From Candidatus Lindowbacteria bacterium RIFCSPLOWO2_12_FULL_62_27 (GTDB taxonomy: Bacteria; Lindowbacteria; 2-12-FULL-62-27), in contig MFPR01000043.1 of assembly GCA_001784175.1 (NCBI GenBank), positions 1 through 64,000 on the forward strand: a stretch of DNA of 64,000 nt, written 5' to 3'. The translations under genes were made by a program, and so were the position numbers. The notes under the pieces are model-generated. The model ran no database searches. It saw only the letters and a program-made list of their open reading frames with translations, and was not told the origin of the DNA. Below, one piece after another: positions 1-64,000 of this stretch (position 1 is its first letter; every line of letters starts with the position of its first letter).

Positions 1-60
1 CGTCGATTCTGCAAAGCCCGCAGACGCTGGAAATCCCTCTCCCGCTTCCAAACGTCGTGA

Positions 61-408
61 AATTATCTTAGCGGGCATGAGTTTAAGGATGCGGCGATGG
101 ACAAGGCCGAATTCGGGCCCACCAAGGAGATCGACAAGCCGCACGATTGCGTAAGGGCCGTCGCCGAGGAGGAGAATTCCATCACGTTCGCCTCTCTGGC
201 ATTCAAGGAGCCGGGAACGAAATCGCTGGCGCTCAACAAGGTCGAGCCGACGAACAAGAACGTCAAGTCGGGGACCTACATCCTGTCGCGGCCGCTTGTG
301 CTCGTCGCCAAGACCCTGCCGAAGGGCGATCTCAAGAAGTTTTTCGATTTCATTCTCAGCAAGGACGGCCAGGCGATCGTCGCGAAAAATTTCGTGCCGG
401 TGAAATAG
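61..408 (+). pseudogene. C-terminal fragment of a PstS-like phosphate-binding (PBP) protein
   Basis: C-terminus VEPTNKNVKSGTYILSRPLVLV..KKFFDFILSKDGQAIV matches the PstS/PBP_like pattern. An in-frame TGA at 58-60 leaves only ~115 codons, with no signal peptide. Confidence 0.6.
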
Positions 409-420
409 TCCTGATCACTT

Positions 421-442
421 CCTCTCCCCGCAGGGGGAGAGG
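421..442. repeat. REP-like hairpin CCTCTCCCC-gcag-GGGGAGAGG
   Basis: Perfect 9-bp stem just after the stop at 408; related hairpins at 43789, 53557 and 57414. Confidence 0.6.
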
Positions 443-507
443 GGGGAAAGGCGCGGCGCGCAACGACTCCGAGCGGGTCGTGAACCGGGAAGGGAGATGA
501 TGTATCC

Positions 508-2028
508 ATGCTGCGATTTATCCGGAACCTGAAGGTTCGCGGGAAACTCATGCTCTTTACGGCGCTTTTCGTCGTCGCCTTCATGGCGGCCGTCGCCGGC
601 GCAGTCTACATGATCAACACGGTCAAGGTGGGCGGCGCGCTCTACGACGAAATTCGGATCTACAAGGACTCCATCGGGAATGTGGCGCTTCTCAAGTCCG
701 ACCTCAACGAAGTGCGCGGGTATCTTCTCGAGATGATCGGAGAGCGCGACAAGGACGCCCGGGAGTCGTGCCGGGGAAAAATCGACGAGATTGCGTCCCA
801 TGCGGACGCGCTCTTCGAGGAGGTCCTGAAGGTCGTCCGAGCGGAGGACGTGCGGACGGCGATCACCGACGCGCAGGGCACGTGGAACGATTTCAAGGAG
901 TCGATGAACGGCGAAGTCATCCCGGCCTTGGCGGCGGGCCGGGAGGACGAGGCGCGCGAACTTGCGGGCGGCGCGCTCAAGATGCGATACAACCGGTTCA
1001 TCGAGCAGTCCGGCGGTGCGGCGGACGTGTTGGGTCTCAAGATCGCGGAGCTTGAGGAGAACGCCGTCGGGAGCGTCCGCCGGAATCTGATCCTGCTCGG
1101 CGCCGTCTGCGGGGTCATCCTCGTCGTTCTGTTCGCCCTCGCGGTCGGGATCATCCGCTCCATCACGGGGCCGCTGGGCAAGGCGATCGGGATTGTGCAG
1201 AAGAACGCGATGGAGGTCGGGTCGTCCTCGTCCGAGATTTTAAGCTGCGGCCAGCAGATGGATGTGACGGTGAAGGACCAGGCGCGCAAGATCGGGGACG
1301 CGTCGGCGGCGATTTCCGAAATGACGACCTCCATCGGCGAAGTGGCGAACCACGCCGGGCAGGTCCGGGAGAAGACCAACACGGCCAAATCCGCCGCGGA
1401 GGAGGGCGTCCAGAACGTTCAGGCGGTGGTGGTCGGCATGGACCGCATTCAGACGATCATCCGCGAGACCGGCGCCAAGGCCGGAGCGCTGGGAGAAAGT
1501 GGCCGGAAGATCGGCAAGATCGTCGAGGTGATCACCCAGATCGCCGAGCAGACGTCGCTTCTGGCGCTCAACGCCGCCATCGAGGCCGCCCGGGCCGGCG
1601 AGCACGGCCGGGGATTCGCGGTGGTGGCCGACGAAGTCTCCAAGCTGGCCGAGCGGGTCGGGCGAAGCGCCAAGGAGATCGAGGGACTGATCACGGCCAT
1701 TCAGGACGAGACGGCGGCGGCTGCGCGAACGACCGAGTCGGCCGCGGAGGAGGTCAACACACAGGTGGCGGCCGTCCATCACACCGGCGAGGCGCTGTCG
1801 AACATCAATAAGGTCATCCTGAACGTGTCGGACATGGTCAACGCCATCGCCGCCGCCATGTCGGAACAGTCGAAGGCCACGGCCGAGATCCAGCGCGCCA
1901 CCGAAGCCATCAACCAGTCCGGCAAGGAAAGCGTCGCCGCGTCGGAACAGCTCGTGAAGGAGGGCCGGGGCATGGCCGAGAAGTCCCAGGCCATGGCGGC
2001 CGCCATCGGGCTTCTCGAGAAACTCTGA
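508..2028 (+). CDS. Methyl-accepting chemotaxis protein
   Basis: Two TM segments around a helical periplasmic domain; signalling motif [33 protein letters not shown]. Confidence 0.97.
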
Positions 2029-2044
2029 TGCGCGCAACACGGCG

Positions 2045-3100
2045 ATGAAACCGATCAAGGTCCTGATCGTCGACGACTCGGCCTTCATGCGCAAATTCCT
2101 CGCCGAGGCGCTGCTGGACGATCCGGCCATCGAAGTGGCGGGGCACGCCCGCACCGGCAAGGAAGCGCTCGACAAGGTGACGGCCGACATCGATGTCGTC
2201 ACGATGGACATTGAAATGCCGGACATGGACGGCCTCGCGGCCGTCCGCCGCATCCGGGAACGGAAACTCCCGTGCCGCATCATCATGGTTTCCGCGCTGA
2301 CCGACGTGGGCGCGGACACGACCCTGCAGGCGCTCAAAGCCGGGGCGGAGGAGTTCATCCTGAAGCCCCGGGAAATGACGCCCCCGGTCGCCGCGGCCTT
2401 CCGGCAGGATCTGACGTACAAGATCCGGGAACTGGGCGTGCGGCGCCGCCTGGTCGCTGCGGCCAAAGATATGCCGCGGGCCGCCAGCATGGCCGCGAGG
2501 CTGGAACGGGTCCACATCGATCTCGTCGTCATCGGCGCGTCCACCGGCGGCCCCTCCGCCCTTCGGACCATTCTTTCGGAAATCCCCGCCGATTTCCCCG
2601 TCCCCATCGCCATCGCCCAGCACATGCCGCCGCTTTTCACCGCCCATCTGGCGGCCGACCTGTCGAGCGCCGCCAAAGTCAAGGTCATTGAAGCGCGCGA
2701 GGGGATGTACCTTTCGGCGGGGACAGCGGTGGTGGCGCCCGGCGGGAGCAACCTGAAACTCCTCCGCAGGAACGCCGGATTCAAATGCACGCTCGACAAG
2801 CCCGACAACGGCATCCAGCCGGTCCCGTCGGTCGACGCGCTCTTTCAAAGCCTCGCTCAGGCGGCCGACCAGGTTCTGGCGGTGATTCTGACCGGCATCG
2901 GCAGTGACGGCGCCGCGGGGATGCTGGAACTCAAGCGGCAGGGCGCGATCACCGTTGCCCAGGACGCCTCGACCAGCGTCGTCTACGGCATGCCGCGCGC
3001 CGCGCTGGAAAAAGGAGGGGTCGACGAAGTCGTTGTCCTCCCGCGCATCGCGGAGCGTCTGATCGCCTACGTGGGGGCCACGCGCCGATGCAACTCGTGA
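2045..3100 (+). CDS. cheB: Chemotaxis response regulator/methylesterase CheB
   Basis: REC domain plus GASTGGP, QHMP, PSVD and LTGIGSDGA motifs. Confidence 0.97.
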   Translation: MKPIKVLIVDDSAFMRKFLAEALLDDPAIEVAGHARTGKEALDKVTADIDVVTMDIEMPDMDGLAAVRRIRERKLPCRIIMVSALTDVGADTTLQALKAGAEEFILKPREMTPPVAAAFRQDLTYKIRELGVRRRLVAAAKDMPRAASMAARLERVHIDLVVIGASTGGPSALRTILSEIPADFPVPIAIAQHMPPLFTAHLAADLSSAAKVKVIEAREGMYLSAGTAVVAPGGSNLKLLRRNAGFKCTLDKPDNGIQPVPSVDALFQSLAQAADQVLAVILTGIGSDGAAGMLELKRQGAITVAQDASTSVVYGMPRAALEKGGVDEVVVLPRIAERLIAYVGATRRCNS

Positions 3101-3555
3101 CGTTCCGGGTCGGCCGCGAGCGATACGGCCTGGACATCATGGCCATTCAGGAGATCATCATTCCCGAGGAGATCACGACCCTGCCGAATCTGCCCGATTT
3201 CATCGAAGGCATCGTCAATCTGCGCGGCTCGATTTTCCCCATCGTGGATATGCGCAAAAGATTCAAAACGGCTGATCCCGATCCGGCGGGCCGGGTGTTG
3301 ATCACCGAGGTGGAAGGTTCTCCCATCGGCCTGCGCGTCGATGGGGTGGATCGGGTGATCCGTGTGGACGAGGAGTCGATGCGTCGCCCGCCGGCCGTCC
3401 TCGCAGGTCTTGGCGCCCGGTTTGTCCGCGCCGTCTGCGAGACGCCCCGGGGACTCATCCTCATGCTTGACCTCGGAAAACTTCTCGACTCGGGCGAAGT
3501 GACCGCGCTTGCAACGTCAGGGGTTGGAGGGACAGCAGATGGCCGCGCCGGTTGA
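3088..3555 (+). CDS. cheW: CheW adaptor
   Basis: LVTFRVGRERYGLDI..GIVNLRGSIFPIVDMR..GLRVD. Confidence 0.95.
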   Translation: MQLVTFRVGRERYGLDIMAIQEIIIPEEITTLPNLPDFIEGIVNLRGSIFPIVDMRKRFKTADPDPAGRVLITEVEGSPIGLRVDGVDRVIRVDEESMRRPPAVLAGLGARFVRAVCETPRGLILMLDLGKLLDSGEVTALATSGVGGTADGRAG

Positions 3556-4027
3556 GAAGGCCGTGTCGAAGGAGACGGCCAGGAAACAGATTCTGGAATT
3601 TGTCCTGCGCGGCCAGCGATACGGCATGGACATCCAGTCCGTCGTCGAGGTTATCGCCTCGCAGGCGGCCACCCCGGTCTTTCACACGCCGCCCTACGTC
3701 CTCGGCGTCATGAATCTCCGGGGCGTCGTCGTCTGCCTCTTTGAAACCGCCTGGTTCTTCGACCTGCCGCCGGCCGCGCCGACCCCGAAAACCCGCATTC
3801 TCGTCATGCGGTCGAACGAATCGGGCGCGGAGCAGGAGGCCGGATTCGTCGTCGACGAGGTCCTCGGCGCCCGCTGGATCGAAACGCGCTCTCTCTATCC
3901 GGCCCCGCCCACCCTGGCGGGATCGATCCGGGAATATATCACAGGCGTGATCGAGGAGGCGGGTGGGCCCCTCATCCTGCTCTCGGCCGACAAGATCTTC
4001 GTCTCCGAAAAGGTCGCCGGGTTATGA
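3539..4027 (+). CDS. cheW: Second CheW adaptor
   Basis: GVMNLRGVVV..GFVVDEV; ATG at 3539 follows a GGAGG RBS. Confidence 0.92.
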   Translation: MAAPVEKAVSKETARKQILEFVLRGQRYGMDIQSVVEVIASQAATPVFHTPPYVLGVMNLRGVVVCLFETAWFFDLPPAAPTPKTRILVMRSNESGAEQEAGFVVDEVLGARWIETRSLYPAPPTLAGSIREYITGVIEEAGGPLILLSADKIFVSEKVAGL

Positions 4028-5793
4028 ACGGGACGGCGATGGTGGCCGACTCGGACTTGCGCAAATTCGCCGCGCTGATCCGCCAGAAGACGGGCATGGT
4101 GATGGACGAGGTCCGGCGGAAAATTCTCGAAACCCGCCTCGAGGAGCGAATCCGCGCGCTCGCCCTGCCGGGTCCCGCCGAGTATTACGATCTGATCTGG
4201 TTCGGCGGGGAGGGGCCGGCGGAACTCAAGGAACTGATCGACGCGATGCTGATCAATGAGACCCTCTTCTACCGCAATAACCCCCAGATGGAGATTTTGG
4301 AGAAGGACGTGTTCCCGGCCCTGATCCGGCGGCGGATTTCAGATGCAAGCGCGGAACCCATCCGAGTCTGGAGCGCCGGCTGTTCGACGGGCGCCGAAGC
4401 CTTCAGCGTCGTCATGGCATTCGAGGAAGCCCGGACCGCGATCGGCCTCGCCGCCGGCGGCGTCGCCGTCTCAGTGCTCGGAACGGACATCAGCACCCGG
4501 GCGCTCGCCGCAGCTGTGGAGGCCGTCTATTCGCCCCGGCCGGTCGAAAACGCGCCGCCACCCATCGTCTCGCGATATTTCACCCGCGAAAAGACCGGAT
4601 ACCGGGTGGCGGATTCGGTCCGGCGGCCAGTGTCGTTCCGCCGGCACAATCTTCTCGACAGCGCCTATCCGGAAGGATTCGACCTGATTTTCTGCCGGAA
4701 CGTCATGATCTATTTCGATGCCGAGACGCGGGAAAAGGTCGTCGAAAAATTCTACCGCGCGCTCAACCCCGACGGCTTCATTTTCATCGGCCACACCGAG
4801 ACCCTTCTGGACTGGCCGGAATTTTTCCGTCCCCGGCACAGCGTCGACGCCATTTATTACGAGAAATGGTCGACCGACCGCCGCGCCGCCGCGGCAGCGC
4901 GCGGCACCATCGCGCCTGCCGCGCCGGATCGCCGGCGGCCCGTCGAGGAGAAATCGCCCCCCGCGGTTTCCGTTGAAGAAAGGCCGCTCACGTTTGCCGG
5001 GCATACTGCGGCCTGCGAGCTGGCGGTCAAGGGCGTTCTGGACGCCAACTGCCCGCGCGATGTTTTCAAGGAACGCATGTTGCTCTTTCTGGCCAAACGG
5101 GCGGACGTCAAGGTCATTGATCTTGCTGATGTGCCGTTTGTTTCCAATGAGTTCATCCGGGTTCTCCGGCAGGCCCTGGCCGTGATGAAATCGGAGGGCG
5201 TTCAGCCTTTCATCGTCTGCCCGCCGGGAGACTTTTTGAAACATTTTCAGGCGGCGGCCCTGGACAAATTTTCCGCGCTGGTTGAGGACCGCGTCCATCT
5301 CCATCGGGAAATCACCGCGTCTCGGAAAAATTCAACCGCCGGCGTCCCCCCATCACCGATTCCGTTCCGGCCAACCGCGCCGCCCCAACCGGCGCGCCCT
5401 TCCTTCACGCCAAAAAAAGGGAGGGCGCATGTCGAGGCGCGTTGTGACAACGGCGAGGCCTGCGTGACGCTCGCCGGCTGTCTGGACAGCGCCGGGTGCG
5501 ACGCGGAGGGGCATTCCGACATCTCCGGCCAGATCAAACAGGCAGTCGCCGGCGTCTTCCGGAAGATGCAGGATCGGCCGGCCGGCCGGCGGGCCGTCCA
5601 GGTCCGGATTGAAAACGCGACCTGCGTCTCTTCCGACATCGTCACACTCCTTTCCCGCGCGGCCGTTCTCGCCCGGGAATACGGCCTGCCCTTTCGGGTG
5701 GTCGTGGACGACGAAAAAATCCTCCGGTTCGTCGCGCGCCATCTTTCGCGCGCGGACTTGGCCTTCAAACTGGAATATGATCGAAGACCCTGA
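4024..5793 (+). CDS. cheR: CheR methyltransferase with C-terminal extension of two STAS-like domains
   Basis: INETLFYRN, WSAGCSTGAE, GTDIS, FDLIFCRNVMIYF, GHTE. The extension has two segments resembling STAS (L.V.G.LD..IDLADVPFVSN; LAGCLD..IENATCVSS). Confidence 0.9.
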   Translation: MNGTAMVADSDLRKFAALIRQKTGMVMDEVRRKILETRLEERIRALALPGPAEYYDLIWFGGEGPAELKELIDAMLINETLFYRNNPQMEILEKDVFPALIRRRISDASAEPIRVWSAGCSTGAEAFSVVMAFEEARTAIGLAAGGVAVSVLGTDISTRALAAAVEAVYSPRPVENAPPPIVSRYFTREKTGYRVADSVRRPVSFRRHNLLDSAYPEGFDLIFCRNVMIYFDAETREKVVEKFYRALNPDGFIFIGHTETLLDWPEFFRPRHSVDAIYYEKWSTDRRAAAAARGTIAPAAPDRRRPVEEKSPPAVSVEERPLTFAGHTAACELAVKGVLDANCPRDVFKERMLLFLAKRADVKVIDLADVPFVSNEFIRVLRQALAVMKSEGVQPFIVCPPGDFLKHFQAAALDKFSALVEDRVHLHREITASRKNSTAGVPPSPIPFRPTAPPQPARPSFTPKKGRAHVEARCDNGEACVTLAGCLDSAGCDAEGHSDISGQIKQAVAGVFRKMQDRPAGRRAVQVRIENATCVSSDIVTLLSRAAVLAREYGLPFRVVVDDEKILRFVARHLSRADLAFKLEYDRRP

Positions 5794-8479
5794 AGTTCTG
5801 AGCACGTTTCTGGACGAGGCCGACGAGCGCATCCAGTCCGTGACGGACCACCTTCTGGCCGTCGAAAAAAGCGGGGAACTCTCCAAAGACCGCGCCGAAC
5901 ACCTTCAGCGCACCCTCCACAACCTGAAAGGCGCCGGCCGGATGATCGGCCTGACGCACTTCCAGAATCTGGTCCACACGATGGAGGGACTCGTCAAAGC
6001 CGCGGGGACGGGATTGGACCCGGCGGAATTGGTCCAGCTTCTCCTCGAAGGCGCGGACGAAATCCGCATCGTCTGCGGGTCCATGCGCGCCGCCAGCCGG
6101 CCGCTCGATCCGCCGGAACTGGACACCGTCAACGACAAATTGGCGCTGTTTCTACCCGCCGAACAGCCCCCGGAACCGGTAGAGGCGTCAGAACCTCCGC
6201 ACCTCCACACCGGCGCACCGCTTCCGATCGACCATCATTACGATCCGGCGGAGGCCGGCATCATGTTGGACGATTTCTTGGCCGAGGCGGATGAGATGTT
6301 GGAGACTTTGCAGAATGCCTGCCTGGCCCTCGAAAAATCGCCCTCGCTCGGCGAAATCAACAACGTCTTTCGCGTCGCCCACACCCTCAAAGGCTCCTCC
6401 GGCATCATCAATCTCAAGGCCATGAACGAACTCACGCACAGCCTCGAGGAACTTCTCGACGGCGCGCGCAAAGGCGAGCGGGAAATCACGCGCGAATGGG
6501 TCGACCTGCTCCTCGCCGCGCTCGACGAGCTGTCGGTAATCCTCAAAAAACTCAAAACGAAGCGGGAGTTCGACCACGACATCGGCCCCATGATCGGCCG
6601 GATCGAGGCTTTGAAAGAGGGAAGGCCGATAAACGCGGCGCGGGCAGACACGCCGGGGGCGTCTCAGCCCGCCGCCCATGAGTCCGATCCGCCCAAACCC
6701 GCCGCGTCGGAAGGCGCGGCCCAATCCATCCGGGTGGACATCGTCAAGCTGGACAAGGTGATCAATCTGGTGGGGGAACTCGCCATCGCCAAAATCAGGT
6801 TCGACCAGCGCATCCATGAGGCGGAGTCCTTGAAGGACGAGCTGGCCCGGGTGGCGCGGGCCGTCCGCGGCGAATTCGACGCCGCCAAGGTCCGGTCCGA
6901 CATCGAGCTTCTCGACGCGACGTTTCTGGAAACCCTCGAGGACCAGCGCCGCGCCTCGGAGGACCTTCAGCGCATCTCGGGCGAGCTTCAGGAGGCCGTC
7001 ATGCGCACGCGCATGGTCCCCGTCGCCCAGGTGCTCAACAAATTCCCGCGCATGGCGCGCGACATCTCGAAGGCGCAGAACAAGACGGTCAATCTCTCGA
7101 TCAGCGGCGAGGAGACGGAGATGGACAAGACCGTTGTCGAGCGCATCGGCGACCCGCTCATGCACCTCGTCCGAAACGCCATCGACCACGGCATCGAGTC
7201 CCCGGCGGAACGCCGCCGCGCGGGCAAGCCGGAGGCCGGAAGCGTCTCCATCCGCGCCTGCTATCAGGGCGACCAGGTGGTCATTGAAGTCTCGGACGAC
7301 GGCGGCGGCATCCGGCGGCAGAAGGTCCTGGCCGCGGCCGTCGAAAAGGGGCTCCTGACGAGGGAGGAGGCCGAGGTGATGACGCCCGCGGCCGCCCTCG
7401 ACCTCATTTTCAAGCCGGGCCTGTCGACCGCCGACAAAGTCACCGACATTTCCGGCCGGGGCGTCGGCATGGACGTCGTGCGCGACAGCATCGCCAAACT
7501 CAAGGGCGTCGTCAGCGTCCATTCCGAGGAGGGCAAAGGCTCGACGTTCACGGTGAAACTGCCGCTCACGCTGGCCATCATTCAGGTGCTGATGGTGAAA
7601 GCCGGGGGCCGGCGGCTCGCGATGCCGCTGGCGGCCGTGCAGGAGTCGCTTCTCGTCGAGTCGAAGGACATTCATTCCATCGGCCCCAGGGAGACGTTCA
7701 ATCTGCGGGGCGAAGCCATGTCGCTTGTTCGTCTGGCCGACATGCTCGGAGACGCGGGCCATGCATGGTCGGGCGGAAGTTCCGTGCGGCACATCGTGGT
7801 GGCGACCAGCGGCCGGGAGAAGGTGGGCCTGGAGGTGGACGCCTTTGAAGGAAAACGCGAGGTGGTGATCAAGACTCTGGGCACGGTCTTAAAGCGCGTC
7901 CGGTTCGCCGCGGGCACGACCATCATGGGCGACGGGAGTCTGGTGTTGATCGCCGATCTGCACGAGATCGTTCGCGCATCGAAGGAGATGGAGGCGGTGT
8001 CGATGGCGCGCCGGATCGTCGACAAAGCGCCGATGGCGAAGGACGCGGCTCGGGACAAGACAGTGGAACCGCCGGCCGGTGCGGCGCCGCCGCGAACATT
8101 TCGCGCGTCCCTCCTCCTCGTCGACGACTCCCCGACGGTCCTCCAGCTCCTTTCGCCCGGCATCGAAAGCGGCGGTATCCGGGTGTTCAAGGCATTGGAC
8201 GGCAGGCAGGCGCTGGAGATTCTGAAAAAGGAAAAGATCGACGCGATCGCCACCGACGTCGCGATGCCCCAGATGGACGGATACGAGCTTTGCCGCCGCG
8301 TGCGCAAAATGCCCGGCAAGGACGCGATGCCGGTCATCCTTTTCTCGGCCAAGGGCGAGAAGATGGACAAAATCCGGGGATTCGACGCCGGCGCCGACGA
8401 CTACTTCGTCAAACCCTTCGAGCCTTCCGCCATCGTGGCCAAATTGGAGAGCATGCTCCGGCTGGTACAAAGCAAATGA
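5777..8479 (+). CDS. cheA: CheA histidine kinase with two HPt domains and C-terminal receiver
   Basis: HPt motifs RTLHNLKG and RVAHTLKG; HLVRNAIDHGIE, DDGGG, SGRGVGMDVV; CheW domain; REC (LLVDD..TDVAMP..KPF). Start placed at MIEDPEVL. Confidence 0.95.
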   Translation: MIEDPEVLSTFLDEADERIQSVTDHLLAVEKSGELSKDRAEHLQRTLHNLKGAGRMIGLTHFQNLVHTMEGLVKAAGTGLDPAELVQLLLEGADEIRIVCGSMRAASRPLDPPELDTVNDKLALFLPAEQPPEPVEASEPPHLHTGAPLPIDHHYDPAEAGIMLDDFLAEADEMLETLQNACLALEKSPSLGEINNVFRVAHTLKGSSGIINLKAMNELTHSLEELLDGARKGEREITREWVDLLLAALDELSVILKKLKTKREFDHDIGPMIGRIEALKEGRPINAARADTPGASQPAAHESDPPKPAASEGAAQSIRVDIVKLDKVINLVGELAIAKIRFDQRIHEAESLKDELARVARAVRGEFDAAKVRSDIELLDATFLETLEDQRRASEDLQRISGELQEAVMRTRMVPVAQVLNKFPRMARDISKAQNKTVNLSISGEETEMDKTVVERIGDPLMHLVRNAIDHGIESPAERRRAGKPEAGSVSIRACYQGDQVVIEVSDDGGGIRRQKVLAAAVEKGLLTREEAEVMTPAAALDLIFKPGLSTADKVTDISGRGVGMDVVRDSIAKLKGVVSVHSEEGKGSTFTVKLPLTLAIIQVLMVKAGGRRLAMPLAAVQESLLVESKDIHSIGPRETFNLRGEAMSLVRLADMLGDAGHAWSGGSSVRHIVVATSGREKVGLEVDAFEGKREVVIKTLGTVLKRVRFAAGTTIMGDGSLVLIADLHEIVRASKEMEAVSMARRIVDKAPMAKDAARDKTVEPPAGAAPPRTFRASLLLVDDSPTVLQLLSPGIESGGIRVFKALDGRQALEILKKEKIDAIATDVAMPQMDGYELCRRVRKMPGKDAMPVILFSAKGEKMDKIRGFDAGADDYFVKPFEPSAIVAKLESMLRLVQSK

Positions 8480-9612
8480 AAGTACTCATTGTCGACGACA
8501 GCCGCCTCACGCGGCAGGTCATCCGAAAAACGCTGGGTGGGGAATTCGAAGTCGTCGAGGCGGCGGACGGCCCTTCGGCCATTGCGCAACTTGCCTCATG
8601 GCCGGACTTGGTGCTTCTTGCCAATACCCTCATGGACGGCAGCGGCTATTCGCTCTGCTCGTCTGTCCGTTCCCTCCACCAGGGAGGCGACATCCCCATC
8701 TTCCTCATGGGCGCATCCGCCGAGCCGACCGACTACGCGGCGGGCTTTGAAGCAGGCGCGTCCGGATATCTCACCAAGCCCTTCGAAAAAGAGGATCTCC
8801 TCAACCTCCTCATGCTCCTGTCCAGCCGCACGACCTTCGCGCGGGGCGCCACGGCCCTGGTCGTGGATGACTCCAAATCGGTGCGGGTCGTCCTGAAGAA
8901 GACCCTTCTCAACGCCGGATTCGAGGTCGTCGAGGCCGAAAACGGCCGGGAGGGACTCGACCGCCTGGGCCAGCAACGAATCGATGTCATCAGCCTCGAC
9001 TATGAAATGCCCGTCCTCGATGGGCTTGGATTCATGCGGAGCCTGAATAATACGGAGAGACTGGCCCGACCGCCCGTCCTCATGCTGACGTCACGCTCAG
9101 ACGAAGAGGCGCGTCAGCGTGCCGAATCCGCCGGCGTCGACGCCTTCCTGACCAAACCTTTTCAAACGGACCAATATTTGAAAACTCTCGTGGGGCTTGT
9201 CAGCCGCGCGGTCGATTACTCCGCCTACACCGTCTTTTTCGTCGATGACAGCGCCGTCACCCGGAAAAAGCTTGACCTTCTGCTCATCGGCAGGGGATTT
9301 CAGAGAAAAGGATTCGACTCCGGCGTGTCTCTGCTGAAATTTTTTGACGTCGGCGGCAGAGACGACATCCCCGACCTCATCCTGCTCGACCTTTTGATGC
9401 CGGGCATCGACGGCATCACCGTGCTGAAGAACCTCCGGGCGCGGGAGGGGCTGGGTCGCGTTCCCGTCGTCATGATTTCCGGCTACGGCAAGTCCACGGC
9501 GATCGTGGCGGCCCTGAACGCCGGCGCCAACGATTTCATCGTCAAGCCCTACAACGAGGACGAGGTCCTCGCGCGGATCAACATTCACCTGAAACCGAAG
9601 GAAATGGCCTGA
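8476..9612 (+). CDS. Response regulator of three tandem receiver domains, no output domain
   Basis: Three VDD..KP(F/Y) units; ATG at 8476 overlaps the cheA stop (ATGA). Confidence 0.9.
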   Translation: MKVLIVDDSRLTRQVIRKTLGGEFEVVEAADGPSAIAQLASWPDLVLLANTLMDGSGYSLCSSVRSLHQGGDIPIFLMGASAEPTDYAAGFEAGASGYLTKPFEKEDLLNLLMLLSSRTTFARGATALVVDDSKSVRVVLKKTLLNAGFEVVEAENGREGLDRLGQQRIDVISLDYEMPVLDGLGFMRSLNNTERLARPPVLMLTSRSDEEARQRAESAGVDAFLTKPFQTDQYLKTLVGLVSRAVDYSAYTVFFVDDSAVTRKKLDLLLIGRGFQRKGFDSGVSLLKFFDVGGRDDIPDLILLDLLMPGIDGITVLKNLRAREGLGRVPVVMISGYGKSTAIVAALNAGANDFIVKPYNEDEVLARINIHLKPKEMA

Positions 9613-9628
9613 GACGTCGTGAAGAAAA

Positions 9629-9844
9629 TCAGGCGGCGGCTTGCGCGCGGTTCGACAAAATGCCGTGTTCGGCAAGCCGGCAGGTGACGTGATCCTGGAT
9701 GAGATCGAGTCCGTTGGGGAGGTCGAGAAGCTTGATGTCCTCGCCCAGGAGTCCGGAAAAATGGGACCGGATGTATTCCGTCATCCGCATGCGGGCTTCC
9801 TCGGCCGTCGACCAGTTGAACGCGCCGTTTTTGGGCAATACCAT
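9629..9844 (-). CDS. Small hypothetical protein (71 aa)
   Basis: ATG at 9844 preceded by AAAGGAG on the minus strand; fills the gap between the two che segments. Confidence 0.55.
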   Translation of the reverse strand: MVLPKNGAFNWSTAEEARMRMTEYIRSHFSGLLGEDIKLLDLPNGLDLIQDHVTCRLAEHGILSNRAQAAA

Positions 9845-9940
9845 GTTGGTTTCTCCTTTCGCGGGACATTTGCGGCCCCCCTTTGGGGGCCTATGTAGGT
9901 TTATCGGCATTTGACAATTGAGAACTGAAAGGAGTGCGGC

Positions 9941-10423
9941 ATGAAAGTCGAATACCTGAATCCGTTTTTGGACGCGTCGCGGTCGGTCATCCAGGAACTG
10001 GGATTGGGCAGGGCCACCGTCGGAAAAATCGAAATCGCCCCCAATCCCCACGGGTCCGGCGGCCTGCTTTCCATGATCGGCATCACGGGCCGCCTGACCG
10101 GCCGGGTGCTCTACGACATGAATGAGTCGACCGCCATCAACATCGCCGGCGTCATGATGGGGGAGACGCTGCCCGAATTGACCCAGATGGCGCGGTCAGC
10201 CATCGGCGAGTTCACCAACATGATTTCCGGCAACGCCGCCACGATCCTCAAAGAGCGCGGATTCGCCGTCGACATCACTCCTCCGACCGTCATCACCGGC
10301 GGACAGATGACCCTCACCGATTTCGGGGAGATGAACGTGACGCTGGTCGTGCCGCTCATTCTCAACAAGGGCGTCGTGACGGTGAATCTCGCGATCAAGG
10401 AGGCGCATAAGCATGGCGGATGA
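9941..10423 (+). CDS. cheX: CheX phosphatase
   Basis: MKVEYLNPFLDA, IGITGRLTGRV, catalytic SAIGEFTNMISG, DITPPTVITG; AAGGAG RBS. Confidence 0.93.
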   Translation: MKVEYLNPFLDASRSVIQELGLGRATVGKIEIAPNPHGSGGLLSMIGITGRLTGRVLYDMNESTAINIAGVMMGETLPELTQMARSAIGEFTNMISGNAATILKERGFAVDITPPTVITGGQMTLTDFGEMNVTLVVPLILNKGVVTVNLAIKEAHKHGG

Positions 10424-10829
10424 GTTGGCGCTTCCGAAAAAACCGGACGGATCGAACTTCAAAATCCTCATCGTCGACGATTCGGAGTTCATGATCAAAA
10501 ACCTGGAGCGGATCCTCACCGGCATGGGCGCGGACGTCCTCGATTCTGCGCTGGATGGCCTTCAGGCGGTCGAGAAATACAAAAAACTCATGCCGAACAT
10601 CGATCTCGTCACGCTCGACATCACCATGCCGAACATGTCGGGAATCGACGCCCTCGCGGCGATCCGCTCGGCGGACCCCAAGGCCCGCGTGGTCATGGTG
10701 TCGGCCCTGGGTCATCAGGATATCGTGAAAACCGCCATCCTCAAGGGCGCCAAACATTTTGTCGTGAAACCCTTCAAGGCGGAAAAGGTCTTCGAGGTTC
10801 TGAAACTGGTGCTGTCCAAACCCGCCTGA
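10413..10829 (+). CDS. cheY: CheY single-domain response regulator
   Basis: ILIVDDS..TLDITMP..VSALG..KPF; N-terminal KKPDGS extension; follows cheX. Confidence 0.9.
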   Translation: MADELALPKKPDGSNFKILIVDDSEFMIKNLERILTGMGADVLDSALDGLQAVEKYKKLMPNIDLVTLDITMPNMSGIDALAAIRSADPKARVVMVSALGHQDIVKTAILKGAKHFVVKPFKAEKVFEVLKLVLSKPA

Positions 10830-10835
10830 TTTCGG

Positions 10836-13800
10836 ATGAAAGTCGAATACGTCAGGCCCTTTCTGGACGCAGCCCGCGCGGTGCTGTCTGAACTGGGGAT
10901 AGACAAACCGTCCGTGGGTCAAATACAGATCGTCGACCGACCACGCGTGCAAAGCGGCCTGGTCGTCATGATCGGGATCGCGGGCCGGCTGGACGGCCGC
11001 GTCTTCATCGACATGACGCGGGAGGCCGCCGCCAGTATCGCTACGGCTGTTTTGGGTCAGGAGCTGCCTGATATGGAAAGCATGACCCGGTCCGCCGCCG
11101 CCGAAATCGCCAATATGATCTGCGGCCGCGCCGTTTCGCTCCTCGGCAAAAGTGGCTACGCGGCGGACATATCGCCCCCCACCGTTTTCGTCGGCGGAGA
11201 AATTTCCATCCCCGACGCGGAAGGCCTCGGCAAAATTCTCGTCGCGCCTGTCGTCTCCGGCATCGGCACGCTGACTTTGAATATCGTCGTCCACGAGGTC
11301 AAATCCCACATTTTGCAAACCGGCGTGCCGGTGGTCGCCGAATCAACATCGGTTTACGCATACGCCGACCTCCCGCTTGCGAAAAAATTGAGATTCTTTG
11401 ACGACCCGGAGTTGTTTCTGCAATGGCACTACGTCGCCGCCGGGCAGATGGTCTGGTTCGATCCGTCAGGGAAAATCCGGCCGGGGATTGCCGGACCGGG
11501 GATCCAATCCGCCGCCGCCGGCGCATGGGCGACCGGTGACGGAATCATCCGCTGGTTTGCCGACGGCCCGGCCGTCACCCACATCCAACCCATGCCTGCC
11601 AAATCGGTCCCCGCCACGCCTGCCCGATACGCGAGCTCGATCCTGATCGACGGCTCCATCGAAAACCGGTCCATTCACGCCGCCGGCGACATCTTTCTGC
11701 TCGGTGACGCCGAATCCTGCGCCCTTGAGGCCGGCGGCGATATTTTTGTCCTCGGCCGATTTGACGGCGGGCGCATCACGGATGCCTCGTCGGTTTTGAT
11801 CCATGCCGCCAATTCCTCCCAAATATCCGCCCTGGCCGCCATCCATCTTCGGCGCGGCGCCTATTTCTCCACGCTGACGGCGCCCGTTGTATCTGCACAC
11901 GCCGGCCGCATCCTCGGCTGCACCGTCAACGCATCCGTCGCCGTCGTCGCCGCGCAGATCGGCTGGGCCGAATCGACGACACGAATCTCTTTTGACCCCG
12001 GGCTTTTCACAAAATATCTGGACGCCGTCGTCGGAAGAATCCGCTCGTTCGTGCAGAAGAATCAAAAGGACCTCGGACACGATGCGCTGGCCCGCCACCG
12101 TCTGGAAAAAACGATGGCCGCCCTGCTCAAACAAAAATCCGTCGCCATCCTCTCAGCGGATCAATTCCTGCAACCTCTCGAAATTCGCCGGCAGGGTCAG
12201 CCTTGGAAAGGGATTTTGCCGAAATCCGGCACGTTGAACCTGACAGGCGGACAAATCGTTGCGGACCCGGCGGCATACCTTGACGCGCCGGTTCCCATGC
12301 CCGCCATCTCGCCCCCGCGAAAAACCGACGCCAAACATTTCGTGGTCGTGACCGACGGACAGAAACGCCGATTCGGCGAACTTTCCGTCGACGGCGCCGA
12401 TGTCCGCCGTTTCCCGTCCTTTTTCCCGGCCATCCCGCGGCTGCTCTGGCTGAATGCGCAGAGCCTCGACAAAGCCGTCGACGAGGCCGTGAGAATCCTG
12501 CGGCTGGCGCGAAGCTCCATCGAGGCGCGCGCGTTGAAGGAGGCCCCGGCCGGCGAACCCATCATGGTTCTGGCAGGAGAAAAACGGATCCCGCGCTCCC
12601 TTAAATCCGACTGGTCCGGCGACGAACTCCTGGCCATGCAAAAAAATCTCGATGGCGGCTTTAAATTCGAAAACCGGTCCAAAGGCCTCTATCTGAAAGT
12701 CTGGCCGGCGAAAATGGGAGGCCGGCCCGCCGATTTCGATCTCTTCCGCTCCGAAATTTCTACGCGCCGAATCAAACCGACCATCGCCTTTGAGAATATC
12801 GAGTCCCATTTCCGAAATGCGACCGGAGTCCCCTTTCTCATCGGCGAACCTTTGCCCCCGCCTGTAGATGGCCGCTTTGAAATCCGGGTTTCACCTGACC
12901 GGCTTTCGGCCAAACTCGCCGTCATCTCGCATCGCGGAGAAGGCCGCCCCGTCGATTTCGCGGCCGTCCTTGCCGAACTTTCCAATCTCTCTCTCGAACA
13001 CGATCCGGACGAAATCACGACGTTCCTTCAGAACGTCAAAGACAAGGATACATTCCGCTTCCAGGGCAAACCCCCGAAACGGGGTGAGGACGCAACGGTG
13101 GAGATGCCCTTTATTCCCGGGATGGGCCGGTGTACGGAGACCGGCTACGCGGGGGTACACGTGATGGCGCAATCGCCCCACTGGATGCGCGTGGCCCGCG
13201 GCGACGTGCTTGCCGTGATCCGCGCGCCGTCGAAAGGCTCTGACGGCCGGGCGGTGACCGGATCCGTTATTGCCGCAACCGGAGGAAGGGAGGTTCATCT
13301 CAACGCCGGTTTGGGCGCAACATACGAACGCGTGGACGGGGGCGCGAGAATTCTCGCCGCCCAGGACGGCCATGCTTGGCTGGGCGGCGACAGAATCCAT
13401 GTCGACGGACTGCAAACCGTGAAGGAACTTTCCGGGCCGGCGAAAATATCGGGCGCGGTTCGTGTTGAGGGCGACATTTCGGCGGGGGCGGACGTCAGTA
13501 TAACGGGAAACGTTTTCGTCGCCGGGAAAATTTATGGAAAGGTCGCTGTTGGCGGATCGCTGGTGTGCGAGGGCGGCATCATCGGTGGGGAGGTTCTTGT
13601 CGAGCAATTCGCATGGGCGCGGTTTTCGGACAAGAGCCGGATAACGGTACGCCGGAGTTTCACAGTCCTCCATTCGATCACGTCCTCCGACCTCCAGGTC
13701 GGCGACTACTTGATCGTCTCCGATCCGGGGCGGATCTATGGCGGGGAGATTGTGGCAGGCAAGGGCGTTGAGGCGTCGGAAATCGGCACGCCGATCGGCG

Positions 13801-14267
13801 TCGTGACGACCCTGGCGATCGGCCTTTCCCCCTTTCTCAGGGAATCCCGTCTCAAACTCGATGAACGTCTGAGGAAGCGGGAACAGGAGCGCATGGAACT
13901 CAAGCGGGAACTCGATCCGCTCATCACCGAATATAAAAACGCCGAGACCTTGCAGATTCTGGGCAAGGACTACGAGAAAGACATGCTGGGAGACCTCCTG
14001 CGGATGGAGGCTGAAATCGCCGCGCTGAATGAGGATGTGGGGCATCTTGCCGATCCAGATCGATATTGTTTCTTCGATGGCGCGTCTCTGGCGGTGCGCG
14101 ACACCATCCATCCGGGCGCGGCCATCCGCTTTGGCGAGTGTCCGTTAAACGAAGGATTCGGCCGAAGGGGGTCGATCTATATCCGAAAGCGCGGGGACAT
14201 CGCGATCGATGTCGACGATTTTAGAGCGCTGGGGATAACGCTCGTGCCGCCGGATATTTCAGGATAG
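10836..14267 (+). CDS. CheX domain fused to FapA/DUF342-like region (1143 aa)
   Basis: N-terminal paralog of the upstream CheX (SAAAEIANMICG, DISPPTV). C-terminal half has VDGRFEIRVSPDRLSA, V..GD.LA...P..G.DG..VTG, beta-helix repeats, coiled coil and V.DTIHPG typical of DUF342. Confidence 0.75.
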   Translation: MKVEYVRPFLDAARAVLSELGIDKPSVGQIQIVDRPRVQSGLVVMIGIAGRLDGRVFIDMTREAAASIATAVLGQELPDMESMTRSAAAEIANMICGRAVSLLGKSGYAADISPPTVFVGGEISIPDAEGLGKILVAPVVSGIGTLTLNIVVHEVKSHILQTGVPVVAESTSVYAYADLPLAKKLRFFDDPELFLQWHYVAAGQMVWFDPSGKIRPGIAGPGIQSAAAGAWATGDGIIRWFADGPAVTHIQPMPAKSVPATPARYASSILIDGSIENRSIHAAGDIFLLGDAESCALEAGGDIFVLGRFDGGRITDASSVLIHAANSSQISALAAIHLRRGAYFSTLTAPVVSAHAGRILGCTVNASVAVVAAQIGWAESTTRISFDPGLFTKYLDAVVGRIRSFVQKNQKDLGHDALARHRLEKTMAALLKQKSVAILSADQFLQPLEIRRQGQPWKGILPKSGTLNLTGGQIVADPAAYLDAPVPMPAISPPRKTDAKHFVVVTDGQKRRFGELSVDGADVRRFPSFFPAIPRLLWLNAQSLDKAVDEAVRILRLARSSIEARALKEAPAGEPIMVLAGEKRIPRSLKSDWSGDELLAMQKNLDGGFKFENRSKGLYLKVWPAKMGGRPADFDLFRSEISTRRIKPTIAFENIESHFRNATGVPFLIGEPLPPPVDGRFEIRVSPDRLSAKLAVISHRGEGRPVDFAAVLAELSNLSLEHDPDEITTFLQNVKDKDTFRFQGKPPKRGEDATVEMPFIPGMGRCTETGYAGVHVMAQSPHWMRVARGDVLAVIRAPSKGSDGRAVTGSVIAATGGREVHLNAGLGATYERVDGGARILAAQDGHAWLGGDRIHVDGLQTVKELSGPAKISGAVRVEGDISAGADVSITGNVFVAGKIYGKVAVGGSLVCEGGIIGGEVLVEQFAWARFSDKSRITVRRSFTVLHSITSSDLQVGDYLIVSDPGRIYGGEIVAGKGVEASEIGTPIGVVTTLAIGLSPFLRESRLKLDERLRKREQERMELKRELDPLITEYKNAETLQILGKDYEKDMLGDLLRMEAEIAALNEDVGHLADPDRYCFFDGASLAVRDTIHPGAAIRFGECPLNEGFGRRGSIYIRKRGDIAIDVDDFRALGITLVPPDISG

Positions 14268-14294
14268 AAATGCATGGGTACTGGAGAATGTGGA

Positions 14295-14774
14295 TTACTT
14301 CAGTTTCTCGAGCGCCGCCTGGAGGGCGTTGAAATTGGGCAGGTCCTTCGGGGTCGGCGTCTGTTCGCTGTACTGCACGATCCCTTTTTTGTCGATGACG
14401 AAGGCCGCCCGGGCGCTGACGGCGCCGAGGCCGATGAGGTCCGGCAGGAGCGTCCCGTAGCTTTCGGCCGTTTTCTTGTTGAGGTCGGACAGGAGCGGGA
14501 TCGTGATTTTCTCTTTCTGGGCCCACGCCTCCTGCGCGAAGGGGCTGTCGACGCTGACGCCGTAGACCTCCGCGTTCAGGGACGAATAGGCGCTGATGCC
14601 TTTCGAGACGTCGCACATCTCCTGCGTGCAGACGCCGGTGAAGGCCAGCGGGAAAAACAGGAGCACCGTGTTTTTCTTTCCAAAATTGTCGCTGAGCTTG
14701 ACGTCCTTGAGGCCGTCCGCCGTTTTCGTTTTCAGCGCAAAGTCCGGCGCTTTCGAACCAACCGAGATGGCCAT
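14295..14774 (-). CDS. Peroxiredoxin (AhpC/TSA, AhpE-like)
   Basis: VGSKAPDF, FFPLAFTGVCTQEMC, GVSVDS, LLSD, RAAFVIDKKG. Confidence 0.93.
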   Translation of the reverse strand: MAISVGSKAPDFALKTKTADGLKDVKLSDNFGKKNTVLLFFPLAFTGVCTQEMCDVSKGISAYSSLNAEVYGVSVDSPFAQEAWAQKEKITIPLLSDLNKKTAESYGTLLPDLIGLGAVSARAAFVIDKKGIVQYSEQTPTPKDLPNFNALQAALEKLK

Positions 14775-14867
14775 GGTCTCTGCTCCTCTCACCGTGAGAT
14801 TTTTTCGGCGCCCCGTCCATCGGCGCGCACTTGAATCGAACAGGTAAACACAGCGCCCCGCCCTCCG

Positions 14868-15734
14868 TCAACTGCCCTCCAGCTTGAACGCGCGCGCCAG
14901 TTTCAGGAGCTGCCGGACCTGCTCGTGGCTCATGCGGAGCCTTCGGGCCGACTCGAGGAGGCTGGCGGTTTCGCGGTAGGTCTGGACCGCCCGGACGACC
15001 CGCTGATACGCCACAACTTCGCGGATGTCCCACGGCTGATCGAGCGCCGGCCGGTCCTTGAAAATCCGCCGCAGCTTGGACGATTCGTACGCGGACAGGC
15101 TCTGGCCGTCGAAAAACCGCCGGAGGGTCCGTTGCGAAATGCCCGCGTGCTTGGCGAAGAAGTACCGGTCGGCCGCTGTCGGCAGGCGCGCCGCAAGACG
15201 CTCGCGCGCAAGATCGAGGCGGTCCATCCATTTGTTTCCGTCCGCATCGGCGGGGACGAAATCCATGCCCAGGGCAAGACCGAGATCGTTCAGCACCCGC
15301 TGGATGTTCTGAAGGCTTCGCGGGCCCAACGACGGAAACCGCAGAAGCTCGCGCGGCGTCCGGGCGACCAGCTCGCCCAGCCGGTCGATCTGCGCGAGAC
15401 GCAGGCGGTCGAGCATCGCGTCCGAAAAGCCGCACTGCTCGATCGGCATGCCCAGAAGCGCCGTGAGGTCCGTGTCGCGCGCCGCCATCCATTCCGGCGC
15501 GCGGATCGTCACGCCCAGCGCCCGCAGCCGCGCCTTGAGGCGCCGCAGCGACTGCCGGCCGAAATGCCGGATCCGCAGCAGGTCCTCCTCCCGCGCCTGC
15601 GCGACCTGTCCCACCGTGTGGAACCCGGCGGTCTTCAGGGACCGGTAGACGCGCGCCGGAAGGCGCAGCTCTTCGAGGGATATGTTCGGTCCGGGCGGCG
15701 CGAGCGGCGCCGTCGGCCGTGGGTCTTTTTTCAT
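14868..15734 (-). CDS. Protein with two RNA polymerase alpha-CTD-like domains and C-terminal HTH motifs
   Basis: Two repeats of I.eL.l..R....L....I..vgeL......LL.....G..SL..I...L...GL, then AKHAGISQRTLRRF and SLLESARRLRMSHEQVRQL. Confidence 0.75.
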   Translation of the reverse strand: MKKDPRPTAPLAPPGPNISLEELRLPARVYRSLKTAGFHTVGQVAQAREEDLLRIRHFGRQSLRRLKARLRALGVTIRAPEWMAARDTDLTALLGMPIEQCGFSDAMLDRLRLAQIDRLGELVARTPRELLRFPSLGPRSLQNIQRVLNDLGLALGMDFVPADADGNKWMDRLDLARERLAARLPTAADRYFFAKHAGISQRTLRRFFDGQSLSAYESSKLRRIFKDRPALDQPWDIREVVAYQRVVRAVQTYRETASLLESARRLRMSHEQVRQLLKLARAFKLEGS

Positions 15735-15820
15735 GCGTCTTTTCTCATCGATCCTCTTGCTTTCTCTGTCGAGTCTGATTATTCTCAGGAATCGGGAGAG
15801 AATTCAAGTCGGAGGCAGCG

Positions 15821-17530
15821 TTGAGCGTACCGAACACCATCGTCAAGATCGTCAACAAACACGGCCAGATCGAGGATTTTGATCTCTCCCGCATCGTCCG
15901 GTCCATCAATTCCGCCATTGTCGACGTCCATGGGAAAAACCTCGGCATCTCCGAACACCGCGCGCTCAAGTATGCCAAGAGCGTCGCGGCGCGCGTCTAC
16001 CGGGAATACTATGAGCTGGAGTGGATCAAGACCCAGTTCATCGCCCAGTACGTGAGCTACGACCCGGCCGAACGCCACCGCAGGATGCAGGACGCCTTCA
16101 TCTCCGTTCGGATGACGTTTGTGCTGCTGGAAAAGTTCCGGGACCAGATCGGCGCGCAGAAAGTTCAGGACGCGGCCGACCGGCTCAAGGCCTTCATCCG
16201 GGCCGAACTCGATATCGCGCAGGTCGATCCGAAATTCACCGAGGGCCTCTTCCCCCGGCTCAACGAGGAGGTCCGGGCCGCGATGGCCGAATTCCTCGCC
16301 GCGCGGGTTCAACAGATGGCAGCCCAAAAAATTCCGCCCAGCGTCCTCTGCCCCACTCGCGAGTACGTGCAGGACACGATCGAAAAGGAGCTGAAGGACC
16401 TCGGCGAGATCGAGATTGCCGAAGGCTACATGATCTACCGCGAGGGCCGGCGGAAAATCCATTCGGGCGACATATCCGAACTCCAGTTCACCCGTGACGG
16501 CATCCCGCGGGACCACGTGCGGCGCACGCTCGAGTGGAACATCGACAACGAGTGCGACAGCGTCTTCGGCCTCAACGACTGGATCCTAGGCCGGAACGGC
16601 CGGGACATCCGGGACCTCGTCCAGATGTGCGAACAGCGGTTTCGGGAGGACATCCTCGATACGGCGCAGCGGATCGTCGACCTCAAGGGCGTCCTCCAGG
16701 TCGTCATCATCGCCGGGCCGTCCTGTTCCAACAAGACCACCACGACGGTCATCATCGGCCAGGAACTCAAACGCGTGAATCTCCGGTTCAAGCAGCTCAA
16801 CGTCGACGACTATTTTTTCGACCTTGAAAACCAGCCCAAGGACGAGTTCGGCGACTACGATTTCGAAATGCCCGAGGCCATCGACATGGCGCTGCTCAAC
16901 CGGCACCTCGAGGACCTCCTCGCCGGCAAGGAAGTTCAGAAACCGAAGTACAACTTTAAAAAAGGCGGCCGGGACGGGTTCGAGCCTTTCCACCTCGAAC
17001 CGGGCGAAATCATTCTCATCGACTGCCTCCACGGCCTCTATCGGCAGCTCACGGCAGCCGTGCCGCAGAACAGGAAGTTCCGCATCTACATCGAGTCGAT
17101 GAACGTCGTCCGCAACGCCTTCGGCGCCTGGACCCGATGGGCCGACGTGCGGATGATGAAACGCATGATCCGTGACGCGCGGCACCGCGGATACAGCACC
17201 GAACAGACCCTCGCGCACTGGCCGTACGTCCGCAAGGGCGAACTCAAGCACATCATTCCGTACATCTTTTCGACCGATTCGGTCATCAACGCCGGCCTGC
17301 CCTACGAGCTGGCCGTGCTGAAATTTTCCCTGAAGGACATTCTGCCCGGCCTCGATTTCGTCCACAGGCTGCGGGTCGAGGGCCGGCTCGACCCTTATGT
17401 CCGCGGGATCCGCACGCACTCCCTGCTCAACACCGTCCTCGAACTGTCCAACTCGGACATCATTCCCAACACCTCGCCCATCCGCGAATTCATCGGCGGG
17501 TCCATCTACATGATCCCGCACAACGACTGA
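15821..17530 (+). CDS. ATP-cone domain + uridine-kinase-like P-loop protein
   Basis: IVNKHGQIEDFDLSRIVRSI and EYVQDTIEKEL..IAEGYMIYRE (split ATP cone); IAGPSCSNKTTTT, VDDYF, YDFE.PEAID, RMIRD..RG, WPYVRKGE. Confidence 0.8.
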   Translation: MSVPNTIVKIVNKHGQIEDFDLSRIVRSINSAIVDVHGKNLGISEHRALKYAKSVAARVYREYYELEWIKTQFIAQYVSYDPAERHRRMQDAFISVRMTFVLLEKFRDQIGAQKVQDAADRLKAFIRAELDIAQVDPKFTEGLFPRLNEEVRAAMAEFLAARVQQMAAQKIPPSVLCPTREYVQDTIEKELKDLGEIEIAEGYMIYREGRRKIHSGDISELQFTRDGIPRDHVRRTLEWNIDNECDSVFGLNDWILGRNGRDIRDLVQMCEQRFREDILDTAQRIVDLKGVLQVVIIAGPSCSNKTTTTVIIGQELKRVNLRFKQLNVDDYFFDLENQPKDEFGDYDFEMPEAIDMALLNRHLEDLLAGKEVQKPKYNFKKGGRDGFEPFHLEPGEIILIDCLHGLYRQLTAAVPQNRKFRIYIESMNVVRNAFGAWTRWADVRMMKRMIRDARHRGYSTEQTLAHWPYVRKGELKHIIPYIFSTDSVINAGLPYELAVLKFSLKDILPGLDFVHRLRVEGRLDPYVRGIRTHSLLNTVLELSNSDIIPNTSPIREFIGGSIYMIPHND

Positions 17531-17555
17531 CCGGCCGCGGGGGGACTTGAGGGGG

Positions 17556-18671
17556 ATGGACGAACAGAAAGAAAAGAAAGTGGCGCTGGCCGCCGGCGGC
17601 ACCGGCGGGCACCTCTTTCCGGCGCTGGCCCTGGCGGAGGAAATCATTTCGCAGCCGGGTTTCGGCCGCGTGGTGTTTCTGGCGGCCGAGCGCCCCCTCG
17701 ACCGCCACATCCTGGGCGGGGCGGACCGGTTGTGGGGCCGGCAGTTCAAGTGCGTGTATCTGCCGGGCAGCGCCTACGCGGGCCAGCCGGGGTGGAGGAA
17801 GCTCCTCTCCATATTATATATGGCCTGGGCGGTGCTGTCGGCCTGGTTCCATCTCAGGGGGTGCCGGGCGGTCGTGGCCTTCGGCGGATACGCGTCGGTC
17901 GCATCGGTTCTGGCGGCGCGCCTGCGGGGGATCGCCGTTTACCTGCACGAACAGAACGCGATCCCGGGCCGGGCCAACCGGCTCATGGCGCGGTTCGCGA
18001 AACACATTTTTCTGACGTTCGAGGAGGCCGCGCCGCTCTTCGGCCCGCGCGCCGACCGCTGCCGGGTGGTGGGCTGCCCGGTGCGGAAAAAAATCCTGTT
18101 CGAGCGCGAGGCCGGCCCGCACGCCCGGATGCGGATGCTGGTGGTGGGCGGAAGCCAGGGCACAAAATTCTTTCTGGATTTTTTCCTCGGCCGGCCGGAA
18201 TTCTTCGCCTGGCTCCTCGAACGCGTCGACATCCTGTTTCTTGCGGGCTCGCAACTGGCCGAAACCCCGCCGGCCCGCCGGCTTGTCGAAAACGCACGGC
18301 ACCTCCGGGGGAGCTTCACGCTCCTGCCCTTTCTCGACCGCATGGGTCCCGCAGTCCGGTCGGCGGACATCATCCTCTCCAGGTCCGGGGCGTCCTTTCT
18401 GGCGGAACTCGCCTCCGTCGGCAAGGCCCGGACGATTCTCGTGCCCTTTCCGCTCGCGATGGACGGCCATCAAGACGCCAACGCGAAGGCGCTGCAGCGG
18501 AGCGGCCATTCGCTGGCGGAATTGAGAGTGATCGACGAGACGCAGCAGGCGGAGATGGAGGAAACCATTCACGGATTCGTCGTCGGCGGGCCGGTGCCGC
18601 CGCCACCTTCCTTCAGCGACCGGCACGCCGGCGCGGCCAACGAGATTCTGTCCGAACTTCATTCAAATTGA
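17556..18671 (+). CDS. murG: MurG glycosyltransferase
   Basis: GGTGGHLFPALA, FGGYAS, HEQNAIPGRANR, GCPVR, GGSQG, SRSGAS, HQDANA. Confidence 0.95.
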   Translation: MDEQKEKKVALAAGGTGGHLFPALALAEEIISQPGFGRVVFLAAERPLDRHILGGADRLWGRQFKCVYLPGSAYAGQPGWRKLLSILYMAWAVLSAWFHLRGCRAVVAFGGYASVASVLAARLRGIAVYLHEQNAIPGRANRLMARFAKHIFLTFEEAAPLFGPRADRCRVVGCPVRKKILFEREAGPHARMRMLVVGGSQGTKFFLDFFLGRPEFFAWLLERVDILFLAGSQLAETPPARRLVENARHLRGSFTLLPFLDRMGPAVRSADIILSRSGASFLAELASVGKARTILVPFPLAMDGHQDANAKALQRSGHSLAELRVIDETQQAEMEETIHGFVVGGPVPPPPSFSDRHAGAANEILSELHSN

Positions 18672-19175
18672 ATGCTTCACATCCTGCGGTATGGAGATCC
18701 CGCCCTCCGGAAAAAGTCGGGCCCTGTTGAAAAACTGAACGCCGCCGTCCGCCGTCTCGCTGAGCAGATGATCAAATCGATGCGCGCCGCGGCCGGCGTC
18801 GGCCTCGCGGCGCCGCAGGTTGGCCGGAACCTCCGGATCGCGGTCGTGCACCACGCGGAATTTCAACCGAAGCCGCTCATCCTGATCAACCCCGTGATTC
18901 TCGAGCGGTCGAATGATCTCACGCAAGTGGAAGAAGGGTGTCTCTCCGTGCCCCATCTGAACGTTGCGGTGGCCCGGTCGAAGGCAGTCCGCGTGCGATA
19001 CCGCGCGGCGGGCGGGGAAACGGTCGAACGGGAGTTCCATGACCTCATGGCGCGGATCGTACAGCACGAGTGCGATCACCTCGAAGGCAAAATGATCGTG
19101 GACCATCTCGACCTTCAGACCCGGCTGAGGTTTGAAGCGCAGTTGAAAAAGGCGAACCCGGGAGGGGACGCTTGA
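18672..19175 (+). CDS. def: Peptide deformylase
   Basis: GVGLAAPQVG, EGCLS, QHECDHLEG. Confidence 0.97.
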   Translation: MLHILRYGDPALRKKSGPVEKLNAAVRRLAEQMIKSMRAAAGVGLAAPQVGRNLRIAVVHHAEFQPKPLILINPVILERSNDLTQVEEGCLSVPHLNVAVARSKAVRVRYRAAGGETVEREFHDLMARIVQHECDHLEGKMIVDHLDLQTRLRFEAQLKKANPGGDA

Positions 19176-20128
19176 AAAAACTCAGCGTCGTCTTCCTCGC
19201 CAGCGGCCCGTTCGCCCTTCCCGCGCTGCATCACGTCCTGGGCCGCGCGGATGGCGAACTTCTCGTCGTCTCGCAGCCGGACCGGCCGGCGGGCCGGGGG
19301 AAATCCGAGCGAGCGACAGCGGCGGCGGAGTCGGTCGCGTCGAAGACGGAGCTCGTCAAATCTCCAAACGTCAACGCCCCCGCTTTTATCGAGGGCCTCC
19401 GCACTCGGCGATTCGACCTCATGCTGGTCTGCGATTTCGGGCAGATTCTGAAACCGGCGCTCTTTGAACTCCCGCCGCTCGGTTGCTTCAATCTCCACGG
19501 ATCGATCCTGCCGGCGTACCGGGGCGCGGCGCCGATCCAGCGCGCCCTCCTGGCCGGCGAACTCCGCACGGGCGTGACGCTTCTCAGGGTCAACGAACGA
19601 TGCGACGCGGGACCGATCGTGTCCACGATCGAGACCGATATCGGGCCGGCGGAAAATTACGGAGACCTGCACGGGCGGCTGTCCGATCTGGCGGTGCGTC
19701 TGTTGGCGCCGTTTCTCGATCAATGCGTGGCCGGCAAGCTCCCGCCGGAGCACCCGCAGGATGAGTCGAGGGCGACGATGGCGCCCAAAATCAAAAAGGA
19801 GGAACTCCACCTCGATTTCAGCCGGCCGGCGGCGGAGATCGACCGGCGCGTCCGGGCGTTCGCGCCGAAACCGGGCGCGTATGCGATGTGGAAAGGCCGG
19901 CGATTTAAAATCCTCAAGGCGGAATTGGAGCGCCCTCCGGCGCCGCCGCCGGCCAGCGGCGCGCCGGGACGGATCGAAGTCGCGCCGGACCGCCGCAGTC
20001 TCCGAGTGGCCTGCGCGGGCAAAACGTGTCTCAGGCTCATGGACCTTCAGCCGGAAGGCGGCCGGGTTCAAGCGGCGGCGGAATTCGTCAACGGCCACCC
20101 CGACCTGCCGGGCGCCGTCTGGGTTTGA
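19172..20128 (+). CDS. fmt: Methionyl-tRNA formyltransferase
   Basis: SQPDRPAGRG, NLHGSILPAYRGAAPIQRA, DAGPI, APKIKKEE; follows def. Confidence 0.96.
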   Translation: MKKLSVVFLASGPFALPALHHVLGRADGELLVVSQPDRPAGRGKSERATAAAESVASKTELVKSPNVNAPAFIEGLRTRRFDLMLVCDFGQILKPALFELPPLGCFNLHGSILPAYRGAAPIQRALLAGELRTGVTLLRVNERCDAGPIVSTIETDIGPAENYGDLHGRLSDLAVRLLAPFLDQCVAGKLPPEHPQDESRATMAPKIKKEELHLDFSRPAAEIDRRVRAFAPKPGAYAMWKGRRFKILKAELERPPAPPPASGAPGRIEVAPDRRSLRVACAGKTCLRLMDLQPEGGRVQAAAEFVNGHPDLPGAVWV

Positions 20129-20176
20129 CCTGTGTCACGGGGACCGGGGGATCTTCAATAAAGGCGACGATCTTCA

Positions 20177-22849
20177 TTAATAGGACGCGCTAATCACCGC
20201 CAGATTGTAAATCATGTGAGCGAGGAACGGTGCCAGGAGCAGCCTCGACTTTTCAAAAACGAACGCCGTCACAATTCCGAGACCAAAGACCGGCATCCAG
20301 GAATAGGGCGGATGCACGATGGTGAAGAGGCCCGCGCTTAACACAACCGCCCATGCCGGCCGCATCGTCCGGCGCAATCCCCGGTAGATGATGCCGCGGA
20401 AAATAAATTCCTCAAATACGGGAGCGGCGAAGACCGCCATTCCCCCAATCCAAGCCAGCATTTCGGGATCCATGGTTTTCGCTCCCGACAGCGCTTTCTC
20501 CTTGAGCAGCCGGAGAGGCTCAATCAAATCCGCCGCGTGGAGATAGGCCAGCCCCAGGACCGCCGCCAGAATTCCGCCGGCTATCCCCTGGGCGATCGTC
20601 ATTCCGACCCCGACGCCGGCGTGCTCCGGTGAAGACCGGAATCCCACTTTCTGAAAAAGATCCGGCACCTTTTGCCGCCAGAACACGAGCAGCGCGCCGA
20701 TGCCCACCACCATGCCGGCGACAACATACGCGATCAACATCAGCGGACCGGGAGCCAGCTCCCATCCCGACAATAAAATGACCGACAGGCCCTGGATCAC
20801 AAAAAATGCCTGCACCGCGATCATGCCGTCCGCCAGCGAAATGGACGGCGGCGGGGAATCCACAGGGTCGAGAAAATAAGGACAATGATCCCGGACTTTC
20901 TGCCAGAGCGCGAAAGCGAGCAGGAGGCTCAAGACAATCTGGGTGACCTTCACCCATATCGACGGATTGTAAATGGCGTGCGCGTACATCGCGGCCAGAA
21001 TCATGTACAGGTAAATCATCGACGGCCGGATCCGTTTCTGCTGTTCGCGTTCGAGCGGGTCGGTCGCCAGAATCCCGATCCCGGACGCGATGAAGGAATA
21101 AATCGCGACGCCCGCAACCGCGACGATGGCGTTGACCGCCGTTACTCCCGAATGGGCGCCCATGGCCAGCACCGCGGTCGCGTACACCAGCGCGATCAAA
21201 CACCAAAGATACGTTTTATCGCGAAGGATCACATCCAGAGGCCGCGGCACCGTATACAGCATCCAGAGCGCGCCGCTCTCGACTGAAAGCGCATGAAGGG
21301 CGCTGGACATCAAAACGAAGGCGCCCAGGCCAAAGGCGAGAAGCGCGGATCCCTGCACGCCCTCGGACGCCCCATGAAGAAAGTCGGGGTTGATGATCAG
21401 GTTATACCCCAGGATGATCAGAGGCACGACCAGGGTCTGCATGAGAAACGCCCGGTCCCGAAAAAGCAGCCGGATATCTTTTCCGACAACGCCGCTGAGG
21501 GTCCACCCCCTGGCCGGCCCCGCCGCCGAGGGAATCCTCCGCGCGCCTCGATAAGGCCCGCCGGCGCCTTTCAGACCGTCGCGAACGCACCACTGCGCCA
21601 GTCGAACCGTTGCGAATGTAAAGAGGACCGCGGTCAGCAGGACAGCCGCCCACAGCGAGCCGGGAGTTGACCCGGCCTCGGCAATCACGATCGGCAGGGA
21701 AAAGGGATTCCACAGAAACGCCGCCGGCGTGCGATCGGCGAGATCGATGAGAAACGACGCCGGCCCCGCCGTGATCTGCCACATGAGGGCCAAAAAGGCC
21801 GAGATGCCCAACAGCGAAAAAATGGCCTGAATATTTTTCAACCGGTTCGGCGGAAAATTCTTCCGCAGGCCGGTCTCCGTGATCAGATGCAGGCAGGCCA
21901 GAATCATCCCGTAATACGCGGCCAGCGCGCCGCCGATCGCGACGGACCAACCGCCATATCCGGCGCACGCGAAAATCGAAAAGAGGAATGGCCAGAACAC
22001 GATCCAGGTAAAGGGATTGACCAGCGCCAGTTCGATGACTTTTGACAGAAAGATCGTCCAGGCCGGAACCGGAAAGGTGAACAGCCATTCCAGGCTCCAT
22101 TCCACCCGCCCGAGATCCTGCGACATGCTGCCCACCATCATGAAATACATCGCGACGACCAGGTAAAGCAAAGCGATCGCCAGCGCGCGGATCATGGCGG
22201 ATTGATCCGGCGGAGTCGGCCAGACGGACTCGCTGGGAAAGAAGGTCGCGCGTTCGGTCACGACGCGAAATCCGGCGGAGCCTCTTTCCTCAAATGCCGC
22301 CATCATTTTTTCCACCTTCTCCGCCTGATCTTTCTTCGACACACTCGGATCGTCCACAAAATATTCAAAACTTTCCCTCAGGGATTGCAGAAAGGCATCT
22401 CGTCGCGGATCCCCGTTCTCTCCTTTTCTGATCTTTCTCCATTCTGCTTTTTTTTCCAGGATCGCCCGATACTGCCATTTCCCGACGGCGATGCGGGTAT
22501 CCGCGGCGCGGCCCTCCTCCGGACCCGCCGCGCGGCGCTCTTTCAATTCGGCGGACAGTTTCACGATCATTTGCATGGATATTCCGACGCCGTTGAGCGC
22601 GAACATCCCGAGCAGGAACGGAAACAGGATGAAGCTGACCATCCGCTTGCGGGGGGTTCCCGTTCGAGCTGCGGGAGGGTCGGATTTTTTCCGGCCGAAC
22701 TTCATCGAGAAAACCCCGGTGGCGCGGTTCAGGAATTTTCGGGCCGACAGCCGCGACGTGATCCAGATGACGCGAATCGCCCCGGGAGGCGGAGGCGCCG
22801 GCGTCATCCGGGAATCGGAACTACTGGGAATTCGCCGGGGAGGCGTCAC
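20177..22849 (-). CDS. ABC-type permease fused to CPBP (CAAX/Abi) intramembrane protease
   Basis: Multi-TM protein with C-terminal APVFEEFIFRG, F...H, AHMIYN motifs; exact start uncertain. Confidence 0.85.
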   Translation of the reverse strand: MTPPRRIPSSSDSRMTPAPPPPGAIRVIWITSRLSARKFLNRATGVFSMKFGRKKSDPPAARTGTPRKRMVSFILFPFLLGMFALNGVGISMQMIVKLSAELKERRAAGPEEGRAADTRIAVGKWQYRAILEKKAEWRKIRKGENGDPRRDAFLQSLRESFEYFVDDPSVSKKDQAEKVEKMMAAFEERGSAGFRVVTERATFFPSESVWPTPPDQSAMIRALAIALLYLVVAMYFMMVGSMSQDLGRVEWSLEWLFTFPVPAWTIFLSKVIELALVNPFTWIVFWPFLFSIFACAGYGGWSVAIGGALAAYYGMILACLHLITETGLRKNFPPNRLKNIQAIFSLLGISAFLALMWQITAGPASFLIDLADRTPAAFLWNPFSLPIVIAEAGSTPGSLWAAVLLTAVLFTFATVRLAQWCVRDGLKGAGGPYRGARRIPSAAGPARGWTLSGVVGKDIRLLFRDRAFLMQTLVVPLIILGYNLIINPDFLHGASEGVQGSALLAFGLGAFVLMSSALHALSVESGALWMLYTVPRPLDVILRDKTYLWCLIALVYATAVLAMGAHSGVTAVNAIVAVAGVAIYSFIASGIGILATDPLEREQQKRIRPSMIYLYMILAAMYAHAIYNPSIWVKVTQIVLSLLLAFALWQKVRDHCPYFLDPVDSPPPSISLADGMIAVQAFFVIQGLSVILLSGWELAPGPLMLIAYVVAGMVVGIGALLVFWRQKVPDLFQKVGFRSSPEHAGVGVGMTIAQGIAGGILAAVLGLAYLHAADLIEPLRLLKEKALSGAKTMDPEMLAWIGGMAVFAAPVFEEFIFRGIIYRGLRRTMRPAWAVVLSAGLFTIVHPPYSWMPVFGLGIVTAFVFEKSRLLLAPFLAHMIYNLAVISASY

Positions 22850-23579
22850 CCGTCACGGAAAAAAAGATCTCTTCCAGGGAGCTGTCGTGGGACAGGTTCG
22901 ACCTGAGTTCCGACAGCGTCCCCGCCGCCGCCAGACGGCCTTTCGCGATGATGCCGGCCCGCGTGCAGAGCCGCTCGGCCTGATCCAGAAGATGCGTGCT
23001 GAAAAAAACCGTCCGGCCGTCCGCGATTTTTTCGCGCATCAAATCGTGCAAGGCGCGCGTCGCGTAGGGGTCCAGGCCGTTGGTCGGCTCGTCCAAAATG
23101 AGGACCATCGGATCGTGCAGAAGAGCGCAGATCAGGGCGAGCTTCTTTTTCATTCCGCGCGAGTAATTGACCGCGTACTCCTCCAGGGCGTCCATCATGT
23201 CGAGGCGCTCGCAGAGCGGGCCGCCGCGGGACTCGATCGATTCCCGGTCCAGGCCGTGCATTTCGCCCACGAACAGCAGAATTTCACGGCCGCGCAAGTA
23301 ATCGTAAAAGACCGGTTCATCCGGCAGGTATCCCACCCGGCGCTTGACTTCGACCCGATCGCGGAAACAATCGAATCCGTCGACGGTCGCGGCGCCCGCG
23401 GTCGGCTGAAGAATGCCCATCATCATGAGAATCGTCGTGGTCTTGCCGGCGCCGTTGGGCCCGAGAAGCGCAAAAAGCTCGCCGGGACTGACCTGGAGAT
23501 GCAGATCGACCACAGCGTCGAAATCGCCGTAGCGCTTCGAAAGGCCCCGGATGTCCACAAGCGGCGATGCGCCGGCCAT
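22821..23579 (-). CDS. ABC transporter ATP-binding protein
   Basis: GPNGAGKTT, YSRGMKKK, LILDEPTNGLDP, STH. Confidence 0.95.
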   Translation of the reverse strand: MAGASPLVDIRGLSKRYGDFDAVVDLHLQVSPGELFALLGPNGAGKTTTILMMMGILQPTAGAATVDGFDCFRDRVEVKRRVGYLPDEPVFYDYLRGREILLFVGEMHGLDRESIESRGGPLCERLDMMDALEEYAVNYSRGMKKKLALICALLHDPMVLILDEPTNGLDPYATRALHDLMREKIADGRTVFFSTHLLDQAERLCTRAGIIAKGRLAAAGTLSELRSNLSHDSSLEEIFFSVTGDASPANSQ

Positions 23580-23881
23580 GAGGGAGAGGTCGCCTTAGAC
23601 TTTCAGGAGCGCCCTGGCTTCTTGAGCGACGTGTTCCGCCATGAACCCGAACGGAAAACTGACCACCCGATACCGAATCCCCTCCGACCGCAATTTCTCG
23701 TGTGCCTCCAGACAAAACTGATAGGGAATTTCATATTCAGCCGTAGCCTCCACAACGCAAATATAACGCGAAACAGGGCGGGATGCAACGATTTTGACAC
23801 CGCTGCCCGCGACCGGGGGTCATCGGACCGGGGGTCATTCCGTAGCATTGTAACACGGGACCAGATAAACGAACGGACTAT

Positions 23882-24175
23882 TCAGATCGCGTGCAATTCG
23901 CGCTTGATGCATTCGCCGAGCAAATGACGGATGAACGTCTGATAGGGCATCGATTTCATGGTGGCGATTTTTCGGATCGCCTGGATTTGCACGGGGTCGA
24001 GCTTGATGGAGAGGTTCTGAAGACGTCGCCGGCGTTTGCCGGAACGGATGTCTTTTTTCAGCTCCTCCGTCAGAGAAAATTCCACCGGCTCATCCGAGAG
24101 GTCGTCCAGAGTGTGCCGCCGCCGATCGTAATATTCGGCCAACATCTGCCTGTTTCGCGCTTCCTTGTCCGGCAT
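23882..24175 (-). CDS. BrnA/CopG-like antitoxin
   Basis: LSIKLD..IRKIA..KSMPYQTFIRHLL RHH-type C-terminus; downstream of the BrnT-like gene. Confidence 0.8.
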   Translation of the reverse strand: MPDKEARNRQMLAEYYDRRRHTLDDLSDEPVEFSLTEELKKDIRSGKRRRRLQNLSIKLDPVQIQAIRKIATMKSMPYQTFIRHLLGECIKRELHAI

Positions 24176-24178
24176 GGT

Positions 24179-24463
24179 CTATCTTCCTTTCATTTTTCTG
24201 CAATAGCCCGCTTCCGCCGAGTCCATGTCCCATCCTGTGATGGGTCTTGCCAACTGTTTGGGCTTCATTTCGAATACGATCACCAGCAATCGGCCGGCCG
24301 ATGTCCTGCCGAACGCCTTGTAATGCCCCTTCTTCGTCCTGCGCACATGGGGATCACCGGCAAGCACATCCTCCGCCTCTTCGGGACGTATGCCGTGATT
24401 CAATTCCAAATGCAGGACATTCCCCGCATCCCATTCAATGTCCCCAATACGCAGGCCGGCCAT
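24179..24463 (-). CDS. BrnT family toxin
   Basis: EWDAGN..HGI..EEAEDV..GRT..GRLLVIVF..RPIT pattern. Confidence 0.85.
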   Translation of the reverse strand: MAGLRIGDIEWDAGNVLHLELNHGIRPEEAEDVLAGDPHVRRTKKGHYKAFGRTSAGRLLVIVFEMKPKQLARPITGWDMDSAEAGYCRKMKGR

Positions 24464-24472
24464 CTGAGTAAT

Positions 24473-24501
24473 ACATTACATTACCGCTCGTTCCTTGTCA
24501 A
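24473..24501 (-). promoter_or_regulatory. Sigma70-type promoter of brnTA
   Basis: TTGACA-17-TAATGT, 9 nt before ATG; a GTAAT..ATTAC inverted repeat overlaps the -10. Confidence 0.65.
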
Positions 24502-24550
24502 ATCACCGGCAAAACACGGTCGGGCAGCACAGGGACATGGCCGCGATTTC

Positions 24551-24579
24551 TTGACATTCACCACCCGGCGGTCTAAACT
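24551..24579 (+). promoter_or_regulatory. Sigma70-type promoter of TPR-dxr-rseP
   Basis: TTGACA-17-TAAACT, 8 nt before ATG 24588. Confidence 0.7.
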
Positions 24580-24587
24580 GCCGGCAG

Positions 24588-25616
24588 ATGAAGAATTCCA
24601 AAAATCTGCAGGACGCGTTGGATCAGGAGCGCCGCATCGCGGAGCACTGTTTTGTCCGCGGGGACGCGCGCCGGGCCCTGCCGCATTTCCGCCGGGCGCT
24701 TTTGGTCGAGCCCGACTCGGACAGGATAGAGATGCGGGTGGCCCAGTGCCTTGACCGGCTTGGGAAGTTGGACGAGTCCTACGCGGCGTTCCGCGCGCTG
24801 GTCGAGCGCGGCGTAGGCCGGTGCGAGGAGCCGCTTCGGCGGGAGATCCTGCAGGCCTTCACGAATCTCTGCCATCGGCTCAACCGGGACCCGGAGGTCA
24901 TCGAGTGCCTTTCTCCGCATCTCCCGCTCCTCGAGCAAACGCCGCCCCTCTATTACAATCTTGGGCTGGCCTTTTACAAATGCAACCGTTTGGAAGAGTC
25001 GAAGGAATGTTTTGAACGGATCAAGGCCATTCATGCCAACCATTCCGCCGGTTACATCGGGCTGGCGGTTCTCTATTGTCATTTCGGCCATCTGGAATCC
25101 GCGATCCAGGAGCTTCAGGCGGCCCGCGCCGCCGCGCCGAACGACGTGCAGGTCGTGGAGAATCTGGCCGTGGTGCAGATGAAAATCGGAAACCCGCTGG
25201 CCGCCGTGACGACGCTCCGAAGCGCCCTCTCGAAGGGCGGCGGGTTTCACAGCCCCAAGTTCTATCACCTCCTCGGCGTCGCTCATCTGCGGCTGGGGGA
25301 GCTGGCCCGGGCCGAAGGGTATCTTCAGAAAAGTCTGGCCATCGAGCGGACGAGCGAGGCGCTGCGGGAGATGGGCTGGCTTCAGATCACCCGCGGGAAT
25401 TTCGACGGGAGCATCGCATACCTCAAGGACGCCCTGGCGCTGAACCCGAACGACGTCTGGGCCAAGCTGGATCTTGCCATCGCCTATTTCAAGCAGGGGA
25501 TCACGATGGACGCCCAGGTCCTCTTCAACGAGGCCCGGGCGGTTTCGCCCACGCCGGAAGTCACCCGACTGCTCGACGACCTCGCCCGGGCCATCGAAAC
25601 CGCGCCGAGACCGTAG
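24588..25616 (+). CDS. Tetratricopeptide repeat protein
   Basis: Repeated YYNLGLAFY/LAVLY/LGVAHL helical pairs. Confidence 0.9.
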   Translation: MKNSKNLQDALDQERRIAEHCFVRGDARRALPHFRRALLVEPDSDRIEMRVAQCLDRLGKLDESYAAFRALVERGVGRCEEPLRREILQAFTNLCHRLNRDPEVIECLSPHLPLLEQTPPLYYNLGLAFYKCNRLEESKECFERIKAIHANHSAGYIGLAVLYCHFGHLESAIQELQAARAAAPNDVQVVENLAVVQMKIGNPLAAVTTLRSALSKGGGFHSPKFYHLLGVAHLRLGELARAEGYLQKSLAIERTSEALREMGWLQITRGNFDGSIAYLKDALALNPNDVWAKLDLAIAYFKQGITMDAQVLFNEARAVSPTPEVTRLLDDLARAIETAPRP

Positions 25617-25626
25617 CGCGGCCGGC

Positions 25627-26790
25627 ATGAGGAACGTCGCAATTTTCGGCTGCACCGGGTCGATCGGCCGGTCGGCTCTCTCGGTGATCAGGCGGTTTCC
25701 GGACCGTTTGCGGGTCCATACGCTGGCGGCGCGCGGCCGGCGGCTTCGAACGCTCCTCGATCAGGTCCGAAAATTTCGTCCAAAATATTTGATCGTGACC
25801 GATGAGTCCCGCGCGGCGGCCCTCAACGGACATGTGCCGGGCGGAACGCGGCTGCTGAGAGGCATGCGCGCGCTGACCGATGTCCTGGAGGACTCGCGGC
25901 CGGACGTTCTCCTGCACGGCGTCGTGGGCGCGGCGGGCCTGCCGTCGGCGCTCGCCGCCGCCAAAAGCGGCGTCACGCTGGCCATTGCCAACAAGGAATC
26001 GCTGGTCTGCGCCGGCGGGTTTCTCCGGCGCGCCGCCCAAAAAAGCGGCGCCCGGCTTTTGCCGGTCGACAGCGAACACAACGCGATTTTCCAGGTCATG
26101 GCCGGGGAAAGGCCCGACAGCGTCCGGAAAATTCTCCTCACCGCGTCCGGTGGGCCGTTCTTCAGGCGCGCCGGCGCCTTTTCGCGAATCACGCCGCGGG
26201 AAGCGCTCCGGCATCCGAACTGGAAGATGGGTCCCAAAATCACGGTGGATTCCGCCACGCTGATGAACAAGGCCCTCGAGATTATCGAAGCGAAATTTCT
26301 GTTTGACGCGCCGGCCGACAGGATCGGCGTTGTCATTCACCCCGAATCGATCGTTCATTCGATGGTCGAGTTCGTCGACGGCAGCGTCAAGATGCAGGCC
26401 GCGGTGCCGGACATGCGGCTGCCGATCCAGTATGCGCTTTTCTATCCCGACCGGATGGCGTCCTGCGTGCAGCGTCTGGATCTCGCGCGGGTCGGCCGGC
26501 TCACCTTTTACGAGCCGGACCGCCGCCGGTTTCCGTCTCTGGCGTTCGCGTACCGCGCCCTGGAGCTGGGCGGGTCGGCGCCGGCGGTGATGTCGGCGGC
26601 CAACGAGATCGCCGTCACCGCGTTTTTGGAAGGCCGGATCCGGTTCGACCGGATATTCGACGTCGTCCGGCGCACGCTCGATCTGACAAAGTCCTTTCGG
26701 GCGTCCGCCATCGAGGACATTCTGGAGGCCGACCGCCTGACGCGCCTTCGGGCGACGGCGCTGGCCGGCAAACTCTCATGTACATCCTGA
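25627..26790 (+). CDS. dxr: 1-deoxy-D-xylulose-5-phosphate reductoisomerase
   Basis: GCTGSIG, ANKESLV, LPVDSEHNAIFQ, HPNWKMGPKITVDSATLMNK. Confidence 0.98.
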   Translation: MRNVAIFGCTGSIGRSALSVIRRFPDRLRVHTLAARGRRLRTLLDQVRKFRPKYLIVTDESRAAALNGHVPGGTRLLRGMRALTDVLEDSRPDVLLHGVVGAAGLPSALAAAKSGVTLAIANKESLVCAGGFLRRAAQKSGARLLPVDSEHNAIFQVMAGERPDSVRKILLTASGGPFFRRAGAFSRITPREALRHPNWKMGPKITVDSATLMNKALEIIEAKFLFDAPADRIGVVIHPESIVHSMVEFVDGSVKMQAAVPDMRLPIQYALFYPDRMASCVQRLDLARVGRLTFYEPDRRRFPSLAFAYRALELGGSAPAVMSAANEIAVTAFLEGRIRFDRIFDVVRRTLDLTKSFRASAIEDILEADRLTRLRATALAGKLSCTS

Positions 26791-28130
26791 TCGGCTCTCT
26801 TCTCGTCCTCGGCATTGCCGTGCTGGTTCACGAGTTCGGCCATTTTGTCGTGGCGCGCAGAAACGGCGTCCGGGTGGAGGAATTCTGCATCGGCTTTCCG
26901 CCGAGAATTTTCAAATTCAAAAAGGGCGTGACCCAGTACAGCATCGGCATCATTCCGGTCGGCGGATTCGTCAAAATGGCCGGCGAGGACCCGGAATCGC
27001 TCAGCGGCGCGCCGGACGAGTTTTTCTCGAAGTCCATTCCGGTCCGCATCCGGATCGCGCTGGCGGGCCCGTTCGGCAATTTCGTCTGCGCCTATTTCTG
27101 CGTGCTCATCTATCTCTGGACCGGGGGGGTCCAGGAGGCGCTGCACGCGCCGGTGTTCGGCACGCCCACCGACACGGAGGCCTACCGGTCGGCGGGCATC
27201 GAGGTGGGGGACAGGCTCGTGGCGGTGCGCGGAAAAACGCCGGAAACATTTTCGGAAGCGTTCGAGATTCTCCAAGCCGGCGACACCTGGCCGGCGGATA
27301 TTGCCCTGGAACGCGGCGAGTCAAGGCTCGACCTTCAACTCGACTCCGAGCAGGCCCAACGGCTGTCGGAAGGCGCGTTTCCGAAGATCGATCTTGTCGT
27401 GTCCCGGGTCATGCCGGGAAGCCCGGCCGCCCGGGCCGGGCTGGAGAGCGGGGACCGGATTCACGAAATCGACGGGGGGCCGGTGGACGAGTGGCAGGAA
27501 CTGCAGAAAATCGTGTCGGCAAAGGGCGGCGAAACGGTGACCCTCGCCTTTTCAAGAGGGAACGACCGCCACTCCATAACGCTCATCCCGCAGATTCAGA
27601 GCCAGCAGACCGAAAACGGCGAGATGGAAAAAGTCGGCCGGATCGGAATCCAGAATGCCGTTGCCTCGCGGTCCCACGCCTACGGCTTCTGGGAGGGTCT
27701 CTGGGTCGCGTTGAAGATGCTGTTCGGGTTCATCACCCTTTTTCTGGACGTCCTCTGGCGGCTCCTGACCGGCGGCCTCTCGGTGAAACTCCTCGGCGGC
27801 CCCGTCGGAATCGCGCAGTACGCGGGGGAAAGCCTGCGGCAGGGCTCGCACCAGTTTCTGATGTTCCTCGGCGTGATCAACGCCAATTTGGGATTTGTGA
27901 ATCTCATCCCGTTCTTCCTCATCACCGACGGCGGACTCATCTTCCTCTTCCTCATCGAGGCCGTCCGTCGCCGGCGGATGTCGATCCGGGGACTGGAGCG
28001 GTGGCACAAGCTCGGCTGGGCGATGGTCCTCACCCTGCTGGTGATGGCCACCTACAACGACCTGATGATCCGCCTGGAGCTGGGCGAGAAGGTTTCGCGG
28101 GGGTTCGATGCGCTGCGGCGGCTGTTCTGA
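26778..28130 (+). CDS. rseP: RIP metalloprotease RseP
   Basis: HEFGH, GGFVKM, AGPFGN, PDZ domains, NLIP..DGG; follows dxr. Confidence 0.96.
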   Translation: MYILIGSLLVLGIAVLVHEFGHFVVARRNGVRVEEFCIGFPPRIFKFKKGVTQYSIGIIPVGGFVKMAGEDPESLSGAPDEFFSKSIPVRIRIALAGPFGNFVCAYFCVLIYLWTGGVQEALHAPVFGTPTDTEAYRSAGIEVGDRLVAVRGKTPETFSEAFEILQAGDTWPADIALERGESRLDLQLDSEQAQRLSEGAFPKIDLVVSRVMPGSPAARAGLESGDRIHEIDGGPVDEWQELQKIVSAKGGETVTLAFSRGNDRHSITLIPQIQSQQTENGEMEKVGRIGIQNAVASRSHAYGFWEGLWVALKMLFGFITLFLDVLWRLLTGGLSVKLLGGPVGIAQYAGESLRQGSHQFLMFLGVINANLGFVNLIPFFLITDGGLIFLFLIEAVRRRRMSIRGLERWHKLGWAMVLTLLVMATYNDLMIRLELGEKVSRGFDALRRLF

Positions 28131-28145
28131 CCGCCGCCGGTAAAG

Positions 28146-28197
28146 TGATATCATGATATCATGATAGCTATCATGATATCATGATATCATGATATCA
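28146..28197. repeat. Tandem array of the palindromic octamer TGATATCA
   Basis: (TGATATCA)2-TGATAGCTATCA-(TGATATCA)3 between rseP and proS. Confidence 0.95.
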
Positions 28198-28241
28198 GTT
28201 TGGGGTTGGAGGCTTGAAAAGTCCGTGAAGGCGTGCGTGCG

Positions 28242-29501
28242 ATGAGGGCGTCGGTCCTGCTGGCGCCCACGCTCAAGGAGGTGCCGCGCGAGGCGGAGGC
28301 GGTCAGCCACCGGCTGCTCCTTCGCGCCGGATTCATCCGGCCTCTCGCGTCCGGCATCTATCTCTTTCTCCCGCTGGGCCTGCGGGTCCTTCGGAAGATC
28401 GAGACGATCGTGCGCGAGGAGATGGACCGCGCCGGGGCCCAGGAACTGCTCCTGGCGGCGCTCCATCCGCGGGAACTGTGGGAGGCGACCGGCCGCTGGG
28501 CCTCCTACGGGGACGACATGATGAAACTGCGGGACCGGACCGGCCGCGAGTTCGGGCTGGGTCCGACGCACGAGGAGGTCATCACCCAGCTCGCCGCGCA
28601 GGAGATTCACTCCTACCAGGACCTGCCCAAGGCGCTCTATCAGATTCAGGTCAAATTCCGGGACGAGCCCCGGCCGCGATTCGGGCTTCTCCGATGCAAG
28701 GAATTCATCATGAAGGATTGCTACAGTTTTCACGCGACCCGGGAAGACGCCGAGAAAACGTACGAGCGGATGCTCGCCGCCTACAAAACCGTCTTCACGC
28801 GCGTCGGGATCCGGTTCATCCCGGTCCGGGCCGATCCCGGACTGATCGGCGGCAACCTGTCGCACGAATTCATCATGCCGGCCGAAAGCGGCGAGGACAC
28901 GCTGATTCATTGTCCGTCCTGCGGCCACGCCGCGAGCCTCGAAGGCGCCGAGGGCGCCGCGCCCTCATCGAGCTGTCCCGCGTGCCACAAGGAGGCGTCG
29001 CTGGTTCGGGGCATGGAGATCGGCCACATCTTTTTTCTCGGCACGAAATACAGCGCCAAACTCAACGCGCAGTTTCTGGACGCCGACGGCGTCCGCAAGC
29101 CCATCGAGATGGGCTGTTACGGCATTGGCGTATCGCGGCTGATTTCGGCGGTGGTCGAAAGCAGCCATGACGACAAAGGCATGATCTGGCCCAAGTCGGT
29201 GGCGCCGTACCGCGTTCATCTGATCGTGACCACGATGGACAAGCCCGACGTGGTGGCCGCCGCCGAACGCGCCTATGCGGACCTTTCGGCCGCGCTGAAC
29301 GGCGACTGCCTGATCGACGACCGCGACTGCCGGGCGGGCGTCAAGTTTCACGACGCGGATCTTCTGGGCATTCCCGTGCGGCTTGTCTTCGGCCGCGGCG
29401 TGGCCGAAGGGAACGTGGAACTTCAGGAGCGGGCCACGGGTCAAAGCCGGTCCATTCCCTTGAAACAGGCGGCGGACGAGGTTAAATCTCTGCTTGCATG
29501 A
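28242..29501 (+). CDS. proS: Proline--tRNA ligase, short form
   Basis: SHRLLLRAGFIR, LGPTHEE, KFRDEPRPRFGL, EIGHIFFLGTKYS, MGCYGIGVSR. Confidence 0.97.
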   Translation: MRASVLLAPTLKEVPREAEAVSHRLLLRAGFIRPLASGIYLFLPLGLRVLRKIETIVREEMDRAGAQELLLAALHPRELWEATGRWASYGDDMMKLRDRTGREFGLGPTHEEVITQLAAQEIHSYQDLPKALYQIQVKFRDEPRPRFGLLRCKEFIMKDCYSFHATREDAEKTYERMLAAYKTVFTRVGIRFIPVRADPGLIGGNLSHEFIMPAESGEDTLIHCPSCGHAASLEGAEGAAPSSSCPACHKEASLVRGMEIGHIFFLGTKYSAKLNAQFLDADGVRKPIEMGCYGIGVSRLISAVVESSHDDKGMIWPKSVAPYRVHLIVTTMDKPDVVAAAERAYADLSAALNGDCLIDDRDCRAGVKFHDADLLGIPVRLVFGRGVAEGNVELQERATGQSRSIPLKQAADEVKSLLA

Positions 29502-30145
29502 AAAACGGCAAGGCACGCATGTCGAGAAGGAAATTCCTGGCCAAAGGCGGGATCGCGGCCATGGCGGCCATGGCGGCCATGGCGTCTGAGTCCAAGGCCG
29601 CCCGCGCGCCCAAAAAGAAAACACCCGCGCCTCCCCCGCCTCCTGAAAAACCCCCGGAGGAGCCGCCGGTCACACTGACGGCGGTGGAATTGAATCTGAC
29701 CGTCAACGGCAAAAAAATTTCGCGCACCGTTCCCGCCGGCCGGACGCTGGCGGAATTTCTCAAGGAAGATCTCGGTTACGCCGGCGTCAAAATCGGTTGC
29801 GGTCACGCCGAGTGCGGGGCCTGCACCGTCCTCGTCAACCTTCAGCCCGTCTACAGTTGCCGGTATCTGGCGGTGCTCGCGGACCAGGGCGTGGTCGAAA
29901 CCATCGAGGGCGTCGCCCCGGCCGGGGCCGACCTGCACCCGATACAAAAAGCCTTCATGGAGCATGACGCGCTCCAGTGCGGGTTCTGCACGCCGGGCAT
30001 GATCTGCGCCGCCAAGTCGCTCATCGCAAAAAATCCCAAGGCCGAGGACGAGGACATCCGCGAGGGCCTCGCCGGCAACCTGTGCCGGTGCGGCGCCTAC
30101 CAGAACATCCTGGCCGCGGTCCGTTCCGTGAGCCGGGCGTCGTAG
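29498..30145 (+). CDS. 2x[2Fe-2S] subunit of a xanthine-oxidase-family molybdoenzyme with Tat signal (PaoA/YagT-like)
   Basis: SRRKFL twin-arginine leader; GCGHAECGACTV..SC, QCGFCTPG, GNLCRCG. Confidence 0.92.
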   Translation: MKNGKARMSRRKFLAKGGIAAMAAMAAMASESKAARAPKKKTPAPPPPPEKPPEEPPVTLTAVELNLTVNGKKISRTVPAGRTLAEFLKEDLGYAGVKIGCGHAECGACTVLVNLQPVYSCRYLAVLADQGVVETIEGVAPAGADLHPIQKAFMEHDALQCGFCTPGMICAAKSLIAKNPKAEDEDIREGLAGNLCRCGAYQNILAAVRSVSRAS

Positions 30146-30149
30146 CCCG

Positions 30150-32486
30150 ATGGCATCGTCCGAGTATACCGAGGTCGTGGTCGAAGGCCGCAAGGTCCGC
30201 CTGCGGGCGCCCGCAGCGGAGGCGATCCCGGCCTATGGCGCGGCCACGCGGGTAGTGGGCACGGCCGCTCAGCGTGTGGACGCGCTGGAAAAAGTAACGG
30301 GTCGCGCCGTCTATCCGTCCGACCTGCGTCTGCCCGGCATGGTCCACGCGCGTTTTGTGCGGAGCGCCCGCGCCCACGCGCGGATCACGTCGATGGACCT
30401 GTCGCATGCGGAAAAGGTCCCGGGATTTCTTGCGGCGATTGGGCCTTCGGAGCTTTCGGAAAAATCTCTGAAGGACATGCTGGGCCGGGAACTACCCATC
30501 CTGACGGAGGAGCCCAAATATTATGGAGAGGAGATCCTGGCCGTATGCGCGGAGACCGATGATGCGGCCCGGGCCGCCGCCCGCGAGGTCCGGATCACTT
30601 ACGAGACGCTTCCGTTCTCGGTCGACCCGGAGGAGCGTGTCCGCGCCGGCCAGTTCGTGGGCGGCGGCTGGACGCCCACCGGGCCGGGCCGGCCGGCCGT
30701 CTACGAGCGCGGAAATGTCCAAAAAGCCATGGCCGCCGCCAACCGGATCATCGAGCGGACCTACCGCACGGCGCCGAACGTTCACAGTTCGATCGAGCCG
30801 CACGCCGCCGTGGCCTCATACGAGGAGGGGCGCTGGACGGTCTGGGAATCGACCCAGGGCGTCTTCGCCGTCCGGGAGGAACTGGCGGCGATGCTGGGCG
30901 CGCCGCTCCTCAGCGTTCGCGTGATCGGCACGCACATGGGCGGCGGATTCGGCAGCAAGGTTTCCGCCGGGAAATACACATTCATCGCCGCGTACCTGGC
31001 GAAAAAACTGGGCCGGCCGGTTCGATGCGTTCAGGACCGGTCCGAAGAGTTTGTCTCGCCCTACGGCCGGCCGCCCTCGGTCGTCACGATCAAGGCCGCG
31101 GTCCGGCCGGACGGAAAATTGCTGGCGATCGAACAAAAGGGAATCCACGCCGCCGGCCCTTACGGATTTGGCGCCGAATGGGGCCACGCCGAGGACATGG
31201 CGGCCGAGATGTACGCCTGCGACAATGTGCGGACGGAAACGTACGCCGCGCTCACTCACACTCCCCCGCCCTGCGCCATGCGCGCGCCCGGCCACGCGCA
31301 GGCCGCGTTTTCGCTCGAACAGATGATGGACGAGATCGCGCGGGAAATCGGAATGGATCCGGTCGAGTTCCGTTTAAAGAATCTGCCCGCGCGCGATCCT
31401 GTTTCCGGAAAGCCCATCGCCGTCCCGAGAGGGTCTCACGGGCTGGCCGAATGCCTCAAAAAAGGCGGGGAACTTTTCCAGTGGAAGAAGCGGCGCAAAG
31501 AAACGCGTGACGCGCCCCCGCCCCGATTCCGCCGCGGCGTCGGCGTCGCCGCCACCGCCTGGAGCGCCGGGGGCGGGCCACCGGCGTCCGTGGTGATTCG
31601 CATCCATGCGGATGGCGTTGCGGAGCTGTTTGCCGGCGCGGCGGACATCGGCACCGGCACGCGGACGGCGCTGGCGCAGATCGCGTCCGAAGAAACCGGC
31701 GTCCCCGTCGATCGAATCCGCGTGACGAACGCCGACACGGCGCTGACGTCGTACTGCCTTCCGAGCTACGGCAGTCTCACCCTCGCGTCGACCGGCCCCG
31801 CCGTCCGCCGGGCGGCCGTCGCGTGCCGCCGGCAGCTCCTGTCGATTGCATCGGACATCCTGGAAGCTCCGGAAAAAAATATCGTGCTGGCCGGCGGCCG
31901 CGCGACGCGCCCCGCATCCCGCAAGACGCCGGAGTCCTCCGTTCCCATCGCCAAACTCGTGGAACTTTCCGCGTCGCGTGAGATCGTCGGCCTGGGCGAG
32001 CGCGAGGGCAATCCCGACATGTCGATCCGGTCCCACGGCGCGCAATTCGTGGCCGTGGAGGTCGACACAGAAACGGGGACCATCGAGGTGACGGACCTCG
32101 TGGCGGTCAACGACAGCGGCCGGGTGATCAATCCGACGATGTTCAAGAGCCAGCAGTACGGCGGCGTGACGATGGGTTTGGGCATGGGTCTGACGGAGGA
32201 ACGCGTGTACGATTTGGAGACCGGCCGGCCGCTGAATCCCAATCTGACCGATTACAAAGTTCCGACGATCCTCGATCAGCCGGCGGCGTTTCAGGCCGTG
32301 CCCCTCGAGGTCCCGTACGACGGAAACAATCTGGGCGCCAAGGGGCTTGGAGAGCCGCCCATCATTCCGACCGCGGCCGCCGTCGCCAACGCCGTGTACG
32401 ACGCCATCGGCATTCGCCTCGCCGCTCTGCCCCTCACGCCCAAGCGCGTGATCGATGCGCTCCATCCGCCGGAGTCGAAGCCATGA
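30150..32486 (+). CDS. Molybdopterin-binding large subunit (PaoC/YagR-like)
   Basis: KVTGRAVY, GGGFGSK, MRAPG, DIGTG, KGLGEP. Confidence 0.93.
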   Translation: MASSEYTEVVVEGRKVRLRAPAAEAIPAYGAATRVVGTAAQRVDALEKVTGRAVYPSDLRLPGMVHARFVRSARAHARITSMDLSHAEKVPGFLAAIGPSELSEKSLKDMLGRELPILTEEPKYYGEEILAVCAETDDAARAAAREVRITYETLPFSVDPEERVRAGQFVGGGWTPTGPGRPAVYERGNVQKAMAAANRIIERTYRTAPNVHSSIEPHAAVASYEEGRWTVWESTQGVFAVREELAAMLGAPLLSVRVIGTHMGGGFGSKVSAGKYTFIAAYLAKKLGRPVRCVQDRSEEFVSPYGRPPSVVTIKAAVRPDGKLLAIEQKGIHAAGPYGFGAEWGHAEDMAAEMYACDNVRTETYAALTHTPPPCAMRAPGHAQAAFSLEQMMDEIAREIGMDPVEFRLKNLPARDPVSGKPIAVPRGSHGLAECLKKGGELFQWKKRRKETRDAPPPRFRRGVGVAATAWSAGGGPPASVVIRIHADGVAELFAGAADIGTGTRTALAQIASEETGVPVDRIRVTNADTALTSYCLPSYGSLTLASTGPAVRRAAVACRRQLLSIASDILEAPEKNIVLAGGRATRPASRKTPESSVPIAKLVELSASREIVGLGEREGNPDMSIRSHGAQFVAVEVDTETGTIEVTDLVAVNDSGRVINPTMFKSQQYGGVTMGLGMGLTEERVYDLETGRPLNPNLTDYKVPTILDQPAAFQAVPLEVPYDGNNLGAKGLGEPPIIPTAAAVANAVYDAIGIRLAALPLTPKRVIDALHPPESKP

Positions 32487-33469
32487 CCTGGCCGATCACG
32501 CTGGAGCGCCCGAAGGATCTCGCCGCCGCCACCCGCCGGCTTGCGGCGCTGGGCGGCAAAGGCGCCGTGCTGGGCGGCGGCCTGGAGCTTCTCGACATGC
32601 GCAATCGCCCGGAAATCCTGATTCCGACGAGGTTTCTTGGCCCGATGTCGTACATCGAAGTCCGCAGCGCGGAGGTCCGGATCGGTGCGGCGACCACCCT
32701 CGGCGAACTCGTGGACAGTTCCTCCATCCGGCACTACGCGTGGCCGCTCTGGGAGGCTGCGCGGCTGGTGGGCTCGCCGCAAATCCGGGCCCAGGCCACC
32801 CTCGCGGGCAATCTGCTCCAGCGGCCGAGGTGCTGGTATTTCCGGAACGGCTTCCCCTGTCTGAAAAACGGCGTCGAGGGGTGTCCGGCCGAAACGGGCG
32901 ACAACCGGCATCACGCGATCTTTGACGGCGGGCCGACCTACAGCGTCTATCATTCCGACATCGGCCTCGTTCTGCACGCGCTTCAGGCGACCCTCGCCAT
33001 CGCAACGCCGGAAGGCGACAAAGTGATCTCGATGTTCGATCTCTATGCCGACCCCAAAAAGGATCCGGCGCGGGAGCACGTTCTCAAGCCCGGCGAGATC
33101 ATCCGGGAGATACGCTTCCGCCAACTGGACAACCGGTGGGTCGGGACGTTTTTGAAAGTGAGGGACCGGCGCGGATTTGATTTCGCGCTCGCGTCCGTCG
33201 CGGTCACTTACAATAATTATTACGGAAAATTCAGCAGCGTACGGATTCTCCTCGGAGCGGTGGCGCCGCGCGCCTACGTTCCCCAGAAGAGCATCGACTT
33301 TCTGCAAAACCGGAAATTGAACCGTTCCCTCCTCGCGCCGGCGGCCGACCTCTCGATCGAGGGCGCGCAGCCGCTGGCGCACAACGCGTACAAGGTCCAT
33401 CTCGTCCGCAACCTGGTCATGCGCGCGCTGGAAAAAACATACGACCGGCTGAGCTGGAAACCCGATTAG
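32483..33469 (+). CDS. FAD-binding subunit (PaoB/YagS-like)
   Basis: GSPQIRAQATLAGNLLQRPRCWYFR, KVRDRRGFDFALASVA, PLAHNAYK. Confidence 0.92.
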   Translation: MTWPITLERPKDLAAATRRLAALGGKGAVLGGGLELLDMRNRPEILIPTRFLGPMSYIEVRSAEVRIGAATTLGELVDSSSIRHYAWPLWEAARLVGSPQIRAQATLAGNLLQRPRCWYFRNGFPCLKNGVEGCPAETGDNRHHAIFDGGPTYSVYHSDIGLVLHALQATLAIATPEGDKVISMFDLYADPKKDPAREHVLKPGEIIREIRFRQLDNRWVGTFLKVRDRRGFDFALASVAVTYNNYYGKFSSVRILLGAVAPRAYVPQKSIDFLQNRKLNRSLLAPAADLSIEGAQPLAHNAYKVHLVRNLVMRALEKTYDRLSWKPD

Positions 33470-33483
33470 CGGTTGATTTCAAA

Positions 33484-34095
33484 TTGGCCGCGGTCCTCAT
33501 TCTCCTCCTCGTCGGGTCCCCAGTCGCCCACGCCGACTCTCCGTCTCCGGTCGAGTTGATCTCCCGCCATGCCCTCGCGGAATGGGTCGTGACCGGCGAG
33601 CCGCTCGAAGCTGGCCCGGCGGCGCTTTCGAAACTCATCCACGATCTGCCGGCGGCGGTCCGGCTGGCCCGCGAGGTGACGGGCTTGGACTACCGGCTGA
33701 CGCGGATCGACACCGACGAATTCGAACTCCAAACCCCGCGCGGCCTGACGGCGCGCCTGCATCCGATCGTGACGAGGTCGGACACGGCCGGCGGAGAATT
33801 CGAGGCGGTCGGCCATGGCGTTTTCCGCCGCGCGGGAAATCTCTTCCGCGGGCGGTATGCGCTGAGATTCCGCTACCGCGTCGTCACCGACACGGAGGCG
33901 CGCGGGTCGGCGCTCGCGAAGGGAGATTTTCATGTCTACGTGGACGTCGAAAACCGGTTCGTGCGTTTTCTGTCCCTGTTTGTCCGCGGCTTGATCAACG
34001 AGCGATTGAAGGAAGAGATGGACCGGATGATGCTGGAGGCCAAGGCGGTCATGAAAACGGCGGAAGCGCGGCGGGCCGGATCAAAATCGTGGTGA
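33484..34095 (+). CDS. Hypothetical exported protein
   Basis: N-terminal hydrophobic leader ending AHA; continues the operon. Confidence 0.65.
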   Translation: MAAVLILLLVGSPVAHADSPSPVELISRHALAEWVVTGEPLEAGPAALSKLIHDLPAAVRLAREVTGLDYRLTRIDTDEFELQTPRGLTARLHPIVTRSDTAGGEFEAVGHGVFRRAGNLFRGRYALRFRYRVVTDTEARGSALAKGDFHVYVDVENRFVRFLSLFVRGLINERLKEEMDRMMLEAKAVMKTAEARRAGSKSW

Positions 34096-34810
34096 TGTTG
34101 TCGGCGGCGCCCTGCAACCGCGCCGCGCGTACGAGATTTCGCGCGCCGGCCGCCGCGCCCGGATTGCCGCTCAGGAGATTCTCTGCATCCGCGATCGTCA
34201 CGCCTTCAAACAATCCATCGCTGGCGATCAGAATGTACCGATCGCAGTCACACAGATCGTATTCCACGATATGAGGGGTTGATATGAGGCCTGCTTCACG
34301 CATCGCCCGGTCGCCGAAACTGCGGGTAGGGACAAGCCCCCGGTCCGCGCCGTAAAAATAGGGGCGGCGGATGCGCGCCCCTGTGGCGCGGATTCGCGCG
34401 AATTCTCCGGCGTCATCAAGCCGGTGTGTCTGACTCAACAGGCGGGCCGTCGATCCGATCACGATCACGCTCGCATCTCCGGCGTTGGCCGCCGTCAAAC
34501 GATGGCCTGAAACATAAGCGCAGGCCGCCGTGGATCCGCAATCCATTTGGCGGCATTCCCGGTCCATTTCCGTGAATGCCGATTCGAGCGAGTCCGCCAC
34601 AGGCAATCCTCGGTCAAAAAATGAAAAAAAATGGCCGGAAAGCCGACCGGCCAGTCGGTCGGCGACAGAGACGCCTGCGTGTCCGTCGAATACGCCCGCG
34701 AAGATGCCCTCGGGCCGGATCACCACACGGCTTCGATCCTCCATCCGCCGCCGCATCCCTTTTGTGCGTTCGACATGAAGTTCCGGAATTTTCTCGCCAC
34801 ATGTGATCAT
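34049..34810 (-). CDS. PP2C-family Ser/Thr protein phosphatase
   Basis: RRRMEDR, VFDGHAG, GSTA, NAGD, RSFGD, ASDGL, DNIT; start 34810 or 34831. Confidence 0.9.
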   Translation of the reverse strand: MITCGEKIPELHVERTKGMRRRMEDRSRVVIRPEGIFAGVFDGHAGVSVADRLAGRLSGHFFSFFDRGLPVADSLESAFTEMDRECRQMDCGSTAACAYVSGHRLTAANAGDASVIVIGSTARLLSQTHRLDDAGEFARIRATGARIRRPYFYGADRGLVPTRSFGDRAMREAGLISTPHIVEYDLCDCDRYILIASDGLFEGVTIADAENLLSGNPGAAAGARNLVRAARLQGAADNITTILIRPAALPPFS

Positions 34811-34890
34811 CGATCGACCGCCTTTCCGCATTTTGGCCTACCAAGTATACAGCGGCGGGGAGACGTCAAACCGAACAGTCTGAGATAAAA

Positions 34891-37800
34891 TTATTGGCCG
34901 TAATACGTGCGGACCAGCGCCCGGCCCGGCGCCGATTCCATAAATACATCGCGAACCCGCCGGATGCCCCCGAAATCCCCGTGGCCGAATGTTCCCGTAA
35001 TGACGCACGCAGCGCCTTTGGCGCCGGCCGCGGCGGCGCCGCCGACCGAACCGTCGGTCGCCGGCGTGGGCTCGTACGTCGAAACGGACTCCGGAAACAC
35101 GATCCCGCCCGGATCCACAATCCGGCCGTTCGCCGTGCCGTCCAGATCGCCCGGGCCGCCGTCCCGCAGGGTCAGCTCGACCACCGAATCGCCGTCCAGG
35201 CTCCCGAGCTGCGGCGTCATGTCGATCCATGCCTTGTTCGATTCGTTCCATAGATAATACTTGGCGCCCGCTGGAACATTTTCCGGCATCGTCATGGCGA
35301 TCGTGACCGAGCCGCCGATCGGCACGCCGCTGACATTGTACGTGAACAGCCCGTACTTGAAGGACGACTTTGGATGGACGTTCTGACCGGCGGGAGAGAC
35401 CTCCTGGTCGTAGTCCACGGGGCCCATCACATCGATCTTTCCTGTCGAGTTGTTGGCGAGGGTGTACTTGAACCGGTCGTCGGCTTTCGGCTGTCGGGGC
35501 GTGGGCGACGGGCCGGTATCAAGCGCCGGTTTCTTCCGGTCCTGAGGTTTCTGCTTGTCGTCATCCTTCCGTCCGTGCTCATGCCCGTCATCGTCGTCAT
35601 CGCATTCGCCGTTCACGTACGTGTTGTTGTTCACGACCGTGTACGTGTTGTCGATGTCGATTTGCACGTGAATCTCCGGCCGAACCATCACCACTTCTTT
35701 CGCCGCCGGCTGGTCCAGCGGGTCGGCCCCTGTCGTGAACGTCCGGGCTTCGCTCCACTCGCTCCACGCGCCCTTGCTGTCCCGTACCCGCACTCTCCAC
35801 GCGTAGCCGGTTTTCCCCCGCAGAAGCCCGCGCGGAAAGCGCAGAGAGGTGTCGGCCGTGGTGGCCGTACCTCCCTCGATGATCCAGTTGGCCACCATCC
35901 TCTCGTTCACGAACATCCCGCTCGCGTCTGTCACCTGCCAGTGCGTTCCCATTTGTGAGTCGTTTTCCGGATCCGAAAACCGGCTGATCATGAGTTCGAC
36001 TGTTGTCGGCACGCTCTCCGCCCCGTCAGTCGGAGAAATCGGGCGCGGCCGGTACGGACCAAAATTAAACGTCGGGCGAAGCGTGACCGTATCGCCGATC
36101 ACCGGCAATCCGACAATTCGGACCTTCTCCGATATCGACAGTTGGATCGCATGGGCCGGCGTGGCCGTGGAAGAAACCGATCCCCTCATGGCGTCCAGCG
36201 CGGCCTCCCACCAGCTTTTCGGCGTGGCGACGATCGGCGCCGTATCGCCCACGCGCGTCCGGAAATGATACCGGTCGCGGCCGTCCGTCCGAAAATCGTG
36301 CGTGACGATCAGGTGGGACGGCGCGCCCTTTTTCAGCGTGAGATCCAGTCTTGAAAAGTCAGCCGAGCCGTCTTCGTTCAAATAAAAGGTCTCGGCCAGT
36401 TTTGTGTCCTCACGGCCGTCGCCGTTGCCGTCCAGCCACAGCGCCGCGGCCGTCACGTCCCGCAACCGCCCCGTGTAGGTGTAGGTGGTCGTCCGGAGAC
36501 CGTTCAAGGCGACGGTGCTGTCCGCCAGCAGCGTGAGGTGAAGCATATGAATCTGGTCCGCCGCCGAGGGGACTTCGCGCGCCGGCGCGCGCATCGGGCT
36601 TTGCGACGCGTAAATCGTCACCGTGTCCTGCGCCGATTGCTGAGTTTGCGCCGCAGGCTCGCACGCGCCGCTGGTGTTTATCCCCCGGACTTCGTAAATG
36701 TCCAGCATCGAGGTCGCCGTCGTGCTCGGCTGGCCCCACACCGTGAACGTGTGCCGGATTTTGACGCTTTTAACCGCTTTGGGAGGGAACACCCTGCCGT
36801 CCCCGACTTTCAGCCATTCCCACCGCGTCGATCCGGCCGCGCCCGCGGCCGGCGCGCTCGTATAAATATCCATCTGAATGGAATTTTGCGGCTCGTTGCG
36901 CCCGGGATTGTCCTTCAGCCGGTACTCGTAATCGTACATCACGCCCGTCATCGTCGTCGCGCCGGGGAAGTCGACCTGTAAAATCGCGTCGACTTTCGGG
37001 TCCACGTAATAGTTCGCCGTGACATTGAACGCCGTCAGGGAATTTGAATCGAAGGCGTTTCGAATATTTCCGGCCGAGGTGACTCTCACGTTTTGCCCCG
37101 GAGGAATTTCATACCGGATGTTTCCCGTCTCCGGTTGAATCCAGCAGCTTTTCGGACCGATCACCAGCCGTGAGACTTCGCCCGTGTCGCCTTTTTCGCC
37201 CGTCCTGGAATAGGCGGTCGCGCGCCAGAAGTAGGAGCCGGCCGGCATCGACAACGGGGGCCGGATCGACGTGTCCGTCCGCCGCTCGCTCACAAACGGG
37301 CTTGCAAAATCCCGGTTGTTGGCCAGCTCGAACACGTAATGCGATATCCCATGGCGAGATCGCGCGTCCGACCAGGAAAAGGTCAGCTGCGGCTCCGTCG
37401 TCGTCAAGCCGTTTGGCGGCTGAAGCAGTTTCGGCGCCGTCGGAACGTCCGCCGCGATGCCGCGAATTTCGTAAATGTCGAGTTGGACGGCCGCCGTCCG
37501 ATCGTTGTCCTTCCAGGGGTTCATTCGGTGGTCGATCCGGACATTCCGGACCATGCACGGATCAAAGGAGGCGCCGTCCCCGACGTCCTTCCAGATCCAC
37601 TGGGAATATCCGTTGGATGGATCCGGCGTCTCGATTTGAATCCGCGTCCGGCTTTGGGCCGGAGTGGATCGCGAAGCGTTGGCGCCGCGGTAACGGTAAT
37701 CGTAGGTGATGCCTTTGAGATGGACGCCGCCGGAAAACGCGGCGTAAATCTGAACGAAAAAGTCACGGCTTGAATAATAATAGCTGGAATACGACGTGGG

Positions 37801-38094
37801 CCGTGTGTATTCGATATGGTAGGCCGTCGCCGGATTCGAGTCAAACGCCAGGGCGGTGGATCCCTTCGTCTGCGGCGACCGGCCGCCGGCCTCGTCGTAG
37901 GCTGTAATCTGGTTCTGAGACGTGTATCCCGCCCAATACCCGAGCGGCTTTGGCTGGACCCAGTCGCCCGGCGACGCCGCAACCTGCGTCGCCGCGATCG
38001 CGGCTTCAACCCCTACCATCACCCATCCAGCCGCCAAAATGAGGCTGAGAACAAGGCACACCGGTGCACGCATCAAGTCACGTTGCGTCTTCAT
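34891..38094 (-). CDS. Large secreted protein with FN3-like repeats, choice-of-anchor-U-like domain and CFI-box-like C-terminal tail
   Basis: Signal peptide; Y.WRV..WSEWS; DGGPGDLDGTANGRIVDPGG; CVITGTFG..RRVRD..GRALVRTYY. Confidence 0.75.
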   Translation of the reverse strand: MKTQRDLMRAPVCLVLSLILAAGWVMVGVEAAIAATQVAASPGDWVQPKPLGYWAGYTSQNQITAYDEAGGRSPQTKGSTALAFDSNPATAYHIEYTRPTSYSSYYYSSRDFFVQIYAAFSGGVHLKGITYDYRYRGANASRSTPAQSRTRIQIETPDPSNGYSQWIWKDVGDGASFDPCMVRNVRIDHRMNPWKDNDRTAAVQLDIYEIRGIAADVPTAPKLLQPPNGLTTTEPQLTFSWSDARSRHGISHYVFELANNRDFASPFVSERRTDTSIRPPLSMPAGSYFWRATAYSRTGEKGDTGEVSRLVIGPKSCWIQPETGNIRYEIPPGQNVRVTSAGNIRNAFDSNSLTAFNVTANYYVDPKVDAILQVDFPGATTMTGVMYDYEYRLKDNPGRNEPQNSIQMDIYTSAPAAGAAGSTRWEWLKVGDGRVFPPKAVKSVKIRHTFTVWGQPSTTATSMLDIYEVRGINTSGACEPAAQTQQSAQDTVTIYASQSPMRAPAREVPSAADQIHMLHLTLLADSTVALNGLRTTTYTYTGRLRDVTAAALWLDGNGDGREDTKLAETFYLNEDGSADFSRLDLTLKKGAPSHLIVTHDFRTDGRDRYHFRTRVGDTAPIVATPKSWWEAALDAMRGSVSSTATPAHAIQLSISEKVRIVGLPVIGDTVTLRPTFNFGPYRPRPISPTDGAESVPTTVELMISRFSDPENDSQMGTHWQVTDASGMFVNERMVANWIIEGGTATTADTSLRFPRGLLRGKTGYAWRVRVRDSKGAWSEWSEARTFTTGADPLDQPAAKEVVMVRPEIHVQIDIDNTYTVVNNNTYVNGECDDDDDGHEHGRKDDDKQKPQDRKKPALDTGPSPTPRQPKADDRFKYTLANNSTGKIDVMGPVDYDQEVSPAGQNVHPKSSFKYGLFTYNVSGVPIGGSVTIAMTMPENVPAGAKYYLWNESNKAWIDMTPQLGSLDGDSVVELTLRDGGPGDLDGTANGRIVDPGGIVFPESVSTYEPTPATDGSVGGAAAAGAKGAACVITGTFGHGDFGGIRRVRDVFMESAPGRALVRTYYGQ

Positions 38095-38265
38095 TTTGAA
38101 CCCCCCTTTTATTCGATTGTCAAAGATCCCTCACCCCCGAATCGGGGGTCCCACTTCCTTCCTCCGCCCTATACAGCGTCTATCCCCGGCCAAACCGAAC
38201 ATGCGGCCCGCGGATTTTCCCGCTCATCGAAAACTTGACTTCCCAACCAACCGTTACTATTCACC

Positions 38266-38739
38266 ATGCCTCTGAAACGCAAATTCGAGACCACCACGAC
38301 CAAACGCGTCCCGTTCTCGAAACACCCCGGCTACACGCTCGAAGTCCACGACCTCGGGGGATTTTTGTCGAATGTTCAGTACGCCCTGGAATTCGAGAAG
38401 GAACGGGTGCCGGTCAGCGCCAAATTCATGACGGTCGGGCGCGGCGAGATGAACCACATCGACATCCGCGATGAAAACGGGCAGATCTCCCGCGTGCACG
38501 CCAAAATCGAATGCAAGGACGGCGCCTTCACGATCACCGACATGGGCAGCACCAACGGCACTTACCTGAACGGCAACATCATTGAAAAGCGCAAAGCGTT
38601 CCATTTGAATGCCGGCGACACCATCGTCTTCGGGAAATGCGCCATGGCGCGGTTCATCCGGCTTGAACCGCCCGCCGCCGACCCCGACGCCGACGCGAGA
38701 GATATCCTGCCCGACACGATTTCGCGCGCCTCCGGCTGA
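38266..38739 (+). CDS. FHA domain protein
   Basis: VGR..ISRVHA..DMGSTNGTYLNG..GDTIVFG. Confidence 0.93.
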   Translation: MPLKRKFETTTTKRVPFSKHPGYTLEVHDLGGFLSNVQYALEFEKERVPVSAKFMTVGRGEMNHIDIRDENGQISRVHAKIECKDGAFTITDMGSTNGTYLNGNIIEKRKAFHLNAGDTIVFGKCAMARFIRLEPPAADPDADARDILPDTISRASG

Positions 38740-38744
38740 CCCGC

Positions 38745-39341
38745 ATGTCCGCCGGTCCATTCTCCGAAACCGTCCGGCTCCTCAAATCGGCCGGCCAGGG
38801 AGACGACGGGGCCTTTCGGGCGCTCCTCGCCAAATACCAGGACCGCATCCACCTGATCGCGAGGTTCCGGCTCGGTCAGCGCCTTCGCCGCAAGATGGAT
38901 TCCATGGACATCGTGCAGGACGCCATGCTCCGCGCCCTCAAATCGGGCGCGCCGTCGGTGATCGAAAACGAGGGCGGATTCATCAAATGGCTTTACTCCC
39001 TGGTCGAACACCAGATCATCGACAACGTCGATTACTTCGACGCCGGAAAGCGCGCCCTGTCGGCCGAGGCCTCGCTCGAAGACTCCGCCGTCCGGAACCG
39101 CGCGGACGGGATCGTCGCCGGCAGAGGTGACGAGGCCGAAAAAATAGAAAACACGATGCTCCTCGAATCCCTGCTGGACACGCTCGAGGACGATGAACGC
39201 GACATCATCCTCCACCGCGACATCTACGGATATTCCTTCAAGGAAATCGCCGCGCTGGTCGACTCGACCTCCGACGCCGTGCGGGTCCGGTATGGGCGGA
39301 TCAAATTCAAGCTTTCCAAACTGGTCGCCGATGCAGGATGA
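38745..39341 (+). CDS. ECF sigma factor
   Basis: Region 2 (RLRRKMDSMDIVQD..FIKWL) and region 4 (GYSFKEIAALV..AVRVR). Confidence 0.9.
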   Translation: MSAGPFSETVRLLKSAGQGDDGAFRALLAKYQDRIHLIARFRLGQRLRRKMDSMDIVQDAMLRALKSGAPSVIENEGGFIKWLYSLVEHQIIDNVDYFDAGKRALSAEASLEDSAVRNRADGIVAGRGDEAEKIENTMLLESLLDTLEDDERDIILHRDIYGYSFKEIAALVDSTSDAVRVRYGRIKFKLSKLVADAG

Positions 39342-42300
39342 GGCCGAACCCCTCTTTCTAAAGTACCTCGAGGCGGTCGAATCCGGCAAACCGCCGGATA
39401 CGACCCAGGCGCCCTACAACAATCCCGAATTTCTCAAAATTCTGGCCGCCCATACTCGAATCAACCGCGCCATCCACGGCGCCGGCGAGGAACTCAATCC
39501 CCTGCACATCGGCGGCATGCCGGACCTGCCGGAACTGGAGATCGTCGGCGAAATCGGCCGCGGCGGGATGGGGCTGGTCTTTCTCGCCCGCGACACCTCC
39601 CTCGACCGTGAAGTCGCCGTTAAAATCATCCCCAAACTGAACAATGAACAGATCATCAAGCGCTTCGCCCTCGAAAGTAAAATCCTCGCGAAACTCAACC
39701 ACCCCAACATCGTCGTCATCCACAGCCACGGCCAGAGCCAGGACCATTTCTATTACGTCATGGAAAAACTCGAGGGCGTCACCCTCAACCAGGTCATCGT
39801 CTGGCTGACCGAAAACCGGTTCGAATGCGCGTCCGACGTGTTCAAATTCATGGCCGGCGACATCAAGACCCTCCCGGCCGAAAATTCCGCCGCGACCCGC
39901 ATCGACGGGGAATACTGCCGCAAAATCGTCGAGATCGTCCGGCAGGCCAGCGACGCCCTCGCCTTCGCGCACGCGGGCGGCGTTGTCCACCGCGACATCA
40001 AACCCTCCAATCTCGTGTTCGACAAATTCGGCATGGTCAAAATTCTTGATTTCGGCATCAGTAAAATCGCGTCGCCCTCACAGCTCACCATGCCGGACGA
40101 ATTCGTCGGCACGCCCTACTACGTCTGCCCCGAAATGCTGCACGGCCGGGAGGCGACGCCGCAGGCCGACGTCTATTCGCTCGGCGTCGTCCTCTACGAG
40201 CTTCTCAGCCTGACCCTGCCGTTTGACTACGACTCGATCGACGCGCTGTATTCCGCGATCAAGGAAAAAATCCCGGCGCGGATCACCGCGATCCGCAGGG
40301 AACTGCCGCGCGACCTGGACGTCATCGTCCAGACGGCCATGGAAAAGGATCCGGAGCATCGATATCCCGACATGATGACGCTTCGCGCCGACCTCGAGTT
40401 CTTTCTCGGCAACAAACCTCTCAAATTCGCAAAGTACAGCCTCTGGCGAACCCTCGCCAAGCACGCCCACGCCCGGCGCAAGGGCCTCGCGGTCGGGTCG
40501 CTCGTGATGGCCGCCGCGGTCGTCGCGGCCAATTTCTGGATCACGTCCCTGCGGTCTCAACTGCGCGAACGTGAAACCATGCACGCCCTCACGGAAGTCC
40601 GCCAGAAGGAGAGGACCGAGCAGACGCGCAAACATGCGGCCGGCGCGTTTCTCAAGGCCATTTTTTTCAAGGCGCTCGATTTTCACGTCGGCGAAAAAAT
40701 GCGCGCCCTCGCCGATCTTCGCGATCAGGCGGCTGAAACCCGGGATCCGTTCATCTTCGGCCTGTACCTCTCGCTCAAAATATCTTCGGACGGCCGCACG
40801 CTCGCCATCGACGCCAAAAAAATAGATGCGGACTACGACTCCGCCGCGGCCGCGCTTCTCGCCCTCCAGCCCGATTGGTTGTCGGCCCGCCTCTTTTCCA
40901 AACTCGCGGGCGACCCAAACATCGAGCTGGCCGATCTGATCGACCGTACCGGCCACATGGCCGACGCCGCGCCGGCGTTTGAAGACAATTTCCTCGTCGG
41001 CGCGTTCCTGCTTCTGGCCGGCGACCCGGCCGACGCGGCCGGGTTTTTCAAAAAAAGTTTCGAATCCAAACGGGACTTTTTCCACGCCAAACTCTGCGAG
41101 GGCGCCGCCGTCGCCTACGCCGGCCGGCTCGACGACGGCATCGCGATCCTCCAGAACGACGTCATCCCCGCCGGCGACGAGATCAAGCTCTTTCTTCTCG
41201 CGGAGCTTTTTTCCCAGAAAAACGAGATCGTCAAGGCCAAATCCCACTACGACCGGCTGGTCGGCGCGTATCCCGAGAGCGTCTTCGGATTCCAGTACGT
41301 CAATTTTCTCGCGACCCACGGATTTGACGATGAGGCCGTGGCCTACGTCGCCCGGCGGGGCGATACCGAAATCAAGCTGATCTACCTCACGGCCAAATTC
41401 GCGGAAGCCAGATCGCCCGAGGAAGGCATCCGGTTCCTCGACGAGGCGTTCGCCATCCAGCCGTATCCGTACATGTATTCGCTGAAAGCCGAAGCGCTGG
41501 CGGGACTCGGAAAATACGACCAGGCCATCGAGACCCTCAAGCTGGTGGTCGACCTCAACCAGAAATCGAAATCGGATACGTACACCCGCGCGAATTATCT
41601 GACGATGATGGGCGACATCCTGGGCGACAAGGGCGATTTCTCGCAGGCGCGAAAACAGTACCGCGAAGCCTATGACATTTAGCGGAAATACAATGACCGC
41701 AATTCCGTCATCACCACGGCCCGGCGGCTCTGCACCCTCTACGCCGCGTCCGGAGACGATAACGCCTGCGAACCGCTGATCCACGAAGTTCTCAAACCGG
41801 ACTACGACGGCTGGCCCAACGGAAAACTTCTTTTCCTGAAAGATTTTATGCCGCCGGCGGAATTTCGAAATATCCTCCTCGCGCGGCTCGCCCAGCCCTC
41901 CGACCGGAACGTCACGCTCTATTTTACGTTTCTGACGTTTCTCGGCACGGAATCCGATACCGTCATGCAGTCCTACGCGCGAAACGCCGTGATCTCCGAC
42001 CCGGCCGACGACGCCGCGCGAACCTACCTCATCGACTACAGCATCCACGCCGGCAAATTCGACGAGGCCGACTACGAATGCCGCCAGTGGATGGCCCGCA
42101 AACCCCTCGATTACCGGCCCCTGCTCTCCATCGCCATGGTCCGCCGCCTGCGCCGGAATTTCAAAGACGCGATCGGCATGGCCGAATCGGCGCTCAAGGC
42201 GCACGAATCCTGGCGCGCGTCCGCGGACTACGTCGAACGCGCCGGCTACGACGCCGACATCAAAAAAATCTGGCAGGAACTCGCCTTCTGCCACGAATCG

Positions 42301-42681
42301 GCCGGCGACCTCGACCGCGCCGTCCTCTATCACAAAAAAATATTCGATTTCTCGCTGGAGGAAAACAACCGGACCGTCGACCCGTCCGTCTATATTTCCC
42401 TCATGGAAATTTACATCCGCGCCAAACGCTATGCCGACGCCCGCGAATTCGACAGGCTCGCCGGCCGATACCGCGTCTTCGAAAATCTCCCCGGCACGAA
42501 CCTCCGCATCCTCGAGGAAAGCCTCGCCGAGGACCTCACGTCGGCCCTCAACAAGCTCATCTACGTCCGGATCCTGCGCATCAACCACCCGCCCGCCCGT
42601 GCCGCCGACCTCGCCAGAAAATTCGCCGCCGAAGACCCCGTCTTCGCCGCCGTCTGGTCCGACCCCGGGGAGAGGCCATGA
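39331..42681 (+). pseudogene. Hanks-type Ser/Thr kinase-TM-TPR protein interrupted by a single in-frame TAG (41680-41682)
   Basis: GRGGMG, VAVK, HRDIKPSN, DFG, GTPYYVCPE, TM helix, TPRs. The same frame stays open after the TAG to 42681 with more TPR-like helices. Confidence 0.8.
42643..42675 (+). repeat. 33-bp direct repeat, copy 1 (3' end of kinase gene)
   Basis: TTCGCCGCCGTCTGGTCCGACCCCGGGGAGAGG, identical at 43734-43766. Confidence 0.95.
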
Positions 42682-42719
42682 TCCCTTCTGCTTTCTGCTC
42701 ATGCTCACGGCAGGGAGTT

Positions 42720-43118
42720 TTATATTCGGCGGATTCGAATATGATCGTCAGGGGTCTCCCATGGAATGATTTCGCCGTCAGGCCCGATTTCAAACAGCCG
42801 ATGTTTCGCATCCTTGTAATCTTCGAAAAATGTCCGCATGGCTTTGATCCAAATCCGCGTACGTTCTGAAATCGGCATCCGCTGAGGCACGTGGGAGAGA
42901 AGGACGATGGACTCGCCCATTTTCGGGAAATCGAAAAAATCCTCGTCCTGCGTCAGGAAGATGCAGGGTGTCCCTTCCAGGCGTCGAACGACGTCCCGGT
43001 CGCTCGTTCCGCGCAGTTTCAGAGGAATCATATGATCAACCTCGTAACCGAGCTTCTTAAGTCGGGCGTACAATTCCAGAGGGAAATTTTCGTCCAGCAG
43101 GATGCGACGGGATGTCAG
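42720..43118 (-). CDS. DUF5615 PIN-like toxin (probable CTG start)
   Basis: RILLDENFP..GYEVDH..SDRDV..FLTQDEDF. The conserved N-terminus lies upstream of the first canonical start (43073). Confidence 0.8.
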   Translation of the reverse strand: MTSRRILLDENFPLELYARLKKLGYEVDHMIPLKLRGTSDRDVVRRLEGTPCIFLTQDEDFFDFPKMGESIVLLSHVPQRMPISERTRIWIKAMRTFFEDYKDAKHRLFEIGPDGEIIPWETPDDHIRIRRI

Positions 43119-43345
43119 GCGGCGCTCCTTCGCGCGGGCGGTACATACTCGCTGATGTGCGCCGCATATCTCAACGCGTCCTTGATCTGGCGCGCCGTGA
43201 CTCTATAGCTGCCGCAAATGGCCTTCTCCGAATCGCCGGCCGCCAGCCCGCCGATGATGGTGGCCACATCGATCCGTGTTCCCTTCAAACACGGCTTTCC
43301 AAACCGAATATCCGGATTCTGGTCAATCCCTGGGAATATCTCCAT
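43115..43345 (-). CDS. DUF433 antitoxin
   Basis: NPDIRFGKPCLKGTRIDV..IKDALRYA. Confidence 0.9.
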   Translation of the reverse strand: MEIFPGIDQNPDIRFGKPCLKGTRIDVATIIGGLAAGDSEKAICGSYRVTARQIKDALRYAAHISEYVPPARRSAA

Positions 43346-43351
43346 GATCTA

Positions 43352-43380
43352 ACTTTATCGTATGGGCTTTTCGTTTTCAA
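43352..43380 (-). promoter_or_regulatory. Promoter, probably leaderless
   Basis: TTGAAA-17-TAAAGT, 6 nt before ATG 43345. Confidence 0.65.
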
Positions 43381-43443
43381 GGCATTCACCTCCCGTTCAC
43401 CTCATAGGAGCCTCATAGGAGGCGGCCCGAAGCCGCGCGGCAA

Positions 43444-43604
43444 GCGCGATTTGTGATTGGTGATTTCCGATTGATGATTTGTGATTGCGAAAATCACAAA
43501 TTGGAAATCACCAATCACAAATCACAAATAATCTTTTCCCTTGCCCCTGCCGTCCCCGCCGCCCGCCCGCCGTTCCGGGGAAGCGGGTCATGATGGACGC
43601 ATCC
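43444..43604 (+). repeat. 161-bp direct repeat, left copy (heptamer-rich palindrome + GC-rich repeat)
   Basis: Ungapped match to 52188-52348 with 7 mismatches by manual alignment; contains a perfect 21-bp inverted repeat (43448-43468/43503-43523). Confidence 0.92.
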
Positions 43605-43630
43605 CGCATCTTGCAACCGGGCTGCCGCCG
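43558..43630 (+). repeat. ~73-bp GC-rich inter-cassette repeat, copy 1
   Basis: GCCGCCCGCCCGCCGtTCCGGGGAAgCGGGTCATGATGG..GCATCC.GCATC..GCAA. Confidence 0.9.
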
Positions 43631-43733
43631 TCTCCATAAGTTTCCGAACCGGAACCTGCTCATCATGAATAAATTGCGTCACAACTTAACAACTAACGGT
43701 CTGGGCCGTGTTTCTTGTTTCTTGTTTCTAAAA

Positions 43734-43766
43734 TTCGCCGCCGTCTGGTCCGACCCCGGGGAGAGG
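43734..43766 (+). repeat. 33-bp direct repeat, copy 2
   Basis: Identical to 42643-42675. Confidence 0.95.
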
Positions 43767-43788
43767 GAGTAAGCAGGTACCCCTTTCC

Positions 43789-43827
43789 CCCTCTCCCGCC
43801 AAAGGCGGGAGAGGGACAGGGTGAGGG
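43789..43827. repeat. REP-like hairpin CCCTCTCCCGCC-aaa-GGCGGGAGAGGG + ACAGGGTGAGGG tail
   Basis: Perfect 12-bp stem. Confidence 0.75.
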
Positions 43828-43960
43828 TGGCCAAAAACTCTCTTCTCGCCCGTTCGCTTTCTATCCCGAATCCCGCTTATTAGAGTAGAGGGGCAATTTG
43901 GCGAGAGCGAATCAGAAGTAGTTCTCGATCTTTTACAAGTAAACAAAGGGGGGTCAGGAC

Positions 43961-44566
43961 ATGAAAAAATATTTGGCTCTGGGTTTGGCCATGGGTGTGT
44001 GTCTGAGTCTGTCGCCGGCCGCGTCGGCCGGATACGGGTCGATCAGCGGAATGGTTGGAATGAAAAGCGGCGCGGAAGCGGCGAAAGGCGGTTTTTATTC
44101 GGAAGCGGACTTCTGGTACAACCTGAACAGCGTGGTCGCGTTTGGGACGGGCGTCGGCTTCAGCTCCTATGACGGGCTCGACGACGTCGGCAAATTCATG
44201 ATGATCCCGGCCCTCCTCAACATGCGGATCTCGACGCCGACCGACCGGGTGAAATTCTACGGTGAAGGCGGCGTCGGGTATTACTTCTTCGATTTCAAGA
44301 TGGATCCTTCCATCACATCCGAGTTGGCCGCATACGGCATTGACGGCGAAGTCGACTTTGAGAGCACGACCGGCACGCATTTCGGCGGCGGCATGTTGGT
44401 GGCGCTTGGCCGGAGCACAGTCCTGGGCCTGAGCGTCCGCCGGGTCTCCGTCCAACCGCAGGCAACCGTGACCCTCCGGGATTCCTTCGGCCAGTCGTTG
44501 ACGCTCAGCGGCACGTCGGACCAGAGTTCGACGGTCTACGGCCTGAATCTATCGGTCAAGTTCTGA
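43961..44566 (+). CDS. Small outer-membrane beta-barrel protein
   Basis: Signal peptide (..AASA), alternating beta strands, FYGEGGVGYY, C-terminal Phe. Confidence 0.85.
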   Translation: MKKYLALGLAMGVCLSLSPAASAGYGSISGMVGMKSGAEAAKGGFYSEADFWYNLNSVVAFGTGVGFSSYDGLDDVGKFMMIPALLNMRISTPTDRVKFYGEGGVGYYFFDFKMDPSITSELAAYGIDGEVDFESTTGTHFGGGMLVALGRSTVLGLSVRRVSVQPQATVTLRDSFGQSLTLSGTSDQSSTVYGLNLSVKF

Positions 44567-44749
44567 CCGCGCGTTGACAGCCGAGAAAGCCGCAAGATAC
44601 GGTCATGCGATATTCACTTGTATTTATTGATGCCATGATCCCTGCATCCTTTTTGGCGCCGTTGCAAACCCGCGAGAGGGGGAGCCGGCCCTTGAAGGAT
44701 GGGGGTGTATCCGGTCGGCGCGGGAAATCCTGGTACGCCGGCCGCCCCC

Positions 44750-44822
44750 GCCGCCCGCCCGCCGATCCGGGGAACCGGGTCATGACGGCGGCATCCGGCA
44801 TCCGGCAATCTGGCAGCCTCGG
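44750..44822 (+). repeat. ~73-bp inter-cassette repeat, copy 2
   Basis: GCCGCCCGCCCGCCGATCCGGGGAACCGGGTCATGACGGCGGCATCCGGCATCCGGCAATCTGGCAGCCTCGG. Confidence 0.92.
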
Positions 44823-44859
44823 AACCCGTTTTCACAAGGATGACACCATTCGCGCCCCG

Positions 44860-45198
44860 TTAAAGAAACAGGACTTTGTTTTCGAGATCGGGGAAATCGT
44901 TCTCTCTGGCGACAGCCGCGACTTTTTTGATGAGGACCCCAACGCCGAATTTTCTTGGATGCGCGTAAATAATCCCGGGGTGCGAGGCCCCTTGTTGCCT
45001 GCGTTCATCCGCGATCTTCAAAAAATCCGCGTCGTGCGTCAAAAGGACGGACCCGGTCGCGGCGGCATACGACAGGTGCTGTTCATCCTCCGCGGCAAGC
45101 AGCCCCGCATCTTGGGCTGTCGAAATTGGGATGTCGAGACGCTTCAGTCCTTCTGCAATGTTCGAGGGAATGTTTTCGTCCAGATGGAGGGTGAGCAC
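44860..45198 (-). CDS. DUF5615 PIN-like toxin
   Basis: LHLDENI..GL....DEQHL..LLTHDADFL..HPGII. Confidence 0.88.
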   Translation of the reverse strand: MLTLHLDENIPSNIAEGLKRLDIPISTAQDAGLLAAEDEQHLSYAAATGSVLLTHDADFLKIADERRQQGASHPGIIYAHPRKFGVGVLIKKVAAVARENDFPDLENKVLFL

Positions 45199-45207
45199 AA
45201 CAAACCG

Positions 45208-45501
45208 TCAGAGGCTGTAAGACACGCCGAACTTCCTGGCAAGCCGCTTGACCGTCTTCTCGTCCTCCCGGATCTCGCAGTCGAGGGCGGCCTTGTGCCG
45301 GAAGTAGTAAGCCAGGGCTTCGTGAACCTGAAAAAGCCGGAGATGGGGATGCGCGTTCACAATTTCCTCAGCCGTCATGCCCAGCCGCTCATGTTCGACG
45401 GCAATCTGCGACACGCGAATTCGACTGCCGGCAACCACCGCTTTTTTCCCGCCCCCAGGCCTGCCGAGAAACGAAATACCCGGATACGTCATTGTCACCA
45501 T
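45208..45501 (-). CDS. DUF433 antitoxin
   Basis: AGSRIRVSQI..GMTAEEIV..HPHL...QVHEALAYY..I. Confidence 0.88.
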   Translation of the reverse strand: MVTMTYPGISFLGRPGGGKKAVVAGSRIRVSQIAVEHERLGMTAEEIVNAHPHLRLFQVHEALAYYFRHKAALDCEIREDEKTVKRLARKFGVSYSL

Positions 45502-45669
45502 AGTTCAACTCTCCTAAATCTCCGAAACAGAGTCAAGCAAAACCATCGGCAACGCATCTTCGCCGGCAAGTCAAGTAGTGGATGGCCGGACCGGCCGTCT
45601 CTCGCCGGCCTTCTGCTTCGCCCCTTTGCACTTGGCACTTTCCACTTTTCACTTTCCCCTGCCAAATCT

Positions 45670-45741
45670 GCCCGCCCGCCGATCCGGGGAACCGCGGCAT
45701 GATGGCGGCATCCGGCATCCGGCAACCGGGCTGCCGCCGGC
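45670..45741 (+). repeat. ~73-bp inter-cassette repeat, copy 3
   Basis: GCCCGCCCGCCGATCCGGGGAACCGCGGCATGATGGCGGCATCCGGCATCCGGCAACCGGGCTGCCGCCGG. Confidence 0.92.
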
Positions 45742-45757
45742 CCCGGGCTCCTAAACT

Positions 45758-46126
45758 TTACGTGTCGCTGGGTGTTGAAGCAGGCGGGAGAGGTTCTGAC
45801 AAGAGATTTTCAAGCGCCGTGATCAAGGGCGGCATATCCTGGGTTATGGTGCTCCACAGGATGTCGAGGTTGATGTCAAAGTATGCGTGGATCAGGCGGT
45901 TTCGCATGCCGACGATGTCCAGCCACGGGACATGCGGCTGTCTATTCCGTGTCTCGTCTGACACCTTGGTCGCGGCTTCGCCGACGATTTCAATGCATTT
46001 CACCAGAGAAAGCGCCAGCATTCGGCTGGAATCCAAGTCCGGGCGGGACCTGCCGCTGACAAATTCACGGGCTTCCTTTGCCGCGTCGAGCATATGCCGC
46101 AGGAGAACCAGATCAGGGTTCGGCGT
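45758..46126 (-). CDS. HepT/DUF86 HEPN ribonuclease toxin (probable ACG start)
   Basis: [23 protein letters not shown] (RX4HXY), ILWSTI..D.PPL. The frame extends to ACG 46126 after GAGGTG; first ATG is at 46093. Confidence 0.88.
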
Positions 46127-46421
46127 ACTGCACCTCGGCGCCGGCCATGACGTCGTCTCTAAAATACCGGCTCAGATCCGCAGGCGTCCGCAGATCCACT
46201 TTCCGGCCCGCAAAATGCTCCGACAGCTCCCGTTCCATCCGCGCCACCCCCAGAAAACCGGGTGTCCGGCCGGCCTCAAACTCGACCAGCACGTCCACAT
46301 CGCTGTCGGGACCGAACCGGTCCGTGAGCACCGATCCGAACAGCGAAAGCTTCCGAACGTGATTCCGCCGGCAAAATGTTCGAATCCCTTCTCTCGAAAA
46401 ATCGAGACGGTCCGCTTTCAT
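46113..46421 (-). CDS. MntA-like minimal nucleotidyltransferase antitoxin
   Basis: [22 protein letters not shown] (GSX10DXD), GRKVDLRT. Confidence 0.92.
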
Positions 46422-46514
46422 GGTGAAACTGTCCTAAATCCGAATCGGCAAGTCAAGCGCACTGCCGCCGCATCCGGCTTCGCCTCCAATGCCGCCCGCC
46501 GACTCGCCGCCCCC

Positions 46515-46591
46515 GCCGCCCGCCCGCCGATCCGGGGAACCGCGTCATGAGGACGGCATCACGCGTCTTGCAATCGGGTAGCCTCCGGCCC
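46515..46591 (+). repeat. ~73-bp inter-cassette repeat, copy 4
   Basis: GCCGCCCGCCCGCCGATCCGGGGAACCGCGTCATGAGGACGGCATCACGCGTCTTGCAATCGGGTAGCCTCCGG. Confidence 0.9.
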
Positions 46592-46733
46592 AGCACTCCC
46601 ATTCGCACCCTTCTGGACAAAATGCTCTATATCCGCGTCCTTCGAATCAACCGCAAAACCGGCTTGGCGGAGAAGCTCCATAAATCTTTCGCCGCGTCAG
46701 ATAAGAATTTCCTTCTGATCATGCAGGGTTCTT

Positions 46734-46878
46734 AACTCGAGTTACGCAAACGGCAAAAATGAGGATAAAATTGGCCACAAGAGGCACAAGAAGCACAAAA
46801 AATTTCTACTTTTATGGTTCTCTTGTGCCTCTTGAGTCAGTTTTGTGCCTCTTGTGTAAAAAATGCGTTACTCGTGTT
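46734..46878. mobile_element. MITE-like non-coding element (145 bp)
   Basis: 15-bp terminal inverted repeats AACTCGAGTTACGCA / TGCGTTACTCGTGTT (2 mismatches) flanked by CTT on both sides; internal inverted CACAAGAGG/CTTGTGCCT nonamer repeats. Confidence 0.6.
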
Positions 46879-46891
46879 CTTAAATCACTTC

Positions 46892-46966
46892 ACCCTTGCG
46901 GCCTTCACCGGCGTCAGTGACCGGAGATCGACGGTCTACGGATTGAATCTGTCGGTGAAGTTCTAA
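46892..46966 (+). pseudogene. 3' remnant of a paralog of the 43961-44566 barrel gene
   Basis: Encodes ..SDRRSTVYGLNLSVKF* versus ..SDQSSTVYGLNLSVKF*, with synonymous differences. Confidence 0.8.
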
Positions 46967-47043
46967 AATGTTCGCTTTTCCCTCAAAATCCCGCTGTATT
47001 CAATGGACAGGTTCTTTAACAACTGAAAACAGGAGGGATTGAA

Positions 47044-47586
47044 ATGATGAGAAACCGGTATCTTGGTCTGGGGTTGCTGATATCCATGTTCGTTTTATCA
47101 AGCGCGTTCGAAACACACGCGTCGCAATGGGACACGCCGAAATACAACTCATGGTGGGGAGGGATTGGTTCCGGCGGCGCCTGGACGTTGGGCGTGCGGG
47201 GAAAAAACCTTGGTATTGCCATGGGGGGTACAGGCGAAGCGCAAATGTCGGAGGACCAGATTCTGGACTGGGCGGTGCCGCATGATGACTACACGAGTCT
47301 GGGAAGAAAAAGCACCAGTTCAGCATGGGGCATTGATCTCCTGGGCTTTGTCAATCCGTTGAAATGGTGCTCGATTCAGATGGGTCTTGGCGTCTACAGC
47401 CAGGACTTTCGAGACGTCGCCCAGTCAAACGTCACCGGCTGGACATACACGCAGGGCAAAAGCAGTGAAACACAGATGGCCTATTCCGCGGGACTCCAAT
47501 TTTTGCCCTTCAATAAATTGACATTCGGCGTTGATTACCATTCAGTCCGCGGGGTTACGGGTGTCATCGGATTGAAATTCGATTGA
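47044..47586 (+). CDS. Exported, probable small beta-barrel protein
   Basis: AGGAGG RBS, signal peptide, amphipathic strands, ends GVIGLKFD. Confidence 0.75.
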   Translation: MMRNRYLGLGLLISMFVLSSAFETHASQWDTPKYNSWWGGIGSGGAWTLGVRGKNLGIAMGGTGEAQMSEDQILDWAVPHDDYTSLGRKSTSSAWGIDLLGFVNPLKWCSIQMGLGVYSQDFRDVAQSNVTGWTYTQGKSSETQMAYSAGLQFLPFNKLTFGVDYHSVRGVTGVIGLKFD

Positions 47587-47618
47587 CCGGCCGCCCGTGA
47601 AAAAAAGGAGAAGATGAC

Positions 47619-48209
47619 ATGAAAAAATTCCTTGGAATCCTCGCCGTGGCTCTTTTGTTCGCGTCGGTTGTATCCGCGAATGCGGAGGACGAGAAATACG
47701 TCACGACGCTGACCGCCAGAAGTTTTTCGTCGGTCGTCGTTCTTCAGTTTCGTCAGATGAGCCCGGACTGGATAGACCAGCATTTTACGACTGAAGATCA
47801 GAGGAAGACCGTCCGCAATGTGATCAAAGGCAAAGAAGGTCGCGGTCTGTTTGTCGTGGCTGGCGGCGACGGTTATTTCTTTCCCTCCAACATCCAATTT
47901 GTCCAGGGATATTCGGCGTATTCCGTCAACAATCGCGATATCCTGCCGATATCCGACAATTTCTCCGGCAAAATGGTCGAGGGAACCATGGCCATGGGGA
48001 TCATTTTTATTCCCGATCGGATCGATCTGTCGGAGAAGGTCGAAGTGCTCTACGACGATTCGAGAGAAGTGTTGAATGTTGCCGAGGTCGGGACGCCTGC
48101 GGTGCAATCTAAGCCGGACCGCTTGAACGATCTGAAAAAACGCAAGGATGAACTGGAACGCGAATACGCGTCGATCCTTGCTCAAATCGCCGAACTCGAA
48201 GGCAAATAG
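47619..48209 (+). CDS. Hypothetical exported protein with C-terminal coiled coil
   Basis: AAGGAG RBS, MKKFLGILAVALLFASVVSANA signal peptide. Confidence 0.8.
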   Translation: MKKFLGILAVALLFASVVSANAEDEKYVTTLTARSFSSVVVLQFRQMSPDWIDQHFTTEDQRKTVRNVIKGKEGRGLFVVAGGDGYFFPSNIQFVQGYSAYSVNNRDILPISDNFSGKMVEGTMAMGIIFIPDRIDLSEKVEVLYDDSREVLNVAEVGTPAVQSKPDRLNDLKKRKDELEREYASILAQIAELEGK

Positions 48210-48217
48210 AGGGGCGA

Positions 48218-49582
48218 TTGCCCGTGAAGCGGCGGAGATTGTTTACGCTTATTGCGGTGTTGCTTTCCCTCTGCCCGGCCGCAGTTGCGGACATCTCCAC
48301 GGAGGATGTACAGGTTCTTGATCGCCAGGCCCGCGAAGGCGATTCCCAGGCTCAGTACTATCTGGGCGTTGTCTTCTACGAGGGAATCCATCGGGAAAAA
48401 AACTGGGTTTCCGCCTCGGAGTGGGTTTATGCTTCCGCCATGCAGGGGCACCCTGACGCGGCCTATCAGGTTGGCCGGATGACGTATCTTGGCGAAGCAT
48501 TCAATCAGGATACGGCGCTGGGACTGGAGTGGATGACGTATGCGGCCCGGCTTGGACATCCGAAGGCCGCCGAGTTTCTCCGGCAATTGGCCTTGCGCTC
48601 CGATCGAGAATACTCTACAGGCAGTGAAGCCGGGATCCCCCCGGCCGAACCCGACCCCGAGGTGGACGACGAATCCGGCGACAATCCGGCGGTCGAGCAG
48701 GCCGAGGCACTGCCGACTCCACGGCAGATGTCTGCCGCCCGCATTGAGCTGAATTACCGGAGCCGAAAATACTTGGACGAGTCCACGGAATACCCGGCGG
48801 CGACCAAGCTGAAAATATGGCGGGATTTTGTGGCGGAATTCGGCCGAAGTAAATATGCCGGGTTTGCCCAAGGACGGATCGACTCGTGGGAAACCATATC
48901 GGCGGAAGAAGATGCACAGATGCGGTCGCAGGGATTCGGCACAATTGAAAGTCTTCAAAAGGCGAATGGACTCGATCCGGATGGCCGGATGGGACCGCGG
49001 ACGCGGGCGTTGCTGAAGTCGAAAATCCGAAGCCGGGACTCAGAACCGGGCGCCGAATCCGGCCGCAAGCCCAATGAACCGCTCGCCGCCGCGGATGTTT
49101 CGGCAAGACACGACTTGAAGAAAGTCGCCGCGGCCGTACTGGACCAGGACCCGCGAAACAAGGGCATCTCAGTCCGGCTCCTTCGAAAATCCCAGGGACA
49201 AAAATCCGTCCTGGTTTTTGATCTCCTGGCGGTTTCCGGAGACAACAGCGCTATGGATGTCTTTCGAGTGTTCAATCAGGCCGCCGAAAAAATCCAAAAC
49301 GAACATTTTGATGAAATCCGTCTCGCGTACAAAGGCGATGTCCGGTTCACGATCGATGGAGATTATTTTCAAACCCTGGGGGCGGAATATTCCTCGCAGA
49401 ACCCGGTTTATACGCTGAGGACGTTTCCGGAAAATCTTTATCGCCCGGACGGATCAAAGGCATTTGGAACGTGGTCCGGAGGCATATTGGGCGTCGTCAA
49501 AGAACAGATGGACGATTTCCATCGATTCCACAGGGAATGGTACATGAACGACCTCATCGCCGCCGCGGGAGCATCCAGGTAA
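48218..49582 (+). CDS. Exported SEL1-repeat protein with peptidoglycan-binding-like motif and unknown C-terminal domain
   Basis: AQYYLGVVFYEG..SAMQGHPDA (SEL1); LQKANGLDPDGRMGPRT (PG_binding_1-like). Confidence 0.78.
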   Translation: MPVKRRRLFTLIAVLLSLCPAAVADISTEDVQVLDRQAREGDSQAQYYLGVVFYEGIHREKNWVSASEWVYASAMQGHPDAAYQVGRMTYLGEAFNQDTALGLEWMTYAARLGHPKAAEFLRQLALRSDREYSTGSEAGIPPAEPDPEVDDESGDNPAVEQAEALPTPRQMSAARIELNYRSRKYLDESTEYPAATKLKIWRDFVAEFGRSKYAGFAQGRIDSWETISAEEDAQMRSQGFGTIESLQKANGLDPDGRMGPRTRALLKSKIRSRDSEPGAESGRKPNEPLAAADVSARHDLKKVAAAVLDQDPRNKGISVRLLRKSQGQKSVLVFDLLAVSGDNSAMDVFRVFNQAAEKIQNEHFDEIRLAYKGDVRFTIDGDYFQTLGAEYSSQNPVYTLRTFPENLYRPDGSKAFGTWSGGILGVVKEQMDDFHRFHREWYMNDLIAAAGASR

Positions 49583-49716
49583 CCGACCTCCTCGGACAGA
49601 CGTGACGGCAGATGTGTCAGTCCAGCCGCGAAAAACGTCACCGCAAATGTTCGGTTTTACTTCCGCCAGCCGCTGTCAATGGTAGAGATAGTTCTTTCAC
49701 AAGTGCAAAGGGGGTA

Positions 49717-49914
49717 GTGATTGTGCGTATCCTGAATGTTGCGTGGTCATCTCTGTCCGCCTGTCTGTGTCTGCCCGGGGCTGTTTTTCTATCCCTGCTG
49801 CCGTTCCCAACTGAATCGTTCGCCGGCGCGCCCGGCATCGACGCGTTCACCCGGCACGGCGCGGGCGTCCGGGCGGTGGGGATGACCTCGGACAAACTCA
49901 TCGCCTTGGATTGA
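49717..49914 (+). pseudogene. 5' fragment of a PorV/PorQ (UPF0164)-like outer-membrane protein
   Basis: Signal peptide then AFTRHGAGVRAVGM, resembling the F...G.GARA.GM N-terminal motif; stops 9 codons later. Confidence 0.5.
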
Positions 49915-50141
49915 ATATGAGGATCCAATGAACTGGCCGTCGACCGCCTGTAGGAATAGTCTTGGCTCAAACTTTAAGTTACCCTCAGTGGTTCTATCTA
50001 TCTCTGAATCGACAAAGAGGTGGCTCATGTATCGGACTACCTCGACAGTCGGGAAGTATGGGATTCATCCTATCGGCTTCGGGCCGCACGCATCCGATTC
50101 AAGCCGGACGCGGGGGTCTGTGTGTGCGGTTTCCCTTCCCT

Positions 50142-50312
50142 TCACGCTGGTTGTGAGGTTTCGTCCGGTGGGGTCTTGTCTGGCTGGGTTAGCCCGAGAG
50201 CCAGTCTCACGGCATGGTCGACTTTTGTCAGAAGGCTCGCGGGGGTGTGTCCGATGATGCGTTCTAATGGAAATGGAACGAGAACGATGTCGCCCCGGTT
50301 ATATCTCCCCAT
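50142..50312 (-). pseudogene. MazF/PemK-like toxin with in-frame internal deletion (56 aa)
   Basis: MGRYNRGDIVLVPFP is joined directly to LERIIG...LLTKVDHAVRLALGL; the K.RP catalytic segment is missing. Start overlaps the partner's stop. Confidence 0.75.
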
Positions 50313-50511
50313 ACCGGTCCTCGGCCGGGTCGTCCCAGATGGGCCGAAGCGCCGTCTCCTGCGCCTTCAAGGTCTGGTCCGCAACGGACCCGCCAATCAT
50401 CAGGATGATCCGGGCTTGAGCGCCATCGGGAATCCGGTCGCTGATCTCCTTCGGAATCTGCAACGGCTTGCCCGGCTCAACCCTGGCATCAAACTCGTAC
50501 GCGAACGTCAT
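50299..50511 (-). CDS. Putative antitoxin partner of the MazF-like gene
   Basis: YEFDARVEPGKPLQIP.. N-terminus and acidic C-terminal IWDDPAEDRY motif; start 50511 or 50571. Confidence 0.65.
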   Translation of the reverse strand: MTFAYEFDARVEPGKPLQIPKEISDRIPDGAQARIILMIGGSVADQTLKAQETALRPIWDDPAEDRYGEI

Positions 50512-50578
50512 GCCCGAAGTGTGCCAATCCTTTCGGCGGTCGTCAACTGAAGTGGACCCCATGACCGGCATGTGGGAA

Positions 50579-50935
50579 CTAACTTTTCGTCAATTTCGGA
50601 TCTGGGCCTTCATGAATCGTGAGCTTGCCGACATAGGATTCCGGACTTGCTGTCTGGAAGAGCTGTTCAACGGCCGCGATTTCTTCGTCGGCTTTCGTGG
50701 TGCCCAGCCGAAGGAGGATGATGCCCAGATGCGGTGTCGGGCGGAGATTTTTCTGAACGGCGAAATCCTTGTCGTTGGTGATCAGAAGATCGTATCGGCC
50801 CTGAATGGCATGAACCAGCTCCCCGTTTTCGACGCCCAAGAGCGCGGCATCCTTGGCGTGGTCGGTTTCGTGGCCACGGGATTTAAGACGTTGTCCGAGG
50901 GAATATGGAACATTTTCATCAAGCAGGATTCGCAT
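50579..50935 (-). CDS. DUF5615 PIN-like toxin
   Basis: MRILLDENVP..GHE..LLITNDKDF..HLGIILLR. Confidence 0.9.
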   Translation of the reverse strand: MRILLDENVPYSLGQRLKSRGHETDHAKDAALLGVENGELVHAIQGRYDLLITNDKDFAVQKNLRPTPHLGIILLRLGTTKADEEIAAVEQLFQTASPESYVGKLTIHEGPDPKLTKS

Positions 50936-51170
50936 GAGTAAACGCCGACGCCAGACAGGAGCTGAAATGGATCACGGCCCGGATGTCCTCCCGTGTCAGG
51001 GTGGGGTAGTTTTCGAGAATTTCCTCGAAATTGCTCCCGCCCTCAAGATTGTCCAGAACGACGTACAGCGGGATTCGCGTCCCTTTGACGCACGGAGTCC
51101 CGCCCATGATGCGGGGGTCGACGCTGATCCGAGGATGATCTTTCAGCAACTCTCTGTAATTCGGCTCCAC
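50919..51170 (-). CDS. DUF433 antitoxin
   Basis: ISVDPRIMGGTPCVKGTRIPL..EILENYPTLTREDI. Confidence 0.92.
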   Translation of the reverse strand: MEPNYRELLKDHPRISVDPRIMGGTPCVKGTRIPLYVVLDNLEGGSNFEEILENYPTLTREDIRAVIHFSSCLASAFTHANPA

Positions 51171-51177
51171 GAAAATG

Positions 51178-51206
51178 ATTATAACCGATCAACCCGAGAA
51201 GGGCAA
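51178..51206 (-). promoter_or_regulatory. Promoter, probably leaderless
   Basis: TTGCCC-17-TATAAT, 7 nt before GTG 51170. Confidence 0.65.
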
Positions 51207-51351
51207 ACGATGGTAAATGCCGGACTGATCGCCGGCAACCGTCTCCGGCGGCCGGACATGAGACGCCGGAAGTCTTGCAATCTTGCAATATCCGGGCGCG
51301 CTTTCCAATGCCCCGGACGCCGGAATATGTACGCCCGTGCCGCAACAACCC

Positions 51352-51741
51352 TTATGGAAAGATTCGCAGGACCTTTCTGGGAAATTCGAGATGAAGATTA
51401 AAACGGGACAGGAAATCCATGCCCAGAAGTCCGTCGGCAGGCATGTTCGGAGGAATGGAATGAACGCATACCTTGAAATTCCTGACCGATTGACCCAGCG
51501 CTTCGAATCTCGGGACCCTCATGCGCGGCGCGTACTCAAGCGTGCTGGCGGTCGTGAGAGCGCACCGTTCGCGCGATGCGGCCGGATCACAGCCAATCTC
51601 AAGCAATTGAACTGGCGCCACGATTGTGTAAACCGATCCTGTGTCCAGAATCAGCCGCAAGAGGCTGGCGCCCTTGGGTCCGTGTATCGCCGCGTCAACA
51701 ATGATCAGCCGGGCGGTTGGATCGATCGGAAACTCAAACAC
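51352..51741 (-). CDS. Retropepsin-like (clan AA) aspartic protease
   Basis: LILDTGSVYT catalytic motif and DGLLGMDFL. Confidence 0.9.
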   Translation of the reverse strand: MFEFPIDPTARLIIVDAAIHGPKGASLLRLILDTGSVYTIVAPVQLLEIGCDPAASRERCALTTASTLEYAPRMRVPRFEALGQSVRNFKVCVHSIPPNMPADGLLGMDFLSRFNLHLEFPRKVLRIFP

Positions 51742-51744
51742 GAG

Positions 51745-52017
51745 TCAGGCCCAGGCCGGCCAGACGGAAATGCAAACTGCCGTATCCTCCGGAATTGTTT
51801 CGTCCGAACAGACCGTCATCAGCATCCGGCCCCGGTCTCTGACCTTCATGGCCACCCGATGAATTTCCATTCGGTCGGGACTGTGAGCCAGGAGCCGCCC
51901 GGTCTTGGCCGTGGTCGTGGCCGGGTCGTATTCCGCCACCTCAATGAGGAGCCACGTCTTTCTTTTCTTAAACCGCCTCCGAATCGTTTCGATGCCCTCA
52001 ATACGCCCCCGTTTCAT
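51745..52017 (-). CDS. Small hypothetical partner protein (DUF5678-like)
   Basis: I.RRF...WLLIEV..G.LLAHSPDR; stop is 3 nt before the protease start. Confidence 0.7.
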   Translation of the reverse strand: MKRGRIEGIETIRRRFKKRKTWLLIEVAEYDPATTTAKTGRLLAHSPDRMEIHRVAMKVRDRGRMLMTVCSDETIPEDTAVCISVWPAWA

Positions 52018-52059
52018 GTCAAAGTTTTCCTACATACCTTCAGGCAAGTCAAGCGCGCA

Positions 52060-52130
52060 GCCGCCCGACCGCCGATCCGGGGCACAGGGTCATGATGCCC
52101 GCATCCCGCATCTTGCAATCGGGCGCACCC
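52060..52130 (+). repeat. ~73-bp inter-cassette repeat, copy 5
   Basis: GCCGCCCGACCGCCGATCCGGGGCACAGGGTCATGATGCCCGCATCCCGCATCTTGCAATCGGGC. Confidence 0.88.
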
Positions 52131-52187
52131 TTGGCACGATGCAGCCGGAGGAACACATTCAATGCAGGCAATGCACAGACGAGGAAG

Positions 52188-52348
52188 GCGCGATTTGTGA
52201 TTGGTGATTTCCGTTTGGTGATTTGTGATCGCGAAAATCACAAATTGGAAATCCCAAATCACAAATCACAAATAATCTTTTCCCTTGCCCCTGCCGTCCC
52301 CGCCGCCCGCCCGCCGATCCGGGGAACCGGGTCATGATGGACGCATCC
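52188..52348 (+). repeat. 161-bp direct repeat, right copy
   Basis: Matches 43444-43604 at offset 8744. Confidence 0.92.
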
Positions 52349-52377
52349 GGAATCCGGAAAGCTGGCAGCCTCCGGCC
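52302..52377 (+). repeat. ~73-bp inter-cassette repeat, copy 6
   Basis: GCCGCCCGCCCGCCGATCCGGGGAACCGGGTCATGATGGACGCATCCGGAATCCGGAAAGCTGGCAGCCTCCGG. Confidence 0.92.
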
Positions 52378-54343
52378 CTATTTTCTCCTTCTTGTCATTT
52401 CTGTTTTCGGGTTCGTGCTGCCGGCCTGCGGGAAAATGATGTCGGACAGCATCGTTGTTTTCCAAGTGCAGGTTTCGGGCGGCTTGGCGAGCGATGAATT
52501 CATCTCCCTGTATAATCCTCGTCCCGAAACCGTTTCTCTCACTCCCTATCGGATTTCCATCACTACAGGGGTGAGCAATACGCTGTCCACCTACGATGCC
52601 GGACTCGGTGGGAGCATGGGGCCGTTTGGGTTTTATCGAATCACACTTTCGACCGCCGACACCGCCTTAAGAGATGCCGGATTCGACGGGGTTGGCGATA
52701 CCGTCGGCTCGGGTGAGTTTTGCGATTGCGCATCCGTCGAGCACGGCGGGATATTTCCGGGACGTATCGGGCCTCACGGCCGATTCGGCATGGACCGACA
52801 CGGATGGGTACGCGCAGGACACGTTTACGCTCGGGTCGGCCCGCGGCGTGTATCTGGTGACGGCGACCAGCGACTCGAACCCGATCCAAAAGACGATGTT
52901 CTATGCCTATGCGGACGGGTTCGATCTTGCGGCAAAGACGTGGAAACTCGTCGCGCCGAACAAGGAAGCGTCAGCGGTATCGTTGATGGCCCCGGTTTTG
53001 CATCCCATCAGCACGCTTCTGTCCCGATCGACCGTCTACGAGTGGAACGAGAACGCGGGAGTCAATGCCGGGCTGTATGATTATTCCAAAGCGACGGGCA
53101 TCGCGCGTGGGCGGGGATACTGGATCTACGACGACACCGGCGTTGGTGTCGTCTTTTCGGGAAGCTCCGGATTCGACACCGTCACCGTTTCGCTTACGGC
53201 CGGCTGGCACATCATTGGCACCGGAGAATATTTTTACATCGACTGGGATTCCGATGTCCGGTTCGATACCGGCAGTACGAAACTGACGCCCGCGCAGGCG
53301 GCCGCGGCCGGGGTCATTAACAATTCCGTCTACTGGTACCATGGCAGCGGCTACTACCGCGGGCCGGATCCGCTGACGCCGGCGCTCTCGCGCGTTCAGC
53401 TCAAACCGTCCGTCGGATTTTTCATGTATACCGCGCTGGCCTGCAACATGAGCCTATATCCGAATCCTCGGTCGCCGGCGGAGACGGCGACGCAGATTCT
53501 GAATCAGGCGCCGGCGCTGGTGACGAGAAACGCGAAAGATGGAACCCCCCACCCAGCCTCCCCCACAAGGGGGGAGGAGTTGTACGGCGCGGGCGCCTCG
53601 AAGTACACGCAATCGCAACCGGCCGAAACCAACTGGGACGTACGGTTCATCCTGTCCGGCGGCGGGCTAATGGAGTTTCAGAATTACATCGGAGTGAAAC
53701 CGTCGGCGACGGACGTGCTGATGTATGACCGCCGCGCGCCACCGCTGGCGGCCGGGCGATACCTTGCGATGAGTTTTGCCGGCGAAGATGGCGTGCGAAA
53801 GGCCGCGAGTTACGTGGAGCCGATCCGGACGGCGGCCAAATGGGATTTTCAAATTCAGAGCGACCTGACCGGCCAGGCGGTGACGCTGGCGTGGGACAAT
53901 CTGCAGAGCATTCCGGAGAAATTTGCCGCGTACCTCATCACACCCGCCGGGCCGCCGGTCGACATGCGCAAGAGCGCGTCGTTCAGTTTCGCCACGAACG
54001 CGGACGGCCCGACGGCCGCGTCATTCAGCGCGATCGCGGGACAGCCGGACTATGTCGCGGCGTTTCTGGCGCCGCCGCTGGACCGGGGGTTCACATTCGC
54101 GTATCCGAACCCGGGACCCGACGGCAACAGCTTCGTCTATTTCAAACACAACGTTACGGCCGGCGACGTTCGAATCAAAATTTTCGACGTTGGCGGCCGG
54201 CTCGTGCGGGAACTGACCGGAAGCGTCTCGCCGATCCCGTGGGACACGACCAACCGATTCGGCCAGAAACTCGGGTCGGGCGTGTACCTCTACATCGTCG
54301 AGGGCAGCGGCGCGAGGCTCGTGGACAGGGTGGCGATCGTACG

Positions 54344-54347
<4 letters not shown>
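52334..54347 (+). pseudogene. Frameshifted secreted protein: lamin-tail-like N-terminus and FlgD-Ig/T9SS-CTD-like C-terminus
   Basis: Frame of 52334 gives a hydrophobic leader and DEFISLYNP..VSL. Frame of 52674 gives YPNP..IKIFDVGGRLVREL..WD..G..LGSGVYLY. The frame changes near 52680-52715. Confidence 0.65.
53545..53578. repeat. REP-like hairpin inside coding sequence
   Basis: CCCCCCACCCAG-CCTCCCCC-acaag-GGGGGAGG; translates as PHPASPTRGEE. Confidence 0.65.
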
Positions 54348-55843
<1,496 letters not shown>

Positions 55844-55847
<4 letters not shown>

Positions 55848-56347
55848 GAGCGCAGCGCACAGCCATCATCCGCCTCTTGGTCGCCCTTGCGTTTTTCCTC
55901 TACCTGCCCCTGACGGATTTCAGGCATGCGGCGGTTGCCGGCAATGATGAGAACGCGTACTACCGCAAGCTGCTCGTGAAGCGCGAGGCGACCGTCGAGG
56001 ACGCCATTCATGTCGTGGCCCGGTTTTATGAATACGAAGGCGAGACGAACATGTTGAAGGAGCTGAATTTTCTCCTTGAGAAAAACGTCGCGTTCCGCCG
56101 CGACATCAACAAGATGGCCGGCCAGCCGCTGACCAAGGGCGACATCGCCAACCTCATGATGAACGCCATGGGCAAGCGGTCCGGCATGATGTCGAAGATG
56201 TTTCCGAACAACCAGCGCTACGCCCTCCGGGAGGCGATCAAGTCCGGCCTCTTCGGCGGGGACAGCACGGTGATGGACCGCGTGGCCGGCAACGAGCTTC
56301 TGGGGCTTCTGGGGCAGATGCAGGAAAAGAAGGAGGCGAAGAAGTGA
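55844..56347 (+). CDS. Hypothetical exported protein
   Basis: ATGA overlap with the previous gene; hydrophobic leader. Confidence 0.75.
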
Positions 56348-57372
56348 TGGCGCCGGGGATGTTGCTGGTGGTCGCCCTGTTGGGGCTGGTGGCGCCGACA
56401 CTAACTGCCGCGGAAATCATGGCCGGGCGGCTGACCGGCGTGAAGGGAAATGTCGAGGTGCAGAAACGCGGGGCGGAGGAATGGACGGCGGCGACGGACG
56501 GCATGGAAATTCAGCCGGGCGACCGGATCAACGCCGGATTCAACGGCAGGGCGGTATTGGAATTTGAAAACAGCCGCACCGAGATCCGGCCGGTGACGCA
56601 GTTTGTGGTGGGCCGGGCATTCACGACAAACGACCTGCATTACACCGAACTGTTCCTGCAGGTGGGCAAAGTGCTGTCGGAGGTAAACCCGAACAACGGG
56701 AAACAGAATAGATTCAATGTGACGTCGCCTGTGGCGGTTGCAGGCGTGCGCGGCACCAAACAGGAAGTCCGGTTCGCGCCCGCCGTGGGGATGGACGTAA
56801 AAATTCACGAAGGCCATGGCGTGGTCTCGCCGGTATCGGCGGACAAACTTCCGCCGGCGGTTCAGCAGCTTCTGCAGATCGCGCCCAAAGGCGGCAATCG
56901 CGCCGGCGGCGTGGCCGAGCTTCGCGAGGAAGGCGGCAAAGGCGGGAAGACCGACGTGGCGACGCCGAAGGAGGCGGTGGAGGCGTTCAACGAGTGGATA
57001 CAGGACGCGGCCGGCGGCGCGGCGGGCGAAAATGCCGGCGTACTCGACGCGCAGACGTTCGAGTACAGCATCCCGGTGTCGGAGGGCCAGTCGGCCTCAG
57101 TCGTGAGCAGTATCGATCCGTCGGCGGTCGTGGACGCGGCGCAGACCCTCGCGAAAGAGGCCGTGGCCGACGTCACGCCGGCCGGACTCAGCAGCAAGGA
57201 AGAGGAAGCGACGGCCAAGTACACCGAGGCGCTGACGACGACGGTTTCCGAGACGCAGAAACAGGAACAGAGCGCGCTGAACCAGGTCACGATTCAGGAA
57301 AACATCCAATCGACCCAGTCCGGCGGAACCCCGCCTACGGCCACGAATCTTCCGCCCGCGCGGCCGCAATAA
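56347..57372 (+). CDS. FecR-domain exported protein
   Basis: VKGNVEV..W...GM....GD.I..G...L..G.V..F.V.SPVAVAGVRGT. Confidence 0.82.
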   Translation: MAPGMLLVVALLGLVAPTLTAAEIMAGRLTGVKGNVEVQKRGAEEWTAATDGMEIQPGDRINAGFNGRAVLEFENSRTEIRPVTQFVVGRAFTTNDLHYTELFLQVGKVLSEVNPNNGKQNRFNVTSPVAVAGVRGTKQEVRFAPAVGMDVKIHEGHGVVSPVSADKLPPAVQQLLQIAPKGGNRAGGVAELREEGGKGGKTDVATPKEAVEAFNEWIQDAAGGAAGENAGVLDAQTFEYSIPVSEGQSASVVSSIDPSAVVDAAQTLAKEAVADVTPAGLSSKEEEATAKYTEALTTTVSETQKQEQSALNQVTIQENIQSTQSGGTPPTATNLPPARPQ

Positions 57373-57413
57373 CGGCGCCGCACGGGGTCAGTGAAAGACG
57401 GTAACCCCCCTCA

Positions 57414-57436
57414 ATCCCCCCTTTTCAAGGGGGGAT
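57414..57436. repeat. Hairpin ATCCCCCCTT-ttc-AAGGGGGGAT (REP-like or terminator)
   Basis: Perfect 10-bp stem between the FecR gene and gap. Confidence 0.6.
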
Positions 57437-57464
57437 GAAGGGATTGACGCTCCTCTGCCGATAG

Positions 57465-58556
<1,092 letters not shown>

Positions 58557-58561
58557 CGGCC

Positions 58562-59770
58562 ATGGAAACCGCGACGGCCTCTTTTTCCAAGAAGACGATC
58601 GACGATGTGAAGTTCTCCGGCCGGCGCGCGCTCGTGCGCGTTGATTTCAATGTCCCGATGACGCCGGAAGGCAAAATCGCGGACGACACGCGACTCCGCG
58701 AGAGCCTGCCGACCCTCCGCAAGATCCTGGCCGACGGCGGCAGCGCCGTGCTCATGTCGCACATGGGCCGGCCGAAGGGCAAGGTCGTCGAGTCGATGCG
58801 CCTCGCGCCCATCGCCGCCGGCCTCTCGGAGCGGCTGGGCCGGCCGGTCCGGGCGCTGAAAGACTGCGTCGGCCCCGAGGTGGAACGTGAAGTTGCATCG
58901 CTGAAACCGGGAGACGTGGCGCTCCTTGAGAATCTGCGGTTCCATCCGGAGGAGGAAAAAAACGATCCCGGCTTTTCCAAGTCCCTCGCGCGGCTCGGGT
59001 CCGTGTACGTGAACGACGCGTTCGGCACGGCGCACCGCGCGCACGCCTCGACCGTGGGCGTGACCGAGCATCTCAAGCCGCGCGTGGCGGGGTATTTGAT
59101 GAAGAAAGAAATCGAATATCTCGGCCGGATTCTCTCCAATCCTGCCCGGCCCTTCGTCGCGGTCTTCGGCGGCGCGAAAGTTTCCAGCAAACTGTCGGTG
59201 TTGAAGAATCTTCTGACGAAGGTCGACCGGCTCCTCATCGGCGGCGCGATGACCTACACCTTCGTCGTTTCCCAGGGCGGCCGGGTCGGCAAGTCTCTCT
59301 GCGAGCGGGAACTGGCGGACGAAGCGCGGAACATCCTGGAGGAGGCGAATCGCCGCGGCGTCGAGGTGCTGTTGCCGACCGACTCGCGCGCGGTGCAGGA
59401 CGTCGATAAGCCTTCGACGATCCAGGTCGTCCCCTCGGATCAGATCCCGGACGACCGCGAGGGTGTCGACATCGGCCCGGACACCGTAAAGCGTTTTTCG
59501 GCGGCGCTCCGGGACGCGAAGACCGTTTTTTGGAACGGCCCCCTGGGCAAGTTCGAGCGGCCGGAATATGCGGACGGAACGTTTTCCTTCGCCCGCGCGC
59601 TGGCGTCATCCGGCGCGACCAAAGTGGTCGGCGGCGGGGACTGCGTGTCGGCGGTCCACGGCGCGGGCGTGGCGGACAAGATCGACCACATTTCGACCGG
59701 CGGCGGCGCGTCGATGGAATTTCTGGAGGGCCAGATTCTCCCGGGCGTGGCGGCCCTGGACGACCGATAG
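58562..59770 (+). CDS. pgk: Phosphoglycerate kinase
   Basis: RVDFNVP, LENLRF, DAFGTAHRAH, STGGGASMEFLEG. Confidence 0.99.
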   Translation: METATASFSKKTIDDVKFSGRRALVRVDFNVPMTPEGKIADDTRLRESLPTLRKILADGGSAVLMSHMGRPKGKVVESMRLAPIAAGLSERLGRPVRALKDCVGPEVEREVASLKPGDVALLENLRFHPEEEKNDPGFSKSLARLGSVYVNDAFGTAHRAHASTVGVTEHLKPRVAGYLMKKEIEYLGRILSNPARPFVAVFGGAKVSSKLSVLKNLLTKVDRLLIGGAMTYTFVVSQGGRVGKSLCERELADEARNILEEANRRGVEVLLPTDSRAVQDVDKPSTIQVVPSDQIPDDREGVDIGPDTVKRFSAALRDAKTVFWNGPLGKFERPEYADGTFSFARALASSGATKVVGGGDCVSAVHGAGVADKIDHISTGGGASMEFLEGQILPGVAALDDR

Positions 59771-59788
59771 CCGCGGCCGTTCGTCCTC

Positions 59789-60553
59789 ATGCGCAGAAAA
59801 AAACTTCTGGCGGGCAACTGGAAAATGTTCAAGACCGTCGGCGATGCCCTCGCCCTGGTCCGCAAACTCAAAATCTCCGTCGGCCAGGTCCGGGACCGGG
59901 AGGTGGCGGTGTGCCCGCCGTTCACGTCGCTCAAATCCGTTTCTGAAATCCTGTCCGACACCCAGATCCGGCTGGGTGCGCAAAACATGCACTACGAAAA
60001 AGAGGGCGCCTTCACCGGCGAAATTTCCCCCGACATGCTGGCCGATCTCGGCGTCGTCTACGTCATCCTCGGCCACAGCGAGCGCCGCCACGTTTTCGGC
60101 GAGCCGGACGACCTCATCGCCAAAAAAGTCCAGTCGGCCTTTCCGCGCGACCTGAAGCCGATTCTCTGCGTGGGCGAAACCCTGGACCAGCGGCAGGCGG
60201 ACCAGACCCGGTCGGTGGTGCTGGGCCAGATGGAGGCGGGCGTCCGGCTTTTGTCGGCCGACCAGGCGAAGTTTCTGACCGTCGCCTACGAGCCGGTGTG
60301 GGCGATCGGCACCGGCCACACGGCGACGCCGCGGCAGGCGCAGGAGGTCCACGAGGTCATCCGCGGATTTCTCCAGAAACGGTTCGGCCCCGTGTCGGAG
60401 GAGATCCGGATCCTGTACGGAGGCAGCGTCAAGCCGGAGAACATCGACGAGCTGATGGCCGAGCGGGACATCGACGGCGCGCTGGTGGGCGGCGCTTCCC
60501 TGACAGCGGAATCCTTTTCGAGAATTGTCCGGCACAACGGCGGCGGCGCGTGA
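59789..60553 (+). CDS. tpiA: Triosephosphate isomerase
   Basis: AGNWKM, GHSERR, AYEPVWAIGTG, YGGSV, LVGGASL. Confidence 0.99.
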   Translation: MRRKKLLAGNWKMFKTVGDALALVRKLKISVGQVRDREVAVCPPFTSLKSVSEILSDTQIRLGAQNMHYEKEGAFTGEISPDMLADLGVVYVILGHSERRHVFGEPDDLIAKKVQSAFPRDLKPILCVGETLDQRQADQTRSVVLGQMEAGVRLLSADQAKFLTVAYEPVWAIGTGHTATPRQAQEVHEVIRGFLQKRFGPVSEEIRILYGGSVKPENIDELMAERDIDGALVGGASLTAESFSRIVRHNGGGA

Positions 60554-62052
60554 CCGGGCTGCGCCGCCCGGCGCTGCCGGCGGTTTTTGTTCTGAGTCTT
60601 CTCGCATTCATGATCTGGACCGGCGCCGCCGATGCGGCGGGAAAAAAGCAGAAGTCGAAGCACTGGGCGCCGGACACCGCCGCACTGCAGGCCGCCCACG
60701 CGCTTGCGGATACGCCTGCGGCGGACACGCCGGTCGCGGCAACAGACACGCCGGTCGCCGCGCCGGCAGCCGACACGCCCGTCTCCGACACGATCGCGCC
60801 CGACACCCGCGCCTTCACGGCCCGGCCGGGCGGCCGGTTTTATCATGACCGCAGTTTCGCCCACGCCCCGCCGCCGGGCGGCGCGGGGGTGCTGACGGCG
60901 TCGGACACGATGTCCCTGAGCGACAGTTTCACGGCGTGTCCCATTTGTTTCGAAACGCCGATCACCGAGGAGGATTTCGATCTGGAGGAGGCCATCGCCA
61001 GCCAGGTTTCGGGCATCGTGGAGTTCCGGTACCGCAAGCTGGACAACCCGGCGATCGAGGATCGGCTGCGCCGGATCGGCCTGCCGATGACGAAGATACT
61101 GGACCGTAATCATCTCGAATTTTTCTTCACGCCCCTTCGATCGTCCTTTGAAAAGAACGCCATCTCGGCCGGCAACGGGTACATCTATTTCACGACGGGC
61201 CTCCTCGACATCATGGAAGACGACGACGAGGTCGCGTCCGTTCTGGCGCACGAAATCTGTCACGGGGAGTTCCGGCATGTCCTGCAGGACTTCAAGCTCA
61301 CCCAGAAACTGACCCTGATCACCGCCATCGCCTCCGCCGTCGTGAACCGCTCGGGAACCCTCGGCGGCGTCTTTCAGGTGCTCCAGGACTACGCCGCGCA
61401 ACTGGTGCTGAACGGATTTTCCCGGCAATTCGAGCTGGAGGCCGACGCCGGCGCCAAATGGATTCTGGAAAGCCTCGGCCGCGACACGCATGCGATGCGG
61501 CGCGTGCTTCAAAAGCTCGACGATCTCTCCCGCGACCGCCCCGACCGCCCGTCCGTCTTTGCGTCGCACCCGGAGGAATCGGCGCGGATCAAGGCCTTTG
61601 ACAACACCCTCGTGTTCAACCGGACCCTCCGCGGCGATACGCTGTCGATGCATCTCAAATTTCAGCGGCCCCGCGCCGTTGGGTGGTTCAAGGAGCGGGC
61701 TGTGCCGGCGCTCTACGCGACGATTCTGAACGAGCGCGACACCGCCGTGATCGTCGACAACTTTGAGGCCGCCTACCACGCCACGGACATGCCGCAGGTC
61801 AAAGTCGAGGTGTCGCCCGGCAGCATGTACATTCCGGAACACAGCTATGGGCAGATCAAGATTCTTGTGATCGCCAAGACAGACCTGTCGCGCCATCCGC
61901 GCGCGGTCGATTTTTCCTGTACCATTAAAAGAACAGATGAAGAGGCGGCCCCGCCAAAATCCAAATCCAAATCCAAAACGGAAAAGAAGGAAAAACCCAA
62001 ACCCGAACGAATCTCTTTTCATTTCGACCTTACCGATGCCGGCCGTCCGTGA
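60550..62052 (+). CDS. Exported M48-family metallopeptidase
   Basis: Signal peptide, ADTPV repeats, NA..G.IY...GLL, LAHEICH, FSRQFELEAD, SHP...RI. Confidence 0.88.
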   Translation: MTGLRRPALPAVFVLSLLAFMIWTGAADAAGKKQKSKHWAPDTAALQAAHALADTPAADTPVAATDTPVAAPAADTPVSDTIAPDTRAFTARPGGRFYHDRSFAHAPPPGGAGVLTASDTMSLSDSFTACPICFETPITEEDFDLEEAIASQVSGIVEFRYRKLDNPAIEDRLRRIGLPMTKILDRNHLEFFFTPLRSSFEKNAISAGNGYIYFTTGLLDIMEDDDEVASVLAHEICHGEFRHVLQDFKLTQKLTLITAIASAVVNRSGTLGGVFQVLQDYAAQLVLNGFSRQFELEADAGAKWILESLGRDTHAMRRVLQKLDDLSRDRPDRPSVFASHPEESARIKAFDNTLVFNRTLRGDTLSMHLKFQRPRAVGWFKERAVPALYATILNERDTAVIVDNFEAAYHATDMPQVKVEVSPGSMYIPEHSYGQIKILVIAKTDLSRHPRAVDFSCTIKRTDEEAAPPKSKSKSKTEKKEKPKPERISFHFDLTDAGRP

Positions 62053-62626
62053 GTGGGCCGCCTACGGCTCCGTGGCCGCCGGGATTCTCTGCGCGGCCGC
62101 CCTGATCCGCTGGATGCCGGTCGTGCCGGCCCACTCGGGTCTGAATATTCCGAAGATAGTCGTTCCCGCGCGTGCCCCGGTTACGCCGGAGGCGCTGGTT
62201 GTCCGTCGTGATCTCCAGCCGCCGCCGTCACTGGAACGCCGGGTGACGCCGGCGCCGCGCGCTCCGCGCAAGGTCATTCCAGCGCGGGTGACGCCGGTGG
62301 CGGAAACGCCGGCGTCTGCGCCTGCGCCCGTCGAGCGTCCCGCTGTCCCGGTGGCTGTGCCGGTCCCGGTGGTTCCGGTGGTCCAGCCGGCCGCGCCGCG
62401 TCCGACGGGCATCCAGGTCAAAGTCGGGGACGCGGACAAATTCAGGGAGAGCGTCGGCGTCGTCGTCGCGCGCCATTCGGCCAAGGTCGAATTTTCCGGC
62501 GCCGCCATTCGAATTCAGGTGCCGGCCGACCGCCGCGTTGCCTTGAAGGCGGACTTGGACCGCGCCATTTTTGAACACCTGTCGGACGACGGCGTTTCAT
62601 TCCAGATCGATTTAACGTCTCCGTGA
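62036..62626 (+). CDS. Hypothetical Pro-rich membrane-anchored protein
   Basis: TM helix, Pro/Val-rich linker and small C-terminal domain. Confidence 0.65.
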   Translation: MPAVREWAAYGSVAAGILCAAALIRWMPVVPAHSGLNIPKIVVPARAPVTPEALVVRRDLQPPPSLERRVTPAPRAPRKVIPARVTPVAETPASAPAPVERPAVPVAVPVPVVPVVQPAAPRPTGIQVKVGDADKFRESVGVVVARHSAKVEFSGAAIRIQVPADRRVALKADLDRAIFEHLSDDGVSFQIDLTSP

Positions 62627-62639
62627 AGCGCCGCGCTTC

Positions 62640-62668
62640 TTGACACTTTTTCCGGGACGACCTAGCAT
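62640..62668 (+). promoter_or_regulatory. Sigma70-type promoter of glmU
   Basis: TTGACA-17-TAGCAT. Confidence 0.6.
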
Positions 62669-62684
62669 CCCTCTTTTGGCAACC

Positions 62685-64000
62685 ATGTCGAAACGAACCG
62701 GGGTCTTTTTGATTCTCGCTGCGGGCAAGGGTACCCGCATGAAGTCGCCGCTGGCGAAGGTCCTTCATCCGCTGTGCGGCCGGCCGATGTTGTGCCACCT
62801 GCTGGACCAGACGATGTCCTTTCGGGACATGCGGACGGTCTGCGTGATCGGGCACGACGCGGAGGGGGTGCGCGCGGTGCTGCCGGCGGCCGTTGGGTCG
62901 GTCATTCAATCCCCGCAGCGCGGGACGGGAGACGCCGTCCGCGTGGCCCGCCGGGCCTTTGCGGGCGCGCGGGTGCTGGTGGTGGCGCCGGGCGATGCCC
63001 CGATGGTGTCGGCGGGAACGTTTCGGCGGCTGCTCGAACACCACCGGCGCAAGAAGGCGCTGGCGACGGTGCTGACGGCGGAGCCGGAGGAACCGGCCGC
63101 GTATGGCCGGGTGATTTGCAATCCGGACGGCACGGTCCAGCGGATCGTTGAGGCGGTCGATGCCGATCCTGAGACGCTGAAGGTCCGGCGGATCAACACC
63201 GGCATCTACGCGTTCGACCCGCGGGCGCTTCTGGCCGTGATCGGCCGGATCGGCAAAGCGAACCGCAAAGGCGAGTTTTATCTGACGGATGCGATCGAGC
63301 TTTTGTCGGCCCGCGGCTGCGTCGCGTCGCTGAACACGGATGACCCGGACGAAGTCACCGGGATCAACAGTCTCGCCGAACTGGCCCGGCTGGAAGGCGC
63401 GATCCAGAAACATCTGCGCGGCCGGCTGATGGAAAACGGCGTGCAGATTCCGCATCCCCAGTCGGTTTACCTGGAGCCGTCGGTGCGGGTCGACGCCGGC
63501 GCGCGGCTTCTTCCCGGTTCGCATCTGGCGGGCCGGACGGTGGTGGAGGCCGGCGCGGTGATCGGGCCGGACGCGTTCGTGGTGGACAGCCGGATCGGCC
63601 CGCGGTCCCGGATCTGGTATTCGGTGGTTGAGGGATCGGTGCTCGGAGAAAATGTGGTGGTCGGCCCCTTCGCGCACCTTCGGCCAAAGACACGTCTGGC
63701 CCCGGGCGCCCGGGTGGGCAATTTTGTGGAAACGAAGGCCGCGCGAATCGAAAGCGGCGCGAAGGCGATGCACTTGTCGTATGTCGGAGACGTGACGATC
63801 GGCGCCGGGGCCAACATCGGCGCCGGGACGATCACGTGCAATTATGACGGATTTCATAAATATCCCACCCGGATCGGCCCCGGGGCCTTCATCGGCTCCA
63901 ATGCGTCGCTCGTGGCGCCGGTCACCGTGGGCGCCGGGGCCGTGGTGGGCGCCGGTTCGGTGATCACCAAAAATGTTCCGGCCGACAGTTTGGCGCTGAC
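62685..64000 (+). CDS. glmU: Bifunctional GlmU (partial, runs off the window; absent from the ORF track)
   Basis: LAAGKGTRMKSPLAKVLHPLCGRPM, EFYLTD, GPFAHLRP, GNFVETK, HLSYVGD, GAGTITCNYDG. Confidence 0.97.
   Translation, partial: MSKRTGVFLILAAGKGTRMKSPLAKVLHPLCGRPMLCHLLDQTMSFRDMRTVCVIGHDAEGVRAVLPAAVGSVIQSPQRGTGDAVRVARRAFAGARVLVVAPGDAPMVSAGTFRRLLEHHRRKKALATVLTAEPEEPAAYGRVICNPDGTVQRIVEAVDADPETLKVRRINTGIYAFDPRALLAVIGRIGKANRKGEFYLTDAIELLSARGCVASLNTDDPDEVTGINSLAELARLEGAIQKHLRGRLMENGVQIPHPQSVYLEPSVRVDAGARLLPGSHLAGRTVVEAGAVIGPDAFVVDSRIGPRSRIWYSVVEGSVLGENVVVGPFAHLRPKTRLAPGARVGNFVETKAARIESGAKAMHLSYVGDVTIGAGANIGAGTITCNYDGFHKYPTRIGPGAFIGSNASLVAPVTVGAGAVVGAGSVITKNVPADSLAL

What the first reader, a model, noticed from the sequence alone, without database searches (positions are those of the whole stretch)
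43558..52377. Toxin-antitoxin cassette array punctuated by a ~73-bp repeat that is not attC, with no integrase in view
Seen: six co-oriented, ungapped-alignable copies of GCCGCCCGCCCGCCGATCCGGGGAACCGGGTCATGA..GCATCC.GCATC..GCAA.CGG.C.GCC at 43558, 44750, 45670, 46515, 52060 and 52302. Copies 2-3-4 tightly bracket two unrelated TA operons (DUF433/PIN and MNT/HEPN), ending within ~20-40 bp of the toxin stops. Copies 1 and 5 lie upstream of two more pairs. All pairs are on the minus strand, and five of six show their own promoter. Established: integron TA cassettes are self-promoted and separated by attC sites. Inference: this looks like a cassette-capture system, but the repeat has no RYYYAAC..GTTRRRY cores, so it may be an undescribed recombination site or mobile repeat that recruits TA modules.
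Basis: partly seen in the sequence, partly recalled or inferred. Interest (0 to 1): 0.85.

Follow-up and report, generated by a model that had tools for sequence, protein, structure and literature searches.

The report
Private repeat bounding stacked toxin-antitoxin modules
Six copies of an ~80-base repeat found nowhere else separate unrelated toxin-antitoxin gene pairs in one 9-kb island of an uncultured groundwater bacterium; it looks like a cassette stack, but it is not an integron and nothing shows a dedicated recombination enzyme.

Summary
Six co-oriented copies of a 65-88-nt repeat (R1-R6; 74-89% alike) lie at the stated places. A profile of them finds only these six in the 4.39-Mb genome. 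R2-R3-R4 bracket two unrelated TA operons 14 and 39 nt past the toxin stops.

The cassette-capture reading is only partly supported.
- R has no attC cores, no hairpin better than shuffles and no dyad symmetry.
- No tyrosine or serine recombinase lies on the 211-kb contig, and no integron integrase in the genome.
- No relative of R turned up in any collection searched. The phylum has four genomes on hand, so strains cannot be compared.

New points:
- R carries a Shine-Dalgarno-like run and a TCATGA stop/start overlap on the + strand.
- R6 supplies the start codon of a lipoprotein gene.
- R3, R4 and R5 are followed by one shared promoter/leader module in front of unrelated genes.
- Blocks inside R are reshuffled among copies.
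- Duplicated gene 3' ends and gene remnants flank the TA insertions.

Best reading (0.4): R is a junction sequence copied as modules were stacked and swapped by ordinary recombination between copies. Rivals are a trans-acting site-specific system, a regulatory element, or inert duplication scars.

The parts
43549..43626 (+). R1, repeat copy. It lies upstream (minus-strand sense) of TA1, with the palindrome between them. Its ATG at 43590 is open for 60 codons, into the duplicated TPR 3' end.
44741..44820 (+). R2, repeat copy, 39 nt past the stop of the PIN-like toxin of TA2. No gene follows it on the minus strand. Its ATG is at 44782.
45670..45743 (+). R3, repeat copy between TA3 (14 nt past the HepT stop) and the TA2 upstream region. 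ATGA is at 45699-45702.
46506..46591 (+). R4, repeat copy upstream of TA3. On the + strand it abuts a TPR-gene C-terminal remnant, in frame with its ATG at 46547.
52060..52124 (+). R5, the most diverged copy. It runs directly into the shared promoter/leader module of the 52017-50142 minus-strand operon.
52293..52378 (+). R6, repeat copy. Its ATG at 52334 is the first start codon of the LTD / type IX-sorted lipoprotein-like gene on the + strand.
42720..43345 (-). TA1: DUF433 (43115-43345) and DUF5615 (42720-43073).
44860..45501 (-). TA2: DUF433 (45208-45501) and DUF5615/PIN_10 (44860-45198).
45758..46421 (-). TA3: MNT nucleotidyltransferase (46113-46421) and HepT (45758-46093).
50142..52017 (-). 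Six-gene minus-strand cluster: 90 aa (51745-52017) + retropepsin-like aspartyl protease (51352-51741); DUF433 (50919-51170) + DUF5615 (50579-50935); 90 aa (50299-50571) + 56 aa (50142-50312) with no family.
43448..43529 (.). Palindrome 'pal' (33-38-nt arms with 7-nt periodicity), next to R1. It has a twin at 52192-52273 next to R6. pal plus R is 96% identical over 161 nt between the two places.
52192..52273 (.). Second copy of pal, between R5 and R6.
42643..42675 (+). Last 33 nt before the final codon of the TPR gene. It is repeated perfectly at 43734-43766, so TA1 + pal + R1 lie between two copies.
43734..43766 (+). Second copy of the 33-nt TPR 3' end (100% identical).
44519..44564 (+). 3' end of the 201-aa secreted-protein gene (43961-44566). 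It is repeated at 46919-46964 (87%), so R2-TA2-R3-TA3-R4 lie between the two copies.
46919..46964 (+). Displaced copy of that gene's 3' end, with no gene body before it.
46601..46711 (+). Remnant of the C-terminus of a paralogue of the TPR gene (41% identity over 37 aa, E 4e-8). It starts within 10 nt of the right edge of R4.
46422..46468 (-). Shared promoter/leader module (TTGACTTGCC ... TAGGA ... ATG) upstream of TA3. Homologous stretches lie at about 52018-52064 and, with a 43-nt insert, at 45502-45585.
   Evidence: (D6, D18)

Best explanation
R is a private junction sequence. It has been copied within this one island as toxin-antitoxin modules were stacked and exchanged by ordinary recombination (unequal crossing-over and gene conversion) between R copies. 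It is not the site of a dedicated integrase.

On the + strand, R reads like an operon junction: a C-rich gene end, a GGGGAA Shine-Dalgarno-like run, then TCATGA (stop overlapping start). R6 still serves as the real 5' end of the lipoprotein-like gene.

Each module on the minus strand is R + promoter/leader + antitoxin + toxin. A crossover between an incoming or sister-copy R and a resident R gives R-module-R, which explains n modules between n+1 co-oriented repeats.

Shown: the copies, their restriction to this locus, the unrelated modules between them, the reshuffled blocks inside R, the shared leader, the gene-end duplications and gene remnants at the edges, and the absence of integron features.

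Inferred: that recombination at R, rather than unrelated insertions, placed the modules; and that host general recombination, not a specific enzyme, does the work.
For: (1) All 6 of 6 copies lie within 9 kb and none elsewhere in 4.39 Mb.
(2) The modules between copies are unrelated (DUF433/PIN-like versus MNT/HepT). The three DUF433/DUF5615 pairs are only 22-30% and 19-25% identical in protein. The non-coding R copies are 74-89% identical in DNA. So R was not simply co-duplicated with the genes.
(3) Mosaic structure (alignments, read by eye): block D1 has type a in R1, R4, R5 and type b in R2, R3, R6. Block D2 has type x in R1, R3 and type y in R2, R4, R6. All four combinations occur. R1 and R6 share their left half (161 nt at 96% with pal) but differ on the right. 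At least two crossover points are needed, which fits general recombination or conversion and not one fixed cut site.
(4) R edges are ragged: left flanks are shared by R1/R3/R6 and by R2/R4.
(5) There is no dyad symmetry, no hairpin and no recombinase in cis.
(6) Rearrangement scars lie exactly at the R/TA borders: a perfect 33-nt and an 87% 46-nt duplication of gene 3' ends, and a TPR C-terminal remnant abutting R4.
(7) R3, R4 and R5 are each followed by one homologous leader in front of non-homologous first genes.
(8) One Logan contig in 1 of 4 runs joins 52256 to 43513 ('goes back 8744', with 60 shared letters). This is what recombination between pal-R1 and pal-R6 would give, but it may be an assembly path through the repeat.
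Against: There is no direct observation of exchange. All 4 runs laid show the same order with 0 differences, and no contig skips a single module (contigs drop rare variants).

The central 33-35 nt of R are much better kept (9 of 35 columns vary) than its right part (21 of 39). Conversion alone does not predict this, and it hints at a constrained function.

Eighty nt at 75-90% identity is a poor substrate for RecA-type recombination.

The + strand reading frame runs open from the ATG of R2 to the TGA of R3, from R3 to R4, and from R5 to R6. It comes from 0.12, 0.133 and 0.355 for open frames of those lengths at random genome positions, each times 1/3 for the phase. This model does not explain the pattern.

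R2 and R6 drive or bound nothing obvious on the minus strand.
Confidence: 0.4

Rival explanations
1. Dedicated site-specific recombination site. R would be the attachment site of a recombinase encoded elsewhere in the genome. That enzyme would excise and insert circular [R + TA] modules, as an integron does with attC but with a different kind of site.
For: The array has n modules between n+1 co-oriented repeats, placed tightly against the toxin stops. Copies are private to one locus. The core of R is well conserved. The genome holds 14 tyrosine-recombinase matches and 1 serine-recombinase match on other contigs. TA1 lies between perfect 33-nt copies of a gene's 3' end, as after integrase-type insertion. 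The TPR 3' end aligns to the left half of R1/R6 at 33 of 46 positions, weakly above shuffles (12-23 of 500 shuffles reach the score).
Against: R has no dyad symmetry above shuffles and no single-strand hairpin. It has no attC cores. No IntI passes the cut-off. No recombinase lies within 211 kb. No R-like sequence sits beside any recombinase gene, because R occurs nowhere else. The mosaic needs at least two crossover points. Homologous promoter/leader modules sit in front of unrelated genes, whereas independently made cassettes would carry their own.
Confidence: 0.15
2. Cis-regulatory element of the TA operons. One version is a sigma-54-type promoter: GG-N10-GC on the minus strand, upstream of and co-directional with the operons. 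Other versions are another protein-binding site or leader, or a C-rich Rho-loading insulator against antisense (+ strand) transcription. The element would have spread with its leader as a reused upstream module.
For: 4 of 6 copies (R1, R3, R4, R5) lie upstream of and co-oriented with a minus-strand operon. R3, R4 and R5 are joined to one shared promoter/leader. GGC-N8-TTGC at sigma-54 spacing is present in R1-R4. That pattern occurs 0.086 times per kb per strand genome-wide, so about 0.015 is expected per 90-nt element on both strands. rpoN and 17 strong activator genes exist. Reuse of near-identical promoters before unrelated genes is a described phenomenon (PMC3575422; search listing and start of abstract only).
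Against: The -24/-12 positions are not the best-kept part of R. R5 and R6 lack the GG or the GC. The only 2 sites matching the strict consensus plus W, of 4 TGGCAC-N5-TTGC matches in the genome, differ from R's CGGCAG/AGGCTG. No activator gene lies on the contig. The distance from the R core to the shared -35-like hexamer is roughly 13, 60 or 90 nt in the three operons, which is odd for an activator site. R2 and R6 have nothing to regulate. No other TA locus in the genome carries R. No word from R is strongly enriched elsewhere (at most 9-fold). There is no Rfam match.
Confidence: 0.2
3. Inert scars. R would be a fragment of an old gene junction, carried along by segmental duplications and deletions in an unstable island. 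The TA modules would have arrived by unrelated events, and R would play no part in gaining or expressing them.
For: The island is full of duplication debris: a TPR remnant, a displaced gene 3' end, 33-nt and 46-nt duplications, and a 161-nt pal+R duplication. Variable sites show no codon periodicity (9/9/12), so R is not coding. R6 is simply the 5' end of a gene. GC content is 0.50-0.60 across 42.6-52.8 kb against 0.60-0.65 outside.
Against: This reading needs two unrelated TA operons to have landed independently within 14-39 nt of R edges. Neutral scars should decay faster than the neighbouring genes, yet R copies are 74-89% alike while paralogous TA proteins are 19-30% alike. All six copies keep one orientation.
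Confidence: 0.2

Closest known systems
Integron cassette arrays and CALINs (clusters of attC sites lacking an integrase)
   Same: Both have co-oriented repeats between short, often self-promoted TA modules, n modules between n+1 sites, and no integrase nearby (as in a CALIN).
   Different: R has no R''/R' cores and no imperfect-palindrome hairpin. No IntI is present in the genome. R lies on the promoter side of each module and shares a leader with it. Only 6 sites exist, in one genome.
dif modules of Acinetobacter plasmids (Xer-dependent; papers seen as search listing and abstract starts only)
   Same: Both are small modules, often TA pairs, bounded by short repeated sites and moved by recombinases encoded elsewhere (host XerC/XerD).
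   Different: pdif sites are 28-bp dyads that alternate in orientation (recalled). R is about 80 nt, has no dyad, and all copies point the same way.
Reused ('putative mobile') promoters: near-identical upstream regions before unrelated genes (PMC3575422; listing and abstract start)
   Same: R plus the TTGACTTGCC leader stands in front of three operons whose first genes are not homologous.
   Different: Three of the six copies (R1, R2, R6) are not followed by that leader. Promoter activity is untested.
Tandem accretion of islands at one att site (attL/attR repeats of a gene end)
   Same: Duplicated gene 3' ends flank the insertions (33 nt perfect, 46 nt at 87%). R6 rebuilds the 5' end of the adjoining gene.
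   Different: The inserts are about 1 kb, carry no integrase, and no integrase lies nearby. The same genome has a classical case for comparison: a tRNA-flanked island with an integrase-like gene on contig C17.

Membership tests
Integron / CALIN (attC) | R'' RYYYAAC and R' GTTRRRY cores at the ends of each site | tested here: not met
   Regex on both strands of 42000-54000 gave 0 matches. AAC/GTT triplets are not conserved among the copies. The motif itself is recalled.
Integron / CALIN (attC) | Imperfect palindrome that folds as a single-stranded hairpin | tested here: not met
   DNA and RNA folds of both strands gave z-scores of 0.03 to 2.56 in 11 of 12 folds; only R5 RNA reached -2.09. The consensus folds have a positive covariation term. 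There is no dyad above shuffles.
Integron / CALIN (attC) | Integron integrase (IntI) in the genome | tested here: not met
   For TIGR02249, the best place scores 111.6 + 84.7 bits against a cut-off of 265, and the match skips model positions 179-217. None of the 14 PF00589 matches lies on C43. The genome is 94% complete.
Integron / CALIN (attC) | Co-oriented sites separating short cassettes | tested here: met
   Six co-oriented copies with spacings of 1192, 917, 848, 5545 and 242 nt.
Xer-dependent dif modules | 28-bp site made of two 11-nt inverted arms around a 6-nt centre, with alternating orientation | tested here: not met
   The best 11-nt arms with 5-8 nt spacers match at 7-8 of 11, like the shuffles and at no common position. 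All copies are co-oriented.
REP / MITE | Many copies dispersed over the genome; terminal inverted repeats | tested here: not met
   Only 6 hits, all in one 9-kb stretch, with the next hit at E 0.35. No inverted termini were found.
Sigma-54 promoter | GG and GC elements 10 nt apart (TGGCAC-N5-TTGC), with rpoN and an activator | tested here: inconclusive
   GGC-N8-TTGC is present in 4 of 6 copies but diverges from the genome's own strict sites. rpoN is present. 17 strong activator genes exist, none on C43.
Reused upstream / promoter module | The same upstream sequence before non-homologous genes | tested here: met
   R3, R4 and R5 plus the shared leader precede DUF433, MNT and an unassigned 90-aa gene. 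Activity was not tested.
Known RNA family | Match to an Rfam model | tested here: not met
   cmscan at E<=1 gives nothing on R. Only sub-threshold miRNA-model hits fall on the palindromes.

The most novel reading that the evidence does not exclude
R is the site of an undescribed, integrase-in-trans cassette system of a barely sampled candidate phylum. In this reading an ~80-nt non-palindromic site stacks self-promoted TA modules. Its built-in Shine-Dalgarno-like run and ATGA stop/start overlap would keep the opposite strand translatable from site to site, so that insertions do not cut off the downstream lipoprotein-like gene.
Probability: 0.12. Interest if true: 0.8.

Novelty: new variant of a known kind. 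Interest (0 to 1): 0.4.

Why it matters
If R only marks where modules were stacked by ordinary recombination, this is a tidy example of how a TA/defence islet grows without any mobile-element machinery, in a phylum with four genomes on hand. If R is a true recombination site, it would be a second kind of cassette system besides integrons and dif modules, and the open frame running from site to site would be a new way of making insertions harmless to neighbouring genes. Either way, the locus gives concrete junctions that can be tested in the raw reads of seven public metagenome runs.

Tried and rejected
- **attC / integron:** rejected.
- **dif-like or any dyad site:** rejected.
- **REP/MITE:** rejected.
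- **Known RNA family:** none.
- **tRNA or tmRNA target:** none in the window.
- **Protein-coding repeat:** no codon periodicity. The + strand ORFs between copies have no Pfam family.
- **Relatives of R:**
  - No relative among the 40 other genomes. 5 of them gave weak matches (E 0.003-0.007), and the two checked (in G009 and G018) lie inside unrelated genes.
  - The 3 other genomes of the phylum gave one 38-nt match at E 4e-4, which scores 9.9 bits with the profile.
  - Genome contigs: strict pattern 0; loose pattern gave 17 single hits of at most 21 bits.
  - Metagenome contigs: only the window's own contig and a 100% identical 5.2-kb contig.
  - Viral contigs: 0. Plasmids: 0.
- **Synteny in relatives:** the TPR protein has no homologue in the 3 other genomes of the order.
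- **Earlier notes of this scan:** nothing to show.
- **Homology of R to the TPR gene:** only a weak local alignment to its last 46 nt, and the profile finds nothing there. Left open.
- **Expression:** no RNA run holds the locus.
- **Contig layout:** no contig skips a single module, but these are contigs of one strain and cannot show rare forms.
- **Supplementary files of papers:** not consulted.

Full report
**Observation.** A BLAST self-comparison trims the cores to 43549-43626, 44741-44820, 45670-45743, 46506-46591, 52060-52124 and 52293-52378. I call them R1 to R6. Pairwise identity over 74 core columns is 0.74-0.89.

A profile built from the six and run over the whole assembly finds exactly these six at E 3e-23 to 3e-19. 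The assembly has 4,388,263 bases in 44 contigs, and the window is the first 64 kb of a 211-kb contig. The next hit has E 0.35. A more permissive scan of 40-56 kb finds no degenerate seventh copy. So the repeat is real, far beyond chance, and confined to this locus. It is not a genome-wide REP or MITE.

**Genes.** Pfam confirms the pairs, all on the minus strand:
- DUF433/DUF5615 (TA1: 43115-43345 and 42720-43073)
- DUF433/DUF5615-PIN_10 (TA2: 45208-45501 and 44860-45198)
- MNT/HepT (TA3: 46113-46421 and 45758-46093)
- A six-gene cluster at 52017-50142: an unassigned 90-aa gene with a retropepsin-like protease, a third DUF433/DUF5615 pair, and two small unassigned ORFs

The R2 core ends 39 nt from the PIN-like stop, and the R3 core ends 14 nt from the HepT stop. 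The three DUF433 proteins are 22-30% identical and the three DUF5615 proteins 19-25%, while the non-coding R copies are 74-89% identical. R therefore did not simply duplicate together with its neighbours.

**Tests of known kinds.**
- *attC:* there is no RYYYAAC...GTTRRRY arrangement on either strand of 42-54 kb.
- *Structure:* single-strand folds of either strand are no better than dinucleotide shuffles in 11 of 12 cases. Consensus folds have no compensatory support. Eleven-nt arms with 5-8-nt spacers match at 7-8 of 11, as in shuffles, and at no common position.
- *RNA families:* Rfam gives nothing for R, and the window has no tRNA.
- *Recombinases:* the genome has 14 tyrosine-recombinase matches and one serine recombinase, all on other contigs. 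None reaches the integron-integrase cut-off.

Membership in integrons/CALINs, Xer dif modules or REP/MITE families fails on defining features.

**Relatives.** None could be found.
- The phylum holds four genomes in the collection, and R is not in the other three.
- The weak matches checked in other genomes (G009, G018) lie inside unrelated genes.
- Pattern scans gave nothing in species-representative genomes with the strict pattern. The loose pattern gave 17 isolated hits, none extending beyond the pattern.
- JGI metagenome contigs gave only the window's own contig and a 100% identical fragment.
- Viral contigs and plasmids gave nothing.
- Seven public metagenome runs from four studies hold the locus. 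The four I laid carry the same sequence with 0 differences, and their contigs break in the repeats.

**What R looks like on the + strand.** R reads as a C-rich run, then GGGGAA, seven or eight bases, then TCATGA. That is a Shine-Dalgarno-like run followed by a stop codon overlapping a start codon.

The ATG of R6 at 52334 is the first possible start of the gene that follows. That gene continues with a hydrophobic stretch and a cysteine (a lipoprotein-like signal, judged by eye) and a weak Lamin-tail match. A type IX sorting domain lies in the overlapping next frame.

The ATG of R4 is in frame with a remnant of the C-terminus of a paralogue of the upstream TPR gene, which starts within 10 nt of the edge of R4 (E 4e-8). 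The ATG of R1 is open into a perfect 33-nt copy of the TPR gene's own 3' end.

The frame from the ATG of R2 stays open to the TGA of R3 (306 codons). The same holds from R3 to R4 (283 codons) and from R5 to R6 (81 codons, through the palindrome). The other two + frames hold 2-9 stops in each segment.

Frames of those lengths are open at 0.12, 0.133 and 0.355 of random genome positions. With 1/3 for the phase of each stop, the joint chance is about 2e-4, before allowing for the fact that I noticed it afterwards. These ORFs have no Pfam family, and the variable sites of R show no codon periodicity (9/9/12). I do not take them for genes, and I leave the pattern as unexplained.

**What R looks like on the minus strand.** Four copies (R1, R3, R4, R5) lie upstream of an operon. 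R3, R4 and R5 are each followed by one homologous leader (TTGACTTGCC ... TAGGA ... ATG) in front of non-homologous first genes, with a 43-nt insert in the TA2 version. So the reused unit is larger than R.

R1-R4 carry GGC-N8-TTGC at sigma-54 spacing. rpoN and 17 strong activator genes exist. But the pattern occurs 753 times in the genome, and the genome's strict sites look different. R5 and R6 lack it, and no activator gene is on the contig.

**History of the locus.** The stretch 42.6-52.8 kb is lower in GC than its flanks and is full of rearrangement scars:
- A perfect 33-nt copy of the TPR 3' end on either side of TA1-pal-R1
- An 87% 46-nt copy of the 3' end of the 201-aa gene on either side of R2-TA2-R3-TA3-R4
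- The TPR remnant at R4
- A 161-nt pal+R duplication at 96%, 8744 nt apart

Blocks inside R are reshuffled. Reading the alignments, the segment after the ATGA has type a in R1/R4/R5 and type b in R2/R3/R6. The next segment has type x in R1/R3 and type y in R2/R4/R6. All four combinations occur, and R1 and R6 share only their left halves. At least two crossover points are needed.

**Reading.** The array of unrelated modules between n+1 co-oriented repeats argues that R took part in placing them. The ragged edges, the multiple crossover points, the missing dyad and the absent enzyme argue for general recombination between copies rather than a dedicated site-specific system (0.4).

A trans-acting site-specific system stays possible (0.15). 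The perfect 33-nt duplication is in its favour, as is a weak likeness of the TPR 3' end to the left half of R (33 of 46 positions; 12-23 of 500 shuffles reach the score). A regulatory role (0.2) fits the position, the orientation and the better-kept core, but not R2, R6 or the variable spacing. Inert scars (0.2) fit the debris, but not the tight placement or the conservation.

**Two loose ends from the contigs.** One contig in one of four runs joins 52256 to 43513, which is a circle or tandem-duplication junction through pal+R, or an assembly path. Contigs in three of four runs, at about half depth, join 43450 through three extra letters to 42634. That would be a form in which the TA1 upstream region meets the TPR 3' end without pal and R1. 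Each run also has 27-40 contigs laid at 90-95% identity, so a relative may be present in these samples. Neither joint could be followed further.

**Comparison with what is known.**
- *Integron cassette arrays/CALINs:* the same layout, but a different site and no IntI.
- *Acinetobacter dif modules:* also TA modules with the enzyme encoded elsewhere, but 28-bp alternating dyads. The site features are recalled, and the papers were seen only as listing and abstract starts.
- *Reused promoters:* PMC3575422, listing and abstract start only.
- *Island accretion at att sites:* a classical example sits on contig C17 of the same genome.

I found no description of a TA array with such a repeat in the one full-text search aimed at it. 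This is not proof that none exists.

Noticed in passing
window 43448-43529 and 52192-52273; L013 (G000:C17) 7166-7247 and 9768-9844: An ~82-nt AT-rich palindrome whose arms are built of 7-nt periodic units. It has four copies in the genome. The two on C17 flank a 683-aa repetitive gene inside an island bounded by a perfect 41-nt repeat of part of a tRNA gene, with a 529-aa integrase-like ORF beside it. It could be a MITE-like element or a bidirectional terminator.
   Followed up: partly
window 46757-46855: A second, unrelated long hairpin (sub-threshold Rfam miRNA-model hit), lying between the TPR remnant and the displaced gene 3' end.
   Followed up: no
L015 (G000:C4:213000-232900), about 8200-18400: Another locally confined repeat system. 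It has 7-12 copies of 70-185-nt units, some ending in a strong terminator-like hairpin with a T run, among small ORFs. More periodic palindromes (AGACAGA units) lie nearby. This may be a second module array of a different kind.
   Followed up: partly
window 52334-53080 and 52674-54347: The lipoprotein-like gene that starts in R6 is split over two overlapping frames: a weak Lamin-tail match in the first and a type IX sorting domain in the second. Contigs of other runs covering 52308-53162 have the same sequence, so this is a frameshifted gene or two genes, not an assembly slip.
   Followed up: partly
window 43073-43115: The conserved N-terminal part of the TA1 DUF5615 toxin (aligned to LLDEN... 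in its two paralogues) lies upstream of the first ATG/GTG/TTG of its ORF. The gene may use an unusual start or be decaying.
   Followed up: no
window 43450 joined to 42634; 52256 joined to 43513: Logan contigs show two non-reference joints. The first, with three extra letters between the sides, appears in 3 of 4 runs at depth 3-4. The second ('goes back 8744') appears in 1 of 4 runs.
   Followed up: partly
window about 43785-43830: A GC-rich hairpin downstream of the second 33-nt copy. Depth roughly doubles there, and many contigs carry unrelated loose ends, as if the motif were shared with other organisms in the samples.
   Followed up: no
whole genome G000: Short-repeat families of 152, 74, 71 and 65 linked places exist genome-wide (self-BLAST clustering). 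They were not examined.
   Followed up: no
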